Part shown: positions 1-64,000 of the stretch, one piece after another
Layout of the letters: every line of letters starts with the position of its first letter
Position numbering within the stretch: the first letter of the stretch is position 1
Source of the DNA: a virus
Length of the DNA stretch: 64,000 bases
Strand: one strand, 5' to 3'
IMG/VR virus record: IMGVR_UViG_3300044631_002422
Span: 64,001-128,000 of that record
Translations under genes and position numbers: made by a program
The notes under the pieces: generated by a model
The model's database searches: none
Seen by the model: only the letters and a program-made list of their open reading frames with translations
Told to the model about the DNA's origin: nothing

Positions 1-172
1 CAATAAAGTTGGTGACAATTACATTGGGTGTTCAGAGGTAAAAAAATATGGTGGCTTTTCTAGTGGCTATCATATATTATATATGGGTGAATTTAAAAGG
101 TCTAATTTGTGTGATAATCTTTATAGATGCCCGCATAAATTAATTAGTGTTTCTTTAAAAGGAGAGCGTTGA
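1..172 (+). CDS. 3' end of hypothetical protein (truncated by window edge)
   Basis: Frame open from base 2 (NKVGDNYIGC...LKGER) to TGA 170-172, which overlaps the next ATG (TGATG). Confidence 0.6.
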   Translation, partial: NKVGDNYIGCSEVKKYGGFSSGYHILYMGEFKRSNLCDNLYRCPHKLISVSLKGER

Positions 173-384
173 TGTTTACTGATTGGAATTCTATTCTGTC
201 GAATAGAGGAAATGTTCATACCGTTAATAACTTTGCTAACGGTAGTATTAGTGGCGAGGATTTTTATGCTAGATTTTGTGGAACTCCTCTTGGTGGTTCT
301 ATTCGTAATCTTCTTAGGACTTACGGAGTTGAGCGAGCGAGAATTTTGGCCAAGAAAGCGTTGAATCGTCGAGAACTTGTTTAA
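172..384 (+). CDS. hypothetical protein
   Basis: ORF with AAGGAG RBS; ATG overlaps the upstream stop. Confidence 0.7.
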   Translation: MFTDWNSILSNRGNVHTVNNFANGSISGEDFYARFCGTPLGGSIRNLLRTYGVERARILAKKALNRRELV

Positions 385-401
385 TTTTTAGAGGTGCAAT
401 T

Positions 402-758
402 ATGTTGAATAATCGTGTTATTTTGAAGGGTAATTTGACTAAAGATCCAGAATACAAGACTGTATCCGACAAGGAACTTGTATCTTTCCGTATCGCTGTA
501 AATGAGTCAGTCGGTAATGGAAAGGAAGAAACAGTTTACATGGATGTTGATGGATGGGGAAGTCATGCTGGTTATGCCCGCGATGTTTCTCTGAGCAAGG
601 GTGATCGTGTGATTATCGATGGCCGTTTGCGTCAGCGAAACTGGGAAGACAAGGCTGGCGCGAACCGAACTTCTTATACTGTTTTGCCTAGTACTTTTTC
701 TAAGGTTGTGAAGCCACCAAAAATGGACGCCGAACCATCAGGATCTGAAACTTTCTAA
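402..758 (+). CDS. ssb: single-stranded DNA-binding protein (SSB-1)
   Basis: NRVILKGNLTKDPE, LSKGDRVIIDGRLRQRNWEDK are SSB OB-fold motifs; C-terminal tail ends in Phe; GAGG RBS. Confidence 0.92.
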   Translation: MLNNRVILKGNLTKDPEYKTVSDKELVSFRIAVNESVGNGKEETVYMDVDGWGSHAGYARDVSLSKGDRVIIDGRLRQRNWEDKAGANRTSYTVLPSTFSKVVKPPKMDAEPSGSETF

Positions 759-769
759 GTTTAAGTACA

Positions 770-979
770 ATGAAAAATAGACAATACTTGATAAATGCGT
801 TGAGAGATATTGAGCTTAGGCTTAGTTTATTGCAAGAGCGATCTTATTCTCTAGAGCAAAATTCTTCCGAACTACGTCAGGTAGATAAACGAAGAAAGAA
901 GCTTGATAAAAATAGAGAAAAAATTTTGAGAAAACTTGAGCAACTTAATAGCAATCAAGATTATAATAATTTAGACTAG
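770..979 (+). CDS. hypothetical coiled-coil protein
   Basis: ORF with Leu heptads, rich in charged residues. Confidence 0.6.
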   Translation: MKNRQYLINALRDIELRLSLLQERSYSLEQNSSELRQVDKRRKKLDKNREKILRKLEQLNSNQDYNNLD

Positions 980-1009
980 AGTCAATCCATAATACTCTAG
1001 AGGAAATTG

Positions 1010-1041
1010 AGATACCCTTTTAATAGGGGTATCTTTTTTTA
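1010..1041 (+). terminator. rho-independent terminator
   Basis: AGATACCC...GGGTATCT stem followed by a T-run. Confidence 0.75.
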
Positions 1042-1075
1042 TAGGTTTGTCTTACTCGTACTAATCGGATTGCAT

Positions 1076-1894
1076 ATGAAAACAGGAATAGTTATAGGTC
1101 ACAATACAGGTCTTGGTGATCAAATCATAATGAATGGTGCGGTAAGATACTTAGCTGAAGTTTATGACACGGTTTGGTTTGTTACATGGGAAAATAGAAA
1201 AAAACACGCTGAATTTCTTTATAAAAATTGTGCAAATATTGAAATTTATACTAAACCATCAATAGCAAGTTCTAGACAAGGTATACTTAGAATGAGTGCG
1301 GCATATGAAGAAATAACAAAGCAGCACAATGACTATGAATTTAAACCATACAATAGATGTTTTTATCCATCTGTTGATGATTGGAAAAAATTTCAAATTA
1401 AAATGAAATTACCGGATAATGTAATATTCCCAAGGGTATTTTATGGTATAATTGGAGTTCCATACGAAAAAAGATATCAATATCAACAAATACCAAGAGA
1501 TTTAGTAGTTGAAAAAAAGATATTTGAAAAGTTAAATATTAGTAAACCATATGCATTCGTAGTAAATGATTCTCGTTCATCAAAATATGAATTTAAAATT
1601 AATACTAATCTTAAAATTATTAACCCGCTAGAATATGATTTCTGGAAAGATACTTTAATTTATGATTGGCAGACAGTTATTGAGAATGCTTCCGAAGTAC
1701 ATTTAGTAAACACAAGTTGGTTTCATTTAGCAAGAACACTAAAGTTAAACTCCAAAAAGTTTTATTATTGCGCTAGAAATATCCTAATGTGTGAACAAAG
1801 CGAAGAATTCGTAAACGATGAATTTGATAATAACTGGATAATAGTAAAGACTAAAACTTTAGAAAAAGTTAAGAAAAAATGGTGGTTAAATTAA
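1076..1894 (+). CDS. putative glycosyltransferase (GT9/GT11-like GT-B fold)
   Basis: GLGDQIIMNGAVRYL and IYDWQTVIENASEVHLVNTSWFHL; paralog of 51162..51797. Start moved from 1007 to ATG 1076, downstream of the terminator. Confidence 0.6.
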   Translation: MKTGIVIGHNTGLGDQIIMNGAVRYLAEVYDTVWFVTWENRKKHAEFLYKNCANIEIYTKPSIASSRQGILRMSAAYEEITKQHNDYEFKPYNRCFYPSVDDWKKFQIKMKLPDNVIFPRVFYGIIGVPYEKRYQYQQIPRDLVVEKKIFEKLNISKPYAFVVNDSRSSKYEFKINTNLKIINPLEYDFWKDTLIYDWQTVIENASEVHLVNTSWFHLARTLKLNSKKFYYCARNILMCEQSEEFVNDEFDNNWIIVKTKTLEKVKKKWWLN

Positions 1895-1907
1895 GGGGAA
1901 TAAAAAA

Positions 1908-2132
1908 ATGCAAAAACCGAATAAATCTAAACAACAAAAACAATTAAAGAATGGTAAAAAGAAACGATCAAAACAATTAAAAAGAAACGAGCAAAATAAG
2001 ACTAAAAGACTAAAACGTCTTTTAAAAAACACACAAAAAAGACAAATCGAGAACGAAACATTCAAGCTTGAAGACGAAATAAGACGAATACAAAACAAGG
2101 GCTTGACATTCAGAAATCCTATTGTAGAATAG
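1908..2132 (+). CDS. hypothetical basic protein
   Basis: Lys/Gln-rich ORF with AGGGG RBS. Confidence 0.6.
   Translation: MQKPNKSKQQKQLKNGKKKRSKQLKRNEQNKTKRLKRLLKNTQKRQIENETFKLEDEIRRIQNKGLTFRNPIVE
2103..2130 (+). promoter_or_regulatory. sigma70-like promoter
   Basis: TTGACA-N16-TAGAAT upstream of the ORF at 2155. Confidence 0.5.
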
Positions 2133-2154
2133 TGTTTTTAAGAAGTTTGGAGGA

Positions 2155-2625
2155 TTGGCGATGCAAAATACTGGGACTTGGAATTCTGATTTGGCTTTGT
2201 TTTATCTGGCCGTTTTTTTGACTCCGTTGTGGCTCAAGATGATTTTATGGACAATTAACACTTTCGGGGCTAACGTAAAAGTAATTAGAGTAGAAAAAGA
2301 GGTTCAGGTTCCAGTGACTGTTTACCGCGATAGAACAGTTTACAAAACAGTACCAAAAACTCCAAAAACTCCAAAAGCTCCAAAAACCCAGCCGGTAAAA
2401 CCGATTAAGACTAAAGTTGCAGCTACTCCTAAAGTCACTACTGTTGTAAAGCAACTTACAGAAGCATCGATTATTTCTGATGCTGTATCCGGTTTGAGAG
2501 TATTAGGAATTCATAAAAGTCAAGGTCGTGATTTGGCTGAAAAAATAGCTAATAAACAACAATACAATACCGCTGAAGAATTATTGCAAGATTGTATTGC
2601 CCATATCCATAAAATGCGTACATAA
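2155..2625 (+). CDS. membrane protein with C-terminal RuvA domain III-like module
   Basis: N-terminal hydrophobic helix, Pro/Lys/Thr linker, then AVSGLRVLGIHKSQGRDLAEKI...TAEELLQDCI, resembling RuvA_C (AxxALxxLGy...xEElixxAL). Confidence 0.5.
   Translation: MAMQNTGTWNSDLALFYLAVFLTPLWLKMILWTINTFGANVKVIRVEKEVQVPVTVYRDRTVYKTVPKTPKTPKAPKTQPVKPIKTKVAATPKVTTVVKQLTEASIISDAVSGLRVLGIHKSQGRDLAEKIANKQQYNTAEELLQDCIAHIHKMRT
2353..2388 (+). repeat. 4 x 9-bp coding tandem repeat (PKT/PKA)
   Basis: ccaaaaact ccaaaaact ccaaaagct ccaaaaacc. Confidence 0.85.
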
Positions 2626-2658
2626 TAATATATCTTCAACAACCCAAAATGGTGTATC

Positions 2659-3162
2659 ATGTACAAATATTTGCTGTCTTTATTATTTTTTGTTTTATTT
2701 GTAGCTTCAACATCTGCTCAAACGTATTACTATTCTTATAGTGGTTACAGTAAAGGCGGATTTAATTGGCCCGGAACTACAAAAGAGCAAACTAATAAGT
2801 TGATTCAAGAATCTTTCGCAGAGATAAACAGGCATTCAAAAATGCAAGTCAAGCCTTGGTCTGGCAAAGGAAGCTACCAAATTACTATAAAGTTTTCTAA
2901 TAAAGTTCCATACAATGCTCTTGCTGTTATGGATGGAAATACCATGCTAATAAGCAAAACAAGACCAGTTCAGCCAGTAAACTGTAGAAGTGTAGTTATA
3001 CATGAATTTTTTCATTATCTTAACTATAAAGCAAACCCTCAAGCAGATAAGTGGGGACATAGCAACGATAAAAACTGCGCGTTCAACATCAATGGTAATA
3101 TTGATAAACTTTGTCCCGCAGAAGTTCAGTTTTTAATAAACAAATTTGGTAAAAAGCAATGA
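2659..3162 (+). CDS. secreted zinc metallopeptidase (matrixin/metzincin-like)
   Basis: Signal peptide; HEFFH followed by WGHSND. Confidence 0.7.
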   Translation: MYKYLLSLLFFVLFVASTSAQTYYYSYSGYSKGGFNWPGTTKEQTNKLIQESFAEINRHSKMQVKPWSGKGSYQITIKFSNKVPYNALAVMDGNTMLISKTRPVQPVNCRSVVIHEFFHYLNYKANPQADKWGHSNDKNCAFNINGNIDKLCPAEVQFLINKFGKKQ

Positions 3163-3818
3163 AAATATTCGAAGTTGCCCAGCAAATACGAACTAAAGTA
3201 AATTCGCTAAAATATTCAGATACGCCCGAAACTCAAAAGGTTAGTAGCTTGATAGAGGTTGGATGGCAAAACGCTTTACCAAAACCGCCAGAAAATACTA
3301 GCGATATAACTATAAGTGAGCTTAGGTATCTAGAAAAATTGACAAGAGTTTTATCGCCAGCGGAAAAAGAGTTGGTGAAAGTTGTTGACATAGAATCTTT
3401 AGACTTATTTAGAAATGTAGCAAGAAAAAATAACATCAAACTAAATGAAGACGGTTTTGTAAAATTATGGAATATATGTAGACCAATAGTATTTAATTTA
3501 AAAGCAAAGTTTAATAGACCAAGACCACAGCAACTAGCCCCGTATTTTGGTATAAATGTAAACGTAATAACAACCAAAACACATCAAACGCCAGCTTACC
3601 CATCTGGGCATACTCTTTATGCCGCATTAGCCGCGCATCTTTTTTCTGCCAAATATCCAGAATTATCTGGTGAGTTTTTTAGTCTTGTTGGTACTGTTGG
3701 TGAAGCAAGGTGCTTGCAAGGTGTTCACTATCCAAGTGATAATGAGGCATCAATGACTATTTCCAGTGTTTTATGGGAAGACTTAAAGTACAAATTGTTT
3801 CCTGATCTTTTTATATAA
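3159..3818 (+). CDS. PAP2 / vanadium-haloperoxidase superfamily phosphatase
   Basis: KAKFNRPRP, YPSGH and ARCLQGVHYPSD, the three PAP2 motifs. Confidence 0.85.
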   Translation: MKIFEVAQQIRTKVNSLKYSDTPETQKVSSLIEVGWQNALPKPPENTSDITISELRYLEKLTRVLSPAEKELVKVVDIESLDLFRNVARKNNIKLNEDGFVKLWNICRPIVFNLKAKFNRPRPQQLAPYFGINVNVITTKTHQTPAYPSGHTLYAALAAHLFSAKYPELSGEFFSLVGTVGEARCLQGVHYPSDNEASMTISSVLWEDLKYKLFPDLFI

Positions 3819-3828
3819 GGGTTTATAT

Positions 3829-4656
3829 ATGCCACTTCCGACACGACGCGAAGATGAGTCTCGCGAAAATTACATTTCTAGATGTATGTCAGACAATAAA
3901 GTTTCTGATGAATTTCCAGATCGTCAACAAAGAATTGCTGTTTGCATGTCCAAGGCTTGCGAAGGTCTTTCGGCAGTAGCTTCTGCCGACTTGCAGTATA
4001 GTGTTGAAGAATTTGGTTATACTGAAGATGTAAATGAAGATAATTTTTACATTCCAAGCGAAGATGAATACCTAAGTATCGCCAGTATTAAAGTTACTCT
4101 TGAAGAAGAAGATGAAGAAGATGATACCGAGGAGGACGAGGAAGACGATGAAGAGGATGATGTAGAAGAAATTGATGCTTCTAAAGAACTTCCGGGTCTC
4201 TGGGAAAACATTCGTAGAAAGCGCGAAAGAGAAGGTAAAGACTACAAGCCAGCAAAACGCGGAGATAAAGATCGTCCAAAACCAGACGCATGGAAACAAG
4301 CTCAAAGTAAGTTTGTTTACGAAAACCCTAAAACTGGCGAGCGTTATTCTTATATTCGTCAAGGTAACTACAAAAAAGATGGTACTATGCTTGTTTATAA
4401 GGGTAAATCATCAGAGTATCAAGGTCGAAAAGTCAAACTAAACAAGCCATTTAGAACCCCTGACGGCCCTAAGAAGTTTGCTGTTTATACGCGAAATGAT
4501 AGTGGTAAGGTAGTTATTGTTCGTTTTGGCGACCCTACAACTGACATAAAAAGAGACGATCCAGAGCGTAGAAAATCTTTTAGAGCAAGGCACAGATGCG
4601 ATACAAATCCCGGTCCACGCTGGAAAGCACGTTATTGGGCGTGTCGTAGCTGGTGA
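3829..4656 (+). CDS. mosaic phage protein with acidic tract and C-terminal DUF6321-like domain
   Basis: PLPT..E....ISRCMS N-terminal module; D/E tract; GLWENIRRKR module; KKFAVY...VRFGDP...RRKSFRARHRC...ARYWAC. Confidence 0.65.
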   Translation: MPLPTRREDESRENYISRCMSDNKVSDEFPDRQQRIAVCMSKACEGLSAVASADLQYSVEEFGYTEDVNEDNFYIPSEDEYLSIASIKVTLEEEDEEDDTEEDEEDDEEDDVEEIDASKELPGLWENIRRKREREGKDYKPAKRGDKDRPKPDAWKQAQSKFVYENPKTGERYSYIRQGNYKKDGTMLVYKGKSSEYQGRKVKLNKPFRTPDGPKKFAVYTRNDSGKVVIVRFGDPTTDIKRDDPERRKSFRARHRCDTNPGPRWKARYWACRSW

Positions 4657-4659
4657 TAT

Positions 4660-4947
4660 ATGCAAAGATTAATAGCAATTCTTATTATAATTTCACAACT
4701 TGCTAATGTAATAATAAGTTCATTTACAGAAGACGCCTCTGAAAATGATGCTGATGAAATGCTTTGCAGTAAGGCTTGGAGATTACAAGATAAACCATTT
4801 TGGAATACAGTAAAAGTATTCTTTGATGAATACGCTTGGCCTCTTTCTGTTTGGAAAGGAAAATACTCAACTCACTGCGAAGCTTGTTTTTATCAAGAAA
4901 AATCAAGAATAGAAGATAGGTTAAAACAATACAAAGACTGGAGTTAA
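4660..4947 (+). CDS. conserved phage hypothetical protein
   Basis: Hydrophobic N-terminus; DEMLCSKAWR...W...HC pattern. Confidence 0.6.
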   Translation: MQRLIAILIIISQLANVIISSFTEDASENDADEMLCSKAWRLQDKPFWNTVKVFFDEYAWPLSVWKGKYSTHCEACFYQEKSRIEDRLKQYKDWS

Positions 4948-4948
4948 A

Positions 4949-5356
4949 ATGAATATTTGGACCTCAATTAAAACATGGTTTCTTGGTTGGTTTGTTGGAA
5001 GTAAAGAGCTTAAAGTAATAGAAATACTTGAAAGCGCAGATACGTTATTCAACAAGTCTTTTCCAATAGTAAAGCAAATAGATGAAGAGTTAAAACCGGC
5101 TCTTAGAAGTTTGGCTGCTAAAAATGGCGATGAAGCTGATGTATATGAAACAATATTAGCATTCTTGAAAAAGTTTGAAGGTGTACTTGAAGACTTTCAT
5201 AAACTTGCTAAACAGGTTTACGAACTTCCAATACCAGATATGCTGTTTACAATAGCTATCGAAATTTTAAAAGCTCAATCTGCTGGAAATGTATCTTTAT
5301 CGTTGCTTAGACTTTCTGTAGAATTAGCTTATAACGTATACAAAAAAACAAAGTAA
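4949..5356 (+). CDS. hypothetical protein
   Basis: Tightly packed ORF with GGAG RBS. Confidence 0.7.
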   Translation: MNIWTSIKTWFLGWFVGSKELKVIEILESADTLFNKSFPIVKQIDEELKPALRSLAAKNGDEADVYETILAFLKKFEGVLEDFHKLAKQVYELPIPDMLFTIAIEILKAQSAGNVSLSLLRLSVELAYNVYKKTK

Positions 5357-5408
5357 AAGTAATGTCTTTTGGAGCAATTGGTCAGTTTATGATTAAAGGG
5401 GTGATACT

Positions 5409-5654
5409 ATGCTTATCAAAGTTGAAAATAAAGATGGTTACAAAACATCCAATCCATTTTATTATCACACCAAGGATGAAAATGATAAACATTATCTTTT
5501 TTCTGAGTTTCAACTTGCCGTAGCTTCCGAAAGAGCAGATAAGAATAAAGAGGATTTACCTAAAGAAAAAAAGTCCCACGCCTGTTTTTATTCCTTTGTT
5601 TGTGGTGTTTTAGTTGGTTTTATTCTAACGTTTGTTTATTGTTATTTTTTCTAA
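5409..5654 (+). CDS. hypothetical protein with C-terminal TM helix
   Basis: C-terminal hydrophobic stretch. Confidence 0.65.
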   Translation: MLIKVENKDGYKTSNPFYYHTKDENDKHYLFSEFQLAVASERADKNKEDLPKEKKSHACFYSFVCGVLVGFILTFVYCYFF

Positions 5655-5663
5655 TGGTGTATT

Positions 5664-6722
5664 TTGAATCATATCAAACTGATAGCTCCTATCAATAGTC
5701 TTGGATATGGGGTAGCTGGATACAATTTATTCAAAGAGTTATATCAACTTCATCCATCCACTGCCCTTTATCCTATTTCTCAGCCAGAGTTTGTAGACGA
5801 ATACGTTCAGACAGGAATGAATAATAGGTCTGCAAATTTCCCAAATTCTCCATGCGTTAAAATCTGGCATCAAAATGATGTACATTCTTTTATTGGGAAA
5901 GGTTTACATGTGGGTTTTCCCATTTTTGAACTTACTGAGTTTTCCAACGAAGAAAAACTTAGCATGTCGCATTGTGACAAGCTTTTTGTTTGCTCAGAAT
6001 GGGCTAAAGATGTACTTTACAACCAAAGGGGATGGAGTTCTCCTGCCGTTCATGTAGTTCCACTTGGCGTTGATTCAGATGTTTTTCAGCCATGTTTATC
6101 CAGTAGAAAAACAACAGTATTTTTTAACTGTGGAAAATGGGAAAAACGTAAAGGTCACGATATTCTTTTGGAGTGCTTCAATTATGCGTTCGGGCCAAAC
6201 GATAATGTAGAACTTTGGATGATGTGTGATAACCCATTTATTGGGCAAAACAACGAAAAATGGATGAATCTATACAAAAATTCACCGCTTGGACACAAGA
6301 TTAGATTTATTCCAAGGCAAAAAACTCACAAAGATGTGTATAATATCATGAAGCAAACAGATTGCGGTGTTTTTCCAGCTAGAGCAGAAGGTTGGAATCT
6401 GGAGTTACTAGAAATGATGTCTTGCGGTAAACAGGTAATAGCCACAAACTATTCAGCGCACACAGAATTTTGTAACAATAATAATTGTCATTTAGTTGAC
6501 CCAGAAGGTTTCGAGCCAGCTTTTGATGGAGTATTTTTTTCAGGATCTTACGGAGAATGGGCAAGTCTGCAAAAAAAATCTAAAGAACAAGTAATTAGTT
6601 ATATGCGAACCATACATAAACAAAAACAAGAAGGTTCCCACAAATTAAATACTAAAGGCATTGATACTTCAATTCAATTTAGTTGGCAAAATTCAGTACA
6701 GGAGTTATTAAATGGACTCTAG
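5664..6722 (+). CDS. glycosyltransferase family 4 (GT-B)
   Basis: GKWEKRKGHDIL; FPARAEGWNLELLEMMSCGKQVIATNYSAHTEF (ExxxxxxxE motif). Confidence 0.9.
   Translation: MNHIKLIAPINSLGYGVAGYNLFKELYQLHPSTALYPISQPEFVDEYVQTGMNNRSANFPNSPCVKIWHQNDVHSFIGKGLHVGFPIFELTEFSNEEKLSMSHCDKLFVCSEWAKDVLYNQRGWSSPAVHVVPLGVDSDVFQPCLSSRKTTVFFNCGKWEKRKGHDILLECFNYAFGPNDNVELWMMCDNPFIGQNNEKWMNLYKNSPLGHKIRFIPRQKTHKDVYNIMKQTDCGVFPARAEGWNLELLEMMSCGKQVIATNYSAHTEFCNNNNCHLVDPEGFEPAFDGVFFSGSYGEWASLQKKSKEQVISYMRTIHKQKQEGSHKLNTKGIDTSIQFSWQNSVQELLNGL
6335..6345 (+). promoter_or_regulatory. putative phage late promoter motif (inside GT4 gene)
   Basis: TGTGTATAATA, identical to the copy at 56265-56275; precedes the 6712-9030 gene block. 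Confidence 0.4.
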
Positions 6723-7635
6723 TTTTCAAACATCCCGAAAAATTCTCGATCTTTATCGTAATGGTTTCGTTGGGGCTATTTGTGACGAAGAAGATGTAAA
6801 AAAGCTTCTTGGTGAGCTTCCGATGCCAATTTTTGGTGCTGCTGCATATGATCTTAAAAATAGTGGTAAAGATAAATTAAGTTTGCCATATAAATGTTTG
6901 ATTGATTTTGATCCAGATTTTGGCCCATCGGAAAGTCAAACCACTGGCGATTGTGTCAGTCATGCAACTAGAAATGCAATCGATGTAACGCGCGCTGTAG
7001 AAATTAAAAATGGAGATAAGGAAGATTTTATTGCTCGCGGAGCAACCGAAGGAATATACCAGTCTCGCGGTCATAATGGTCAAGGAATGACATGTTCTGG
7101 AGCGGCTAGATATGTAAATCAAACTGGAGGTATTCTCCTTAGAAAGGATTATGGGGCAGTAAATCTTTCTGTATACAACTCAAGCCTTGGAGCGAACAGT
7201 AGAATTCCAGAGTCTGTTTATAAAATAGAAGCACAAAAACATCAAGTTAAAACAGTATCAAATGTAAGAACAGTTGAAGAAGCAAGAGATGCTTTAGCAA
7301 ATGGTTACGCTCTTTCTGTTTGTTCTGGTTTTGGGTTTTCCAGCAAACGAGATTCCAATGGAATTGCTAAAAGATCCGGGCAATGGGCGCACGCGATGGC
7401 TTGGATAGCTTGTGATGATACCCGTGAAAGATTCAATGAAATCTTATTTTTAGTTCAAAACAGTTGGGGCATGTGGAATAGTGGACCAAAAATTCACGAT
7501 CAGCCAGAAGGAAGTTTTTGGATCAGAGAAGCTGATGCGAGAGGAATGCTTGCAGAAGGAGGTTCTTGGGTATTTAGCGATGTAAACGGATTTCCTCCAA
7601 GAAAAATTATTTACAACAATAGCGAGGTTTTCTAA
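6712..7635 (+). CDS. papain-like (C1 family) cysteine peptidase
   Basis: QTTGDCVSHA (Q...C), WAHAM (His), VQNSWGMW (Asn), GSFWI. Confidence 0.85.
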   Translation: MDSSFQTSRKILDLYRNGFVGAICDEEDVKKLLGELPMPIFGAAAYDLKNSGKDKLSLPYKCLIDFDPDFGPSESQTTGDCVSHATRNAIDVTRAVEIKNGDKEDFIARGATEGIYQSRGHNGQGMTCSGAARYVNQTGGILLRKDYGAVNLSVYNSSLGANSRIPESVYKIEAQKHQVKTVSNVRTVEEARDALANGYALSVCSGFGFSSKRDSNGIAKRSGQWAHAMAWIACDDTRERFNEILFLVQNSWGMWNSGPKIHDQPEGSFWIREADARGMLAEGGSWVFSDVNGFPPRKIIYNNSEVF

Positions 7636-8054
7636 TGAATATTCAGCAAAGAGCCATAATAGGCGCGATAATTATTGCAGCTTTTGTTTTTTTTACAAAT
7701 CATGATAAAATTTCAAATTCCGCCTTGACAAATGATGAAATAACTAATATAATAACACAGACAGAAAAGGCTTTTAATGAAGCGGAATCTAAAATTCTAA
7801 AGAATAATCCAAAGCCTGACGATAATAAACCAGTCGGCCCAGATCCAGATGCAGCAAAATGTATTTGCAAAGGAACCGGAAAAATAGTACAAGGAGACGG
7901 ACATATTTCGCCATGTCCATACCATAGCAGCGGAGAATCTTCGCAGGTAATAGATGGAGCTTGTGATAATTGTGGAAACATAAATTCTAACATTCTGATA
8001 ACCAAATCAGATTATACTAGAAAAGATGTTTTAAATAGTGTGTTTGGTTATTAA
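7635..8054 (+). CDS. membrane-anchored protein with Cys-rich (DnaJ-like CxxCxGxG) motif
   Basis: N-terminal TM; CICKGTG...GDG..SPCPYH, CDNC. Confidence 0.7.
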   Translation: MNIQQRAIIGAIIIAAFVFFTNHDKISNSALTNDEITNIITQTEKAFNEAESKILKNNPKPDDNKPVGPDPDAAKCICKGTGKIVQGDGHISPCPYHSSGESSQVIDGACDNCGNINSNILITKSDYTRKDVLNSVFGY

Positions 8055-8077
8055 TTTTTTCTCAAAGGAGAAACATA

Positions 8078-8254
8078 ATGGAAAAGTGGAAAGCTTTACT
8101 TACGTCGAGAAGATTTTGGGTTTCAGCCGTTGCTTTAAGCTCTATTGTTGCTTCCGAGGCTTTTGGCATTACTCTCAATCAAGAACAGCTTGTTGGTTTT
8201 GTTACAATTGTTGTAGCTTGGGTTATTGGGGACACGATTAGGGAAACCAAGTAA
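8078..8254 (+). CDS. holin-like 58-aa two-TM protein (absent from ORF track)
   Basis: AAGGAG RBS; MEKWKALLTSRRFWVSAVALSSIVASEAFGITLNQEQLVGFVTIVVAWVIGDTIRETK*; TAATG overlap with the next gene. Confidence 0.75.
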   Translation: MEKWKALLTSRRFWVSAVALSSIVASEAFGITLNQEQLVGFVTIVVAWVIGDTIRETK

Positions 8255-8562
8255 TGAATTTATCAGATATAAGTCCTATTCAATGGGTATTTTTAATTGT
8301 TGGTGTTTTAATAGCTCTTCCGGCTGTAACGCCATATTTAACTTCCTTTTTGAATAAGCGGAAAGATGCGCCTAAAGATAATGATGGTTATGAAACTTAC
8401 AGTTTAACTGATATAGTTCATAAATGGGAAAGTTTAGAAGAGGCTTGCAGAAAAGCTAATTTAAATGAAGCTTCAGTAAAGTTAATCGAAGTTTTCCCTC
8501 TTTTGGCAAAAAAAGGAAATCCTGTTGATAATATAATGAGCAAATATAATCCTAACCCATAA
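8254..8562 (+). CDS. membrane-anchored hypothetical protein
   Basis: N-terminal TM helix. Confidence 0.7.
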   Translation: MNLSDISPIQWVFLIVGVLIALPAVTPYLTSFLNKRKDAPKDNDGYETYSLTDIVHKWESLEEACRKANLNEASVKLIEVFPLLAKKGNPVDNIMSKYNPNP

Positions 8563-8571
8563 GAGGTTAAA

Positions 8572-9030
8572 ATGAATAATGGCACACGGCTAGTTATTGG
8601 TTTGTGTTTGGTTTCGGTTGGTCTTTTTTGGAATAATTTAGTAAATCTTATTCCAAAAATCGATAAAAAAATTCCAAAACAAGTGGTTCAAATAGATAAG
8701 CCATCTGATGAAGTTTTTAATACTGTCAAATCAACGGCAGATTTAGTCACAGACCCTAGCGATAAAATTAAATTGTGCATTTTCAACAACACCTTTTCAA
8801 AAAGAGTAACGTCTTATTCCGCTGACGCACAGCAGATTAACGATGTTTATGTTCAGGCGGCAAAAAATATTTTTGGCGACTCTTTGAAGGGTAAATACCA
8901 AGGATTTTCTGGGTCGTTGGACAAACTTTTTGGCTCAGTTTTAGGAATAGAAAACCATATTGCTACAGATAAAGAAAAATCTGCAATATCTGATACTTTT
9001 AGGGGGTTGGCTTATTGCTTATCTTTATAA
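8572..9030 (+). CDS. membrane-anchored hypothetical protein
   Basis: N-terminal TM helix; GAGG RBS. Confidence 0.7.
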   Translation: MNNGTRLVIGLCLVSVGLFWNNLVNLIPKIDKKIPKQVVQIDKPSDEVFNTVKSTADLVTDPSDKIKLCIFNNTFSKRVTSYSADAQQINDVYVQAAKNIFGDSLKGKYQGFSGSLDKLFGSVLGIENHIATDKEKSAISDTFRGLAYCLSL

Positions 9031-9035
9031 CAATA

Positions 9036-9060
9036 AAACGGGGCTTCGGCCCCGTTTTTT
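9036..9060 (+). terminator. rho-independent terminator
   Basis: AAACGGGGC-TTCG-GCCCCGTTTTTT, a cUUCGg tetraloop hairpin. Confidence 0.92.
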
Positions 9061-9077
9061 AAAATTGAAAGGAACTT

Positions 9078-9311
9078 ATGAATATAATTGATGTTTTGAT
9101 AGACGAGTGCCGTTGTGCGATGAAACAACAAACATTTGAAATAAATAGCGTACTAGCAAACCCAACCCACGAAGGGTCTGTAAACAGGGCTTCTAAAGCT
9201 ATTTACGAATATACAAAACATGAAACCGTACTTCAGAATTTGCTAAAGTTAAAAGGACAGATGGACGAAATGAATAATACCGAAGTTCAAGAAGAGGTAA
9301 ATGAAAACTAA
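9078..9311 (+). CDS. hypothetical protein
   Basis: ORF with AGGA RBS. Confidence 0.7.
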   Translation: MNIIDVLIDECRCAMKQQTFEINSVLANPTHEGSVNRASKAIYEYTKHETVLQNLLKLKGQMDEMNNTEVQEEVNEN

Positions 9312-9669
9312 AATAACCCTAATTGTAATAGAAACAATTCCTTATTTTAGACAAGGTATACCTCCAACGAAAATTTTAGTTGACAAAAATGGAAAGTTTC
9401 CTAGTGGATATATCTCAACAAAAACAGTTGAAGATACAATAAAAGAAATACTATCAAATCACACATCATTGTCTCCAGACTTTCTTTGCCCAACTATCAG
9501 CAAACTTTTTCACGAAAAAGGCTCTGATGAGTGTGAAGCAATTTACACATGCGTTATCCAAAATGGAATCATCGGCACAAAAAATAATTCTAAAATGCTA
9601 TCAATTGAGGAAATAAACATAGATGAGCGATATACAACACCAATCATCGCAGTCCCCAGATCAATTTGA
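9301..9669 (+). CDS. hypothetical protein, possibly degenerate Nudix fold
   Basis: KILV...FPSGYISTKTVEDTIKEILSNHTSL follows Nudix-box spacing but lacks the catalytic Glu residues. Confidence 0.55.
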   Translation: MKTKITLIVIETIPYFRQGIPPTKILVDKNGKFPSGYISTKTVEDTIKEILSNHTSLSPDFLCPTISKLFHEKGSDECEAIYTCVIQNGIIGTKNNSKMLSIEEINIDERYTTPIIAVPRSI

Positions 9670-9982
9670 AGAAGGCAGTAACAACGAAAATATTTCTGCG
9701 CAGTTGACTATTACTGTTGACAATCAGGGTTTTATATCCTATAATTGCGACTGGACACCGGGAGAAAACGGAATCGTTGGCTTGGCTTCTATTTTTTACA
9801 GATTACTTTTAGCTAATTTTAGCGAAGAAATTCTTCTAGAAATTAAACAGCAGTGCGTATCAAATGATAGCGAAGCTGATTATATCGCAATAATTAATTT
9901 GATCAATAGTTATGATTCAAAATTAAACAAAAACGATGATAATCAAGTAGTTATAGCTCCCGATCAAGTTTACCGAATATAA
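9623..9982 (+). CDS. hypothetical protein
   Basis: ORF with GAGG RBS. Confidence 0.65.
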   Translation: MSDIQHQSSQSPDQFEEGSNNENISAQLTITVDNQGFISYNCDWTPGENGIVGLASIFYRLLLANFSEEILLEIKQQCVSNDSEADYIAIINLINSYDSKLNKNDDNQVVIAPDQVYRI

Positions 9983-9995
9983 CTGGAGAAGGTTT

Positions 9996-10634
9996 ATGGC
10001 AAGCAAAAAAATAGTCTGGAAAAGCTGGAATGCTGTTGCAGAAGAATACATAAACTCATGCACGGAAGAACTAAACAAAATAGAAGAAGAATTGAATAAC
10101 ATGTCTGGAGAAGACGGTTTAATGGGAACCGGAACGCCAATATTTCTTAATTCTGAAAAGTTTAGTGGAATGCATACTCCATTTGGAGTTTTTCCTATCG
10201 ATTCTCCATTCAAGCCATCAGACCGATGGGATTGCTGGATTGGAACAACAAATTTTAGCATCACTCAATCAATAAACAAAACGCTAAAAGAAAATATTGA
10301 TGGAATTGAGGCTTTGAAAATAATGGGAAGGTATTCTTTTTGTGTAGGAATACCTTGCACATTCGACTTTCAGGATGTAAGATTAGAAATCGAAAAGAAG
10401 CTTTGCGTTTTCACCGAGAAGGAGGTAATGACAGACGAAGTAACGGAAACGGTTGCTTTGATGAAAGAACAGCTAAAACATAACAAATATTGGTCTATTT
10501 TAGTTGCTTCTACGGGTAAATTGGATTATGTTGTTTCTGACAATTTTGATCAGAAATACGTGGATGGTTTGAATCAGTTAGTAGAGTTAAAACAAAAAAT
10601 TGGTGGAATAATTTTAAGGGGCGAAGATGGATAA
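9996..10634 (+). CDS. hypothetical protein
   Basis: 212-aa ORF with RBS. Confidence 0.75.
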   Translation: MASKKIVWKSWNAVAEEYINSCTEELNKIEEELNNMSGEDGLMGTGTPIFLNSEKFSGMHTPFGVFPIDSPFKPSDRWDCWIGTTNFSITQSINKTLKENIDGIEALKIMGRYSFCVGIPCTFDFQDVRLEIEKKLCVFTEKEVMTDEVTETVALMKEQLKHNKYWSILVASTGKLDYVVSDNFDQKYVDGLNQLVELKQKIGGIILRGEDG

Positions 10635-11100
10635 TATTAATCAAGAATTTGAAGCAAAGTGGAACGATTCTGATGTCAAAAGTATAATGAACAAGATATC
10701 TAACAAATATAGGAATAATATCGACATAGACGATATAGAGTCTATAAAAATGAATACTCTTTGGAACTGTATAAAGAAGTTTGACGAGTCGAAGGGTACA
10801 AAATTTACTTCCTACTTGTTTCAACAGCTTACTTACGCTTTCAAAAATAAAATCAAAAGTAAACGCAACGAATTTAACTTTGAAAATATTGAAAAACAGG
10901 ATGTTAATTACCAAGATAAGCTTGAGGTTATTGATATACTGAATAGTCTTGACGATGAAACAACTCAAATTTTGCAACAAAAATTTTACCAAAATATGAC
11001 CATGAAAGAAATTGGAAGAACCAATGGTTATTCTCGGGAAACTGCCCGTAGAAAGTTCAAAAATGCTATTGCGGAATGTAAAAACTTGCATAAATCTTGA
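10627..11100 (+). CDS. phage RNA polymerase sigma-70 family factor
   Basis: Region 2: LWNCIKKFDESKGTKFTSYL. Region 4 HTH: LDDETTQILQQKFYQNMTMKEIGRTNGYSRETARRK. Confidence 0.88.
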   Translation: MDNINQEFEAKWNDSDVKSIMNKISNKYRNNIDIDDIESIKMNTLWNCIKKFDESKGTKFTSYLFQQLTYAFKNKIKSKRNEFNFENIEKQDVNYQDKLEVIDILNSLDDETTQILQQKFYQNMTMKEIGRTNGYSRETARRKFKNAIAECKNLHKS

Positions 11101-11107
11101 TTTTAAT

Positions 11108-11118
11108 TGTGTATAGTA
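11108..11118 (+). promoter_or_regulatory. putative phage late promoter motif
   Basis: TGTGTATAGTA in the intergenic gap before a virion-like gene. Confidence 0.55.
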
Positions 11119-11201
11119 GTTTAGGAATAGGATCTCCTTTTGGATAACTGGGAAATAAAGTTTTTTATGTTTATTTTAATTATATAATCGGAGATCGAAC
11201 T

Positions 11202-11882
11202 ATGGCTGTGCAACCAAAATCTAGCTATTTGAGAAATACTGGCGGCGGCGCTTTTACTTCTCAACGTCAAGGCGGAACTCTTTACGCTAACGGCTCAACG
11301 GGGTCTGTCATCACCAAGGCATTTTTAGTTAAGGATGCTGTTGATGATGTAGTCAAATCTTATGGTGTTGTTCTTAGGGCTTATCCGGGATCAAGCGGAA
11401 TGTACGGAACTCAGAAAATCGTTTCTGGTGGCGCTTTCGCTTATTTTGAAGCTGGTAAGTACATTATTAGAACAATCAGCACTACTATTGCTGGTGTTGC
11501 GTCTACTAAGCTTCTTATTCCCGGCTCAGACAATGGAAAGCGTAATGCTATTCATCAGTTTATCCATGACTTTGGCGCTCGATTGCTCACTAAATGGCGA
11601 GCAAATGAGTTCTCTTGGCTTGGTGTATTTGATAATGGCAGCAAGATCAAGCGTCGTTACAACTGGGTTGATGCCGCTGGTACAGCAGCATCGAAACCTG
11701 TTACCGCTACCAATCTTGATATGATTAATCCAGTTGGTGGTGCTACTGCTCGAAAGAGCGATAGCGCTGCTAATCCAACCCGCGCAATTCCGGGTGAATT
11801 AGTTATGAAGGTTGACTTTGTAACAACAAACATTTCTAGCGGCGGAGACTTCTTCAACTATAAGCCTATCACAGGTATGTAG
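11202..11882 (+). CDS. putative virion structural protein
   Basis: Gly/Ala/Thr/Ser-rich and Cys-free, like the tail genes; GGAG RBS. Confidence 0.5.
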   Translation: MAVQPKSSYLRNTGGGAFTSQRQGGTLYANGSTGSVITKAFLVKDAVDDVVKSYGVVLRAYPGSSGMYGTQKIVSGGAFAYFEAGKYIIRTISTTIAGVASTKLLIPGSDNGKRNAIHQFIHDFGARLLTKWRANEFSWLGVFDNGSKIKRRYNWVDAAGTAASKPVTATNLDMINPVGGATARKSDSAANPTRAIPGELVMKVDFVTTNISSGGDFFNYKPITGM

Positions 11883-11918
11883 TTTATTAATTCTTCCATT
11901 GTAAACCGGAGTACAATT

Positions 11919-12230
11919 ATGAATGAAGCTTGGGTTTTGATTAGAAATGTAGCAGAAGTAATAGGGATGTTTGCAATACCATTATTTTCTTGGGTTGTTT
12001 ATACTATTGTTCAACAAGGTAAGCAAATTATTATTCTTGAACAAAAGGTAAATGACTCGATTAGTCAGAGAATGACTGGTATTGAAAATAGAGTGGCTGG
12101 CGTAGAAACAAAAATGGAAGAAGTTATTAGCAACGTGGTCGAATTTAAAATGTATGCCGTGGATAGTAAAAATATCCATACTCAAATTAATTCTAAACTA
12201 GACACGATTGTTTCTAAGTTGAAAATTTAG
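11919..12230 (+). CDS. TM plus coiled-coil protein (possible lysis-related)
   Basis: N-terminal TM followed by heptad repeats. Confidence 0.6.
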   Translation: MNEAWVLIRNVAEVIGMFAIPLFSWVVYTIVQQGKQIIILEQKVNDSISQRMTGIENRVAGVETKMEEVISNVVEFKMYAVDSKNIHTQINSKLDTIVSKLKI

Positions 12231-12260
12231 TAAGATAGTTCAACTATCTAAATATATAGA

Positions 12261-12300
12261 AAGCCTGTCGATTTAAAACTCGGCAGGTTTTCTTTTTTTT
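12261..12300 (+). terminator. rho-independent terminator
   Basis: AAGCCTGTCGA...TCGGCAGGTTT followed by a long T-run. Confidence 0.8.
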
Positions 12301-12302
12301 GA

Positions 12303-12331
12303 TTGATTTTTGGTCTGGAAAGGCGTATAAT
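12303..12331 (+). promoter_or_regulatory. sigma70-like promoter for nrdAB
   Basis: TTGATT-N17-TATAAT; the -10 sits within GCGTATAATA, which also resembles the late motif. Confidence 0.65.
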
Positions 12332-12369
12332 ACTCTACCAGATAAAAGTTTATATAGAAAGGTATTGTA

Positions 12370-14607
12370 ATGAAAGTAACAAAGGTAAACGGAGAACAGG
12401 AAAATTTCTCTGTGGAAAAAATTCATAAAGTAGTTGAGTGGGCGACCAAAGGAATTAACGGTGTGTCCTTTTCTGATGTTGAAATGAATGCTAATCTTTC
12501 GATATATGATGGAATTTCTACAAAGGAAATACATCAAGTATTGATTAAGTCTGCAAACGATCTTATTTCAATACATACGCCAAATTACCAGTATGTAGCA
12601 TCTAGATTACTCAATATGCAACTCAGAAAAGAAGTCTGGAATTGTGGCAAGCGTTACAATCCGGTAGATTTTGTTGTGTTTGTAAAAAGAAATATTGATA
12701 ACGGAATCTACGATCCGATATTGGAAAAGAAATGGGATAATGATCAGATTGAAGATTTTGGTAAATATATTGACCATACCCGCGACGATTTATTTACATA
12801 TGCTGGCTTGCAGCAAATGATTGATAAGTATCTTGTCAAGAATCGAAGCACTGGACAAATTTATGAAACGCCACAGTTTGCTTATATGTGCATAGCGATG
12901 TGTCTTTTTAATACAGTCGAAGAAGTAAAACAGGCTTATGATTGTTATTCTACATTCAAGATTAACCTTCCAACACCAATCATGGCTGGAGTTAGAACAA
13001 ACATACGTCAATTTGCAAGCTGTGTTTTAGTTGACGTAGAAGATAATCTGGATAGTATTTTTTCAAGTATTCATGCAGTTGGAAAGTATACTGCTAGAAG
13101 GGCTGGTATAGGTCTTAATATAGGCCGTATGCGCCCGATAAACTCACCTATTCGTGGAGGAGAGGTTATTCACACCGGAGTTATTCCGTATTTAAAAAAC
13201 TTTGAATCAGTTGTAAAGTCAACATCGCAAAACGGAATTCGTGGAGGAAGCGCAACCGTTTATTGCCCTTGGTGGCACTATGAAATTGAAGATATTATTG
13301 TGCTGAAAAACAATGCTGGAACTGATGATAACCGAGTCCGAAAACTTGACTATTCAATTCAGTTTTGCAAATTGTTTTATGATCGACTCATCAATAATCA
13401 AGATATAACCCTTTTCAGTCCACACGAAGCAAAGGGTCTTTATGAAGCTTTTGGCAACAATAAGAAGTTTGAAGAGCTTTATTTGAAGTACGAAAACGCT
13501 CGCTCGATGAAGTTTAAAAAGAAAATACCAGCACGTAAACTTGCTGAAATTTTTGCCAGAGAACGCCTAGAAACTGGTAGGATTTATAGTATGAATCTGG
13601 ATACAGCAAATGAACACGGCTCATGGGACATTCCATGTTATATGAGCAATCTTTGCTGTGAGATAGTACATCCCACAAAGCCAATAAAATCTATCGACGA
13701 CCCAAACGGCGAAATTGGAATTTGTATTTTGTCTGCATTAAATCTTCTTGAAATTTTTGAAAAAGAAGGTGATCTTGAAGAGGTTTGTAAGATAGCTGTA
13801 AAAACTCTGGACGCAGTTATTGATTATCAAGACTACCCAGTTTTGGCAGGCGAAAACTTTACAAAGAATCGTAGGTCTTTGGGTATTGGTGTTACTAATC
13901 TGGCTGGATTTTTGGCAAAGAATAAATTAAAATATGAAGACAAAGAAACCTTGACTTTGGTTCATGGCGTTATGGAGAAAATACAATGGCATTTGATAAA
14001 TGCTAGTTGCGAATTAGCTAAAGAAAAAGGAGCCTGTCCTAAGTTTAAAGACACAAAATACGCTAAGGGTCTTATGCCAATTGACTGGTATAAAAAAACA
14101 GTTGACGAACTGGTTGCTCCAAGGTACAATATGGATTGGGAAGAGTTACGTCAACGTGTTAAGAAATACGGTATGCGTCATTCTACACTTTCAGCGATTA
14201 TGCCGTGTGAGTCTTCTAGTGTTATCCAGAACAGCACAAACGGTATCGAGCCAGTCAGAAGCTTGCTTTTGTTCAAAAAGGCCAAAAACGGCGTTTTAAA
14301 ACAACTTGTTCCAAATTACCATATGCGAAAAAATTATTACACTTTAGCTTGGGAAATGACAACCAACAAGCCGATAATGAATGTTGCGGCAGTTATTCAG
14401 AAGTTTGTTGATATGAGCATGAGTACAAACTTATACTATAATTACGCTCACTACGAAGGGGGAAATATTCCACTAAGCGTTTTAATTAAAGATCAAATTT
14501 ACGGTTACAAGTATGGGCTTAAGAATTTTTACTATGCCAACACACCAGATGGTGATGGTGATACAGAAAAAGGTATGAATTGCGAATCTGGCGCGTGTTC
14601 AATTTAA
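12370..14607 (+). CDS. nrdA: ribonucleotide reductase class Ia alpha subunit
   Basis: N-terminal ATP cone; PTPIMAG, QFASCVL, SNLCCEI, MPCESSS, YYAN; C-terminal CESGAC. Confidence 0.97.
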   Translation: MKVTKVNGEQENFSVEKIHKVVEWATKGINGVSFSDVEMNANLSIYDGISTKEIHQVLIKSANDLISIHTPNYQYVASRLLNMQLRKEVWNCGKRYNPVDFVVFVKRNIDNGIYDPILEKKWDNDQIEDFGKYIDHTRDDLFTYAGLQQMIDKYLVKNRSTGQIYETPQFAYMCIAMCLFNTVEEVKQAYDCYSTFKINLPTPIMAGVRTNIRQFASCVLVDVEDNLDSIFSSIHAVGKYTARRAGIGLNIGRMRPINSPIRGGEVIHTGVIPYLKNFESVVKSTSQNGIRGGSATVYCPWWHYEIEDIIVLKNNAGTDDNRVRKLDYSIQFCKLFYDRLINNQDITLFSPHEAKGLYEAFGNNKKFEELYLKYENARSMKFKKKIPARKLAEIFARERLETGRIYSMNLDTANEHGSWDIPCYMSNLCCEIVHPTKPIKSIDDPNGEIGICILSALNLLEIFEKEGDLEEVCKIAVKTLDAVIDYQDYPVLAGENFTKNRRSLGIGVTNLAGFLAKNKLKYEDKETLTLVHGVMEKIQWHLINASCELAKEKGACPKFKDTKYAKGLMPIDWYKKTVDELVAPRYNMDWEELRQRVKKYGMRHSTLSAIMPCESSSVIQNSTNGIEPVRSLLLFKKAKNGVLKQLVPNYHMRKNYYTLAWEMTTNKPIMNVAAVIQKFVDMSMSTNLYYNYAHYEGGNIPLSVLIKDQIYGYKYGLKNFYYANTPDGDGDTEKGMNCESGACSI

Positions 14608-14617
14608 AGAGGTATAA

Positions 14618-15688
14618 ATGAAAACTATTTTCAACACAGTAAATGTAGACCCAATGACTCAACCACTTTTCCTTGGTAAAGATTTAGGGGTTCAAAGATA
14701 TGATATTATTAAGTATCCTATATTCAAAGAGCTTGATAGCAAGCAAATGATGAACTTTTGGCGACCAGAAGAAATCGAACTTAAAAAAGATCGTGGCGAT
14801 TTTAAGGAAATGTCCGAGAACGAAAAGTTTATTTTTACGTCTAATCTTAAGTATCAAACAATGTTGGATAGCGTTATTTGTCGCGGAGTTCCAACACTGT
14901 TGGAATATGTAACAAATAGCGAGCTTGAGGCGTGTTTGATGACATGGCAATTCTTTGAAAAAATCCATTCTCAAAGTTATAGCTATATCATTCAAAATGT
15001 TTACGCAGATAGCAAAGAAATCTTTGATGGTATTTATGAAGATCGAGAAATCATGAAAAGGGCCAATAGCGCCATCGAAGACTACAACAATTTGATGGGC
15101 ATGACTTGTGATACAAATAAAATTTCTGACATAAAAAAACAAATTTATATGACTATTGTGAGTATAAATATTCTGGAAGCGGTTCGTTTTTATGTTAGTT
15201 TTGTGTGCAGCTTCGCTTTTGCTGAAAATAAGAAAATGGCTGGAAATGCAGATATAATCAAGCTAATCAAGCGAGATGAAGCGTTACATCTAGCAAATAC
15301 TCAGCAAATTCTGAAGATTTTACACAACGAAGAATCGGAAGGTTTTATTAAAACGTCACAACAATGCGAAGAAGCAGCTTGTGAACTGTTTAACAGAGCC
15401 GCAAAAGAGGAAAAGGAATGGGCATCTTATTTGTTTAAGAATGGCTCGATTATAGGTCTAAACGAAACTGTACTACATCAGTACATCGACTGGCTTGTAA
15501 TGTCAAGACGCAAAGCGATTGGATTGCCCTATGAAAATGTTGGCAAAAATCCAATTGCAGGATGGACAGAACACTGGATGAATAGTGAGGCTGTTCAAGT
15601 TGCTCCGCAAGAACATGAAATTACCTCATACAAAATAGGAGCTAGTAAAAATGATCTTGACGACATAGATTTTGGAGGCGTGTTATGA
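14618..15688 (+). CDS. nrdB: ribonucleotide reductase class Ia beta subunit
   Basis: FWRPEEI, EKIHSQSY, LEAVRFYVSF, RDEALH, VAPQE..ITSY. Confidence 0.97.
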   Translation: MKTIFNTVNVDPMTQPLFLGKDLGVQRYDIIKYPIFKELDSKQMMNFWRPEEIELKKDRGDFKEMSENEKFIFTSNLKYQTMLDSVICRGVPTLLEYVTNSELEACLMTWQFFEKIHSQSYSYIIQNVYADSKEIFDGIYEDREIMKRANSAIEDYNNLMGMTCDTNKISDIKKQIYMTIVSINILEAVRFYVSFVCSFAFAENKKMAGNADIIKLIKRDEALHLANTQQILKILHNEESEGFIKTSQQCEEAACELFNRAAKEEKEWASYLFKNGSIIGLNETVLHQYIDWLVMSRRKAIGLPYENVGKNPIAGWTEHWMNSEAVQVAPQEHEITSYKIGASKNDLDDIDFGGVL

Positions 15689-16305
15689 AAGCTCTGCAAA
15701 GAACTGCGTCTGTTTTGTTTCTATCTCTTGTTTCCGTTTTTTTAATTTGTTCGAGTATTTATAGTCAAACATGTTTTATAAGGTGTGAACCAGACAAGGA
15801 AACCGGAGGCGGAGCTTGCGGATCTGGCTTTTTTATTTCAAAAAATGAAATTTTAACTGCGGCCCATGTAATAAATGACGCAAATAATGTTAGAATTGAA
15901 TTTGATGGAAAGTATTTTAAAGCTTTCGTTGTTAGACAAGATGCCACTAAAGATTTAGCCCTTCTAAGAATAGAAGAAGAGCATGATAAATTTTATAAAC
16001 TTAGTGACTCTTTCGGTAAAGCTGACCAAAAAGTAACTTGTTTTGGTTTTCCTAGAGGTGTTTGGACCTTGTATAAGTCAAGTGGTGTTATTAAGGAAGT
16101 TAATAGCGTTACAAGAGATTCTAGATATAAAGACAATCCGAGGATGGAATATGCTGTATTAATGGAAGTTACGAATGGAATGTCTGGAGGACCACTTCTT
16201 ACTGAAGATAAAACCGTAATAGGGGTTTTAAGCAGCAAGAATATTATTGGCGAACCAAGAGCTAATTTTATTGCTCTTGAAGATATAAAAAAGTTTCTTG
16301 ACTAA
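15685..16305 (+). CDS. secreted trypsin-like serine protease
   Basis: Signal/TM N-terminus; GSGF, LTAAHV, DLALL, GMSGGPL catalytic triad. Confidence 0.9.
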   Translation: MKALQRTASVLFLSLVSVFLICSSIYSQTCFIRCEPDKETGGGACGSGFFISKNEILTAAHVINDANNVRIEFDGKYFKAFVVRQDATKDLALLRIEEEHDKFYKLSDSFGKADQKVTCFGFPRGVWTLYKSSGVIKEVNSVTRDSRYKDNPRMEYAVLMEVTNGMSGGPLLTEDKTVIGVLSSKNIIGEPRANFIALEDIKKFLD

Positions 16306-16315
16306 GTAAAATAAA

Positions 16316-16401
16316 GCGCGGGCCAAGTGGTTGGCAGTATTTAACTTAAATGACGATTAATGTTAAATACAGCAGTGCTGGTTCGACTCCAGCCCCTCGC
16401 C
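16316..16401 (+). ncRNA. atypical tRNA-like RNA
   Basis: Acceptor GCGCGGG/CCCTCGC with one mismatch; D-like CCAA-GTGG-TTGG; long hairpin GTATTTAAC..GTTAAATAC; canonical T-arm GCTGG-TTCGACT-CCAGC; no encoded CCA. Confidence 0.65.
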
Positions 16402-16435
16402 TTTTTAATTTTAATTTTGATTTGAGGGAAAATTT

Positions 16436-17119
16436 ATGCAAAATAAAGTTGAACTTATGAGCCCTGATGGATATTATGGAAGCGATGAAATTATTGCTTG
16501 CAGTGCGTGGACTTCTACTAGTCGCGATTTAAATGATGAAAAGCGTGGCCGTATTGGTAAACTAATTAAGATGTTGTGGGAGAATGGGCATGAAACGCCT
16601 TTTGAAAAGGGGATTGTTCACTTTCTTGTGGATACAGATATTGCTACGCACATTCATTTACTCAAACATCGCATTAGCAGTATCAATGCTGAGTCTGCAC
16701 GGTATAAAGAACTAAAAGAAGATAAGTATTATCTACCGGAAGACTGGCGAGGCATAATGGCTAAAACAAACGCATTAGTAATTGGGGATTCTAATGATGA
16801 TAAAGACTGGATAAAATTACTAGAACAATATACTAATATAGGAAATAAGTTGTATCACGATTGTTTAAAAGATTTATCGCCCGTTCTTGGTCGCAAGCGA
16901 GCCAAAGAATCGGCCCGTTTCTTCAAAACATACAACAGTCAGATTCAGAGCGACATTATGTTTAATATGCGTAGCTTTGCTAATTTTCTAAAACTAAGAC
17001 TATCTCCAAACGCACAACTTGAAATCCGCGAAATCGCTCAACAAATGTTGCATTTGGTTAAGAATATTGAAGGTAATCCATTTAAGTACACTTTAGAAGC
17101 GTGGGGATATCAACAATGA
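16436..17119 (+). CDS. thyX: FAD-dependent thymidylate synthase
   Basis: GHETPFE, KHRISSINAESARY, KESARF, NMRSFANFLKLR...AQLEIR. Confidence 0.93.
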   Translation: MQNKVELMSPDGYYGSDEIIACSAWTSTSRDLNDEKRGRIGKLIKMLWENGHETPFEKGIVHFLVDTDIATHIHLLKHRISSINAESARYKELKEDKYYLPEDWRGIMAKTNALVIGDSNDDKDWIKLLEQYTNIGNKLYHDCLKDLSPVLGRKRAKESARFFKTYNSQIQSDIMFNMRSFANFLKLRLSPNAQLEIREIAQQMLHLVKNIEGNPFKYTLEAWGYQQ

Positions 17120-17261
17120 GCTACAATGAATTAATCAAAGAGTTGCAATCGTAACTATGGAAATTATGATAAATTTGGTTACGATAAAAAATCTACTCAA
17201 GATAACCACGAACCAGATTGTTTGCATCGACTGGCTAGTGAACTTTTAGAAGGAAAAGAAA

Positions 17262-17711
17262 ATGGACAGAAGAACTTTTAATAAATCAATTGCTGCCACT
17301 TATGGATTGGTTGCATTTCCGCAACTAATAGAAGAAAATAAGCAACCCGCTCAGCCGACTCTTAAAAACTTTAATATTAAACTTTCTTATGGGTACGAAT
17401 TTAATGCTCCAGATATCGATATGGTGTTGACATATGGAGATATTGAGTTAGAATTTTATGTGTATAGCGTCGAATATAAATTTCCTAATGTAGAGCCATT
17501 GATAGAATCATCGCTGGGTAAGAATCGTATTTATTACACACTTTTGAGTATTGACTTTTATCTCGATGGAATGAAAATCGATCCGCTTGATATCAACGAT
17601 AAAGAAACAAAATATGAAGTAGTATTAAATATAACGGAAGATATAACCAAGAGAAAATGTGCAGTACTTCTACACGAAGTTGTTTTAAAAGAAAGGCGGC
17701 AGTTATGCTAG
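17262..17711 (+). CDS. hypothetical protein with twin-arginine-like N-terminus
   Basis: MDRRTFNKSIAATYGLVAFP. Confidence 0.65.
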   Translation: MDRRTFNKSIAATYGLVAFPQLIEENKQPAQPTLKNFNIKLSYGYEFNAPDIDMVLTYGDIELEFYVYSVEYKFPNVEPLIESSLGKNRIYYTLLSIDFYLDGMKIDPLDINDKETKYEVVLNITEDITKRKCAVLLHEVVLKERRQLC

Positions 17712-18367
17712 TTGTTGGTGATGTTCACGGAAAATTCAACGAATACTACAATCTTGTCAAAGATGCAAGATCTTCGTTTCAAATTGGAGATTTTGGATTT
17801 GGGCAAGCTTGGAATGCGCTTAATTATTCTGAACTTGACCACAAGTTTCATAAAGTTGGTCAGGGAAACCACGACCCACATGACTCGCTACATGGTGATG
17901 TTAAATATTGGACTGGACGTTATGGGCCAGTTAATGTTGACGGTCACAATATATTCTGGATTGGCGGCGCATTAAGTATCGATTTGGTTTATAGAGTTGC
18001 TGATTGGGTAAACAATAATAGAAATCCAGCCAGTCGCTCTTGGTGGGCTAACGAACAGCTTACATATCAAGAAATGCGCGATTGTGAAAAAAAATGGAAA
18101 AACAAAAAACCAACCGTGGTATTTAGTCATACTTGCCCAAGCTCTATTATATTAAATCATTTCAATGGAAATAAGGGTACTAATATAATGGATACTTACG
18201 GATGGGGTTCTGGCTATACCGATATGACCAGTCAATTCCTAGAGCATTTGTGGGGCATTCACAAGCCTGATTTATGGATCTTTGGACACTTTCATAAATC
18301 GTGGAATCAAGTTATAGACGGAACAGAATTTCGCTGTTTAGCAGAACTGGAAACTTTTAGTTTATAG
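17705..18367 (+). CDS. calcineurin-like metallophosphoesterase
   Basis: GDVHG, IGDFG, GNHD, FSHT, FGHFH; start placed at ATG 17705. Confidence 0.9.
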   Translation: MLVVGDVHGKFNEYYNLVKDARSSFQIGDFGFGQAWNALNYSELDHKFHKVGQGNHDPHDSLHGDVKYWTGRYGPVNVDGHNIFWIGGALSIDLVYRVADWVNNNRNPASRSWWANEQLTYQEMRDCEKKWKNKKPTVVFSHTCPSSIILNHFNGNKGTNIMDTYGWGSGYTDMTSQFLEHLWGIHKPDLWIFGHFHKSWNQVIDGTEFRCLAELETFSL

Positions 18368-18376
18368 GAATTTTAA

Positions 18377-18448
18377 ATGGAAATGATAGTTGCTTTATTT
18401 TTAGTTTGTTTTATGTTTGAATTTTTTTGTATGATCACTGATCAATGA
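18377..18448 (+). CDS. possible 23-aa hydrophobic peptide
   Basis: AGGA RBS; MEMIVALFLVCFMFEFFCMITDQ fills the intergenic gap. Confidence 0.35.
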   Translation: MEMIVALFLVCFMFEFFCMITDQ

Positions 18449-18455
18449 GGTAAAA

Positions 18456-18770
18456 ATGAACCCTTATGACATAATAACTAGTATTTTTTCAAAAGACGGT
18501 TTTTCAAATGAATTATTTTCTGTAAAGTTCAAAGACTCTATAAATGTAAAGATAGAGCAAAATAAAGAAGGCTTTTTAGTGTCCTTTATTGATAGCAAGC
18601 CTACAATAAAAGTAAACAAATACGTTTCGTTGTCTTTGACTGTTAATTCAATCCTTCTAAGAAAAAATAGTGGAGTTTTTCAAATCGATTATTTCCCAGA
18701 TATTCCTTTTAGATACGATTGGATTTTTGGTGAAAATAACCCAGAAGGAGAATCAAATGAATTACAATAA
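18456..18770 (+). CDS. hypothetical protein
   Basis: ORF with GAGG RBS. Confidence 0.7.
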   Translation: MNPYDIITSIFSKDGFSNELFSVKFKDSINVKIEQNKEGFLVSFIDSKPTIKVNKYVSLSLTVNSILLRKNSGVFQIDYFPDIPFRYDWIFGENNPEGESNELQ

Positions 18771-19065
18771 TTTGCACGATGAAATAAATGCTAAATATGC
18801 AAATAGTCCTAGCAGGAAAAAATTAGCTGAAAAATGTTTAGAAAAAGCAAAAGAGTGGCTGGATAATTTTTCTGACGAAAACGACATTTCAAATTTGACC
18901 AATGTCGATATCAAAAAAATGAAGCGCGAATGTACAGCTTATGTCAAAAAAAACGTTGATACAGGTGAAGAGCGTAAAATTTACGGCTCAGTTTTGCTTA
19001 TGATTATTATGGGGGCGATTGTTTCTTGGTTAGTACAAAGACTTTTGGATGAACTTTTCGATTAA
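18757..19065 (+). CDS. hypothetical protein with C-terminal TM
   Basis: AGGAG RBS before ATG 18757; hydrophobic C-terminal helix. Confidence 0.7.
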   Translation: MNYNNLHDEINAKYANSPSRKKLAEKCLEKAKEWLDNFSDENDISNLTNVDIKKMKRECTAYVKKNVDTGEERKIYGSVLLMIIMGAIVSWLVQRLLDELFD

Positions 19066-19076
19066 AGGTAAAAATA

Positions 19077-19379
19077 ATGAATAATCTTGAAGACTATATT
19101 TCTAAAGTTAAACAATGGCATTATGACAGAAATCTCATCGAAGGAAGCAGTGATAAAGATCAAACTTTGAAACTGCTACAAGAACTTGGAGAACTGTCCG
19201 ATAGTGTTTGCAAGGGAAACGATATTCGTGACGATATTGGAGATATGTTAGTAGTTTTAATCAATATTGCTGAACGAAATAAGCTAAATCTTGAGGAGTG
19301 TTTGGCTAAGGCTTGGGATGATATCAAGGATAGAAAAGGAAGAATGGTTGATGGTATTTTTGTTAAAGACGTTAATTAA
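19077..19379 (+). CDS. MazG-like nucleotide pyrophosphohydrolase
   Basis: KLLQELGEL...DDIGDMLVVL...IKDRKG. Confidence 0.88.
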   Translation: MNNLEDYISKVKQWHYDRNLIEGSSDKDQTLKLLQELGELSDSVCKGNDIRDDIGDMLVVLINIAERNKLNLEECLAKAWDDIKDRKGRMVDGIFVKDVN

Positions 19380-19389
19380 CAATAAAAAA

Positions 19390-19400
19390 TGCGTATAGTA
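19390..19400 (+). promoter_or_regulatory. putative phage late promoter motif
   Basis: TGCGTATAGTA in the intergenic gap before a virion-like gene. Confidence 0.55.
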
Positions 19401-19436
19401 TTTTGTATCCAGTAATTAGAACTTTAGTACAACCAT

Positions 19437-20429
19437 ATGCCAAACCCATTTATACCCCCGAATAATAGAATTTTTTATGCTTGTCAAGCCATACTGTTAG
19501 ATGGCGTATACTTTGAGGGTGTGCAAAGCGCTGGAGTAAACTGGGATTTAACAACAGAAATGCTGTTAGATAATACCAAAATAAGACAGCAAAAACATAG
19601 GTTTGGAAAACAGTCATATACAGTTACCATTTCTAGGGTTATTCCTAGAAGTGGTTCTTTTTTTTATTCATCTGCAACCCATCCATTATTGACAACCCTA
19701 AAAGGACCAATTCCTCCCACAAAAGATATATCTTTGATTTATGGTCCAGATAGTCAGTCTCATATAAGTAAAAATGACCAAACTATATCAAAAATTACTT
19801 ACAATGATTCAATACTGACCTCTATTTCATATAGCATAAAAATTGATGGTCCAATAACTGAAAATTTGACCTTTCAAAGTCATTCTTACACCAAGTCTAA
19901 TGATACTATAAATTTAAATTCTACGCTGCCACAAAATGGGGCAACTATAAGAAGACAGGATATTTCTTTTAGCGGTGGCTCGGCATCGACACTTCCAACA
20001 GAAGTTTTAAACGCTTTCAATATAGGTAATTCTATTGATGGAAAACCTGTGTATGGTCTTCAGTCAATCGAAATTAATATAGAAATGAATTACAGAGATT
20101 TGCTGGACAATGGAACTTGGAATAGAAGTAGCGGAACAAAACAATTCAAACTTGTAGAAGTTCCAATTTCTGTAACTTCTTCTTTTATAGGTGTTATGCG
20201 ATCACATTATGACGAAAGTCGCCCAAACATAGACCCAAGTTATTACGACACAAATAGAACTATAGATTTAAAAGCAGTTGTTGATGGATCTGTTTTTAGA
20301 TGGAATTTAGGAACCGACAATTATTTAACTGGTTTCGATTTCTCTGGTGGAGATACGGAGGGTGGAAATGTAGAAGCTACTCTTAGTTATCAGAATGACA
20401 GCAGTGATTTTTATTTTACAAAGTCATAA
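19437..20429 (+). CDS. putative virion protein (tail tube-like)
   Basis: Beta-rich, Ser/Thr-rich; duplicated GVQS/GLQS and 'T.E.LTF / N.EATLSY' halves suggest a tandem tube-like fold (weak). Confidence 0.4.
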   Translation: MPNPFIPPNNRIFYACQAILLDGVYFEGVQSAGVNWDLTTEMLLDNTKIRQQKHRFGKQSYTVTISRVIPRSGSFFYSSATHPLLTTLKGPIPPTKDISLIYGPDSQSHISKNDQTISKITYNDSILTSISYSIKIDGPITENLTFQSHSYTKSNDTINLNSTLPQNGATIRRQDISFSGGSASTLPTEVLNAFNIGNSIDGKPVYGLQSIEINIEMNYRDLLDNGTWNRSSGTKQFKLVEVPISVTSSFIGVMRSHYDESRPNIDPSYYDTNRTIDLKAVVDGSVFRWNLGTDNYLTGFDFSGGDTEGGNVEATLSYQNDSSDFYFTKS

Positions 20430-20448
20430 TTCCGTAAAGGAAAAATAA

Positions 20449-21117
20449 ATGGCGAAAAAAAGGCAGGCGCAAAAACAATCAGTAAGACCTTCTCGTAAAA
20501 CATTAAAACCAAAAACAAAAAATCAAGAAAATTACATTATAGCTATGGCAGAATCAGACATAACATTTTGTTCTGGTCCAGCCGGATCTGGTAAAACTGC
20601 GGTTGCAGTTGGTTTAGCTTGTGAATATATTCTTGCAAATAAAGTTGAAAAAATAGTTATAACTCGACCTGTTGTTGAATCTGGTAGAGGTCTTGGGTTT
20701 TTACCGGGAACTTTAACCGAAAAAGTACAACCGTATTTAGTTCCAATAATCGAAGAAATGAAACTATATCTTGGTATAGACACATACAATTTAATGCGGG
20801 CTTCAAATATAATAGAGATTTGCCCACTAGAATATATGCGCGGAAGAAATTTTCATAATACATTTATGATTCTAGACGAAGGTCAAAATGCTACATTCGA
20901 GCAAATAAAAATGTTTTTAACTAGAATAGGAATAAACTCCAAGGCTATAGTAAATGGCGACCTAGATCAAACTGATTTAAGAGGCGGTGATTACGGCGGG
21001 TTACATGAATGCATGAAACTTTTAGATGACTTAGAGGGTGTAGCTATTTGCAAACTCGATTATTCAGATATTGTTAGAAACGGAATAATATCAAGGGTTT
21101 TAAGTAGACTGCGTTAA
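20449..21117 (+). CDS. phoH: PhoH family ATPase
   Basis: GPAGSGKT, ITRPVVE, LGFLPG, YMRGRNF, ILDEGQN, FLTRIG, GDLDQTD, DIVR. Confidence 0.96.
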   Translation: MAKKRQAQKQSVRPSRKTLKPKTKNQENYIIAMAESDITFCSGPAGSGKTAVAVGLACEYILANKVEKIVITRPVVESGRGLGFLPGTLTEKVQPYLVPIIEEMKLYLGIDTYNLMRASNIIEICPLEYMRGRNFHNTFMILDEGQNATFEQIKMFLTRIGINSKAIVNGDLDQTDLRGGDYGGLHECMKLLDDLEGVAICKLDYSDIVRNGIISRVLSRLR

Positions 21118-21140
21118 CATTAGATTTTTTGTGTTTTATG

Positions 21141-21181
21141 GGCTGCTTTGTATTACTATAAATACAGCAGCCTTTATTTTT
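21141..21181 (+). terminator. probable terminator hairpin
   Basis: GGCTGC-TT-TGTATT...AATACA-GCAGCC followed by TTTATTTTT. Confidence 0.65.
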
Positions 21182-21194
21182 GATAGGATGGAAA

Positions 21195-21548
21195 ATGCCA
21201 ACTTACGATTTTGAATGCGAGCCGTGCGCCTATATCACGGAAATAAGACAAAGTGCCAGTGAACCAAATATATTGAAATGTCCAATTTGCGAACAGGAAA
21301 CGCTTAAAAAAGTTTTTATCTCCGCTCCAACTGTATTCGTTCGCGGAGAACCAACAACGATAGGCCAATTAGCAGAACGAAATACAAGCAAAATTGGCAA
21401 ATATGAGCTAGAAACTAAAAGAGAAAGTGATAAAATTCAAACCGCTGTAAGCGAAGAAGTAAAAAAGAAAAGAAAAGAACATAGAGCAATTCAGTCAATG
21501 ACGCCAGAACAACAAGTTAAATATATAAAAACTGGGGAAATGCCTTGA
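21195..21548 (+). CDS. FmdB-family zinc-ribbon protein
   Basis: MPTYDFECEPC...CPIC...LKKVFISAP. Confidence 0.85.
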   Translation: MPTYDFECEPCAYITEIRQSASEPNILKCPICEQETLKKVFISAPTVFVRGEPTTIGQLAERNTSKIGKYELETKRESDKIQTAVSEEVKKKRKEHRAIQSMTPEQQVKYIKTGEMP

Positions 21549-21844
21549 ATCCATACGAAGCAAAATTTACTGAACTACTGAAAAAACATTACGAGTCAGT
21601 AACTCAACAAATAACAGAAAAACCTAGAAAAACAAATCCTCATATTGCAGTTTTGACATTCAAAATTGATGTTCGCGAGCTAGATAATCAAGGTATTATG
21701 GGAGAATCTATTTTGAGCAAGTCGGAATTATTGAAATATGGAATGAGTAATAAAGCACAAATTTTGATCAAAGGCGAAACAGAAGCTGATTGTATAAAAA
21801 AAGTAAAAGACATATTGGAGAATATAGATGCAAAATCCAGATGA
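21545..21844 (+). CDS. hypothetical protein
   Basis: Translationally coupled ORF. Confidence 0.65.
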   Translation: MNPYEAKFTELLKKHYESVTQQITEKPRKTNPHIAVLTFKIDVRELDNQGIMGESILSKSELLKYGMSNKAQILIKGETEADCIKKVKDILENIDAKSR

Positions 21845-22190
21845 TGAAGTTTTATTTAAAGAAATGGGAATACCAGATCCAATACAAACAAAAGTCACAT
21901 TCTTTGGCAAGGCGGCAAAAGAGTGCGAAGAATACTCATCGCTTGCTAAAAAGGTTGAAGTTAAATATAGTGTAACTGATTTGCAATACCACTACTTCGT
22001 AAGGGTTGGTCGCGGAGAGTTAATAGACCCATATGAAGCAAATTCAAATTTAAGCAGAAAGCATGTTTCTGAAATGTTTTCCTATAGAAAAGTTAGTGAA
22101 AGAGTTTTCAACTCTTTTTTGAAATATTTGGAAACTAAAAACAGAATACATTTTACTACGGCACGAAGACTTTTATTATCGGAGAGATGA
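21828..22190 (+). CDS. hypothetical protein
   Basis: ORF with GGAG RBS. Confidence 0.7.
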   Translation: MQNPDDEVLFKEMGIPDPIQTKVTFFGKAAKECEEYSSLAKKVEVKYSVTDLQYHYFVRVGRGELIDPYEANSNLSRKHVSEMFSYRKVSERVFNSFLKYLETKNRIHFTTARRLLLSER

Positions 22191-22191
22191 A

Positions 22192-22509
22192 ATGAAAAAG
22201 GGACCATTATCTGGAGAAGACAAAGAATATATCAAAACAAACTACAAAGGTTTGCAAGTTACTGTAATGGCCGAGAAGCTAAAACGGTCCTTGCCTATTG
22301 TTCAAAAATTTGTAGATGAACTATATTCCCAAGAGCCAAAAACCCCAGAAGCAACAGATGCCCAGAATCTTTACGCGCGCAAGCCAGAACGCGGAGTTGT
22401 TGTTTCAACTCAAGCGGCCTCTATGGCGGCAGATGAATCAAAAGAAAAGAAAGACCCCAGTAAAATTAGTCCAAGATACGATAAATTCATTCATAAGATA
22501 AAGAAATGA
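22192..22509 (+). CDS. hypothetical protein, possible N-terminal HTH
   Basis: LS.EDKEYI...MAEKLKRS...VQK. Confidence 0.65.
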   Translation: MKKGPLSGEDKEYIKTNYKGLQVTVMAEKLKRSLPIVQKFVDELYSQEPKTPEATDAQNLYARKPERGVVVSTQAASMAADESKEKKDPSKISPRYDKFIHKIKK

Positions 22510-23027
22510 GAACAGAAGTTTGTACAAATTTTGATGATTACATGCATTGTTTATGTCATGTAAAAATAAACATGAGTTGGACAGCCGAAATGCAAAATGG
22601 CTTGACAATTTACGGTGACTATGAACGCCCAGACTATCTCGACTGCTGGACAAGATTCAAGAACTATTGCGAAGAAAATAAAGTAGTTCCAGTTAGAATA
22701 AAACTGTATATGTTCGGCATGAAAGAGTTTATTTTTTTTGAAGACCCCAATGGACTAGATGGCTTTTCAATATGTAGGGGATGCTCAAGAGATCAATCTT
22801 TGAGTGGAGAGTTTAGAGATTTTCAGTTTTTAACAGTGTCGCTTTTGAGGGATGAGTGTGATTATATCAATGTCAGAAAGTTTGCTTGGCCGGAAACAGC
22901 TTTTGAAGAAGCTGAAAGCGTAAGGTTGATAACACAAAATAACATTGAACACATGATATTTAAACATGACTCAGAAAAAGCAAAACACGAAGAAGTTCAG
23001 CAGTATCTCAACAGGGCAACCATGTAG
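22506..23027 (+). CDS. hypothetical protein
   Basis: ATGA-coupled ORF. Confidence 0.7.
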   Translation: MRTEVCTNFDDYMHCLCHVKINMSWTAEMQNGLTIYGDYERPDYLDCWTRFKNYCEENKVVPVRIKLYMFGMKEFIFFEDPNGLDGFSICRGCSRDQSLSGEFRDFQFLTVSLLRDECDYINVRKFAWPETAFEEAESVRLITQNNIEHMIFKHDSEKAKHEEVQQYLNRATM

Positions 23028-23436
23028 TGCTGCGCAATACATTGCCGAGCTTGTATGTATAAGAAAATCGGAAAAGGATAACAAAGGAAGTTTAGCTTAT
23101 AAGTTTTGGAATCAAACAGAAAGCTACGAAATACAAATTCGTGTAGCCAATAAACTAATAAATAAGTACGGAGAAAGAGCCGTGCTTCATTATTTAAATA
23201 GCCCTAGCGGATCGAATGTTTATTCGCTTGGGTTTTTGCATAAAAGTAAGAATTTTGTTTTACCGTTAGATTTTGTGAAAAAGGGTATTGAAAATTCTAA
23301 GAAGATAACAGATGCCGAAGACGCAAAACCAAAAAAGATAGTAGAACAACCAACAGGCGAATACAAATCAAAACAATCATTACCAGATAAAAAAAGTTTA
23401 TTTTTCAAATTGAGGAAAGCAGATGGCAGTAACTAA
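22966..23436 (+). CDS. hypothetical protein
   Basis: ORF overlapping both neighbours, immediately upstream of recA. Confidence 0.7.
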   Translation: MTQKKQNTKKFSSISTGQPCSAAQYIAELVCIRKSEKDNKGSLAYKFWNQTESYEIQIRVANKLINKYGERAVLHYLNSPSGSNVYSLGFLHKSKNFVLPLDFVKKGIENSKKITDAEDAKPKKIVEQPTGEYKSKQSLPDKKSLFFKLRKADGSN

Positions 23437-25525
23437 AATACCTGATTATCTTAAAAAGTCAGCAAAAGATTATGGACAGATAATTAAAAGTGGTACAGAA
23501 GTATTAAAAGAAAAAAGCAGTTATGAAATTATTTCTGTGGGTCCAGCAATTGATATTGCTCTTGGAGGAGGAATAAAAGAAGGTAGTTGGGTTACTTTAA
23601 CCGGCGATCCTAAGAGCGGAAAAGATCAGCCACTGACATCTACAGTTTATACACCAGATGGTCCTAAAACAATGGGATCATTAAAAATTGGAGATTTGGT
23701 TTGTACTCCAGATGGCGACTTCGCGAAAATAAACGGTATTTATCCACAGGGATTAAAAGATGTTTATAGAGTTACATTTAATGATGGAACTTTTGCGGAG
23801 TGCGGGATAGACCACTTATGGAAAGTATGCAAAAATTATCACGGAAGAAATGACGAATGGGTAGTTTTACCATTGAGACAGATAATAGAAGAAGGCTTAT
23901 TTTACAGCGATAGAGCAAAGTGGAAAATTCCTATATGTGAACCTGTTTATTTCGGCTGTAAAAATCTTGAAATAGATCCGTATATACTGGGGTGCTTAAT
24001 TGGCGATGGTGGGTTGTCACAAGGAACTCCTATTATTACCACATCAGATAATGAAATTTTAGAAGCTTTTAAATATTATGCAAAAAATAATGGCTTAGAA
24101 ATTCATCATAGATCAAGATATGATTATTCTATTGTTGGATATGAAAAAAATGTTAATAATTTAACTAATAAGTTAAGAACATTAAATCTTATGGGTAAAA
24201 ACTCTCATACAAAATTTATACCACAAAACTATCTTTATTCATCTATTAATGATAGATTTGAATTAATTCGTGGGCTGATGGATACTGACGGATATAATGA
24301 CAATGGTAAGTCTGCTGAATACAGCACTGTGTCATACTTATTAAGTATTCATGTGGCAGAGTTATTGCGTTCGCTTGGGTATATGGTAAAAACAAAAGAA
24401 AGAATGACAAAATGCAATGGTCAAGAATTTAAATCTTTTAGACTTTATATATCAGGCAATGATGTAAATAAGCTTTTTAAGCTTAGTCGTAAAATTTTCT
24501 ATTCAAAAAGAAAAAAACCAAAATTATTCAAAACTATAAAGAAGGTTGAAGTTGTTAGAAAAGAAGAAACTCAATGTATCTTTATTAACCACCAAGACCA
24601 TCTTTATTTAACTGATAGTTTTAATGTTACTCACAATACAACTACAGCAATGCAGATAGCCGCTAATTGCCAAAAGCTTGGAAGAAACATAATTTATATT
24701 GACGCAGAAGGAAGATTCAAGGATATGAATTTTCAAGTGGACGGACTAGATCCTGAAAAGATGCTTATTATGGCTCCAGAAGACAAACCTATTCCAGCTG
24801 AGAAGTTTCTTGAATGGGCTTATATGATGATGAGTCACTCTGACAATTATGGGGCAGTATTGATTATTGATTCTATATCGTCGCTAATACCAGAAAAAGA
24901 ACTTGATGGAGATTTCACTGCTGGCCGCGCTGGATTACCAAAGGTTCTTTCTGTATTCACGAAGAAGGTTGGTCAGTTACTACCGAGGCAACGCGGTCTT
25001 GTTATTGCAATAACTCATTACATTGCGAATACATCCGGTTTTGGTAAAGCTAAAATGGCTGATGGTGGAAATAAAATTCAATATCAAGCTGACACAAGAA
25101 TGGAAATTGCTGGCGGCGGAGAAAATACCCCGGCAGTTAAATTTTGGGAAGATGATGAAGGTAAACGAGTTGGTCAGGTAGTTAACTGGAAAATTATTTG
25201 TTCATCTATGGGACCACCGGGAGGACAGGTACAGAGTTATATCAAGTACGGCCACGGGATTGACCGAACGCAGGAAATTTTAATGCTTGCTTTAGATCTC
25301 GGTTTAATAGATAAATCCGGCGCTTGGTTTACTTGTTCTTTTATTCAACTTTATAAAGATTTAGCAAAACAAATTTTTCCAGATATAAATGTTGAAAATC
25401 AAGAAGAGTTGTTTTCAGTAAAAGGTTTTAAGTTTCAGGGGCAAAATAAACTATATGATTTTTTGAAATCTCATCCAGTTCTTGTTGATACCCTAGAAAA
25501 GATGATAAAGGAAAACTTAACATGA
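23423..25525 (+). CDS. recA: RecA-like recombinase containing an intein
   Basis: IDIALGGGI, Walker A GDPKSGK|TT split by the intein, YIDAE, IIDSISSL, GGNKIQYQADTR, GLIDKSGAWF. Confidence 0.92.
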   Translation: MAVTKIPDYLKKSAKDYGQIIKSGTEVLKEKSSYEIISVGPAIDIALGGGIKEGSWVTLTGDPKSGKDQPLTSTVYTPDGPKTMGSLKIGDLVCTPDGDFAKINGIYPQGLKDVYRVTFNDGTFAECGIDHLWKVCKNYHGRNDEWVVLPLRQIIEEGLFYSDRAKWKIPICEPVYFGCKNLEIDPYILGCLIGDGGLSQGTPIITTSDNEILEAFKYYAKNNGLEIHHRSRYDYSIVGYEKNVNNLTNKLRTLNLMGKNSHTKFIPQNYLYSSINDRFELIRGLMDTDGYNDNGKSAEYSTVSYLLSIHVAELLRSLGYMVKTKERMTKCNGQEFKSFRLYISGNDVNKLFKLSRKIFYSKRKKPKLFKTIKKVEVVRKEETQCIFINHQDHLYLTDSFNVTHNTTTAMQIAANCQKLGRNIIYIDAEGRFKDMNFQVDGLDPEKMLIMAPEDKPIPAEKFLEWAYMMMSHSDNYGAVLIIDSISSLIPEKELDGDFTAGRAGLPKVLSVFTKKVGQLLPRQRGLVIAITHYIANTSGFGKAKMADGGNKIQYQADTRMEIAGGGENTPAVKFWEDDEGKRVGQVVNWKIICSSMGPPGGQVQSYIKYGHGIDRTQEILMLALDLGLIDKSGAWFTCSFIQLYKDLAKQIFPDINVENQEELFSVKGFKFQGQNKLYDFLKSHPVLVDTLEKMIKENLT
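23624..24637 (+). mobile_element. 338-aa class-3 intein with LAGLIDADG endonuclease in the RecA P-loop
   Basis: Starts DQPLTSTVYTPDG; block B CGIDHLW; LAGLIDADG motifs LGCLIGDGG and IRGLMDTDG; block F TQCIFI; ends VTHN followed by Thr+1. Confidence 0.9.
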
Positions 25526-26451
25526 ATTTTTGGAGTCTTCAAAAAGAAGGTAAGATTGATGGAAAATTTTTCTGCAATTTATACAAATGTTGCAAGGAAA
25601 TAAACATACAGGATTTAAAAAATGGAACTCGTAAAAACACTTACGAAGCAATGCAGAGTTATATCAATATCGATGAAAATTCTCCTACTTTAGTAACACA
25701 TGCTGGAGACTGGGGAATAAAGAAAAATCAATGTAGTATTACATCTAAAAACATATACGCTTATACTATTGAAGATGCAACTCACGGAGGAGTGTATCTT
25801 AATCTAGAAATAGATTCAGTTCTGCCAAATGTAAAAAGATGGTTCATGTCAAACATGGGTCAGCTTTTGCATGAAAAGATATACCCAGTTCCGTTGAACA
25901 TCCTTAAAAAGGATTGGCAAGGAATAGATATAAATCAATTGAGACATGTCAAAAAAGAAAAACTATGCTACGCAAATTTTACAATCACTTCTCCGTACAG
26001 AATACGGGTAGCTGAGTGGGCTTGGGGTGAAAAGTATATTGATTGCCATTTCCCGAAACGGTATGCAAATCAAGACATAGAACTTAGTATGCCAATCTTA
26101 AAAGAGCAAAGACTTTCTATGCAACAATTTACAGAAGTTTTATCTTCTTATCATTTTTGTATTGCGCCAACTGGAAACGGACTCGACACGTTTAGAACTT
26201 GGGAATGCATTTTATGCAATACAGTTCCAATAGTTCAAGACAATTGGATGAATAGAGTTTTCTCAAAAATATGGCCAATGATCATAGTGCAAAGATATGA
26301 ATTTACCGATGTTTACAAAAAGATAAATGAATTTCATGAGCAATATGGGAAAGTAAACTACGATTATTCTTTGCTGCTAGAAGAAAATTTTGATTTACTG
26401 CTAGATAGGATTGAATATGAAAGTAATAGGCTTAGACGGGAATACATATAA
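25522..26451 (+). CDS. exostosin/GT47-like glycosyltransferase
   Basis: SSYHFCIAPTGNGLDTFRTWECILCNTVPIV. Confidence 0.8.
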   Translation: MNFWSLQKEGKIDGKFFCNLYKCCKEINIQDLKNGTRKNTYEAMQSYINIDENSPTLVTHAGDWGIKKNQCSITSKNIYAYTIEDATHGGVYLNLEIDSVLPNVKRWFMSNMGQLLHEKIYPVPLNILKKDWQGIDINQLRHVKKEKLCYANFTITSPYRIRVAEWAWGEKYIDCHFPKRYANQDIELSMPILKEQRLSMQQFTEVLSSYHFCIAPTGNGLDTFRTWECILCNTVPIVQDNWMNRVFSKIWPMIIVQRYEFTDVYKKINEFHEQYGKVNYDYSLLLEENFDLLLDRIEYESNRLRREYI

Positions 26452-26821
26452 GTGGAATCCAAAATCAGGCTCAGATTCAGCCAAAAGGTCAAAACTTCAT
26501 GAAAAGGCAAAAATAATTCTTGACATATGTTTTCCTTATGATAGAATTCTACAAGAGGTTTCTTTACCCGGAACAAAAACACAAGGAAGAAAAGGAACTC
26601 TTCGGGCTGATTTTTTTATTCCGAATAGGAATCTTGTTGTAGAAATACATGGACAACAACACTTTAACTTTAACAAGTTTCATTTTAAAGATAAATTATC
26701 ATTCTTTCGCGCTCAGGCTAGAGACAGGGATAAGCGCGAATGGTGTAATATAAACGAAATTAAGATAATAGAATTCAATTACAACGAGAGTGAAGATGAC
26801 TGGAGAAGAAAAATTAGCTGA
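26417..26821 (+). CDS. Vsr/DUF559-like endonuclease
   Basis: LRADFFIP..LVVEIHGQQH...RDRDKREWC...IKIIEF. Confidence 0.8.
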   Translation: MKVIGLDGNTYKWNPKSGSDSAKRSKLHEKAKIILDICFPYDRILQEVSLPGTKTQGRKGTLRADFFIPNRNLVVEIHGQQHFNFNKFHFKDKLSFFRAQARDRDKREWCNINEIKIIEFNYNESEDDWRRKIS

Positions 26822-27275
26822 ATTTTTACAAGTCATAGAGGATTGGAAATTCTCTAAACATCTCAAGGAAGTGAAACCGCCAAAAGATGAATCTACATTG
26901 AATGCCATTCTAAATGGAAATTCCGAATGGTTAAAAATGCTGAACGATAAAGAATGTATGATGTACGCTTATGAACTTTATGTTTATGCTGAATATATTG
27001 AAACCATAAAAGCCAAAGAAAAAACAGTTTTAGAATGGGCGGATTCGTCTATTTGGTTTATAATAGGTGGAGTAATTAACCAGTACGGCAGTCAATACTC
27101 AAAGTGGCAAGAAAAGTATTACGCCGCTGTAAAAGAAAATCCACTCGCGTCAGAGATACTCAAGATTAAAAATCATGCAGAGGCTAGAGTAAGAATGCTT
27201 GATGGGAAACATGATAGATTGATGAAAATGGCGGACACTTTAAATAATTTAGCGAGGAGAAAGTATGGACAATGA
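26790..27275 (+). CDS. hypothetical helical protein (possible recombination mediator)
   Basis: Helical composition; lies between recA and dnaB; function is inference only. Confidence 0.6.
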   Translation: MKMTGEEKLAEFLQVIEDWKFSKHLKEVKPPKDESTLNAILNGNSEWLKMLNDKECMMYAYELYVYAEYIETIKAKEKTVLEWADSSIWFIIGGVINQYGSQYSKWQEKYYAAVKENPLASEILKIKNHAEARVRMLDGKHDRLMKMADTLNNLARRKYGQ

Positions 27276-27669
27276 ACATTTAAAAAGCATAGTAGATTCT
27301 TTGTCACCGGAACAGGTTGCGGATCTTTTACAACAAATACTTAAACAACAATCGGAAAAAAATGAGAAACCTACCTATAAAAGAAATCCACAAACTAGCG
27401 AAAAAAATGACAACTCTTTTGTAATGAAGCAAGAACAAAGCAAAGTTAGAAAAACACCAGTCACAGAAGGCAGGCGTTTTAATAAGTTTAAAGACACTGG
27501 CGAACATCGTGACGAAGTAAACAAAACGCCAGAAGTTAATCTAACTGAAAGACGAAGACCAACTTTCAAACAAGTAGACCAAGTTTGTACACGTTGCAAC
27601 AAAAAAGTTCAGGTTCATCCCCAACATGCTCGCGATTTTTATGTGTGTGACTCATGCCTAAGAAAGTAG
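27265..27669 (+). CDS. hypothetical protein with C-terminal zinc ribbon
   Basis: CTRC...CDSC. Confidence 0.7.
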   Translation: MDNEHLKSIVDSLSPEQVADLLQQILKQQSEKNEKPTYKRNPQTSEKNDNSFVMKQEQSKVRKTPVTEGRRFNKFKDTGEHRDEVNKTPEVNLTERRRPTFKQVDQVCTRCNKKVQVHPQHARDFYVCDSCLRK

Positions 27670-29126
27670 AAAATAAACTAGAAGACTTAGCTTCAGAAAG
27701 AGCCGTTCTGGCAGCACTTTGCCAACACGGTCTTGATGCATATCTAGATATAGATTTTATTGATTCTAGATCATTTACAGACCCCATGAATCAATTGATA
27801 TTTGATTGTATTTATAAGTCAATTTCTGAAAATACTCAAGTCGAACTATCGTCCATTCTTTCGGCAGCGAATAATCTTGGCGTTGCGGATCAAATAAACA
27901 ACAAAGATGAAATAGCATTTATAAGATCTTTGTTTAATTTTCCAATACACAAATCAAATATTGGAACATACGCTACAAAAATAGCCAAGCTCAAATTGGC
28001 TAGAGATTTACTGAAAACCCTTCGAGCTTGTGAAACTGAACTTAATTCAGTGACAGGCGAAGAAGATATTATTGATATTATATCTAAAATAGAAGAGCCT
28101 CTACTTGACGCAACTAGCGATATATACCAATCATCAAGCAAAAAAACACAAACTCTTGGCGAGGGATTAGATGAATACTTAGAATATCTTTCAAATAACG
28201 TATCTGATTTTGTTGGAATATCTAGCGGTTTTCCAGCTTATGATGCTGCGATTGGCGGAGGTCTTCGTAGAAAATCTGTTGATCTTGTCGCCGCAAGACC
28301 AAAAGTAGGCAAATCAATGTTTGGTGATGCGGTCGCTTTGCATGTAGCCAGCAAGTTGAATGTACCTGTTTTAGTTCTTGATACAGAAATGTCTAAAGAA
28401 GATCATTATAATAGAATTCTCGCGAACTTGTCTGGTGTTGAAATCAATAGAATTTCTACTGGAAAGTTTACTGAAAATGAAATAGATAAAGAGAAGGTAT
28501 TTAACGCTGCAAAAAAACTAAAAGAAATACCATATCATTATATTAGTATTTCTGGAGAGTCTTTCGAGAACATACTCAGTCAAACAAGAAAATGGATTTA
28601 CCAGCATGTTGGATTTGATGAAAACGGAAAAACAAAAGATTGTTTGATAGTTTATGACTATCTCAAACTAATGGGATCGGAAGGCATTAGCGCTGCTATG
28701 CAAGAGTATCAAGTGCTTGGTTTTCAAATTACTAAACTGCATAACTTTACAGTCAAGTATGATGTTCCATGTTTAGCTTTTGTACAATTGAATAGAGATG
28801 GTATCACTAAAGAAAGCACAGACGCTGTTTCTGGTTCGGATCGTTTGATTTGGCTTTGTACTAGTTTTTCAATTTTTAAATTGAAATCAGATGAAGAAAA
28901 AGCAACCGATGGTGTAAACAATGGTGACAGAAAACTTGTACCAGTTGTTTCTAGACATGGCGAAGGGTTGTGTGATGGTGATTATATTAGTATGAAGATG
29001 CATGGTCGTTACGGAAGAATTGAACAGGGTTTAACGAGAAATGAAATTCACGAAAACAATAAAGTCAGACAAGAAGGTTTTGAAACAGACAACATTAACG
29101 AAGGAGAAGATCTCATCGTTATGTGA
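27654..29126 (+). CDS. dnaB: replicative DNA helicase
   Basis: SERAVLAAL, GISSGF..YD..IGG, ARPKVGKS, DTEMS, VYDYLKLM, VQLNR, SRHG. Confidence 0.95.
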   Translation: MPKKVENKLEDLASERAVLAALCQHGLDAYLDIDFIDSRSFTDPMNQLIFDCIYKSISENTQVELSSILSAANNLGVADQINNKDEIAFIRSLFNFPIHKSNIGTYATKIAKLKLARDLLKTLRACETELNSVTGEEDIIDIISKIEEPLLDATSDIYQSSSKKTQTLGEGLDEYLEYLSNNVSDFVGISSGFPAYDAAIGGGLRRKSVDLVAARPKVGKSMFGDAVALHVASKLNVPVLVLDTEMSKEDHYNRILANLSGVEINRISTGKFTENEIDKEKVFNAAKKLKEIPYHYISISGESFENILSQTRKWIYQHVGFDENGKTKDCLIVYDYLKLMGSEGISAAMQEYQVLGFQITKLHNFTVKYDVPCLAFVQLNRDGITKESTDAVSGSDRLIWLCTSFSIFKLKSDEEKATDGVNNGDRKLVPVVSRHGEGLCDGDYISMKMHGRYGRIEQGLTRNEIHENNKVRQEGFETDNINEGEDLIVM

Positions 29127-30123
29127 TGAAGTCTTTTTGAAGATTGATGATTTATTAGAAAAGCTTGAAATTGACTATGTTAAATACCCAAATAGACTAG
29201 CGTTTCCATGTCCAGTGCATGGAGGCGATAATCCAGAGGCTTGTTGTATTTTTACTGATGGAATTAGTAATCAGGGTAATTGGGCTTGTTGGACTCATTC
29301 CTGCCATGAAGAATATGTAAATAATCTTTTTGGTTTTGTTCGGGGTTGTTTATCATACAAACAAAACAAACCAGTTTCCATGATTGAAACATCTAATTTT
29401 TTATGCGACTTTATATCGAAAGATATCGACGAATTGGAAGTTAAGCAAGTAAGAGAATCTAAGAGTCTTGATATTTTCAATAGAAAAATAACGAGAGCTA
29501 CATCTAACATTTCTCGCGAAGAAATAAGAGATAGAATACAAATACCTTCTGAATATTACATTCGCAGAGGATACTCGTCTGAAATTCTTAATTTATTTGA
29601 CGTTGGAGAATGTTTGACAGAAAATCAGCCAATGAGTGGTCGTGTAGTCGTTCCAATTTATGACGAGGGCTCTAACTATGTAGGATGCGTTGGAAGATCA
29701 ATCAAAGAGCATATAAATCCAAAATGGCTACATAGTAAAAACTTCACTAAGAATGTTTTGTATGGAATGAATCTTGCAAAAGAATGTATATTGAAAACAA
29801 GAACGGTCGCAATTGTCGAAGGACAGGGCGATGTATGGAGGGCGTTTGAAGCTGGATTAAACTTTACTGTAGGAATATTTGGATGTAGTTTAAATGACGA
29901 TCAATTGATATTACTAGAGCAAAGTGGAGCTTTAAATGCCATAATACTAACAGATCAAGACGAAGCAGGAAATAAAGCGGCAGAGCAAATAATGCATAAA
30001 TGCGGTCGTAGATTTAACTATATAAGACCAAACTGGTCAACAAAAGATATTGGTGATTTAACAGTCGAACAAATTAAAACAGAAATATATCCTCAGTTGA
30101 AAGGACTTGTTGATGAAAACTAG
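29041..30123 (+). CDS. dnaG: DNA primase
   Basis: Zn finger CPVHGGDN...WACWTHSC; TOPRIM IVEGQGD and TDQDEAG; KDIGD. Confidence 0.92.
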   Translation: MKFTKTIKSDKKVLKQTTLTKEKISSLCDEVFLKIDDLLEKLEIDYVKYPNRLAFPCPVHGGDNPEACCIFTDGISNQGNWACWTHSCHEEYVNNLFGFVRGCLSYKQNKPVSMIETSNFLCDFISKDIDELEVKQVRESKSLDIFNRKITRATSNISREEIRDRIQIPSEYYIRRGYSSEILNLFDVGECLTENQPMSGRVVVPIYDEGSNYVGCVGRSIKEHINPKWLHSKNFTKNVLYGMNLAKECILKTRTVAIVEGQGDVWRAFEAGLNFTVGIFGCSLNDDQLILLEQSGALNAIILTDQDEAGNKAAEQIMHKCGRRFNYIRPNWSTKDIGDLTVEQIKTEIYPQLKGLVDEN

Positions 30124-31009
30124 AATTTTGGCATTTGCTGGAGCTAAACAAGCTGGCAAATCTACTTTTTCAAATTTTTTACATGGGTATCAGCTTCGCG
30201 CACAAGAAGTGGTACAAGATTTTGCAATTGCTGAAAATGGCAAACTTGTGGTTAAAACGGAAGTCATTGAAGATGGAAAAACTCAAATTGGCGAAACATT
30301 TCTAGATACATCAAGAAAAGACCCTGATTTCGTAGAGTGGGCAATGTATAATATGTGGCCATTTGTAAAAAAGTATTCGTTTGCCGATACATTAAAAGAA
30401 ATTGGTATGACGTTGTTCGATTTGAGTTACGAGCAGGTTTACGGCTCGGAGGCGTACAAAAATCAATTAGTTGAACATCTTCGATGGGAAAATATGCCCG
30501 GAGTTCTCACGGATGAACTTTGTGATATTTATCAGGATGTGTGTAGTGCAAATGCAAATCCTAAAGATTGGCCCTTGGAATACTCTAAACTAACTTATCA
30601 CGCCGCAGGCCCAATGACAGTGCGTGAATTCCTCCAGTTTTTTGGAACGGAAGTATGTCGTAAGATTTACTCGCCAATATGGGTAAATCGAACCATCAAA
30701 GATATACAGCAAGAAGAGCCTTTGCTTGCAGTTGTGGATGACTGTAGATTTGAAAACGAGATACGGGCCATACAAAAAGCTGGCGGAAAAGTTATCGGTT
30801 TAACACGCAAGCCGTCTAAAGATGATCATGGAAGCGAACGTGTTATTGAGCAACATTCTGATATATTAGATGCTATTATCGATAACCAAAACATGGAAAT
30901 TCTAGATGTTTGCAAATCTATCATTACTCAATTGGATGAGTGGGGTTGGCTTGGAGCGCAAACAATTACAAACAATACAAAAGGACTTCACACCATAAAG
31001 GGTAAATAA
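30113..31009 (+). CDS. deoxynucleoside monophosphate kinase
   Basis: GAKQAGKST, SFADTLKE, REFLQFFGTEVCRK, DDCRFENE, HGSE. Confidence 0.9.
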   Translation: MKTRILAFAGAKQAGKSTFSNFLHGYQLRAQEVVQDFAIAENGKLVVKTEVIEDGKTQIGETFLDTSRKDPDFVEWAMYNMWPFVKKYSFADTLKEIGMTLFDLSYEQVYGSEAYKNQLVEHLRWENMPGVLTDELCDIYQDVCSANANPKDWPLEYSKLTYHAAGPMTVREFLQFFGTEVCRKIYSPIWVNRTIKDIQQEEPLLAVVDDCRFENEIRAIQKAGGKVIGLTRKPSKDDHGSERVIEQHSDILDAIIDNQNMEILDVCKSIITQLDEWGWLGAQTITNNTKGLHTIKGK

Positions 31010-32031
31010 TGATAGTTACATACATCAGAAGTTCTTCGTATAACAATTACGATTACTGCGAAATGCAGTATTTTATAACTTACGTTCTTGGTCATACATC
31101 GACTTCTGGTAAAAAGGCACAGCTTGGCACTATTGTCCATAAAGTTATGGAGTGCCTTGCTTCCTGCAAAAAACATCTTCAAGATAATCAAGATGAAAAA
31201 AGTTTGTTTATCAACGACGACGCTTTGGGCAAAATAAACTTTACTCCCAAAACTCTATTTACAAAAGCTTTTGTTTTTAAGTTACTTGATCAAAGCTATG
31301 AATACTATACAGCAAATTGTACTCATAAGTATATTACGGCAGATAAAAAGTTCTGTAAAGAATCAACTGATATTGCTTTGGATTACAACGGGGGTCAATT
31401 TGATCCTAGAAATAGAAACATAATTCAAGCAGAGCCTCATTTTGATATACCAATCACTCAAGAGTGGGCAAAATTTAAGTACATGATTGACGGAAAAGAA
31501 GTTGAAGGGCAATTAGCTATAAAAGGAACAATAGACCTTGTAACCAAGGTAGATGATGGTATAATCGAGGTGATAGACTGGAAGACTGGACAAAGAAAGA
31601 ACTGGGCGACTGGCGAAGAAAAAACTTACGAAAAACTAATTGATGACCCGCAATTACTTTTGTATAATTATGCAATATCTCAACTTTATCCTGAATATGA
31701 ACAAGCAATAATGTCGATATTTTTCATACGAGATGGAGGCCCATTTAGTATGTGCTTCGACAAATCTGATCATGATAGATTTTTAGAGATGCTTGAAAAA
31801 AGATTTACAGAAATCAAAAATAACACAAGGCCGAATTTATGTTCTCGTAATCGAACAAGTTTTAAATGCACAAGACTTTGTGATTTTTATAAAAAAAATT
31901 GGCCCGGAACAAATGTTTCGATGTGCGAACATGTTGAAGAACATTTAAAAACTTTTGGACACGATACTACTATAGAGAAATGCACAAGAGAAGGACATAA
32001 CATTGGATACTACCAAGCTCCCGGAGGTTAA
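31009..32031 (+). CDS. PD-(D/E)xK exonuclease (RecB/Cas4-like, probable Fe-S)
   Basis: SSYNNYDYC, GTIVHKVME, KGTIDLV, VIDWKTG, QLLLY, C-terminal C..CTRLC. Confidence 0.88.
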   Translation: MIVTYIRSSSYNNYDYCEMQYFITYVLGHTSTSGKKAQLGTIVHKVMECLASCKKHLQDNQDEKSLFINDDALGKINFTPKTLFTKAFVFKLLDQSYEYYTANCTHKYITADKKFCKESTDIALDYNGGQFDPRNRNIIQAEPHFDIPITQEWAKFKYMIDGKEVEGQLAIKGTIDLVTKVDDGIIEVIDWKTGQRKNWATGEEKTYEKLIDDPQLLLYNYAISQLYPEYEQAIMSIFFIRDGGPFSMCFDKSDHDRFLEMLEKRFTEIKNNTRPNLCSRNRTSFKCTRLCDFYKKNWPGTNVSMCEHVEEHLKTFGHDTTIEKCTREGHNIGYYQAPGG

Positions 32032-32779
32032 AATAGTTCTTTTAACTGAGTTTTATAAGTCAAAATTCGAAGAAAGAAACAAAGAGTTGCTGGACTCTTT
32101 GCAAAGAAATATTGATTGTGAACATATCAAAAAAATTGTTTTGTTTTATGAAAATAGTCTAGACGAATATCCAGATATAGCATTCAGCCCAAAGATTGAA
32201 ATTGCTTATACAAAATCAAGAATGAAGTTTGCAGACTATTTTAATTACTACAATAGTAACCTATCTGGACATATTTGCATAATTGCCAACAGTGATATCT
32301 ACTTTGATGATTCAATAAAACATATTCACAACATCAGAGAAAATGAATTTTTATGTATAACCAGATGGAATCGAAATGAGCTTCAGGGACATGACGAATA
32401 TAGTCAAGATGTGTGGGTTTTTAGAAAACTAATACCGCAAAAAATGGTTGATTGTTCAGGTTTTTACCTTGGCAAACAGCAATGCGATAATAGAATATCT
32501 TTTGTGGCGATGAAGAATGGATTTGATTTAATTAATCCGTGCCATTTAGTCAAATGTCAACATCTACATAAAGACCCAGATAAAATCACTTACAACAAAA
32601 AAGAGAACTTTAAAAATTTACTATATTTGTCAACGGTTAAACCGTCTGATAAAATTGAATATACCGAGAATAATGTTTGTTCATATTGGGCAGATTCTGG
32701 TGGAACTAGGTATTGCGGATCATGGTATGTTAACTTTTGCAGGAATGAATTAAATGACTTGGAATCCAATCAATTGTAA
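32003..32779 (+). CDS. putative GT-A fold glycosyltransferase
   Basis: ERNKELLDSL..N, IIANSDIYFD, SQDVWVF, LGKQQCDNRI, NPC...HLH. Confidence 0.65.
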   Translation: MDTTKLPEVKIVLLTEFYKSKFEERNKELLDSLQRNIDCEHIKKIVLFYENSLDEYPDIAFSPKIEIAYTKSRMKFADYFNYYNSNLSGHICIIANSDIYFDDSIKHIHNIRENEFLCITRWNRNELQGHDEYSQDVWVFRKLIPQKMVDCSGFYLGKQQCDNRISFVAMKNGFDLINPCHLVKCQHLHKDPDKITYNKKENFKNLLYLSTVKPSDKIEYTENNVCSYWADSGGTRYCGSWYVNFCRNELNDLESNQL

Positions 32780-34331
32780 AACACATTTTAGCTTGCAGCA
32801 CGGTTTTTGCAAACCTGATAAACTTTCTAAAAAATGCGCTGATTATGGTTACACATCTTGCGGAATCGCAGATTTTGGAACCTTGTCTGGTGCAGTTGAC
32901 TTTCATCAAAATTGCACTAAATATGGTATCAAGCCAATAATTGGGTGCGAATTTGATGGATACATTCTTTATGCTAAAAACAAAAACGGATGGTTTGACT
33001 TGGTTAAATATGTATCAAACCAAACACTGGATGTTTTAAAAGAAATAGCAAAAAATGGAAATGTACTTTGTGTAACACCATCTGTAAACGGTTTTGCTAA
33101 TCTATTTAAATCAAACCATATTCAACTAGATTATCCAAGTGAAGCTATCTATTATGTGGAAAAAAATGATGCAGATTGTCATAGAATTATGCTTTGTGGT
33201 AAGCTAAAAACAACACTAAAGAAAATTAAATTACTGGAAGTAAACGAGTACAGCCAGTTTTTTGATGATAATGACAGATGGTATTTACCATCCAATGATG
33301 AAATTCTAGACAGGTCTAAAAATATCGCTAAAATAGTTGACGCTTGCGAAGCTTACGAGCTTGCTGGACCTCCTATGCTTCCTGCTTTTGAATGTCCAAC
33401 TGGCTATGATGAAGACGAGTATTTGACTGAACTTTGTAGAAGTGGCTGGAAAAATAAATTAGTTCCATTCAAAAAAATATCAACAGAAGAACAAAAGAGT
33501 ATTTACGCAGAAAGAGTAAAGCATGAACTTAAGGTTATATTCAAGGCTAAACTTTCTGGTTATTTCTTGATTGTTCAAGATATCATTCGATGGGTTAAAT
33601 CAAAAGGTTGGCTTGCTGGTCCGGGACGAGGCAGTGCCGCAGGATGCCTTATTTCTTATCTACTTGATATAACTGAAGTAGATCCAATAGAATATGATTT
33701 GATCTTCGAAAGGTTTTATAATGAAGGAAGAAACACCGATGGTAACGTGGCTATTCCAGATATTGATATGGATATACCAGCCGAACACCGCGACGAAGTT
33801 ATTGATTATATCAAACAAAAATATGGAGCGTCTAACGTATCTCAAATGATAACATTTGGAAGACTGCAAGGCAGAGCGGCCATAAAAGAAGTTCTTAGAA
33901 TCAATGAGGCTGTGTCATTCGCAGAAATGAATGCTATAACAGATAGTATTCCTGACGAAGCTAAAATTTCTGACCAGTTAGAGCTTATGGAAGAAAAGTC
34001 AATCATCAAGTGGGCGTTAGAAAATGAACCAGATAATTTAAGGAATTGGTGCTTCTATAATGACAATGAAAAGCTTGATGGTCCTTTGGCGAATTTGTTT
34101 GAACAAGCTATAAAAATAGAAGGAACAAATAAGTCTCAAGGTAAACACCCTGCTGGTGTTATTATATCGAAACACAAGCTAAATGAAGTTTGTCCAATGA
34201 CAAGTGATAAGTCTGGAGATTCTATTGTTGCTTTTGAAATGAATGCTTTGGAATACCAAGGCCATATAAAATTTGATGTTCTGGGAATTGATTTACTTTC
34301 TAAGATAATGGAGATTTGTGAAAATGACTGA
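32754..34331 (+). CDS. dnaE: DNA polymerase III alpha, piece 1 (PHP + palm/thumb)
   Basis: HFSL..G, IKPIIGCE, YFLIVQDI, GPGRGSAAGCLISYLLDIT, FERF, PDIDMD, GKHPAGVII, ends KFDVLGIDLLSKI. Confidence 0.95.
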   Translation: MTWNPINCKTHFSLQHGFCKPDKLSKKCADYGYTSCGIADFGTLSGAVDFHQNCTKYGIKPIIGCEFDGYILYAKNKNGWFDLVKYVSNQTLDVLKEIAKNGNVLCVTPSVNGFANLFKSNHIQLDYPSEAIYYVEKNDADCHRIMLCGKLKTTLKKIKLLEVNEYSQFFDDNDRWYLPSNDEILDRSKNIAKIVDACEAYELAGPPMLPAFECPTGYDEDEYLTELCRSGWKNKLVPFKKISTEEQKSIYAERVKHELKVIFKAKLSGYFLIVQDIIRWVKSKGWLAGPGRGSAAGCLISYLLDITEVDPIEYDLIFERFYNEGRNTDGNVAIPDIDMDIPAEHRDEVIDYIKQKYGASNVSQMITFGRLQGRAAIKEVLRINEAVSFAEMNAITDSIPDEAKISDQLELMEEKSIIKWALENEPDNLRNWCFYNDNEKLDGPLANLFEQAIKIEGTNKSQGKHPAGVIISKHKLNEVCPMTSDKSGDSIVAFEMNALEYQGHIKFDVLGIDLLSKIMEICEND

Positions 34332-34554
34332 CAATCGAGACGTTTATAAGGCTGTAATTTTTGACGGTGCTATCATAGAATCAAACGGAGTGTCTTTGTG
34401 CAACCTTGAAGATGCTATGCGAGGAAATTCTTTTATACCGCGAGCAAAGTACCAAGTGTGGTCAGATCGGCACAAGTTTCATGAGTTGTTCTTTAGTATT
34501 GATGAAGCTGTAGAAAAATTCTTAGAACTCAAGTCTAGAAAGAATTGGAACTAA
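34324..34554 (+). CDS. hypothetical protein
   Basis: ORF overlapping the stop of dnaE piece 1. Confidence 0.65.
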   Translation: MTDNRDVYKAVIFDGAIIESNGVSLCNLEDAMRGNSFIPRAKYQVWSDRHKFHELFFSIDEAVEKFLELKSRKNWN

Positions 34555-34555
34555 T

Positions 34556-34978
34556 ATGGAAATAGAAGTTTCTAATGGTGAAGTAATTGACAAATTAACT
34601 ATTTTGAATATAAAGTCTGAGAAAATTAAAGATCAAGAAAAACTTGAGAATATCCATCGCGAATTGCATTTTCTAAGGATGAAGTCTACCGAGTGGTGGA
34701 GTTATTGGGAAAAAGAGATACTTCCTTTATTTGATAGTTTACTATCGGTTAATCGGCAACTTTGGGATATTGAAGATAAAATACGCGAGCTAGATAATGA
34801 GGTATTTCTACCACGTTTAGATGCTGCTATACAATCTGTATACCGTTTTTCTAAAGTTTGTGAATATATAGAGTGCGCAAGAATGGTTTATACGTTGAAT
34901 GATAAACGATCTAAAATCAAACGCGAAATCAATGAAATTACCAAGTCTGGAATAATAGAAGAAAAATCTCATTTTTAG
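34556..34978 (+). CDS. DUF6165-like protein
   Basis: EVSNGEVIDKLTILNIK...VNRQLWDIEDKIR...ARMVY.LNDKRSKIKREIN...EEK. Confidence 0.8.
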   Translation: MEIEVSNGEVIDKLTILNIKSEKIKDQEKLENIHRELHFLRMKSTEWWSYWEKEILPLFDSLLSVNRQLWDIEDKIRELDNEVFLPRLDAAIQSVYRFSKVCEYIECARMVYTLNDKRSKIKREINEITKSGIIEEKSHF

Positions 34979-34988
34979 AAAGATTTAT

Positions 34989-35675
34989 ATGAATCATCGG
35001 GATATAATCGTGTTTGATTTTGAAACGACTGGCAGGAATCCATTAAAGTGTCAACCAACACAAATTGCCGCTGTAGCTATACATGCTAGAAAGTTGACAA
35101 TACAACCCGGAGGAGTTTTTGAAAGTAATATACGTTGCATAGTAGATGACGAAAAGGCTATAGCGGCTGGTTTTGACCCAGTAGAAGAAGGCGCTCTTGA
35201 AGTTACTAGAAAAACAAGAGATCAAATATCTAAAGGACCATCGCCAAAAGTAGTATGGCAAAAGTTCACCCAGTTTTGCGAAAAATTTAACTTCAACAAG
35301 ACCTCATTTTCTGCCCCAATAGCGGCTGGTTATAATATCAATAGTTATGATATGCCGATTGTACAAAGAATGTGTGAAATGTATGGTCCTGTAGATGAAA
35401 AAACTGGCCGTCAAAAAATATTCAATCCTATCTTTTCAATGGATCTTATGCAGCACATTTACTGCTGGTTTGAAAACAATGCCGATGTTAAAGGTTACAG
35501 CATGGACTATCTAAGAGACTATCTTGGAATGTCAAGCGAAAAATCACACGATGCATTGCAGGACGTTAAAGATACAGCTAATATACTAATAAGGTTTCTG
35601 GTTATGCAAAGAAACCTTTCGAAGAAAATTAAATTTGAGAAAGCTTTTGCGAATGGCGATCTTCACATAAAATAG
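34989..35675 (+). CDS. dnaQ: DEDDh 3'-5' exonuclease (DnaQ/epsilon-like)
   Basis: ExoI FDFETTG, ExoII AGYNINSYD, ExoIII HDALQD. Confidence 0.9.
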   Translation: MNHRDIIVFDFETTGRNPLKCQPTQIAAVAIHARKLTIQPGGVFESNIRCIVDDEKAIAAGFDPVEEGALEVTRKTRDQISKGPSPKVVWQKFTQFCEKFNFNKTSFSAPIAAGYNINSYDMPIVQRMCEMYGPVDEKTGRQKIFNPIFSMDLMQHIYCWFENNADVKGYSMDYLRDYLGMSSEKSHDALQDVKDTANILIRFLVMQRNLSKKIKFEKAFANGDLHIK

Positions 35676-35683
35676 GAATCCGA

Positions 35684-36502
35684 ATGTTTGATATTAATAA
35701 TTTTGACGACTCCAAAGTTTGGGACTTGATTTGCGAAGGAGATACTAAAGGTATTTTTCAGCTTGAATCAAATCTTGGTAGGTATTGGGCAAAAGAAACT
35801 AAGCCGCGCAATATAAAAGAATTAGCGGCTTTGATTAGTCTTATTCGTCCCGGAACTCTGCTTGCTAGAGATGCAAATGGTAAAAGCATGACTCAGGTTT
35901 ATGCTGATCGTAAGAATGGTAAACCCAATTCGCCGGTAGAATATCTGCACGATTCTTTGGAGCCAATACTCAAAGAAACATACGGCGTTTTGGTTTATCA
36001 AGAACAATCTATGATGATCGCGCAAAAACTGGCAGGTTTCGATTTGAAAGAAGCTGACGCACTCAGAAAGGCTATTGGAAAAAAGAAAGCCGATCTCATG
36101 GAGAAAGTAAAGAAAGCTTTTCTAGAAGGCGCGGCTAGTCAAGGAATCATTACTAAGGAAATTGCAGAGGAATTGTTTTCTTGGATTGAAAAATCTAACC
36201 GTTATGCATTCAATAAATGCTTGTCTCCCAAAACTATTGTAATCACAGAAAATGGAGAAAAGTGTTTAGATGAATTAAATATAGGCGATAAAGTTCTTGC
36301 TCCTAAAAATTTGAACGAAGATGAATTTGTTGAAGTTATAGATATAATTGATAATGGAATAAAAGAAGTTGTTGAAATAACTATGGAAGATGGTAAAAAA
36401 ATTATATGCACATTAGACCATAAATTCCTTTGTTCCGATGGAAAAGTTCATAAATTGATAGAAATTTTAGAGCAGAATTTGGAAATAATGTGTATAGATT
36501 AG
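35684..36502 (+). CDS. dnaE: DNA polymerase III alpha, piece 2 (fingers) fused to split intein N-half
   Basis: DDSKVWDLI..GDTKGIFQLES, LIRPG, ETYGVLVYQEQ, ADALRKAIGKK, YAFNK, then CLSPKT intein start. Confidence 0.95.
   Translation: MFDINNFDDSKVWDLICEGDTKGIFQLESNLGRYWAKETKPRNIKELAALISLIRPGTLLARDANGKSMTQVYADRKNGKPNSPVEYLHDSLEPILKETYGVLVYQEQSMMIAQKLAGFDLKEADALRKAIGKKKADLMEKVKKAFLEGAASQGIITKEIAEELFSWIEKSNRYAFNKCLSPKTIVITENGEKCLDELNIGDKVLAPKNLNEDEFVEVIDIIDNGIKEVVEITMEDGKKIICTLDHKFLCSDGKVHKLIEILEQNLEIMCID
36218..36499 (+). mobile_element. split intein N-fragment (94 aa)
   Basis: Block A CLSPKTIV; block B ICTLDHKF; acidic; followed by TAG stop. Confidence 0.92.
36489..36498 (+). promoter_or_regulatory. 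late-promoter-like motif upstream of the homing endonuclease
   Basis: TGTGTATAGA within the last IntN codons; first 9 nt match the motif at 11108. Confidence 0.4.
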
Positions 36503-36531
36503 TATGAGATTTATTAACAGGAGTCATACTA

Positions 36532-37437
36532 ATGAGTATAAAAAAAGAAGATTGGCATATATGCAAAATGTGCAATAAAAAAATTAAAGATCTATCTAAA
36601 GAGCTTGGCGGCAGCGGTATATACAGCACAGAAGTATTTGCCAAACATTTAAATCAATTTCATAAAATTACTCCAGAAGATTACTTTGAAAAAATATCGA
36701 ATAGACCAAAATGTTCATGTGGAATATGTGACTCAAATGTCGATTTAACTTGGAAAGGCAAAACCAATTTCAACTGGAGACAATATAAATGCGGAAGAAA
36801 TGAAGGTGTTAAAAAATGGAGCGAAGAAGCAAAGAAAACTAGATCCGGTAAAAATAATCCAATGTATAATAAAATACCTTGGAATAAAGACAAAACCAAA
36901 GATAACTCAGAATCTCTAAAAATTGTTTCTCAAAAAATGAGTGGACGAAGCGTGTCTGAAGAGATTAGGCAAAAACAATCAAAATCAGCTAAATCTCGTT
37001 TGAGTCATGGTCATACAGGCTTTAAACATTCCGAAGAAAGTAAAGATAAAATGCGCCAATCGACTTTATCAATGATAAAGAATGGAAGATTTAAACACAC
37101 AAAAACCAAACCGCATTTAGAATTTGCCAAGATATTGTCTGAATTAAATATTGCTTTTCAAGAAGAATATGTTATTAAATATTGGTCATTTGATTTTTTC
37201 TTGACTGATTTCCATGTATTAATAGAGGTAGATGGAGATTATTTTCATTCAAATCCAAAGTTTTATAACAAACCAAAAACCAAAACTCAAAAAATAAACT
37301 CATACAGAGATCAAAAGAAAAATGATTTTTGCGAGTCTAATGGCTACGCTTTGATTAGAATATGGGAAGACGATGTTATCAACAACAAAGAGAAAATATT
37401 ATGCAGCCTAAAAGAATTGTTCATGTTCGGACAATAG
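36532..37437 (+). CDS. free-standing homing endonuclease (Zn fingers + NUMOD3 + Vsr/DUF559-like nuclease)
   Basis: CKMC..H...H, CSCGIC, GKNNPMY..IPWNK, GFKHSEESKDKM, FDF...IEVDGDYFH...D..K......GY.LIRIWE; AGGAG RBS. Confidence 0.9.
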   Translation: MSIKKEDWHICKMCNKKIKDLSKELGGSGIYSTEVFAKHLNQFHKITPEDYFEKISNRPKCSCGICDSNVDLTWKGKTNFNWRQYKCGRNEGVKKWSEEAKKTRSGKNNPMYNKIPWNKDKTKDNSESLKIVSQKMSGRSVSEEIRQKQSKSAKSRLSHGHTGFKHSEESKDKMRQSTLSMIKNGRFKHTKTKPHLEFAKILSELNIAFQEEYVIKYWSFDFFLTDFHVLIEVDGDYFHSNPKFYNKPKTKTQKINSYRDQKKNDFCESNGYALIRIWEDDVINNKEKILCSLKELFMFGQ

Positions 37438-37514
37438 GAAATATTCCAACAATGGATATTGAAGTCAATAGCGATTCTCATATTTTTTATGGAGATGGTA
37501 TCGTTACATCAAAT
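37401..37514 (+). mobile_element. split intein C-fragment (38 aa)
   Basis: Blocks F/G TMDIEV..SHIFY..IVTSN followed by Ser+1. Confidence 0.9.
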
Positions 37515-38540
37515 TCACATGCTATTTCATATGCAATCAATGCTTATTGGTCCGCTTATTGTAAAACCTACAAACGTAAGAAGTTTTATGAAAAATATCT
37601 CAATAGGTCAGATAGAAAGCCTGATCCAGATATAGAGAAGAAACAATTAATAATGGATGCAAAGCGGTGCGAGATAGAAGTTTTACCGCCCAGATTACAA
37701 CATTTACACAAGGACTTTACTAGGCATCCTAGCAAAGATATTATTTACTATGGATTGTCACATGTTAAACATGTTGCTGAAAAGGAGTGTGACAAACTCA
37801 TTGGTTTATCAGGTGTTGAAAAGTATAACTGGATGGATTGCTTGATCAATATCGTTCATGGTTTAAATATTAATAAAAGCGCCACCGTAGCGCTTATTTC
37901 TGTTGGTGCGTTTAATGGAATCAACAATACAACAAGTAGACAAAAGATGTTGTACGAGTTTGATAGCTGGAAGCATCTTACTGCCAAAGAACAAGAAGCA
38001 ATTGCAAATGCCTATAATTCAGGTTCGCAAAAACCAAAAGATTTAACGCAGGCAATAGAGTGGCTTATTACAAATACCAAGATTAACTCCAGAAGATTGC
38101 AATCGGTAGAAGATATAAAAAATTCTCTAAAAAATCCTTTCTATGATATCGACGATAAACCAGAAACAATTGCCGCAGATGAAGAAAAATATATGAGTTG
38201 CTCCTTAACATGTAGTAAAGTTGATGGTTTAGACCTAAATACAGTGATAAATATGTGTCAAGATGTGTCTAGCCATTCTATAATAGGTAAGGTAACTCTT
38301 GCTGTAGAAATTGTGCGCATAAAGATTGTAAAGACTAAAAAGGGTAAAACTCCCGGTCAGGAAATGGCTTTTCTGACTGTCGAGGATGGAAGTGGATCTT
38401 TAGACTCAATAACCATTTTCCCAGAAGCTTACGATAAATACAAAGACTTACTAGTGGAAAATAATACTGTTCTTTTGATTGGCGAGATATTTAAAAAAGA
38501 TAAAGAAGCTATCATCGTCAATCAAGTATCGCAAATTTGA
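37401..38540 (+). CDS. dnaE: split intein C-half fused to DNA polymerase III alpha, piece 3 (fingers/HhH/OB)
   Basis: MQPKRIV...DIEV..HIFY..GIVTSN then SHAISYA; YYGLSHVKHV (HhH); LISVGAF; MAFLTVEDGSG...IFP..Y (OB). Confidence 0.93.
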   Translation: MQPKRIVHVRTIGNIPTMDIEVNSDSHIFYGDGIVTSNSHAISYAINAYWSAYCKTYKRKKFYEKYLNRSDRKPDPDIEKKQLIMDAKRCEIEVLPPRLQHLHKDFTRHPSKDIIYYGLSHVKHVAEKECDKLIGLSGVEKYNWMDCLINIVHGLNINKSATVALISVGAFNGINNTTSRQKMLYEFDSWKHLTAKEQEAIANAYNSGSQKPKDLTQAIEWLITNTKINSRRLQSVEDIKNSLKNPFYDIDDKPETIAADEEKYMSCSLTCSKVDGLDLNTVINMCQDVSSHSIIGKVTLAVEIVRIKIVKTKKGKTPGQEMAFLTVEDGSGSLDSITIFPEAYDKYKDLLVENNTVLLIGEIFKKDKEAIIVNQVSQI

Positions 38541-38550
38541 AAGGTAATAT

Positions 38551-38883
38551 GTGAATAAATGTCATTTTTTAGGAAAATTAACACGCGAACCAAATGTTAA
38601 AAAAGAAAACAATGTTTCGGTAATTGATTTTGAATTAGAAATAGAAGAGTTTAGAAAAGATAACAATAAAGATAAAGTTAGGTCTGTAATATATTTGAAT
38701 TTTGAAGCTTGGGACACGGCGGCTGAAGCTATTGAAAAGTATGCTAAAAAGGGAAGCTTAATGGCAATAGAGTCAGTAGCAAGAAACTATTTTTATGAAG
38801 ATCCGAATAATCCAGAAGCTGGCGAAATAATTGAAACGTATTTTCGAGTAACTAATTTTAAAATCCTTGGATTTGGAACATGA
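38551..38883 (+). CDS. ssb: second SSB-like OB-fold protein
   Basis: NKCHFLGKLTREP...FEAWDTAAEAIEKYAKKGS; no acidic tail. Confidence 0.8.
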   Translation: MNKCHFLGKLTREPNVKKENNVSVIDFELEIEEFRKDNNKDKVRSVIYLNFEAWDTAAEAIEKYAKKGSLMAIESVARNYFYEDPNNPEAGEIIETYFRVTNFKILGFGT

Positions 38884-40514
38884 GAAAAAAAAGGATACTT
38901 TGGGTAAACGATGCGTCTTGGAAAGGAACTGGTTATGCCGTTTACTCCAATGAGGTATTGTCTAGGCTTAATAAGGTTGAAGATTTTGAAGTTGCTGAAA
39001 TAGCTTGTTATGCAGACAAAAATGATCCAAAAATAAAAGAAGTTCCTTGGAAGGTTTACCCGAATAGACCCTTGGAAACGGACCCTTCGTTTGAAAGTTA
39101 TGTAAAAAATCCAAGCTCAATTTTTGGCGAAAATTCTTTCAACGAAGTTCTTTTAGACTTCATGCCGGATATAGTTATGGATATACGAGACTGGTGGATG
39201 TTTGAATATCAGCAACGTTCGCCATTTCGTGACTTTTTTCATTGGGCTATAATGCCAGCCGTTGATGCTGCTCCTCAAAATCCTCAATGGTTGAATACCT
39301 ATGCTTCCGCTGATAGCGTTTTTGGGTATTGTGAATTCAGTAAAAAGACGTTGCAAAATCAATCGGACAAGATAAACTTTATAGATATAGCATCCCCAGC
39401 AGCCAATGCCGAAGATTTCAGACCAGTCGAGAATAAACAACTTCACAAAGATGCTATGGGACTAGATTCTGGTTCTATAATAGTAGGAACTGTGATGCGT
39501 AATCAACGCAGGAAACTTTATCCAGACCTATTTAAAGCGTTTAGAATGTTTCTTGACAAAACTAAAAACCCAAATGTCTTTCTTCTCTGCCATAAATATT
39601 ATCCAGATATTGGCTGGGAAACTCCTGTACTACTTGATATGTTTGGCTTAAGCAATAGAGTGTTATTTTCATATAAGTGTCAAGAGTGCAAAGATATCAG
39701 TGTTGACTTCTTTAAAGATTCAGTAACTCATTGTACAAAATGTAAAAAATTTAGCAAAAGGCTGGTTGGCGTTGACAACCCTATGAACAATCAAGAGTTG
39801 AGCAAAGTATACAATCTTTTTGATGTATATGTTCAGTATGCCAACAGCGAAGGATTTGGTATGCCGCAGTTAGAAGCTGCTTATTGCGGAGTTCCAGTAA
39901 TGACTATTTATTACTCTGCAATGAAGTCAGTGGCAGATAATATTGGAGCTATACCAATACATCCAATCCAATATTCAATGGAATGCGAAACTGGATGTTA
40001 TCGAGCTATACCAAACAATCAGCAATTTGTAGAAAAGTTAGAAGATATATTGAACGCCGATTTCAGATCGTTTGGTTTAAAAACCGCCGAGTTGGCTAGG
40101 AATCATTATAGTTGGGATAAAACTGCTAAAGTGTGGATAGACTACTTTAAAACAGTTCCAATGAAGAATCATCTTGATACATGGAAGTCTCCGCCTAAAA
40201 TATTCGAACCAACAACAACGATACCAAATGATATTGTTGATTTAAAAGATCAAGTTAATTATATATTTAGATACGTTCTTTATAAACCAGAATGGATTGG
40301 TGGGTATTTTTGGTCAAAAGTATTGAAAGATATTACATTTGGATACCGCGTAAGAAATTCTGAAGATGATTATTACTTCAATGAATCACATATGCCAGCA
40401 GTTGATAAGTATGAAAAGTTTAATTTTGTTATGGCAGTAAACGAGCTAACAAATCTTAGAAACCAATGGAACGAATGGGAAAAATTAAGGAGTGAATACA
40501 TTGCAAGACTTTAG
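38880..40514 (+). CDS. glycosyltransferase family 4 with CxxC-CxxC insertion
   Basis: TGYA, GTVMRNQRRK.YP, YNLFDVYVQYANSEGFGMPQLEAAYCGVP; CQEC...CTKC. Confidence 0.9.
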   Translation: MRKKRILWVNDASWKGTGYAVYSNEVLSRLNKVEDFEVAEIACYADKNDPKIKEVPWKVYPNRPLETDPSFESYVKNPSSIFGENSFNEVLLDFMPDIVMDIRDWWMFEYQQRSPFRDFFHWAIMPAVDAAPQNPQWLNTYASADSVFGYCEFSKKTLQNQSDKINFIDIASPAANAEDFRPVENKQLHKDAMGLDSGSIIVGTVMRNQRRKLYPDLFKAFRMFLDKTKNPNVFLLCHKYYPDIGWETPVLLDMFGLSNRVLFSYKCQECKDISVDFFKDSVTHCTKCKKFSKRLVGVDNPMNNQELSKVYNLFDVYVQYANSEGFGMPQLEAAYCGVPVMTIYYSAMKSVADNIGAIPIHPIQYSMECETGCYRAIPNNQQFVEKLEDILNADFRSFGLKTAELARNHYSWDKTAKVWIDYFKTVPMKNHLDTWKSPPKIFEPTTTIPNDIVDLKDQVNYIFRYVLYKPEWIGGYFWSKVLKDITFGYRVRNSEDDYYFNESHMPAVDKYEKFNFVMAVNELTNLRNQWNEWEKLRSEYIARL

Positions 40515-41091
40515 TTGGATAATCGACCAAATAAATAAAGGCAGCATAAACCTAGATACGATTCGTATCGAGAGCAATCTAGCTGTAAGAGATGGTTTGT
40601 TTAAAGAAATATTGGACTCTTTTAATGAACAGCCAATCAAAGTTTTTCAAATTGGAGCAATAGAATCTCTAGAAAATAAATTCAGGATTGGCTCTGGTTG
40701 GAGCGACTTATTTTTTGGTGTTTATATTAAAAAATATGGCGGAACCCTTGTAGTTGTAGATATATGCTTGAACCATATAGCTAATTCAAGTTTTGTATCT
40801 AGCCAGATAGGTTATGAAACAAATTTTATTTTTGGAGATGCAAATAATTTTATTTCTACTGGATATGACATATACTATCTCGATGGTGCTGACATATCTT
40901 ATGCGGAAGATGCTTACGAGCAAACATTGTCACAATTCAAGAAAATTGAAGGTACAAATTCTGTTGTTCTTGTTGATGATGCTCCAAGCAAGGGCAAGGC
41001 TTTGCTCGATTACCTAAAACAAAAAAACATACCATATACATACCATAATTTTGGTTCTGGAATGATCAAGATTGATATGAGGTCAAAATGA
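40492..41091 (+). CDS. putative SAM-dependent methyltransferase
   Basis: VFQIGA, VVVDI, YDIYYLDG, VLVDD...KG. Confidence 0.65.
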   Translation: MNTLQDFSWIIDQINKGSINLDTIRIESNLAVRDGLFKEILDSFNEQPIKVFQIGAIESLENKFRIGSGWSDLFFGVYIKKYGGTLVVVDICLNHIANSSFVSSQIGYETNFIFGDANNFISTGYDIYYLDGADISYAEDAYEQTLSQFKKIEGTNSVVLVDDAPSKGKALLDYLKQKNIPYTYHNFGSGMIKIDMRSK

Positions 41092-42167
41092 AAGTTCTTT
41101 ATATTGGACACTATAGAGATGGAACAGGATGGGGAAATGCAGCTATAAACAATATTTTAGCCTTGGATTCTGTTGGGGTTAAAGTTGTTCCGCGAGCCAT
41201 TACATACGAGGCTCAAGATAGGTTATATCCAAATAGAATCCGAGAATTGGAAGATAACTCAGAGTCTGGTTGCGATATTGTGATTCAACACACGTTGCCA
41301 AATAACTACTGGTATAATTCTAGTTATAGAAATATTGGCTGTATGACTGCCGAGTCTTCAAATTTTAAATCAACAGGATGGCAAAACTATTGCAATATAA
41401 TGGACGATATTTGGGTTTCGAGTAAAGTGACAAAAGATATATGCAAACGAAGCGGAGTCAAAACACCAATAGATATTGTTCCTTATGCTATAGACTTAAG
41501 TAAATATGAAAACCCATCTGGCGAACAAATAGAAGAACTAAAAAACAACTTTACTTTTGGTTTTGTTGGCGAGTTTATTGAGCGTAAAAACATAAAAGCT
41601 CTTATCCAAGCTTTTCATATGGAGTTTGATCCAAGAGAACCCGTTAACTTGTTGATCAAAACCTCAAAAAGAGATTTAAATGGAATTCAGGCTTATTTTA
41701 ATCATATCAAACGAGGGTTAAAAATAAGACAAAATTACATAGAAGAAATAATCATAACTGGAATCATGCCAGAAAATGACTACATATCTGTTTTATCGCA
41801 AGTAGATTGTTTTGTTATGCCGAGCAGAGGAGAAGCTGGTTGTATTCCATCGCTTGAAGCTATGGCTCTAGGAATACCCGTTATTTGGACTCATGGCATA
41901 GGAATGGACCACGCAATTGGTACAGCGGTAAAATCCGATAACGTCCCTTGTTTTGGGGCAATAGAAACTCTTAATGACTTAGACACTGCGGAAGCTACAT
42001 GGAAGGATATCGATGTAATAGAATTGACAAATGCTATGAGAAAAATGTATGAAAACATAATTGTCAAAAATAACAAAGAAAACATGGCAAAACAATGCAA
42101 AAATCAAGCAGCGAGATATTCTCACAAAGAAATAGGAAAACTTATGCTGGAGGTTTTAAATAAATGA
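41088..42167 (+). CDS. glycosyltransferase family 4
   Basis: GTGWGNAA, ERKNIKAL, FVMPSRGEAGCIPSLEAMALGIPVI. Confidence 0.9.
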   Translation: MKVLYIGHYRDGTGWGNAAINNILALDSVGVKVVPRAITYEAQDRLYPNRIRELEDNSESGCDIVIQHTLPNNYWYNSSYRNIGCMTAESSNFKSTGWQNYCNIMDDIWVSSKVTKDICKRSGVKTPIDIVPYAIDLSKYENPSGEQIEELKNNFTFGFVGEFIERKNIKALIQAFHMEFDPREPVNLLIKTSKRDLNGIQAYFNHIKRGLKIRQNYIEEIIITGIMPENDYISVLSQVDCFVMPSRGEAGCIPSLEAMALGIPVIWTHGIGMDHAIGTAVKSDNVPCFGAIETLNDLDTAEATWKDIDVIELTNAMRKMYENIIVKNNKENMAKQCKNQAARYSHKEIGKLMLEVLNK

Positions 42168-43192
42168 CCGCTAGAGCCAATGTCAGAGCAGTTCGTTCAT
42201 TTATGGGGAAGAATAAACCAAAAGACAAGTTGAATATTTTGACTTTTCCAACCCATGAACGCTATGAAGAAAATCTTTGTAGAACCGGGCATAATTTTTA
42301 CGCATTCAACTATGGGAAAACTTGGAATACAACGTATGCTCCAGTTCCTGAAAACTATCATATAATCAATAGTCTTCCTAATTGGCTTGATATTGATTTA
42401 GTTTTGAGTCACACATCATGCGAACGACTCCAAGTAGCACATGATTTACTTTCCGAAACTTTAGGAATATCGGACGGTGTATCAGTTCCAATACTGAGGC
42501 ATTGTCACATTCTTCCGACTGCTGGACTTGAGAATCAAGTAGAAAATTACAAAAACATAAAAGTATTTCGCGACTCATTTATTTCAAAGTATAGCATGAA
42601 TGCTTGGGGATATACAGACGATGAAGCTTTTGTTGTAAATCATGGAATTGATACAGATTTTTGGAAACCGGACAATTCGATAAAACGCGACAATGTTTTA
42701 TTGTCAGTAGTAAACGATTGGCCAAACCGTGATTGGTGTTGCGGGTTTAACTTGTGGAGACGTACAGTTAAACTAGGAACTGAAAACCAATTACCAGTTA
42801 GTGTCTTTGGAGATAGTCCGGGATTATCAATTGCAGCAAAAGATAAACAGCATTTACGACAAATATATCAAAATTCAAGTATCTTTTATAACACATCGCT
42901 GTTTTCACCAATTCCAACTGTGTTAATGGAAGCAATGGCTTGTGGCTGTGCAATTATTTCAACAAATAATTGTATGATACCAGAAGTTATAGAGCATGGC
43001 TACAATGGTCTTTTATCAAACGATCCAGACGAGCTAACTTCATATTGCGAATTGTTGTTAAATAAACCAGAGTTCGCAAGAAGGCTTGGAAATAACGCTA
43101 TGTTGACAATACTAGAAAAGTATAATATGCAAAATTTTATCGATAATTGGAACACATTACTTTACAATACAGTTGGAGATTTTAGATGTTGA
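42164..43192 (+). CDS. glycosyltransferase family 4
   Basis: HGIDTDFWKP, PTVLMEAMACGCAIIS...PEVIEHGYNGLL. Confidence 0.9.
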   Translation: MTARANVRAVRSFMGKNKPKDKLNILTFPTHERYEENLCRTGHNFYAFNYGKTWNTTYAPVPENYHIINSLPNWLDIDLVLSHTSCERLQVAHDLLSETLGISDGVSVPILRHCHILPTAGLENQVENYKNIKVFRDSFISKYSMNAWGYTDDEAFVVNHGIDTDFWKPDNSIKRDNVLLSVVNDWPNRDWCCGFNLWRRTVKLGTENQLPVSVFGDSPGLSIAAKDKQHLRQIYQNSSIFYNTSLFSPIPTVLMEAMACGCAIISTNNCMIPEVIEHGYNGLLSNDPDELTSYCELLLNKPEFARRLGNNAMLTILEKYNMQNFIDNWNTLLYNTVGDFRC

Positions 43193-43632
43193 TATACCTA
43201 ACAGGAAGAGATTTGGTCTTATCAGTGCCAGAAGCTTACTCAAAGCATAACATATATCGTGACGCTGCTTCGTTATCGCGGAACGTGCTTCAAAATGAAG
43301 CTACTGAAATTATTTGTCAAGATTTTCTTTGCTGCTTCAACTGGAAAGACCTTCCAAAAATAATCGATTTAATCTTAAGTAAAATGAGAAAAGGTTGCAA
43401 GTTGACTATAATAGAAAAAGACTTGAGATTAATTTCTAGACAAGTTTACAAAGATTTATACAATACAGAACTTTTAAACAAAAAAGTGTTCGAATTTGGC
43501 CAAATAGTCAAGTCTTTGTTTTCTTTAGAAGATATAATTGGACATATAACTGATACCGATCAATATATTGTAACATCTAAGGGCTTCATAGATGCAACAA
43601 GTTTTAGCCTAATAGTGGAGAGAGTTAGATGA
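43186..43632 (+). CDS. hypothetical protein (possible truncated methyltransferase fold)
   Basis: EIICQDFL...KMRKGCKLTI resembles the C-terminal half of a class I MTase. Confidence 0.5.
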   Translation: MLIYLTGRDLVLSVPEAYSKHNIYRDAASLSRNVLQNEATEIICQDFLCCFNWKDLPKIIDLILSKMRKGCKLTIIEKDLRLISRQVYKDLYNTELLNKKVFEFGQIVKSLFSLEDIIGHITDTDQYIVTSKGFIDATSFSLIVERVR

Positions 43633-44429
43633 AAATAGTTACGCATTGCGAAGATTGTATATTCGCTAAATTAAATAAAGAAAATAAACAAGAATCGTGT
43701 TCACTTGATAGGCCGAATAAACTTGGTATTGAAAAGTTAGAGGGTGATTATTTCGAGTTGCGGAGGTATTGCAATGCGTTTCGTCCACTGGAGTGGGTTC
43801 AACAATTAGAGTTTGAAGAGTCATTAAATCCAGAAAATGCAGTTCTACAGGAAGTATATCCAAGAATTGGTTTTTTTGTAAAGCTAAATACAAATGAACC
43901 AAACGCAATAGATGCTTTGGATCTAACTATAAATTCTATCACTAAAATTCATGGTAAACAGGCATCGTATGTCGTTGTAATTAATGATAAAGTTGAATAC
44001 AATGAAGAAATATGGGGACTCTTTATCAAGTACTTTGGCGAACAATCACCGGTAACAAAATACCATATTGTACAAATTGAAGAAAAGCCAAATAAAATAA
44101 TTCAAATAATTGACGAAGCTTTCGGCAAGGCGGAAAATAGTTGGATAATGTGTACATCGAGCGGACTTAGAGTTAAGCCGGAAACGCTTGATAGGCTTCA
44201 TGAAATTCTTAACATAGAAATGAAGCAAATCACAATGATAGAACCAATTGATGATTTTAACGGACTTATGTTTCCGGCTTATTTATTCAAGTTCTTGAAT
44301 GGAAATAAAACAAAAGTTTTCAGTGATGAAATAGCTGACAGTAATGAATTCATTGAAAAAGTAAGAAACGCAGAAGAGCGTGGACAAACAAAAACCATAT
44401 TTAACTGGAGAGAGTTTTATGGGAAATAA
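43629..44429 (+). CDS. hypothetical protein (Cys-rich N-terminus, degenerate GT-A-like region)
   Basis: CEDC...C...C N-terminus; VVVIND; located in the glyco cluster. Confidence 0.55.
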   Translation: MKIVTHCEDCIFAKLNKENKQESCSLDRPNKLGIEKLEGDYFELRRYCNAFRPLEWVQQLEFEESLNPENAVLQEVYPRIGFFVKLNTNEPNAIDALDLTINSITKIHGKQASYVVVINDKVEYNEEIWGLFIKYFGEQSPVTKYHIVQIEEKPNKIIQIIDEAFGKAENSWIMCTSSGLRVKPETLDRLHEILNIEMKQITMIEPIDDFNGLMFPAYLFKFLNGNKTKVFSDEIADSNEFIEKVRNAEERGQTKTIFNWREFYGK

Positions 44430-45153
44430 CTTTCCAAATGTTGCTATTGTTTGCGCAAATTACAACTATGGTAAATTTATAGTTGCTGCAATGAAAAGCA
44501 TTATGAGCCAAACATATAAAGGTAAAATTCGTCTTTATGTTGTAGATGACGGATCTACCGATAACTCATGGGAATTAATATCTGAATATGCCGCGTTATT
44601 TTCTGATAAAATTTTTCCAATCAGAATACAAAATTCTGGCGCTAGTGCTGCTAGAAATTTAGCAATTGAATACGCTATTGAATGGGCTGAAATCATAGGT
44701 ATACTTGATGCTGATGACGCATACATGCCAAATAAAGTCGCGGTCTTAGTTAACAAACTTGTAGAACATGACGAAATAGGCGTTGCTTACGGCGATTATA
44801 TGAATGTATTTCCAGAGTATTCTAAACTAGAATTCAAGTCATCTTACAGTAAAATAGGTCTTCTACAAAAGTGTATGGTTCATAGTAATTCTTTGATAAA
44901 AAAGAAATACTTACAACAAGCAAAACTTCCAAACGGAGACTTCTTTGATAGAAATCTTCATGGACCGGCAAGCAAAGATTTTATTGGATGCACCGAAGAT
45001 TATGACTTATGGATAAGATTGTCTAACTTATGTATCATAACACACGTTCCAGAATGTTTAGCTATTGCCAATCAACATGGAAACAATCAATCAATGAAGA
45101 TGACTGCTGAAATTTTCAATCAAAACACACGAACAATGATGGAAAGAAAATGA
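44419..45153 (+). CDS. glycosyltransferase family 2
   Basis: NYNYGKFI, VVDDGSTDNS, GASAARN, LDADD, EDYDLWIR. Confidence 0.93.
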   Translation: MGNNFPNVAIVCANYNYGKFIVAAMKSIMSQTYKGKIRLYVVDDGSTDNSWELISEYAALFSDKIFPIRIQNSGASAARNLAIEYAIEWAEIIGILDADDAYMPNKVAVLVNKLVEHDEIGVAYGDYMNVFPEYSKLEFKSSYSKIGLLQKCMVHSNSLIKKKYLQQAKLPNGDFFDRNLHGPASKDFIGCTEDYDLWIRLSNLCIITHVPECLAIANQHGNNQSMKMTAEIFNQNTRTMMERK

Positions 45154-45860
45154 GTAGATTTGTTACCAATATAAGAAAAAAAGTAGTTCAAAATGATCAG
45201 TCAGATGGTATATCGGTAGCAATACTTTCCGCTGGCTGTGGAAGTAAAATCAAGTCATATGAACCAAGAAGTTTGCTAAAAATAAACAACGAAGAATTTT
45301 TGATAGATCATCAACTTACAACTATAGCTAATTTTTTTGTAAAACCGGAAATCATTACTGTTGTTGGTTGCTATGCAAACAAGGTAATCAAAAAAATTAA
45401 AGGTAAATGCAGAGTAGTTGAAAATCAGATACATGAAGAAACTAATGCTTCAGAAAGTATGAGACTTGCGTTCAACAATTCAAGCATGTCAAGTTTTATG
45501 TTTATACATGGAGATATTCTGTTTGATACAAATTGTTTAGATGCAGAATACTCTCATTCGTTTATAATTACAGATTCCAAAAAAATGATAGGTGAAAATG
45601 AAATAGGAGTTACTATTGTTGATAATAAAGCTTCGATAATGTCATACGGACTTCCTATAAAATGGGCGCAAATAGCGTTTTTTACTGGCAAAGAGTTAAA
45701 AATACTAAATAACATCTTTCAAAGATTTGAAGACAAAGATAAAAAGAAACTTTCATTTGAAATAATTAATGATGTTATTTCTAACGGGGGAGTGTTTCAT
45801 TGTTATGAACCACATAAGATGAGAATCAAGGAAATTGATACAATAAAGGATATAGAATGA
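45150..45860 (+). CDS. sugar/phosphocholine nucleotidyltransferase-like protein
   Basis: ILSAGCGSKI....PRSLL, IHGDILF, EIDTIKD. Confidence 0.8.
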   Translation: MSRFVTNIRKKVVQNDQSDGISVAILSAGCGSKIKSYEPRSLLKINNEEFLIDHQLTTIANFFVKPEIITVVGCYANKVIKKIKGKCRVVENQIHEETNASESMRLAFNNSSMSSFMFIHGDILFDTNCLDAEYSHSFIITDSKKMIGENEIGVTIVDNKASIMSYGLPIKWAQIAFFTGKELKILNNIFQRFEDKDKKKLSFEIINDVISNGGVFHCYEPHKMRIKEIDTIKDIE

Positions 45861-46903
45861 AAGTACTAATAGCAAGCGATGGTTTACACGCTCATTTCTA
45901 TGAAAGAATGACATGGGCAAATGCTTTCATGGCCTGCGGAATAAATGTTGCTATATGGGACATAAAACAACATTCAGCTTTTGATGTTTTTGATACTTTC
46001 GAACCAGATTTGTTTCTTGGTCAATCATACAATCTTGATGAAGCAACGATAAAATGTATATATGAAAGACCTCATTTAAAAGTTGGTCTTCGTGCTGGCG
46101 ATTGGGGGGATCAAACAAAAGAAATTGACTTTAATAAGTTCAATATATTGGCATGTTCTATTAAAGAACGAGAAATGCTAAAAAAACTAAAAGATGAAAC
46201 TGGCCAACCGGAGTTTGTTCATATCCATTATACTCCAGAAGCTATATCTAAAACTCATAACTATTTTGAAACAATTGGAATCAAACCAGTTTCAATTATG
46301 ATGTCTGCCGATACCGTTTCTTATAGCAATGCAAAGTTTGATCCGTCTTTAGAATGTGACATAGCTTTTGTTGGCGGATTTTGGCCGTATAAAGGTCAAG
46401 TAATACGTCCATATTTTTTCCCGCTACTTGAGCATATTGGCAAATACAGAGTGAAAATTTTTGGAAATCAACCTTGGCCAGTCAACCAATACTGCGGACT
46501 CATCAACGATGAAGACGTAAAGAATTTATTTGCCTCTGCTAAAATATGTCCAAATTTAAGTGAGCCACATGCTCATGAATTTGGCTTTGATGTTAATGAA
46601 AGAATATTCAAGATTTTATATGCTGATGGATTCTGCATAAGTGATAATGTAGAAGGATACAAAAACACTTTTTCTGATTCGGTTGTTTATGCAAGTTCTC
46701 CAAATGACTTCAGTGAAAAGGTTGAATATTACCTACAAAACCCAGATGAAAGAAAAATTATATCAAATCTTGGAAAAAAACTTGTTCGGGAAAATCATAC
46801 AGGGTTTCATCGTGTATCGCAAATATTACAAGAATCTGGATATACAGAGTTATCAAAAGAACTATTGACTCAATACCGAAAGTATATAAATGAACAAGCC
46901 TAA
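45857..46903 (+). CDS. CgeB-like glycosyltransferase (Glyco_trans_1_2)
   Basis: DIAFVGG, SAKICPN, NERIFKI...GF.ISD, YYLQNPDER..I...G. Confidence 0.82.
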   Translation: MKVLIASDGLHAHFYERMTWANAFMACGINVAIWDIKQHSAFDVFDTFEPDLFLGQSYNLDEATIKCIYERPHLKVGLRAGDWGDQTKEIDFNKFNILACSIKEREMLKKLKDETGQPEFVHIHYTPEAISKTHNYFETIGIKPVSIMMSADTVSYSNAKFDPSLECDIAFVGGFWPYKGQVIRPYFFPLLEHIGKYRVKIFGNQPWPVNQYCGLINDEDVKNLFASAKICPNLSEPHAHEFGFDVNERIFKILYADGFCISDNVEGYKNTFSDSVVYASSPNDFSEKVEYYLQNPDERKIISNLGKKLVRENHTGFHRVSQILQESGYTELSKELLTQYRKYINEQA

Positions 46904-47855
46904 AATTTTGATTACTGGGTCTACTGGATTTCTTGGTAGGGCAGTTATGAGCGCAATCGATGATAAATATATCAAAATTGGGCTTAAGGGAAAATCTCAT
47001 TGTGATTTAACAAATCAAAAATATGTTGATTATACTTTACAAGAATATGAACCGGACTATATTATTCATCTAGCTGCCGCCTGTGGAGGGATAGGAATAA
47101 ACCAAAAATTACCGGGACAATTCTTGTATGACAATCTAGCGATGGGAATGAATTTAATCGAAAGCTGCCGCAAATATGGCAGACTGAAAAAATTCATTAT
47201 GGTTGGCACTGTTTGTTCTTATCCTAAATACACTCCAGTTCCATTTCAAGAAGAAGATCTTTGGAACGGATATCCTGAAGAAACCAATGCTCCATACGGT
47301 ATAGCAAAAAAGACGTTAATAGAAATGCTTGTTGCTTATAATAAGCAGTATGGATTTAATTCCACAAACTTAATACCAGTAAATATGTATGGCCCAAACG
47401 ATAATTTCAATCCTACTAGCAGTCATGTTATACCAGCATTGATATTAAAAATAGATCGCGCTATTCAAAATAATGAAAACAGTATCATACTATGGGGCAG
47501 CGGACACGCAAGTCGTGAATTTTTGTATGTTGAAGATTGCGCGCAGGCAATCGTTTCTTGCCTAAATGTAGATACTGATCCATATCCAATCAATATAGGA
47601 ACATGTAGCGAAATTACTATCAAAGATCTAGTATCAAAGATTGCAAATGTAATGGGCTATAATGGAAACATATTATACAATTTAAATTATCCAGATGGTC
47701 AACCAAGGAGATGTTTAGATATAACCAAAGCTTCAACTATTCTAAATTTTACAGCTAAAACAAATCTTGACGATGGATTGAAACAAACCGTTGACTGGTA
47801 CTACAAAAACAAAGATATGGAGAAATTCGTTGATTACTTTAATTATATTCAGTAA
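46890..47855 (+). CDS. fcl: GDP-L-fucose synthase (epimerase/reductase)
   Basis: TGSTGFLG, HLAAACGGIG, CSYPK, PYGIAKK, PVNMYGPNDNF, SHVIPALI, WGSG.ASREFLYVED, PDGQPRR. Confidence 0.95.
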   Translation: MNKPKILITGSTGFLGRAVMSAIDDKYIKIGLKGKSHCDLTNQKYVDYTLQEYEPDYIIHLAAACGGIGINQKLPGQFLYDNLAMGMNLIESCRKYGRLKKFIMVGTVCSYPKYTPVPFQEEDLWNGYPEETNAPYGIAKKTLIEMLVAYNKQYGFNSTNLIPVNMYGPNDNFNPTSSHVIPALILKIDRAIQNNENSIILWGSGHASREFLYVEDCAQAIVSCLNVDTDPYPINIGTCSEITIKDLVSKIANVMGYNGNILYNLNYPDGQPRRCLDITKASTILNFTAKTNLDDGLKQTVDWYYKNKDMEKFVDYFNYIQ

Positions 47856-48708
47856 AAATAGACCATTACAATTAGATCTTTGCTTGTCTAGCATAAGGCA
47901 AAACTTTAATGCAAACTATACTCCAATAGTTTTGTATGACTGTGACGAACAGTATGAAAATGCATATAAAAATCTCAAAGATGAACATGCTAATGTAATG
48001 TTTTGGCGGCAGGGTAGATCTTTATTTGAAGATGTTTTTGTTGCCATAAACTCTTACGATGATTCGTATGTTTGTTTTATGACCGATGATTGTATTATGT
48101 ACCAACAATCACCAAATCTTAGCAACGAAAATATAAACAACATATTTGCAATGGAAAATATTTGTTGTTTTTCTTTACGGCTTGGAGCCAATATAACAAA
48201 ACGCGGGCATTTAGGAGAAAAAGAGTTTGAATGGTTTGATAGTCCACTTCTATACTCAGAAGGCTTAACCGTATGGCAAAATAAGCTAGGATTTATTTGT
48301 TGGGATAGAACACAACATTTTTATGGAAGCTATTGGAATTACCCAATTTCAGTAGATGGCCATATATTCAGAACCAAAGACCTTTCATCTTGGATGGAAG
48401 AGTTGGTGTATTTAGAGCCAATAAAAAAATGGCAACAAACACCAAATGAACTAGAACGATCTTTACAGAGATTTGTAAACGAAATAAAACCACTGGTTGG
48501 ATGTTTCGAGTTGAGTTGTGTTGTAAATAGTCCAAACAATAGAGTTCAAAATACAATTCTAAATTACGAAGGTGTTTTTCATCCCGCGACAGCAGAATTA
48601 CTGCTTCAATATTTTGAACAAGGAAAACGAATAGATTTACAGAAATTAGATACTGGTAATATCGAATGTCCTCATACTGAAATTGATATACTTAAGGGAT
48701 TAGAATGA
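47830..48708 (+). CDS. putative GT-A glycosyltransferase
   Basis: FSKNRPLQLDLCLSSI, FMTDD, FSLRLG, YPISVDGHIF, PNELE; TTG start with GGAG RBS. Confidence 0.7.
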   Translation: MITLIIFSKNRPLQLDLCLSSIRQNFNANYTPIVLYDCDEQYENAYKNLKDEHANVMFWRQGRSLFEDVFVAINSYDDSYVCFMTDDCIMYQQSPNLSNENINNIFAMENICCFSLRLGANITKRGHLGEKEFEWFDSPLLYSEGLTVWQNKLGFICWDRTQHFYGSYWNYPISVDGHIFRTKDLSSWMEELVYLEPIKKWQQTPNELERSLQRFVNEIKPLVGCFELSCVVNSPNNRVQNTILNYEGVFHPATAELLLQYFEQGKRIDLQKLDTGNIECPHTEIDILKGLE

Positions 48709-49451
48709 TTAGTGTAGTAACTGGCACTTTGAATAGATATGATTATCTTTACGGACTTCTAAAAAATACTATTTGGGCTGACGATAGAATAGAATTAGTT
48801 TTAGTTGATGGTGGAAGTACAGATGGTACAATAGAATTAGGACGAGAGATAGCCTCAAAAGAACCAAGACTTAAATTTATAGAAGTTGGACATAGAAGTT
48901 CTTACCCACATTATATGAATCTGGGTATAAAAAATGCCTCGCATGAGTTGATTTGCCAATGGAACGACGATGTTTTACTTTGCAACAAATGGTCAGAGGC
49001 TTTAGATGAAATTGATGATCATGATGTTTACATATTTAATTGGAAAACTGGATCTTTAGAAGACACGCACAATCCTGAATGGCTCAAGTGCAACAGCATA
49101 CGCGACAACGGATGGATTGTAATAAACAATGCCGAATACAAATATCCACAATCCATAGGCGAGCAATACAATGAAGTATGCGTAAACTACGGAATTTACA
49201 AAAAGGATGTGTTTAGAAAATATGGTCTTTACAATCCAGAGTATCAATACTACTGTGCAGATGGAGAAATGGCCATGCGATCAAAATATCATGGGGCAAA
49301 ATTTAAAACTTGTTTAAACATAAAGGTTTGTGTGCTTCCAGCGGAAAAAAGAGCCATTATGACTAATGAGGATGTTCAAAGATACAATTTGGACTGCTTT
49401 CATTTTAACTATAAAACACCTAGCTATTTCAATGGTGAGTATCTGGAGTAA
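48705..49451 (+). CDS. glycosyltransferase family 2
   Basis: LVDGGSTDGT, MNLGIKNA, WNDD, YCADGEMAMR. Confidence 0.9.
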   Translation: MISVVTGTLNRYDYLYGLLKNTIWADDRIELVLVDGGSTDGTIELGREIASKEPRLKFIEVGHRSSYPHYMNLGIKNASHELICQWNDDVLLCNKWSEALDEIDDHDVYIFNWKTGSLEDTHNPEWLKCNSIRDNGWIVINNAEYKYPQSIGEQYNEVCVNYGIYKKDVFRKYGLYNPEYQYYCADGEMAMRSKYHGAKFKTCLNIKVCVLPAEKRAIMTNEDVQRYNLDCFHFNYKTPSYFNGEYLE

Positions 49452-49454
49452 ATT

Positions 49455-50006
49455 ATGAGTAAAACTGGGTTTTTGCTATTCGGAAGATTTGATTCAGATA
49501 ATAGCATAGATAGTGAAATACAACAATGTTTGCAGCATTTTGGGAATCTAGAAATAGACTTGCATTTCTTGGGATTTGGCGCAGCAGGAAAAAATACAAC
49601 AAAATTAAACGATAATTTTTCATTATTTGAAAGTTTGGATATTACATTTTTTCAGAACAAAATCGTCTCAAAATTAGAAAACTTTACAGAGTTGGGTTAT
49701 AACAAAACAATAATATGCAGCTGCTCGTACCAAATAAAGAATCTAAATTTTCTAGACAAAAACTTAATATTTGTTTACTATGATGATTTGGATTTTGAAA
49801 AACACAAAAATATCAACCATAGATTCATGTATGGTCGCACTTCTTTAATAAAAAGAATATGGGAAAATAGACCGTTTGACGTAACCAAAGACTTAGATAA
49901 AAATTTGTTTCTAAATACATTTAATGTAATAGGTCTTAAAAAAATGAATGAAAACAAAGTATTGATGGATCAAACGATCCAAAGAATCGGATGGTCTTCT
50001 CAATGA
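49455..50006 (+). CDS. hypothetical protein
   Basis: ORF with GGAG RBS in the glyco cluster. Confidence 0.6.
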   Translation: MSKTGFLLFGRFDSDNSIDSEIQQCLQHFGNLEIDLHFLGFGAAGKNTTKLNDNFSLFESLDITFFQNKIVSKLENFTELGYNKTIICSCSYQIKNLNFLDKNLIFVYYDDLDFEKHKNINHRFMYGRTSLIKRIWENRPFDVTKDLDKNLFLNTFNVIGLKKMNENKVLMDQTIQRIGWSSQ

Positions 50007-50713
50007 AACTATTATCATTCAGTCTTTACGGTGATGACCCAAAATACACTCGCGGTTTAATAACAAACCTAGATATAAAATTACGAGACAATCTATATCA
50101 AGATTGGGATGTTATTGTATATCACGATAATAGTGTAAAAGATAATATTTTAAATGAACTTGAATCTAAAGGGGCTATTTTAAGGAATGTAACTAACTCT
50201 GGAATATTTCCTTTAAGTTGGAGATTTTTAGCCAACGATGAATCTAATGTTGAAAGATTTATTTCTAGAGATGCCGACTCAAGAATCAGTAAACGCGAAG
50301 AAGAAGCTGTTTTACAATGGATTGCTAGTAATAAAACTCTTCATATAATGAGAGATCATCCTCATCATAGCTATAAAATTTTAGCCGGTATGTGGGGAAT
50401 GAAAACTCAAGAATTTAATATGCAACAAGAAATATTAAGATATCAAAAACAAGAATATATAACAAATGTTAGTAATTGGCCAAAACAAACAGATCAGTAT
50501 TTTTTAGCTGATTTTGTTTACACTAAATATGGGAACCAAGAAAATTCAATAATACACGTTGCTAGAGACTATGTTAACAGAAGGTGGACGAATGAAAATT
50601 GGGCAATTGATTTTCCGAGCGCAATCGGTAAAGAAAAATATTTTGTTGGAGAGGTTTTCTATTTCGATCATAATGGAATAGAAAGAAGAGACTATCAATG
50701 TGGGGAAAGATAA
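50003..50713 (+). CDS. putative glycosyltransferase (GT-A-like)
   Basis: SFSLYGDDPKY, WRFL, ISRDADSR, HIMRDHPHH..ILAGMWG, DQ.FL. Confidence 0.7.
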   Translation: MKLLSFSLYGDDPKYTRGLITNLDIKLRDNLYQDWDVIVYHDNSVKDNILNELESKGAILRNVTNSGIFPLSWRFLANDESNVERFISRDADSRISKREEEAVLQWIASNKTLHIMRDHPHHSYKILAGMWGMKTQEFNMQQEILRYQKQEYITNVSNWPKQTDQYFLADFVYTKYGNQENSIIHVARDYVNRRWTNENWAIDFPSAIGKEKYFVGEVFYFDHNGIERRDYQCGER

Positions 50714-51171
50714 TGTTAAATATATCAGCTTTAATCAACGATTTGTCAGCATCGCAAAATTCATTTTATATGATTAAGGAATTCAATAAGTGTATTGAAA
50801 ATACTGATTTATCAGTGAGCGTATTTTGTAATAGGCATTGTGTTCCTGTTATACAACCATTATTTGCTTGTAGGTTGGTTAATTTTCTTGTGTCTTACAA
50901 TGGAATTGTGATTGCCACAACTCTGGAAGAAGCCGAGATAATATTAAAACTTCCAAATAAGTCGAGCAGATATCTATATTTATGGGATTTAGATTGGTTA
51001 GAAAATCCTGTATTTTTCTCAAGTGCCATGAATATTCTCCGCGACAATAAGTTGCAGATTTTAGCCAGAAGTGAATCTCATGCAAAAGCGATAGATAATT
51101 TTGCTAATCGTGAAGTAAAGGGAATTATAGATAATTGGAATATTGATCAGGTTTTAAAACTATGTACTTAA
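50713..51171 (+). CDS. hypothetical protein (GT-B N-domain-like)
   Basis: GIVIATT...YLYLWDLDW...ARSE; located in the glyco cluster. Confidence 0.55.
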   Translation: MLNISALINDLSASQNSFYMIKEFNKCIENTDLSVSVFCNRHCVPVIQPLFACRLVNFLVSYNGIVIATTLEEAEIILKLPNKSSRYLYLWDLDWLENPVFFSSAMNILRDNKLQILARSESHAKAIDNFANREVKGIIDNWNIDQVLKLCT

Positions 51172-51797
51172 TACATCATCATCTTGGGCTTGGAGATCAT
51201 ATAATTTGCAATGGGCTAGTTCGTCAACTTGCAAAAGTCAAAGATGTTACTTTAGCAGTAAAACACAAAAATCTAGCAAATGTTTGCAGGATGTTTAATG
51301 ATATTCCTATTGAGTATTACTTGATCGATAAAGACGAATCAACTGGTAATATTGGGTGGTGTTTTGGAGGAGATAAAAGAATTAATTTTGATGAGGCTTT
51401 TTATAAGCAAGCTGTAGTAAATTTTGAAGAGCGATGGAACTCTTTTTACATTGAAAGAGACGTAAAGAAAGAACGCCAGTTAATAGAATATATTTGCCCA
51501 TCAAAAAAATTCTGTCTTGTCCACAACACAGCGAGTGCTGGAAAAGTAAACATAAACATAGAAACCGACTTACCGATAGTAGAACTACATAAAACACCAA
51601 TTGAAAAATCTATATTTGACTGGATGGGCATTATTGAATTGGCTTCAGAAATACATTGTATAAATTCTTCATTCATTCATTTGGTTGATTCGATGCAGCC
51701 AATCGCTAAACTATATTTTCATGACGATAGATCTCATTTACAATTTTCAAAAAAATTAAACTGGAGAACTTTAGGTGTCGGGGCAGATACAAATTGA
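51162..51797 (+). CDS. putative glycosyltransferase (paralog of 1076..1894)
   Basis: HHHLGLGDHIICNGLVR; IFDW..IIE.ASEIHCINSSF.HL. Confidence 0.65.
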   Translation: MYLIHHHLGLGDHIICNGLVRQLAKVKDVTLAVKHKNLANVCRMFNDIPIEYYLIDKDESTGNIGWCFGGDKRINFDEAFYKQAVVNFEERWNSFYIERDVKKERQLIEYICPSKKFCLVHNTASAGKVNINIETDLPIVELHKTPIEKSIFDWMGIIELASEIHCINSSFIHLVDSMQPIAKLYFHDDRSHLQFSKKLNWRTLGVGADTN

Positions 51798-52395
51798 TAG
51801 TAAGTTTGGAAAAATTCTCAAGCAGATTTCCGAACGAAGTAATGTAATAAATATCGTTGAAATAGGAACTTGGAATGGTCTTGGTTCAACCTTATGTATA
51901 CTAGAAGGAATAAAAAATAAACAACAAACTAATTTCATTAGTATTGAGTTGATAGATGAAATGCACCATGTCGCTAAAATCAATTTAGAAAAATACAAAG
52001 ACAAAGTAAAGTTGTTAAACGGAACAATAATAAAAAAACAAGATCTGTATTGGTTTGAACCGTCTGACTATTTATTCAAAGACATAGAAAAACAGCATTT
52101 TGATTTGTATTACGATAAAGAAGTTGCCGCAATAAAAAACGCAAAAAATGTAATAGAAGAAATACCTGAAATTATTGATTTTTTGATTTTGGATGGCGGA
52201 GAATATAGCACATATCCAGAATGGCAAATGCTAAAATTTAAAACAAATACAGTGGCTTTGGATGATACTACTCTTCTTAAAACAAAAAAAATACGAGAAG
52301 AATTATTGTTGGACAATGAATGGAAAATCACTCATGAAGATTTATCAGATAGAAATGGATATACAGTATTCGAGAGGATAACCTATGTTCGATAA
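51775..52395 (+). CDS. SAM-dependent methyltransferase-like protein
   Basis: VEIGTWNGLGST, IDFLILDGGEYST, ALDD. Confidence 0.8.
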   Translation: MSGQIQIDSKFGKILKQISERSNVINIVEIGTWNGLGSTLCILEGIKNKQQTNFISIELIDEMHHVAKINLEKYKDKVKLLNGTIIKKQDLYWFEPSDYLFKDIEKQHFDLYYDKEVAAIKNAKNVIEEIPEIIDFLILDGGEYSTYPEWQMLKFKTNTVALDDTTLLKTKKIREELLLDNEWKITHEDLSDRNGYTVFERITYVR

Positions 52396-52966
52396 ACCAA
52401 ATAGTAAACAACTTATAGATGATAGATGCGGGCTGGTATTTCCTTGGTATGTTCCATTATCTCTAGAGTTTTTTCTCATCAATGACGTAGGCAATTGGGA
52501 TATATTCGAGTGGGGAGGAGGATTGTCAAGCGCGTGGTATGCTTACAATGCAAAATACGTCGATATTCTAGAAACAAACGAAAAATGGACAAAAGAAATA
52601 GATGATTACATCAAACATAAACTAAATAAAAACAACTATTCTATCAAATACATAGATGTAAAATCAGAAGAAGCCGAATATGGCTCGCAAAATATTCCTA
52701 CTCCAAACATGGAATTGTACCTATCATATATCAGCACTTTAAACAAAACCTACGATTGTATTATTATTGACGGATCGTATCGCGATGAAGCCATCATTCC
52801 GTCTATTCAATATGTTAAAAATGGAGGATACATAATATTTGACAACTATGAGCAAGTAACTTCTGGTTATTCTACCCTAAAAAATAAAGATCTCTTGAAT
52901 AGATACGATTCCAATATCTATACCGAGGGCGACTGGAAAACTGGTATATGGAGAATATATAAATGA
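52385..52966 (+). CDS. SAM-dependent methyltransferase-like protein
   Basis: IFEWGGGLSS, YDCIIIDG..R, VKNGGYIIFDN. Confidence 0.82.
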   Translation: MFDKPNSKQLIDDRCGLVFPWYVPLSLEFFLINDVGNWDIFEWGGGLSSAWYAYNAKYVDILETNEKWTKEIDDYIKHKLNKNNYSIKYIDVKSEEAEYGSQNIPTPNMELYLSYISTLNKTYDCIIIDGSYRDEAIIPSIQYVKNGGYIIFDNYEQVTSGYSTLKNKDLLNRYDSNIYTEGDWKTGIWRIYK

Positions 52967-53733
52967 AATTAGATGAAAAATACGTTATTGAACAATATCG
53001 ATCTGGACTTAGCTGTCAAGAAATTGCCGAAAAACTGAGTACCTATTCTAAAAAAGTTGAAAGGGTTTTAAAGAAAAACGGAGTTGCAATTAGAGATAGG
53101 TCCAGTGCTATGAAATTAGCTATTGAAAATGGAAGATCCGAGCATCCAACAAAAGGTAAAAAACGCAACGAAGACTCAAAACTTGCGATTAGCAAGGGTG
53201 TTGAACAGGCATGGAAAGATATGACACAAGAAACAAAAGAAGAACTTTCCAGCAACGCAAAAGATAGATGGAAAAATATGGACCCAGTTAAAAAACGCGA
53301 AATGCAAGAAAAGGCTGGCCGAGCTTTGAGGCAGGCTTGTCTTAATGGTTCAAAAGCTGAAAAGTTTTTAAAGTCAAAACTCCAAGAAATGGGCTATGAA
53401 GTAACCATGCATAAGAAGGGTTTGATAGAAGGAAATTTTGAAATAGATTTGCTTTTACCAGAACTAAACACGATAATAGAAGTAGATGGTCCACAGCATT
53501 TTTTGCCAGTTTTTGGCGAAGAAAAGCTGGCAGATATAGTCAAGATGGATAGCATCAAAAATGGTTTATTGATTGGTAAAGGTTTTTGTATAATCAGGAT
53601 AAAGTACCTTTGCAAAAATATGAATCTGAGCGTTGAAAGAAAGTTATGGGATGCTGTGTCTAAAGAAATAGAAAAAATTGAGATTAGTTTCCCCGAAAAG
53701 ACTAAACGATTTATTGAATTGGAGATTAAGTAA
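52963..53733 (+). CDS. putative homing endonuclease (HTH + NUMOD3 + Vsr/DUF559-like)
   Basis: GLSCQEIAEKL HTH; KGKKRNEDSKLAISKG; SKAEK; IDLL...IIEVDGPQH...D..KN......GF.IIRI. Confidence 0.8.
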   Translation: MKLDEKYVIEQYRSGLSCQEIAEKLSTYSKKVERVLKKNGVAIRDRSSAMKLAIENGRSEHPTKGKKRNEDSKLAISKGVEQAWKDMTQETKEELSSNAKDRWKNMDPVKKREMQEKAGRALRQACLNGSKAEKFLKSKLQEMGYEVTMHKKGLIEGNFEIDLLLPELNTIIEVDGPQHFLPVFGEEKLADIVKMDSIKNGLLIGKGFCIIRIKYLCKNMNLSVERKLWDAVSKEIEKIEISFPEKTKRFIELEIK

Positions 53734-54491
53734 TGGGATCACAGGATTTGTTTGATATTGATAATATCAAAGAGGATATAACCAACGAGCAAATGGGTGA
53801 ACGTGATATGATGCCAGCTTACGGATCTGAAAAGTGGCATGATTATGTAATGAGTAGATTTTATCCAAGCGAGCTTTATGACGGCAACCCTGTTTGCGCT
53901 GGGCTACGTCGTGTAACCGAAGAACTTCTTGGAACAATTGTTGTAAGTAGACCATCCCAAGTTTGGCCAGCAATGGATACAGATGGTCCCGGACGAGCAA
54001 CTGTAGTATTTGAAGTTGTTATTGACTGGATGGATTCTGGTCAATTAAGAACATTTTCTGATGTTGCCGACGTATGGCATGGAAATACAGATGACTTATT
54101 CTGCGCGCATCCTGTTGCTACTGCGTCAACGCGGGCAGAAGGACGAGCGCTTCGCAAAGCGTTAAAGGTTCGATGTTTGGCAGCAGAAGAGCTTGCCAAG
54201 AAGGATATTGTTTCTATCGTTAGACAATCGGTTCAAAACCAATCATCTACGGATGGAAGCTGGAAGGAAGATGAAAGTATTAGTATTCCACAGATTAACT
54301 TTATTGATGCTAAGTGCAAGCAACTTAATATCAATGTCATAAAGTTTATCAACATTGGAGAATCTAAATATGAAACCATCGACAAAGTAAGTAAAAAGAC
54401 AGCATCTAAAATGCTAGGAGTCTTGAACGAGTACCAAACTGGTACAAAATCTATTCCAACTGAAGTTGTTGGATATACTAACTGGAGGTAA
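53733..54491 (+). CDS. putative single-strand annealing protein (Rad52/ERF-like)
   Basis: ATVVFEV...FSDVAD...VATASTRAEGRALRKAL..LAAEEL. Confidence 0.55.
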   Translation: MGSQDLFDIDNIKEDITNEQMGERDMMPAYGSEKWHDYVMSRFYPSELYDGNPVCAGLRRVTEELLGTIVVSRPSQVWPAMDTDGPGRATVVFEVVIDWMDSGQLRTFSDVADVWHGNTDDLFCAHPVATASTRAEGRALRKALKVRCLAAEELAKKDIVSIVRQSVQNQSSTDGSWKEDESISIPQINFIDAKCKQLNINVIKFINIGESKYETIDKVSKKTASKMLGVLNEYQTGTKSIPTEVVGYTNWR

Positions 54492-54494
54492 TAA

Positions 54495-54824
54495 ATGAAA
54501 GTAACTTATCAACTTGGCAAACTTAATGCGTCTTTTGAATGCGATACGCAGAAAGATTTGTTTATGCAACTATCTTCTTTTCAAGAAGTATTTGGACAGT
54601 CTAAATGTGGAAAGTGCGGGGCAGAAGATTTAGTTTTTATTGTTCGTGAGAATGGTGGAAACGAATATCATGAAATGCGATGCACTTCTTGCAATGCTCG
54701 CCTTTCTTTTGGTGTCAATAAGAAGGGAGGCGGATTGTTTCCGAAACGTAAGGACGCAGAAGGTAACTGGTTGCCAGATGGCGGCTGGGTAAAGTGGAAT
54801 CAAAAAACTCAAGCAGTAGAATAA
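54495..54824 (+). CDS. zinc-ribbon protein
   Basis: CGKC...CTSC; LFPKRKD...W..W; GGAGG RBS. Confidence 0.75.
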   Translation: MKVTYQLGKLNASFECDTQKDLFMQLSSFQEVFGQSKCGKCGAEDLVFIVRENGGNEYHEMRCTSCNARLSFGVNKKGGGLFPKRKDAEGNWLPDGGWVKWNQKTQAVE

Positions 54825-54855
54825 CATAATCATCTATTGTTTTATTTCAAAAAAT

Positions 54856-54881
54856 AAGGGGTATCTAAGTATACCCCTTTT
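54856..54881 (+). terminator. rho-independent terminator
   Basis: AAGGGGTAT-N6-ATACCCCTT followed by TT. Confidence 0.75.
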
Positions 54882-54902
54882 ACTTCAATTAAGGAAAAAC
54901 AA

Positions 54903-55196
54903 ATGGACAATCAGCCAGAACCGAAAAAAGCAAAAACCTTACAGTATGATATAGCGAGCCTTACAGACAATGACAAGTACATTATAGTCTTATCTAAACT
55001 TAATGGAGAGAGCATTGACTCTTGGGTAGCTGCAAATAACTTCAGGGTCAATGATTACCCTATTGTTAGAAATGCTATTTCTCAGATGATTTATGAAATG
55101 CATGAAAATGAATCAAAGAAGTCAACAACAACTATTCAGGAAGAACAAATTAAGAGCAGTGAAAAAGAAATAAAGAGTTTGCTTGACTCTCAATAA
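54903..55196 (+). CDS. hypothetical protein
   Basis: ORF with AGGA RBS. Confidence 0.7.
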   Translation: MDNQPEPKKAKTLQYDIASLTDNDKYIIVLSKLNGESIDSWVAANNFRVNDYPIVRNAISQMIYEMHENESKKSTTTIQEEQIKSSEKEIKSLLDSQ

Positions 55197-55244
55197 AAAA
55201 ATCCAGCGATATTTGAAAACCAAGTAACGCTGGATTCTTATTTT
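55195..55244. terminator. bidirectional terminator at the strand convergence
   Basis: A-run, AATCCAGCG...CGCTGGATT stem, T-rich tail; lies between convergent stops at 55196 and 55262. Confidence 0.7.
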
Positions 55245-55261
55245 AAAATTTGAACTATTGA

Positions 55262-56236
55262 TTAATAGTATTCTAGCGACACATACAAACCATAAGCTTC
55301 TTTTGCGCCAGTTGAAAGAGGTGTGGCAGAAAGAGCAACTGACCAATTATGATGAGTTGAAACACCAGTTCCTCCATATGTTTTGATTCTATTACCAACA
55401 GTAGAACCATCACCAAAACTAAAACCAAATACAGTTGATTGATTTGTTGTATCAGTGAGATATTGCGTCCATTTCGGCCAAACCATACCGGTCCCACTAA
55501 TGGTTTGACTAACATGTAAATTCTTTTGGCCAGATCCGGGACTATCCAAAAGTGGTACAATTATACCAGTTCCGCCAACAGTGTCATAACTACCCGCAAC
55601 AGCAGCAGCAGAAAGACGAGAATCGCCATTAACTCTACTGTCTGAGCTAGTTCCGTTACGGAATACAGCACCAACACTATTTGTATAGTAGTTTTTCCCA
55701 CCGGTAATCAAAGCTGCTGGCCAAGGTTCTCCCCACCACCATAAGTCACCACTGCCTTGAGCAGCAGAATTAAGACCGTTGTCAGCACCTTGGTTATTGA
55801 ATGTACTTCCATTAAAATTGACAATCTCGGCAACCTTGGTATTGACACCACTGGCTGGATAATTGACATTAGCCCGATCATAAATTCTCAATTGACAATT
55901 CTGCACTCTAACTGCCGAGGTATGACCAAACTCAATACCGAGCGTACCATACATACTTCTAACGCCGCTTAAGCCGGTTGTACTTGGCGTTCCCGGAACA
56001 GAGTCAAGAACACATCGCCCACTAGGATAAGAATTTGCTACATATTTAATGTTTGAGGTAGCGTCAGCGATCACTGTAGCATCACCATTAGCAACATATG
56101 TAGTATCTTGGTACGCTCCAATTTGTACCGAAGATCCTTGAGTAGTACCAAAAAACGCAAGGCCAGAACCAGACAATGTTCTGACGCTAGGCGTTCCGTT
56201 GTTATTACCAAGTATTTGAAATTGTATTTCTGCCAT
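55262..56236 (-). CDS. putative virion structural protein
   Basis: Gly/Ser/Thr-rich; strong AGGAG RBS; late-like motif upstream. Confidence 0.6.
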   Translation of the reverse strand: MAEIQFQILGNNNGTPSVRTLSGSGLAFFGTTQGSSVQIGAYQDTTYVANGDATVIADATSNIKYVANSYPSGRCVLDSVPGTPSTTGLSGVRSMYGTLGIEFGHTSAVRVQNCQLRIYDRANVNYPASGVNTKVAEIVNFNGSTFNNQGADNGLNSAAQGSGDLWWWGEPWPAALITGGKNYYTNSVGAVFRNGTSSDSRVNGDSRLSAAAVAGSYDTVGGTGIIVPLLDSPGSGQKNLHVSQTISGTGMVWPKWTQYLTDTTNQSTVFGFSFGDGSTVGNRIKTYGGTGVSTHHNWSVALSATPLSTGAKEAYGLYVSLEYY

Positions 56237-56264
56237 TTTATTTACTCCTGTTGAGGTTATAGTT

Positions 56265-56275
56265 TATTATACACA
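56265..56275 (-). promoter_or_regulatory. putative phage late promoter motif
   Basis: Reverse complement reads TGTGTATAATA; intergenic, before a virion gene. Confidence 0.55.
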
Positions 56276-56299
56276 TAATATCGAATATCAATTAAAATT

Positions 56300-57214
56300 T
56301 TATATAGTTCCAGTAGATGTTCCACTAGCACATTCAACTGGTGGACAACCTCCTTGTGGGCATTGTTCTGGGCATCCAACCCACACTGGAATCCATTCAT
56401 AGTTTATTCTTGCCGCAACTACCCAAATTAAATCCCTTACATATTCTTGATACAAGCTTGGATCTCGATTAGTTATTTGACATTTTTCTAATCTTTGATT
56501 AGGCCATTTAACATTACCTGTTGATGGAGATGTTTCTCCAGTATCCCTGAAAACTTTAATTGAAAAATGTGTTGGGCTGCATGGTGTTGATGGAGCTACA
56601 ATTGCTTGTTCTGCGACACCACAAATCATATGATGACCCATGCTCCATACTTTTCTATCTCGGTCCCATTGTAGTGCGACTGGGCCGCTTTTCCATATTC
56701 CACGATTATTAACAAACTCAGGATTAATTTCAAAAGGCCGTCCTCCAGAATTAGGAACTGGTCTATCTACTAAGTCTGTTCCCCATCCGCTAACTATCAT
56801 TGGTCCACGATGATGACTTACGGCAACCTGAGTAATGCTAGATCTATCCACATTTCTTTGATTAACGTCGGCTCCTCCAGTTCCAGTACCGTTATTCATA
56901 ACCATTTGATAGTCATTTTCCATCATGAATCGCACTGGGCTTAAAGTAGACAATAAAGTTGAAAAATAAGGGTCAAGCTCTGCTCTTGTTGCTCCAAGAT
57001 GACCACTATTATATTTTCCTTTTGATCTTGTATCTCCTTGAGGAACTTCAAAGCTAGACATAAGACCAGAACGATTTTGACCTCCAGCAGCAATAACTAT
57101 CGGAGAATAAAGCTGTTCCACTCCAGTAATTGTATAGTTTGATGGAAATAATCCAGCGGCAGCGGCAGCATCTGATACTGTGCCAAATGATCCGCTTATA
57201 TCTTTTGATCCCAT
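56300..57214 (-). CDS. putative tail/baseplate protein
   Basis: In the structural block; RGPM.VSGWG.D, W.SGPV.L.WD; Cys-rich C-terminus. Confidence 0.55.
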   Translation of the reverse strand: MGSKDISGSFGTVSDAAAAAGLFPSNYTITGVEQLYSPIVIAAGGQNRSGLMSSFEVPQGDTRSKGKYNSGHLGATRAELDPYFSTLLSTLSPVRFMMENDYQMVMNNGTGTGGADVNQRNVDRSSITQVAVSHHRGPMIVSGWGTDLVDRPVPNSGGRPFEINPEFVNNRGIWKSGPVALQWDRDRKVWSMGHHMICGVAEQAIVAPSTPCSPTHFSIKVFRDTGETSPSTGNVKWPNQRLEKCQITNRDPSLYQEYVRDLIWVVAARINYEWIPVWVGCPEQCPQGGCPPVECASGTSTGTI

Positions 57215-57224
57215 AACATTTTCC

Positions 57225-59981
57225 TTATATATCGTTTTTGATATTTGATTGATTAACTCTTGCTACCGGTCGTACTAAATTGGAGAATGCAGACGAATTA
57301 GTATGAGCAGACTTAGCTTTATCCTGCATATCAAAATTTGTTTTTTCAAATTTTAACTTTGGAAATGGAGGACGTTCTATTTCACTTCTTAATTTTTGTG
57401 CGCGCGCCCAAGAGTTTTTATTTATCTTTGCTATTCTATCTAAATTGTATTTTGCTAATTTTCCAAACTCTGGTGTCCAAGTATTGAATTTATATGTTGT
57501 TTTTACTCCACCGGTGGCGTCTGCTGATATATCCATACCGCTAACATAAGGACCATCACCAACAAATCTTTCGCCTATATTAAATGATGGAGCGCCAGCA
57601 AGTTCGATACTGCCAGTTTCACTTTCATGCATTTTAGCAGTGGAAACTTGAGCATAAATACTTCCAGCTATACGCAAATCCGAATAGCTTCCGTATACTT
57701 CTGGTGTGAGTTGTGATATTTCAGAAGCTTCTGCTTTTCCGTCTGGGCTATAGTTACCTCTAACTAAAATACCGTCGATTACTGTATCTTCCTTTAATGT
57801 AATCCAAGGGCCATAATTAAATCTTTGGCTTTCTTGGGGGATTCCAAAATATGTTGGATCTAGTACATCTGGAGGAATAGCTATTTGCAAACTTTCTTTA
57901 CCCGATCCTATATATGTTATCGGTGGAATATTTATTCCAAGCAGCATTTGGGCGACATAAGTTAATCCAAAATCTGGGGTAGTAACATAATCAAATTCTC
58001 TTGGTTGACAACCAGTTTTAAACATCACTCCAAATGTGCCTGTATTTGACCCAAAACCGTATGCATCATTTGTATACCAAAAAGATTCACCATCCGGTTG
58101 ACCCTTTTTAGATATTACATTACCAGATGCTCTATTTACTCCCAGAGCATAATCAGAACCAAGAGGCGATAAATCTGGAGTACCACCATTTCTTCCCGCT
58201 AAAATTGGGTATCCAACACAAGCCTGCATTTTTCCACTGCCATCAAAAAATGAAGCGTCAACGGAAGGAGCATAAAGCCCATACTGTATAAAAGCAGAAC
58301 TAGCTACCGACCAAGACCTCATGTAATAAGTGTCTTCAAAATCTTCTTGGGGTGAATAAATATTGTATCTTGTATTTGCGCTTTCACTCGGAAGAAAAAC
58401 AAAATACTCTTGTTTGTAAGAATTGCTTGCTACGGCAGAAACAGCTGAAAAAAGTTTGTCAGACAAGGCGTTTTTCTCTTCATTCCATGCTTTGTTTGCG
58501 CGTTGCAAACTTGTGTTAACTGCGTCGTAACTATTTCCTATTCCTTGTACAAGTAAATTCAAAACATTGGCAGTAACTTCTTGCGAAGCTGTAAATGGGG
58601 CAGTGTAAATGTTCCATATCCCATTTGGCTCTTTTCTAGAAATTATTTCCATTGTTTTCCAGAATTGCCAAGACTCTTTTCCTTCAAGTGCCATTCTAAT
58701 TTCAAATGGAGTACATCTATATATTCCAAATCCAGAAATGTATATTCCTATGCCAGCAGGAGCCAATGGCGATCCATAAACAATACCAGACGAACCAACA
58801 ATATTTGGATTGTTTTTCACAACGGCAGAAGTTATATTACGTTGACCCCAAACAGCGTATCCGGCAATAGCTATGTCAACAGGATTATATTCTAAATATC
58901 TAGTTCTTCTTCCGCCCCAAATAATTTTTTGTGTTACAACATCAGCTAACTCTTTACCAACATTGTAAGACATTAATATTTTATCTTTACGATTTCGTAC
59001 TTCTTCAATAAACTGTTTGATTCTATTTGGTTCTGGCGGAACTGATTTATCTACAATTTGCAAATAAATTGTTGGCTTTAGGCTATTTGGAATTTGCGCA
59101 CCTCCATCTGACAATCCATCAATTCCACTTTCTGGCTGAATACTGTAATAATAATCAAATTGATGAAACTCTGCAAGCTCTTGAAATAAACTATTCACAC
59201 TTTTAACTGGACCCTGAAGTCTTAAAGCAATTAAATCTCTATCGGTCAAACCAATACCTCTATAAAAGTTCTCTAGATTAGAAATATTTAAAGCGTACTC
59301 TGTTGCAGAAGGAGAAAGTTTAGGGCCAGAATTTTGTCCAGAAAATCTGATTGGACCGCCCCAAGGACTATTATTGTATGGCTCATGTTTTATCAACAAT
59401 TCAACAGCCGACAAAATACTAAGAACTGGCATACCAGAAGAATTAAACCCAGAAGACCCAAAATTCCCACCGGATTCATTATAGTTTAAACCATAAATAG
59501 GGTTTTCAAAAAATGCAAAAAGATTGTACACATTGTAGTAATTTGTGTAAAATGAATGGAAAGTGGCAATATTTGTACTCGACTCATATTGATTATACTG
59601 ATTAGCAAATAAGTCAGTGGCTCCATTCCAATTTTCTATTATAAGTTGCACACCATCCATAAGTTTAGATGGAGACTCAAGAATAATATCATATGTTCTG
59701 CCAGATGATGGACTTTCTTTGTACGACCACCTTTGAAAGATACCACCAAAATAAAATCCGCCATATTTGAAATAACAGGCAGTGCCAGTTGTTGGAGAAT
59801 TTGGACCTCCGCCAAAAAACGGATTTCCATTTGCATCTTTTTCTAAAAGAACTCCATTTGTTTCATCTTCAACTAAAGTCATTTGAAGAGTTCCGCCTTG
59901 TCCATTCACTGCCATATTGACGGTAATATTTGATATGTAAATACCAAACATTTTTGGAACATAGCCTTTATTTATTATCAT
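57225..59981 (-). CDS. large tail-tip/baseplate hub-like protein
   Basis: 918 aa downstream of the tape measure; C-terminal E.GSIELAGAP...VSGMDIS...GVKTTYKF. Confidence 0.55.
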   Translation of the reverse strand: MIINKGYVPKMFGIYISNITVNMAVNGQGGTLQMTLVEDETNGVLLEKDANGNPFFGGGPNSPTTGTACYFKYGGFYFGGIFQRWSYKESPSSGRTYDIILESPSKLMDGVQLIIENWNGATDLFANQYNQYESSTNIATFHSFYTNYYNVYNLFAFFENPIYGLNYNESGGNFGSSGFNSSGMPVLSILSAVELLIKHEPYNNSPWGGPIRFSGQNSGPKLSPSATEYALNISNLENFYRGIGLTDRDLIALRLQGPVKSVNSLFQELAEFHQFDYYYSIQPESGIDGLSDGGAQIPNSLKPTIYLQIVDKSVPPEPNRIKQFIEEVRNRKDKILMSYNVGKELADVVTQKIIWGGRRTRYLEYNPVDIAIAGYAVWGQRNITSAVVKNNPNIVGSSGIVYGSPLAPAGIGIYISGFGIYRCTPFEIRMALEGKESWQFWKTMEIISRKEPNGIWNIYTAPFTASQEVTANVLNLLVQGIGNSYDAVNTSLQRANKAWNEEKNALSDKLFSAVSAVASNSYKQEYFVFLPSESANTRYNIYSPQEDFEDTYYMRSWSVASSAFIQYGLYAPSVDASFFDGSGKMQACVGYPILAGRNGGTPDLSPLGSDYALGVNRASGNVISKKGQPDGESFWYTNDAYGFGSNTGTFGVMFKTGCQPREFDYVTTPDFGLTYVAQMLLGINIPPITYIGSGKESLQIAIPPDVLDPTYFGIPQESQRFNYGPWITLKEDTVIDGILVRGNYSPDGKAEASEISQLTPEVYGSYSDLRIAGSIYAQVSTAKMHESETGSIELAGAPSFNIGERFVGDGPYVSGMDISADATGGVKTTYKFNTWTPEFGKLAKYNLDRIAKINKNSWARAQKLRSEIERPPFPKLKFEKTNFDMQDKAKSAHTNSSAFSNLVRPVARVNQSNIKNDI

Positions 59982-59991
59982 GTCCTAAATC

Positions 59992-61398
59992 CTAATTTGA
60001 TGGTTGATTATCTGTCCATACATAGTCAAGATTGAGTGTATAACTACCGCTAATTGGATTCCAAGTTTCAGTCATATTTTCTCTGTATCTTGGCTTGACC
60101 GATGGTAGGTATGTATCAATATAAGCAAGCGCACTAGCGGTTGGTTTTGAAACTCTATTATTTTGGTCCATAGTTACGTCCAAACCTATGCTACGCTTTC
60201 TTTCGCCAGTAGTTTGCATGTCTTGAATAACCGGACCATTTGTTTTTGCAATAATTGGCAAAATTGCAACAATGTTGTTTCCGCCGTCTTCATTGTTGTA
60301 GGTAATGTTTAAACTAACACTCGCAGCACCCGGAAATGGAACAACTCTATCGTTAAAAGTTTGTCCGATAGTTATAACACCATCTGTTCGATTGTCACTT
60401 CTTGATAAAGAAGATGAATTGATATTGAATGTTTTTGTTCCGCCAGCAGTTACATAAAAAGTACTTGCCCATGTCGATATATTAGGTTTTATGTAAGTAT
60501 TGTAAAACGCTAAAGCATTCGTGTATTTATCAACTGTTCCACCATTTAAATTCAAAGAAGACAAACCACTAACAGTAATATTTACTTCTACATTTTGCGC
60601 ATCGGCAGTTTGATCACCAGTAAAACTAAATTCTATTGTTGAAGTTGCTGGATACAAACTTGTTTGCCAAGTTGTTGTAGCGCTATAAGTGCCTTCAAGA
60701 ATATCTTGACTAATTTGAATTGTGCGATTGTATGTAGAATAACCAACTGGAATTTCAAGAGCTATTAATTGTGGCGACTTTGAAAAATCTTGAGGCACAG
60801 TAGTAATTGGGTTGGTAGATATTCTGCCTTGCACCCAAGCTTTAGCAGCAATATAACCAGAGGAACCGGCAGGAACAGTACCTCCAGAAAGACCGCGAGG
60901 TCTTCCTGTGGCAGAAAGAGTTTGTGTTATTGTAAAAATAGTTTGCGGAAGACCAGTTCCAATATCTGTATATGTTGTTTCGTCTACGCTACTTTCCCAG
61001 CTTTCAGATATATCAAGCAAATTTGTTTTGCTTAATGTGGCTCCGGTAAAGTCATAAGCCTCAAAATTAAGTGTATAGTCTTGATTTTGAATACCACGAC
61101 TTGTTTCATCTTGCTGGGCCGCTTCGGTGCTTAAAAGAAAACAATCTGTAAAAACAAGAGGAACAACACCGTTGATTGTAAGGGTTCCTATTTCCCCAAT
61201 TGTTTTTGCTATAGTTTTTACTTGAGCCTGAAGGTCGCTATTTAAAATCAAAGTTCCAATTACAGTAATGCTATACTTAACGCCAAGATCAACACTGTCT
61301 TTTTTTACAGGCTCTGAATTTACACTGTATGTTGGAGATGGATTGTTTACATTTCCAATGTCTATTTGACCGCCACTATATGTAAATGTTATTGACAT
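59992..61398 (-). CDS. putative tail protein
   Basis: Thr/Ser-rich, beta-rich; in the structural block. Confidence 0.55.
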   Translation of the reverse strand: MSITFTYSGGQIDIGNVNNPSPTYSVNSEPVKKDSVDLGVKYSITVIGTLILNSDLQAQVKTIAKTIGEIGTLTINGVVPLVFTDCFLLSTEAAQQDETSRGIQNQDYTLNFEAYDFTGATLSKTNLLDISESWESSVDETTYTDIGTGLPQTIFTITQTLSATGRPRGLSGGTVPAGSSGYIAAKAWVQGRISTNPITTVPQDFSKSPQLIALEIPVGYSTYNRTIQISQDILEGTYSATTTWQTSLYPATSTIEFSFTGDQTADAQNVEVNITVSGLSSLNLNGGTVDKYTNALAFYNTYIKPNISTWASTFYVTAGGTKTFNINSSSLSRSDNRTDGVITIGQTFNDRVVPFPGAASVSLNITYNNEDGGNNIVAILPIIAKTNGPVIQDMQTTGERKRSIGLDVTMDQNNRVSKPTASALAYIDTYLPSVKPRYRENMTETWNPISGSYTLNLDYVWTDNQPSN

Positions 61399-62123
61399 TA
61401 TTCGTAGCCTATTTCAAAAAGGGTTGTGGTTTTATTGGTAGGAGTTTTGATAAATAAAGTCGCTGTATTTGTGGTTAATGACCGCCCAGAAGCAAACATT
61501 GAAATCGCGGCAATTGGATTTGTTTGTTTGATAAACAACGGAATATCTTTTCCTTTATTGAAATCTGTTTCAATATACAAAGTAGTATTTGTTGTATTCG
61601 ATTGGTCGCCGCGAATGTACATCGAAATATTTTTGTTTGCAGCTGCGTACCCGCTTATATTTATCACACCCAAAAGCGACAGAGCGCCAATGTCCAAAGG
61701 GCTTGTACTACCACCTTGAGGAATTTCTGGCGGAACAGGGCGTGTTATGAACAAAGTAGTAAGAGTATTTTTCTCGATGTAATCTGGTCCACGCATCGTC
61801 AGTGTTGCGTTTGTTGCAAACACAGTATTTGGAATGCCATTCATTCTTAAGGTCAACGGATTAGCAATTGACGTTCCTCCATAATTTGGGTCGCCATTCA
61901 TATAAATTGGCATACTACTAGCGGAAATGCCATCCGATAATGGCAACCCAATAAATAAAGGAATTTCTGCTGACTTTGGGCCAGTAATAAAAAGGTTTGC
62001 AGTGTTAACAGTTTGATAAACAGGCCCAATAAACAAACTTATATCGCCAGAAGCATCTGGGCCTCCGCGTATTGTTAAACTTGCCGTGTTTACAGTTTCT
62101 AATCCAAATACCATTTTACCCAC
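61398..62123 (-). CDS. repeat-containing putative virion protein
   Basis: About 15 degenerate xxx(L/M)(F/Y)IxG repeats. Confidence 0.6.
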   Translation of the reverse strand: MGKMVFGLETVNTASLTIRGGPDASGDISLFIGPVYQTVNTANLFITGPKSAEIPLFIGLPLSDGISASSMPIYMNGDPNYGGTSIANPLTLRMNGIPNTVFATNATLTMRGPDYIEKNTLTTLFITRPVPPEIPQGGSTSPLDIGALSLLGVINISGYAAANKNISMYIRGDQSNTTNTTLYIETDFNKGKDIPLFIKQTNPIAAISMFASGRSLTTNTATLFIKTPTNKTTTLFEIGYE

Positions 62124-64000
62124 CAGCCTTGAAGTTGTTTAATCTTGAATCTAATTCTTGGGTTATTATTTCTTTTAGTTTGGGCGTAATAGCTTCGGCT
62201 ATTTGGTTTTTAAGAACGTCTCCATTCTGAATATTAAATGCCAAAGTCATATCACCGCTAAATTGATGAGTCACAGTCATTCCGGCAGAAAGAGCAGCAA
62301 CCAAACTATTTATTGACCCACCAATTGTACTAAATGCTGTTATAATGTTATCAATGTTATTTTGAAAATTATCACTAAACGTATCAAAAATAGCTTGCAA
62401 AGCTCCAAAATTGAAAGAAACACCGCCGCCAGTGGCCTGACCGCCATTTTGTAAATAATTCACGCCGCCTACTAAACCTCCTCTTTTAAATCCGGGAACT
62501 TTACCTTTGTTTAAAGAATCCATATAATTTATACCGTATTTTTGTACAGCGTTTTTATTTACTACAAATTCTCCCGCGTTTAACATCGCTGGAATAGTAT
62601 CTTCTTGACCAGCAACTCCACCAGAAGAATAATACGAAGGATAAAACCCTCTTGCTTCATATCTAGCGTTTTGAGCAGATGCCCTAGAATTGTATCTTGC
62701 TTGCTTAGCTTGCATTCTAAGCATATATCTTTGCTCTCTGGTCATCCCTGCCGGATTTTCTCTTGAATCTTGAAGATTTTGTTGTTGCTGAATAGCCATA
62801 TCTTGAAAATTCTTTTTTTGCAAGACCATCTGTTCAGCTTTTTGTTTAGCCATCAATTTTATTTGCTCAAATTCGAAATAACTTGGTTCTCTTTCAGATT
62901 GAGCAACAAAATTAGAGTATAATTCTTGACCAGCCTGAGCTTCAATCATAGGATCTATTTCAGTTTCGCTAGTATTAGAACTATCAACTGTAACAGCGTT
63001 ATTAATATTCAAAAAGCTATTTTGTTTTTTTAACTGTTTAAATTTATCTCTTTTAGCTTTTCTATCTAAAGCAAGCTGTTTTCTTTTTTCTGATATTCTT
63101 ACCTCTGCGGCTTTTTTTTCTGTTAATTTTTTCTGAGTAGACGAATAAGATGAAGATACAGAACTAGCTACTGAGGCTACACCTCCGCCAATATCATTAA
63201 TAGCACCTCCAACAGTATCTACTGCTGACGATATATTTGCGCCAATAGACTGAAACTTTTCTTTACTTGAGTCTAAAGATTGTTGTTTCATTGCCTGTAT
63301 TCTTTTTTCAGATTCAAGAGTTGCTTTTATGAAATAATCTTCAGGTATAGCTTCTTGTTTTTGAGATTTTGCTTGCTGTATTATGTTTAATAATCGGGCG
63401 TTTTCTAAATTTTCTGGAGTGGCAAGTATTTCAGTTCTTTCATTATTAGCAAAAATTTCGCCATTAATACCACGCCTTCCGGCAACAAGCTCATTGGTTG
63501 TTCGATATCCGCTAATAGTTCCTAATTTCTCCTTTTCTTTTTGAAAAGGCGTTTTGTATGTCATATCTTCAAAACTTTTCGCGACATCTTTAAATGGATT
63601 TTCTTCTGATTGTTGGTTTTTGAAATCTTTTATAGCTTGTATTCTATTAGCTAACCCAACTTGATCATAATCTGGATTTAAAAACCCAAAAGAGCCACGA
63701 CGAGCATAATCTTCAGATCTTTTAAAAGCTTCTTCAAATTTCATTTTTCCAGCAACAACCTCTTCTGCCAATCCTTGATAAACTTCACCTGAAGATCTGG
63801 TGTATTGTTTAGGCGCAGTTGGACCAAGAGATGCTATTTTAGCAGCTTCAATTTCTAGATTTTTAGGATCTGGATTTCTATTTTCCATTCCCATAAAAAT
63901 GGGCTGACTTTTTACTGAAGAAATAGCATTTTTAGCCAAAGACCTAGATGTACCAAGAGCATTTTCGCCCTTTTTCATAAGATCAAAAAATCCGGGATAT
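62116..64000 (-). CDS. tape measure protein, C-terminal part (5' end outside window)
   Basis: Frame stays open to the window edge upstream of ATG 63978; helical; SSGG...DTIPAMLNAGEFVVNKNAV..YG...LN.G..GF..GG.V motif typical of TMP C-termini. Confidence 0.75.
   Translation of the reverse strand, partial: YPGFFDLMKKGENALGTSRSLAKNAISSVKSQPIFMGMENRNPDPKNLEIEAAKIASLGPTAPKQYTRSSGEVYQGLAEEVVAGKMKFEEAFKRSEDYARRGSFGFLNPDYDQVGLANRIQAIKDFKNQQSEENPFKDVAKSFEDMTYKTPFQKEKEKLGTISGYRTTNELVAGRRGINGEIFANNERTEILATPENLENARLLNIIQQAKSQKQEAIPEDYFIKATLESEKRIQAMKQQSLDSSKEKFQSIGANISSAVDTVGGAINDIGGGVASVASSVSSSYSSTQKKLTEKKAAEVRISEKRKQLALDRKAKRDKFKQLKKQNSFLNINNAVTVDSSNTSETEIDPMIEAQAGQELYSNFVAQSEREPSYFEFEQIKLMAKQKAEQMVLQKKNFQDMAIQQQQNLQDSRENPAGMTREQRYMLRMQAKQARYNSRASAQNARYEARGFYPSYYSSGGVAGQEDTIPAMLNAGEFVVNKNAVQKYGINYMDSLNKGKVPGFKRGGLVGGVNYLQNGGQATGGGVSFNFGALQAIFDTFSDNFQNNIDNIITAFSTIGGSINSLVAALSAGMTVTHQFSGDMTLAFNIQNGDVLKNQIAEAITPKLKEIITQELDSRLNNFKAGG

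Follow-up and report, generated by a model that had tools for sequence, protein, structure and literature searches.

How does a phage obtain a working replicase when its only dnaE is spread over three open reading frames (ORFs)? The window analyzed here (64,000 nt, positions 64,001 to 128,000 of IMG/VR record IMGVR_UViG_3300044631_002422) belongs to a lake phage whose complete, circular 148-kb genome contains no second or intact dnaE outside this locus. An earlier note on the window described a gene interrupted twice, at the palm-to-fingers junction (break 1) and at a split intein (break 2), and proposed that the three pieces form a single assembly with two mechanisms. The ORFs are as it described, and domain matches to DnaE bear out its assignment of PHP, palm and thumb to piece 1 and of fingers, HhH and OB fold to pieces 2 and 3 (Table 1). 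To our knowledge, the catalytic subunit of bacterial-type replicases is known either as one chain or as two chains rejoined by an intein; the dnaE of the window has the domains of the C family (three-Asp palm, fingers, HhH and OB fold) but departs from that pattern at break 1.

Table 1. Features of the dnaE locus, in window coordinates.
Feature	Position	Strand	Remarks
dnaE-N (piece 1)	32754..34331	+	525 aa; PHP and palm/thumb; Asp D338, D340, D508
orfA	34318..34554	+	78 aa
orfB	34556..34978	+	DUF6165; accessory
DnaQ-like DEDDh 3'-5' exonuclease	34989..35675	+	D10, E12, D121, H187, D192 invariant
Piece 2 ORF (dnaE)	35684..36502	+	fingers residues 1-178 and N-intein
Piece 2 N-extein	35684..36217	+	fingers, 178 aa, C-terminal FNK
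N-intein	36218..36502	+	94 aa; Cys1, block B TLDH, acidic tail
RNA hairpin	36498..36533	+	covers part of endonuclease RBS, spacer, start codon
Vsr-like (EDxHD-type) putative homing endonuclease, free-standing	36532..37437	+	301 aa
C-intein	37401..37514	+	38 aa; terminal Ser-Asn
Piece 3 C-extein	37515..38540	+	341 aa; Ser+1, steric-gate His+2, remaining fingers, HhH, OB fold
SSB gene	38551..38883	+	conserved neighbor within replication cluster

No match to the beta-clamp family (Pfam PF00712) was found, and a promoter and terminator scan gave matches at chance level.

A split intein of a known class at FNK|SH

Break 2 has close counterparts. The split intein is inserted at FNK|SH, the boundary between pieces 2 and 3, which do carry complementary halves, as had been claimed, with their catalytic residues intact (Cys1, TxxH, block F Asp, terminal Asn and Ser+1). 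The N-intein scores 32.4 bits against TIGR01445 (cut-off 24.5), and both halves fall within the lengths of fractured genes (88-105 aa for the N-intein, 33-54 aa for the C-intein) and match cis mini-inteins of the same family at 40-59%. The endonuclease, which matches DUF559 above cut-off and Vsr weakly, is encoded on the same strand, 29 nt downstream of the N-intein stop (27-51 nt in fractured genes, whose endonucleases are of the GIY-YIG or Vsr-like type), and its 3' end overlaps the C-intein ORF by 37 nt (6-69 bp in fractured genes). The hairpin 5' of the endonuclease has a z score of -4.6, with a similar fold in locus L216 and a weaker one in L004. Piece 3 most likely starts at the ATG at 37401 rather than at 37362, given its homology with L004, L216 and P0243.

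In the cyanobacterial split DnaE (Ssp/Npu split intein), trans-splicing restores the polymerase chain at a site close to the steric-gate helix and a few residues upstream of FNK|SH. The chain of the window is likewise predicted to be trans-spliced near this helix; in cyanobacteria, however, the halves are unlinked and without an endonuclease, and splicing yields the full-length polymerase in one chain. Similar in layout, as far as the accessible text describes them, are the fractured genes of environmental phages, among them three dnaE loci, which share with break 2 the split intein, the Vsr-like endonuclease between the halves, the 5' hairpin, the overlap of endonuclease and C-intein, and the typical half lengths (Dassa et al., 2009; PMC2677866). 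Judged from sequence, break 2 is a model example of the fractured genes of that study, and its intein adds one more ordinary representative to a known class. Those loci match break 2 only, and the same accessible text makes no mention of an intein-less palm/fingers break. The cassette is present in 1 of 80 split loci and patchily distributed, in a split (L004) as well as a fused (L216) lineage, and therefore appears mobile. It may have arisen when an endonuclease gene invaded one of the cis mini-inteins common at FNK|SH, and the endonuclease would then spread it into empty alleles of that site.

The alternative that survives best, though we think it improbable, is that pieces 2 and 3 stay unspliced and the intein halves merely dock, giving a non-covalent enzyme of three chains. 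The penultimate residue of the C-intein is indeed Ser instead of His, but active cyanobacterial DnaE split inteins can also have a residue other than His there. Moreover, the catalytic residues listed above are all in place, the intein halves are under purifying selection, and a retained intein would adjoin the equivalents of S759 and H760 in the active site; in E. coli alpha, H760 is the modeled steric gate and S759 fits a palm pocket (PMC8485763).

The palm/fingers break

Piece 1 contains, besides the PHP domain, the entire Pfam DNA_pol3_alpha domain (1-260/260), and its stop codon lies 20 residues past the K of KFD. In alignment with E. coli alpha it reaches residue 564 and piece 2 begins at 591, with the ribosome-binding site of its own that had been described (AGGA, 6 nt 5' of the ATG). 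The short missing linker of the earlier note holds against E. coli, which has about 12 residues more, but not against the nearest fused phage relatives, where nothing is missing and the KFD-to-xFQLE spacing is 43 residues, as in the split form. The three catalytic Asp are all in piece 1, as stated, and invariant across 42 homologs; they do not make a complete active site, because the steric-gate His and the basic residues of the fingers sit in pieces 2 and 3. The PHP metal ligands of piece 1 are altered, and the domain is probably reduced and inactive; because of this loss, the DnaQ-like exonuclease in the gap is proposed as the likely proofreader. The two other complete ORFs that accompany dnaQ between pieces 1 and 2, again as described, are less constant. 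orfB occurs only in the window, in L001 and, partly, in L002. orfA is conserved in the near clade, and an Atlas search with it returned nothing above chance; it was rejected both as the linker and as a constant third subunit, since it also adjoins the fused dnaE of L137 and is not recognizable by eye in distant split loci.

Could pieces 1 and 2 nevertheless end up in one chain, through an unrecognized intron, trans-splicing of RNA or ribosome bypassing? With nothing missing relative to the fused relatives, the pieces could in theory be joined exactly, and phage polymerase genes often bear introns. We consider such a join slightly less probable even than an unspliced intein. Gap 1 gave no Rfam intron family at E ≤ 1, no hairpin was found at either edge of the break, and the genes overlap or abut throughout the gap, which leaves no room for a ribozyme. 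Across the family the gap measures 0.87-3.2 kb (about 6.8 kb in L214; 0.16 kb in the more distant phage phiT1, below), falls in all three reading frames and changes in gene content while its genes stay intact. The split halves end and start in variable tails, and the second chain is N-terminally extended in most basal members. Intein motifs, whose absence at break 1 had been noted for the window, are lacking there in all 80 loci.

These 80 loci were found via piece 2, and every one is cut at the identical point with dnaQ in the gap, so that the break point recurs in related phages. An independent search anchored on dnaQ yielded 80 loci, of which 71 are split and 1 is fused; the other 8 are truncated or unlinked. 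Among the nearest 150 clusters at 50% identity, 130 are stand-alone chains beginning at the fingers, called mostly from protein starts, with gene context inspected for four. The sister phage L001 encodes the matching 519-aa fingers/C-terminal chain in one ORF. In bacterial and archaeal genomes (49 matches), the two parts are fused wherever they share a contig, except in L083, a locus inside a MAG with the layout of the split-dnaE phage family. A Cys triad in the second chain co-varies with a His (111/111 versus 26/54), though not significantly in phylogenetically independent pairs (median p 0.25).

By these comparisons, break 1 is an ancient, family-wide feature, a two-gene polymerase of a large uncultured phage family; breaks 1 and 2 are unrelated events, and their combination in three genes is incidental. 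The anatomy and inferred end product in the earlier note thus fit the evidence, while its single two-mechanism system does not, given a split intein in one of 80 loci and the one-ORF chain of L001.

Fission, probable re-fusion and an apparently independent cut

On trees, fused relatives are nested within the split clade (support 99). AU tests, run under LG+G4 with groups defined after the tree was seen, reject monophyly of the split forms alone (p 1.7e-5), a single fused clade (p 3e-6) and placement of phiT1 inside the split clade (p 2.6e-5). The 44-row tree takes four changes, phiT1 included, with one fission and two fusions inside the clade, and at least two re-fusions are probable, a direction that hinges on the distant bacterial and phage DnaEs used as root. 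The cultured Rossellomorea phage phiT1 (GenBank PV767480) is cut at the same point without an intein, into two annotated CDS (gp20/gp18), but it lies outside the clade, its gap holds only a 49-aa ORF, and its PHP motifs are intact. Its cut apparently arose independently. We found no paper on this split polymerase, and scans seeded with phiT1 gp18 and P0160 gave few relatives.

Because phiT1 broke there too, the site appears fission-prone, which lends something to the idea that the two-subunit enzyme is real but fused forms are ancestral, the gene having broken repeatedly at one hinge. This reading, no more probable than a join of RNA, would need many parallel fissions with shared gene order and N-terminal Cys motif, as against one fission and two fusions, and the two fused groups differ in the position of dnaQ. 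Misassembly or a decaying pseudogene, for which only the odd layout speaks, has a negligible probability and is effectively refuted by contigs from four independent runs that bridge both breaks with zero differences (33115-36502 in one contig, 35253-37203, 36431-38101 and 37185-39200), by the absence of a second dnaE, by strong purifying selection on each piece (dN/dS 0.03-0.15; 0.046 for piece 1) and by dozens of contigs that share the layout.

A probable replicase of two subunits

The replicase alpha of this phage is thus, very probably, a natural two-subunit C-family polymerase whose second gene is further interrupted by a split intein at FNK|SH; the same confidence covers the reading as a whole, with break 1 ancestral in the family and re-fusions later. 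The intein halves would associate and splice pieces 2 and 3 in trans into a 519-aa chain as in sister phages, which would dock non-covalently on the 525-aa alpha-N through the ordinary palm/fingers interface. One active site would then be built from two chains: alpha-N would supply the Asp triad, and its partner the steric-gate His together with Arg/Lys of the fingers. The DnaQ encoded in the gap would proofread. The interface obtained by structure prediction (ipSAE 0.54 versus 0.00 for the best control; at least 93% of contacts shared between runs; partner pLDDT at least 79) lends this complex weak support. The mark used was attained by 58 of 80 solved complexes against 2 of 110 mismatches, but at 0.60 or below by only 7 of the 80 together with both mismatches, and the interface might have been learned from structures of intact DnaE.

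A literature search, with most subscription journals outside its coverage, found no description of an intein-less palm/fingers break, although related arrangements exist. Group 2.2 jumbo phages have an intein-less Pol III alpha in two proteins predicted to reassemble, but theirs is a minimal core that lacks further domains, is divided into NTP-binding and Mg/template-binding subdomains and is accessory to a PolB (Iyer et al., 2021; PMC7824862), whereas the window encodes a full-length, sole DnaE with PHP, HhH and OB, cut after the palm and with the whole NTPase domain in piece 1. The PhiKZ DNA polymerase is likewise a phage replicase from two genes, and its stable non-covalent N+C complex, of the kind inferred here, has been solved by cryo-EM; it has the unrelated family B fold and is cut inside a palm insertion (bioRxiv 10.64898/2026.09.30.755723). 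In Aeh1, as summarized in PMC2677866, the essential nrdA is split by an HNH endonuclease gene and active as two unjoined chains, as would hold for the polymerase here, but it encodes a different enzyme and has a homing endonuclease in the gap where gap 1 has a proofreading exonuclease.

We lean, by a small margin, toward a broader picture: a heterodimeric Pol III alpha, with an active site common to two chains, in a very large and old family of uncultured phages that probably infect Planctomycetota. Here the freed fingers N-terminus would have gained a Cys3-His zinc cap, lost later in the subclade of the window, at least two lineages would have re-fused, a cultured Bacillales phage would have made the same cut independently, and the palm/fingers hinge would be a natural, reversible subunit boundary. 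Automatic annotation would label such halves as fragments. The split intein of the window offers at most another orthogonal intein for protein engineering. The two-subunit model is directly testable in phiT1, which is cultured. A full-length polymerase that works in two separate chains, an arrangement preserved in over 100 clusters at 50% identity and reversible by fusion, would mark a natural split point, useful for studies of palm/fingers coupling, for the design of split polymerases and for understanding how the gene of an essential enzyme splits and fuses.

Integrity of the dnaE locus

The ORF positions reported by the earlier note were all borne out when the window was re-read, and the three dnaE pieces are listed in the table with the other features discussed here. 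The start of piece 3 is most probably 37401, because in L004, L216, and P0243 the chain opens with the equivalent Met. In alignment with E. coli alpha, piece 1 reaches residue 564 and piece 2 resumes at 591, the junction being approximately 12 residues shorter. The earlier note considered a short linker to be missing, which holds relative to E. coli but not relative to fused dnaE genes from this group of phages, among them P0121-P0123 (1052 aa, 50-53% identity). In the P0121-P0123 type, 43 residues separate KFD from xFQLE, the exact sum of the window's two split ends, and therefore nothing is missing.

Features of the dnaE locus and of loci compared with it
Feature	Position	Remarks
Piece 1 (dnaE-N, alpha-N)	window 32754-34331	525 aa; PHP and complete DNA_pol3_alpha
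Piece 2	window 35684-36502	Fingers and N-intein
Piece 3	window 37401-38540	C-intein, HhH, OB
RecA	window 23423-25525	700 aa; LAGLIDADG-bearing intein
Apparent glycosyltransferase and sugar-nucleotide genes	window 38880-54491	Long run directly after ssb; equivalent block Pfam-annotated in split and fused relatives
DUF1559 prepilin-like gene (L223)	G000:C1:60007-61044	E 2e-50
Fused-lineage dnaE with cassette	L216:6690-11373	
dnaE-C with frameshift near HhH region	L028:4391-5946	Assembly error or further split
phiT1 dnaE (PV767480)	L081:4128-7410	
Bacillus phage G dnaE, in pieces	L224:3944-5764 (gp339); JN638751 240460-243163	

Two objections anticipated by the earlier note, misassembly and an intact dnaE elsewhere, do not hold. 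Misassembly was rejected because contigs from four independent runs have zero differing letters and bridge the breaks, one covering 33115-36502 and the others spanning the intein cassette. The phage genome, which occurs in lake-water metagenomes, is complete (148,313 bp, direct terminal repeats) and contains no dnaE besides the three pieces. Every part of the locus is under purifying selection; dN/dS against the nearest relative was 0.046 for piece 1, 0.030 and 0.074 for the exteins, and 0.09-0.12 for the intein halves and endonuclease, values that are rough because synonymous sites are near saturation. The surrounding replication cluster comprises RecA with an intein, DnaB, primase, dNMP kinase, a PD-(D/E)XK nuclease, the dnaE pieces, dnaQ, and ssb. 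Nine tRNA genes are present in the genome, and the DUF1559 gene, of a family linked to planctomycetes, hints at a Planctomycetota host.

The palm/fingers break across the phage family

The earlier note proposed surveying related phages for the intein-less break between pieces 1 and 2, and a common cut was found in all 80 IMG/VR loci recovered with piece 2. The gene order dnaE-N, orfA, dnaQ, dnaE-C is shared by 80/80, with dnaE-N stopping approximately 18-25 residues past the K of KFD and dnaE-C restarting approximately 24-27 residues ahead of xFQLE. A dnaQ-anchored search blind to the break, whose locus set overlaps the first, returned 71 split, one fused, and eight truncated or unlinked loci. 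The nearest 150 clusters (50% identity) comprised 130 stand-alone chains beginning at the fingers, 8 fused chains, and 12 unclear cases; among distant stand-alone chains, dnaE-N lay upstream of dnaQ in three of four examined, the contig of the fourth ending sooner. The break is a family trait.

RNA splicing or bypassing is disfavored because the gap varies in size (0.87-3.2 kb among family loci), frame (all three), and content, and an Rfam search of the break gave no signal. In L214 the gap is approximately 6.8 kb and is filled by unrelated metabolic-looking genes. A block of this kind, whose genes look by eye like aldehyde dehydrogenase, amidinotransferase, aminotransferase, and dehydrogenases, is found upstream of dnaQ in L211, L214, and L217, separating dnaE-N from dnaE-C in the latter two. 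A role for orfA as linker substitute was also rejected.

An N-terminal C-x-C...C extension was present on 94 of the 130 stand-alone chains (N-termini P0244-P0382). In all 111 tree rows with the Cys triad, the helix following FNKSH has a His; among the 54 split rows that lack the triad it occurs in 26, and the association was not significant over independent pairs. In AlphaFold2 model ma6633be9079a the extension forms a small beta sheet (pLDDT 90-95) on a DnaE C-half that is normal in other respects. These residues are no more than a lead to a Cys3-His zinc site, and the extension is possibly an adaptation of split chains. The window's subclade has neither triad nor helix His, and the cap may have been lost many times, there included.

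The split-intein cassette and the proposed replicase

The break between pieces 2 and 3 has all the sequence features of the fractured genes of Dassa (2009; PMC2677866): an N-intein (94 aa), a Vsr-like free-standing endonuclease, a hairpin over the endonuclease start (in the 29-nt spacer), a 37-nt endonuclease/C-intein overlap, and a C-intein (38 aa) ending in Asn with Ser next. On these features the intein cassette itself appears to be a new member of that class. Among the 80 loci only L004 carries it besides the window, and the sister phage L001 has one 519-aa ORF, matching the summed length of the two exteins in the window (178 + 341). A scenario in which the endonuclease invaded a mini-intein and homing followed would fit, because the same cassette occurs in the fused-lineage dnaE of L216 and contiguous mini-inteins in the family are 40-59% identical to the window's halves, many at FNK/SH. 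Bacterial dnaE genes of Ca. Fervidibacter and of an Armatimonadota MAG (L093, L094) have a contiguous intein at FNK/S. The earlier note saw novelty in a three-gene, two-mechanism assembly; the layout is real, but one break is apparently a known mobile cassette and the other a separate family trait, and the interest is not in their combination.

Trans-splicing of pieces 2 and 3 would give the second subunit in its usual form. It should be required, because the junction residues are equivalent to E. coli S759 and H760, the latter being the modeled steric gate (PMC8485763). The spliced chain would bind alpha-N via ordinary palm/fingers contacts, forming an active site common to both chains, with Asp338/340/508 from alpha-N and the His gate and Arg128/Lys129 from the second. 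Arg128/Lys129 correspond to E. coli 709/710, which bind triphosphate. Complex prediction for the two chains passed weakly (0.54 versus 0.00 for the best control), at a mark reached by 58/80 solved and 2/110 mismatched pairs, 7/80 and both mismatches being at <=0.60, and could stem from intact DnaE structures that the predictor had already learned. DnaQ is likely the proofreader, since the PHP metal ligands, kept in basal members, are altered in the window's subclade and the DnaQ DEDDh set is invariant.

Probable fission and re-fusion, and known split polymerases

In trees built on fingers/C-terminal columns with inteins left out, the basal members of a 201-row phage clade (support 99) are split, and fused forms fall inside it at two or more separate points. 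AU tests (LG+G4), on groups chosen after the tree was seen, rejected a single fused clade as well as split-only monophyly. Most simply, the gene would have broken once, long ago, and been fused again at least twice, a direction of change that we infer. Fused relatives have dnaQ upstream of dnaE in the P0121-P0123 type and downstream in a second group; in the bacterial genomes retrieved, dnaE is fused. The cultured Rossellomorea phage phiT1 is cut at the same point, without an intein and with a 49-aa ORF between gp20 and gp18. Its break is probably independent, because both tree and AU test place it outside the clade. In phage G, gp339 begins approximately 20 residues before the KFD Asp, unlike the break here; the palm piece lies approximately 5 kb upstream, six genes away.

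The PhiKZ family B replicase is likewise split into two non-covalent chains but belongs to another polymerase family, while the minimal Pol III core of phages, also split non-covalently, is cut elsewhere than palm/fingers, in contrast to the full-length DnaE of the window. No paper on a full-length DnaE cut at the palm/fingers junction was found in the literature searched, with subscription journals mostly outside it. The split gene layout is real; phiT1, being cultured, is the best experimental model for the intein-less break, and the interest lies in a family-wide, apparently two-subunit DnaE and its reversals.
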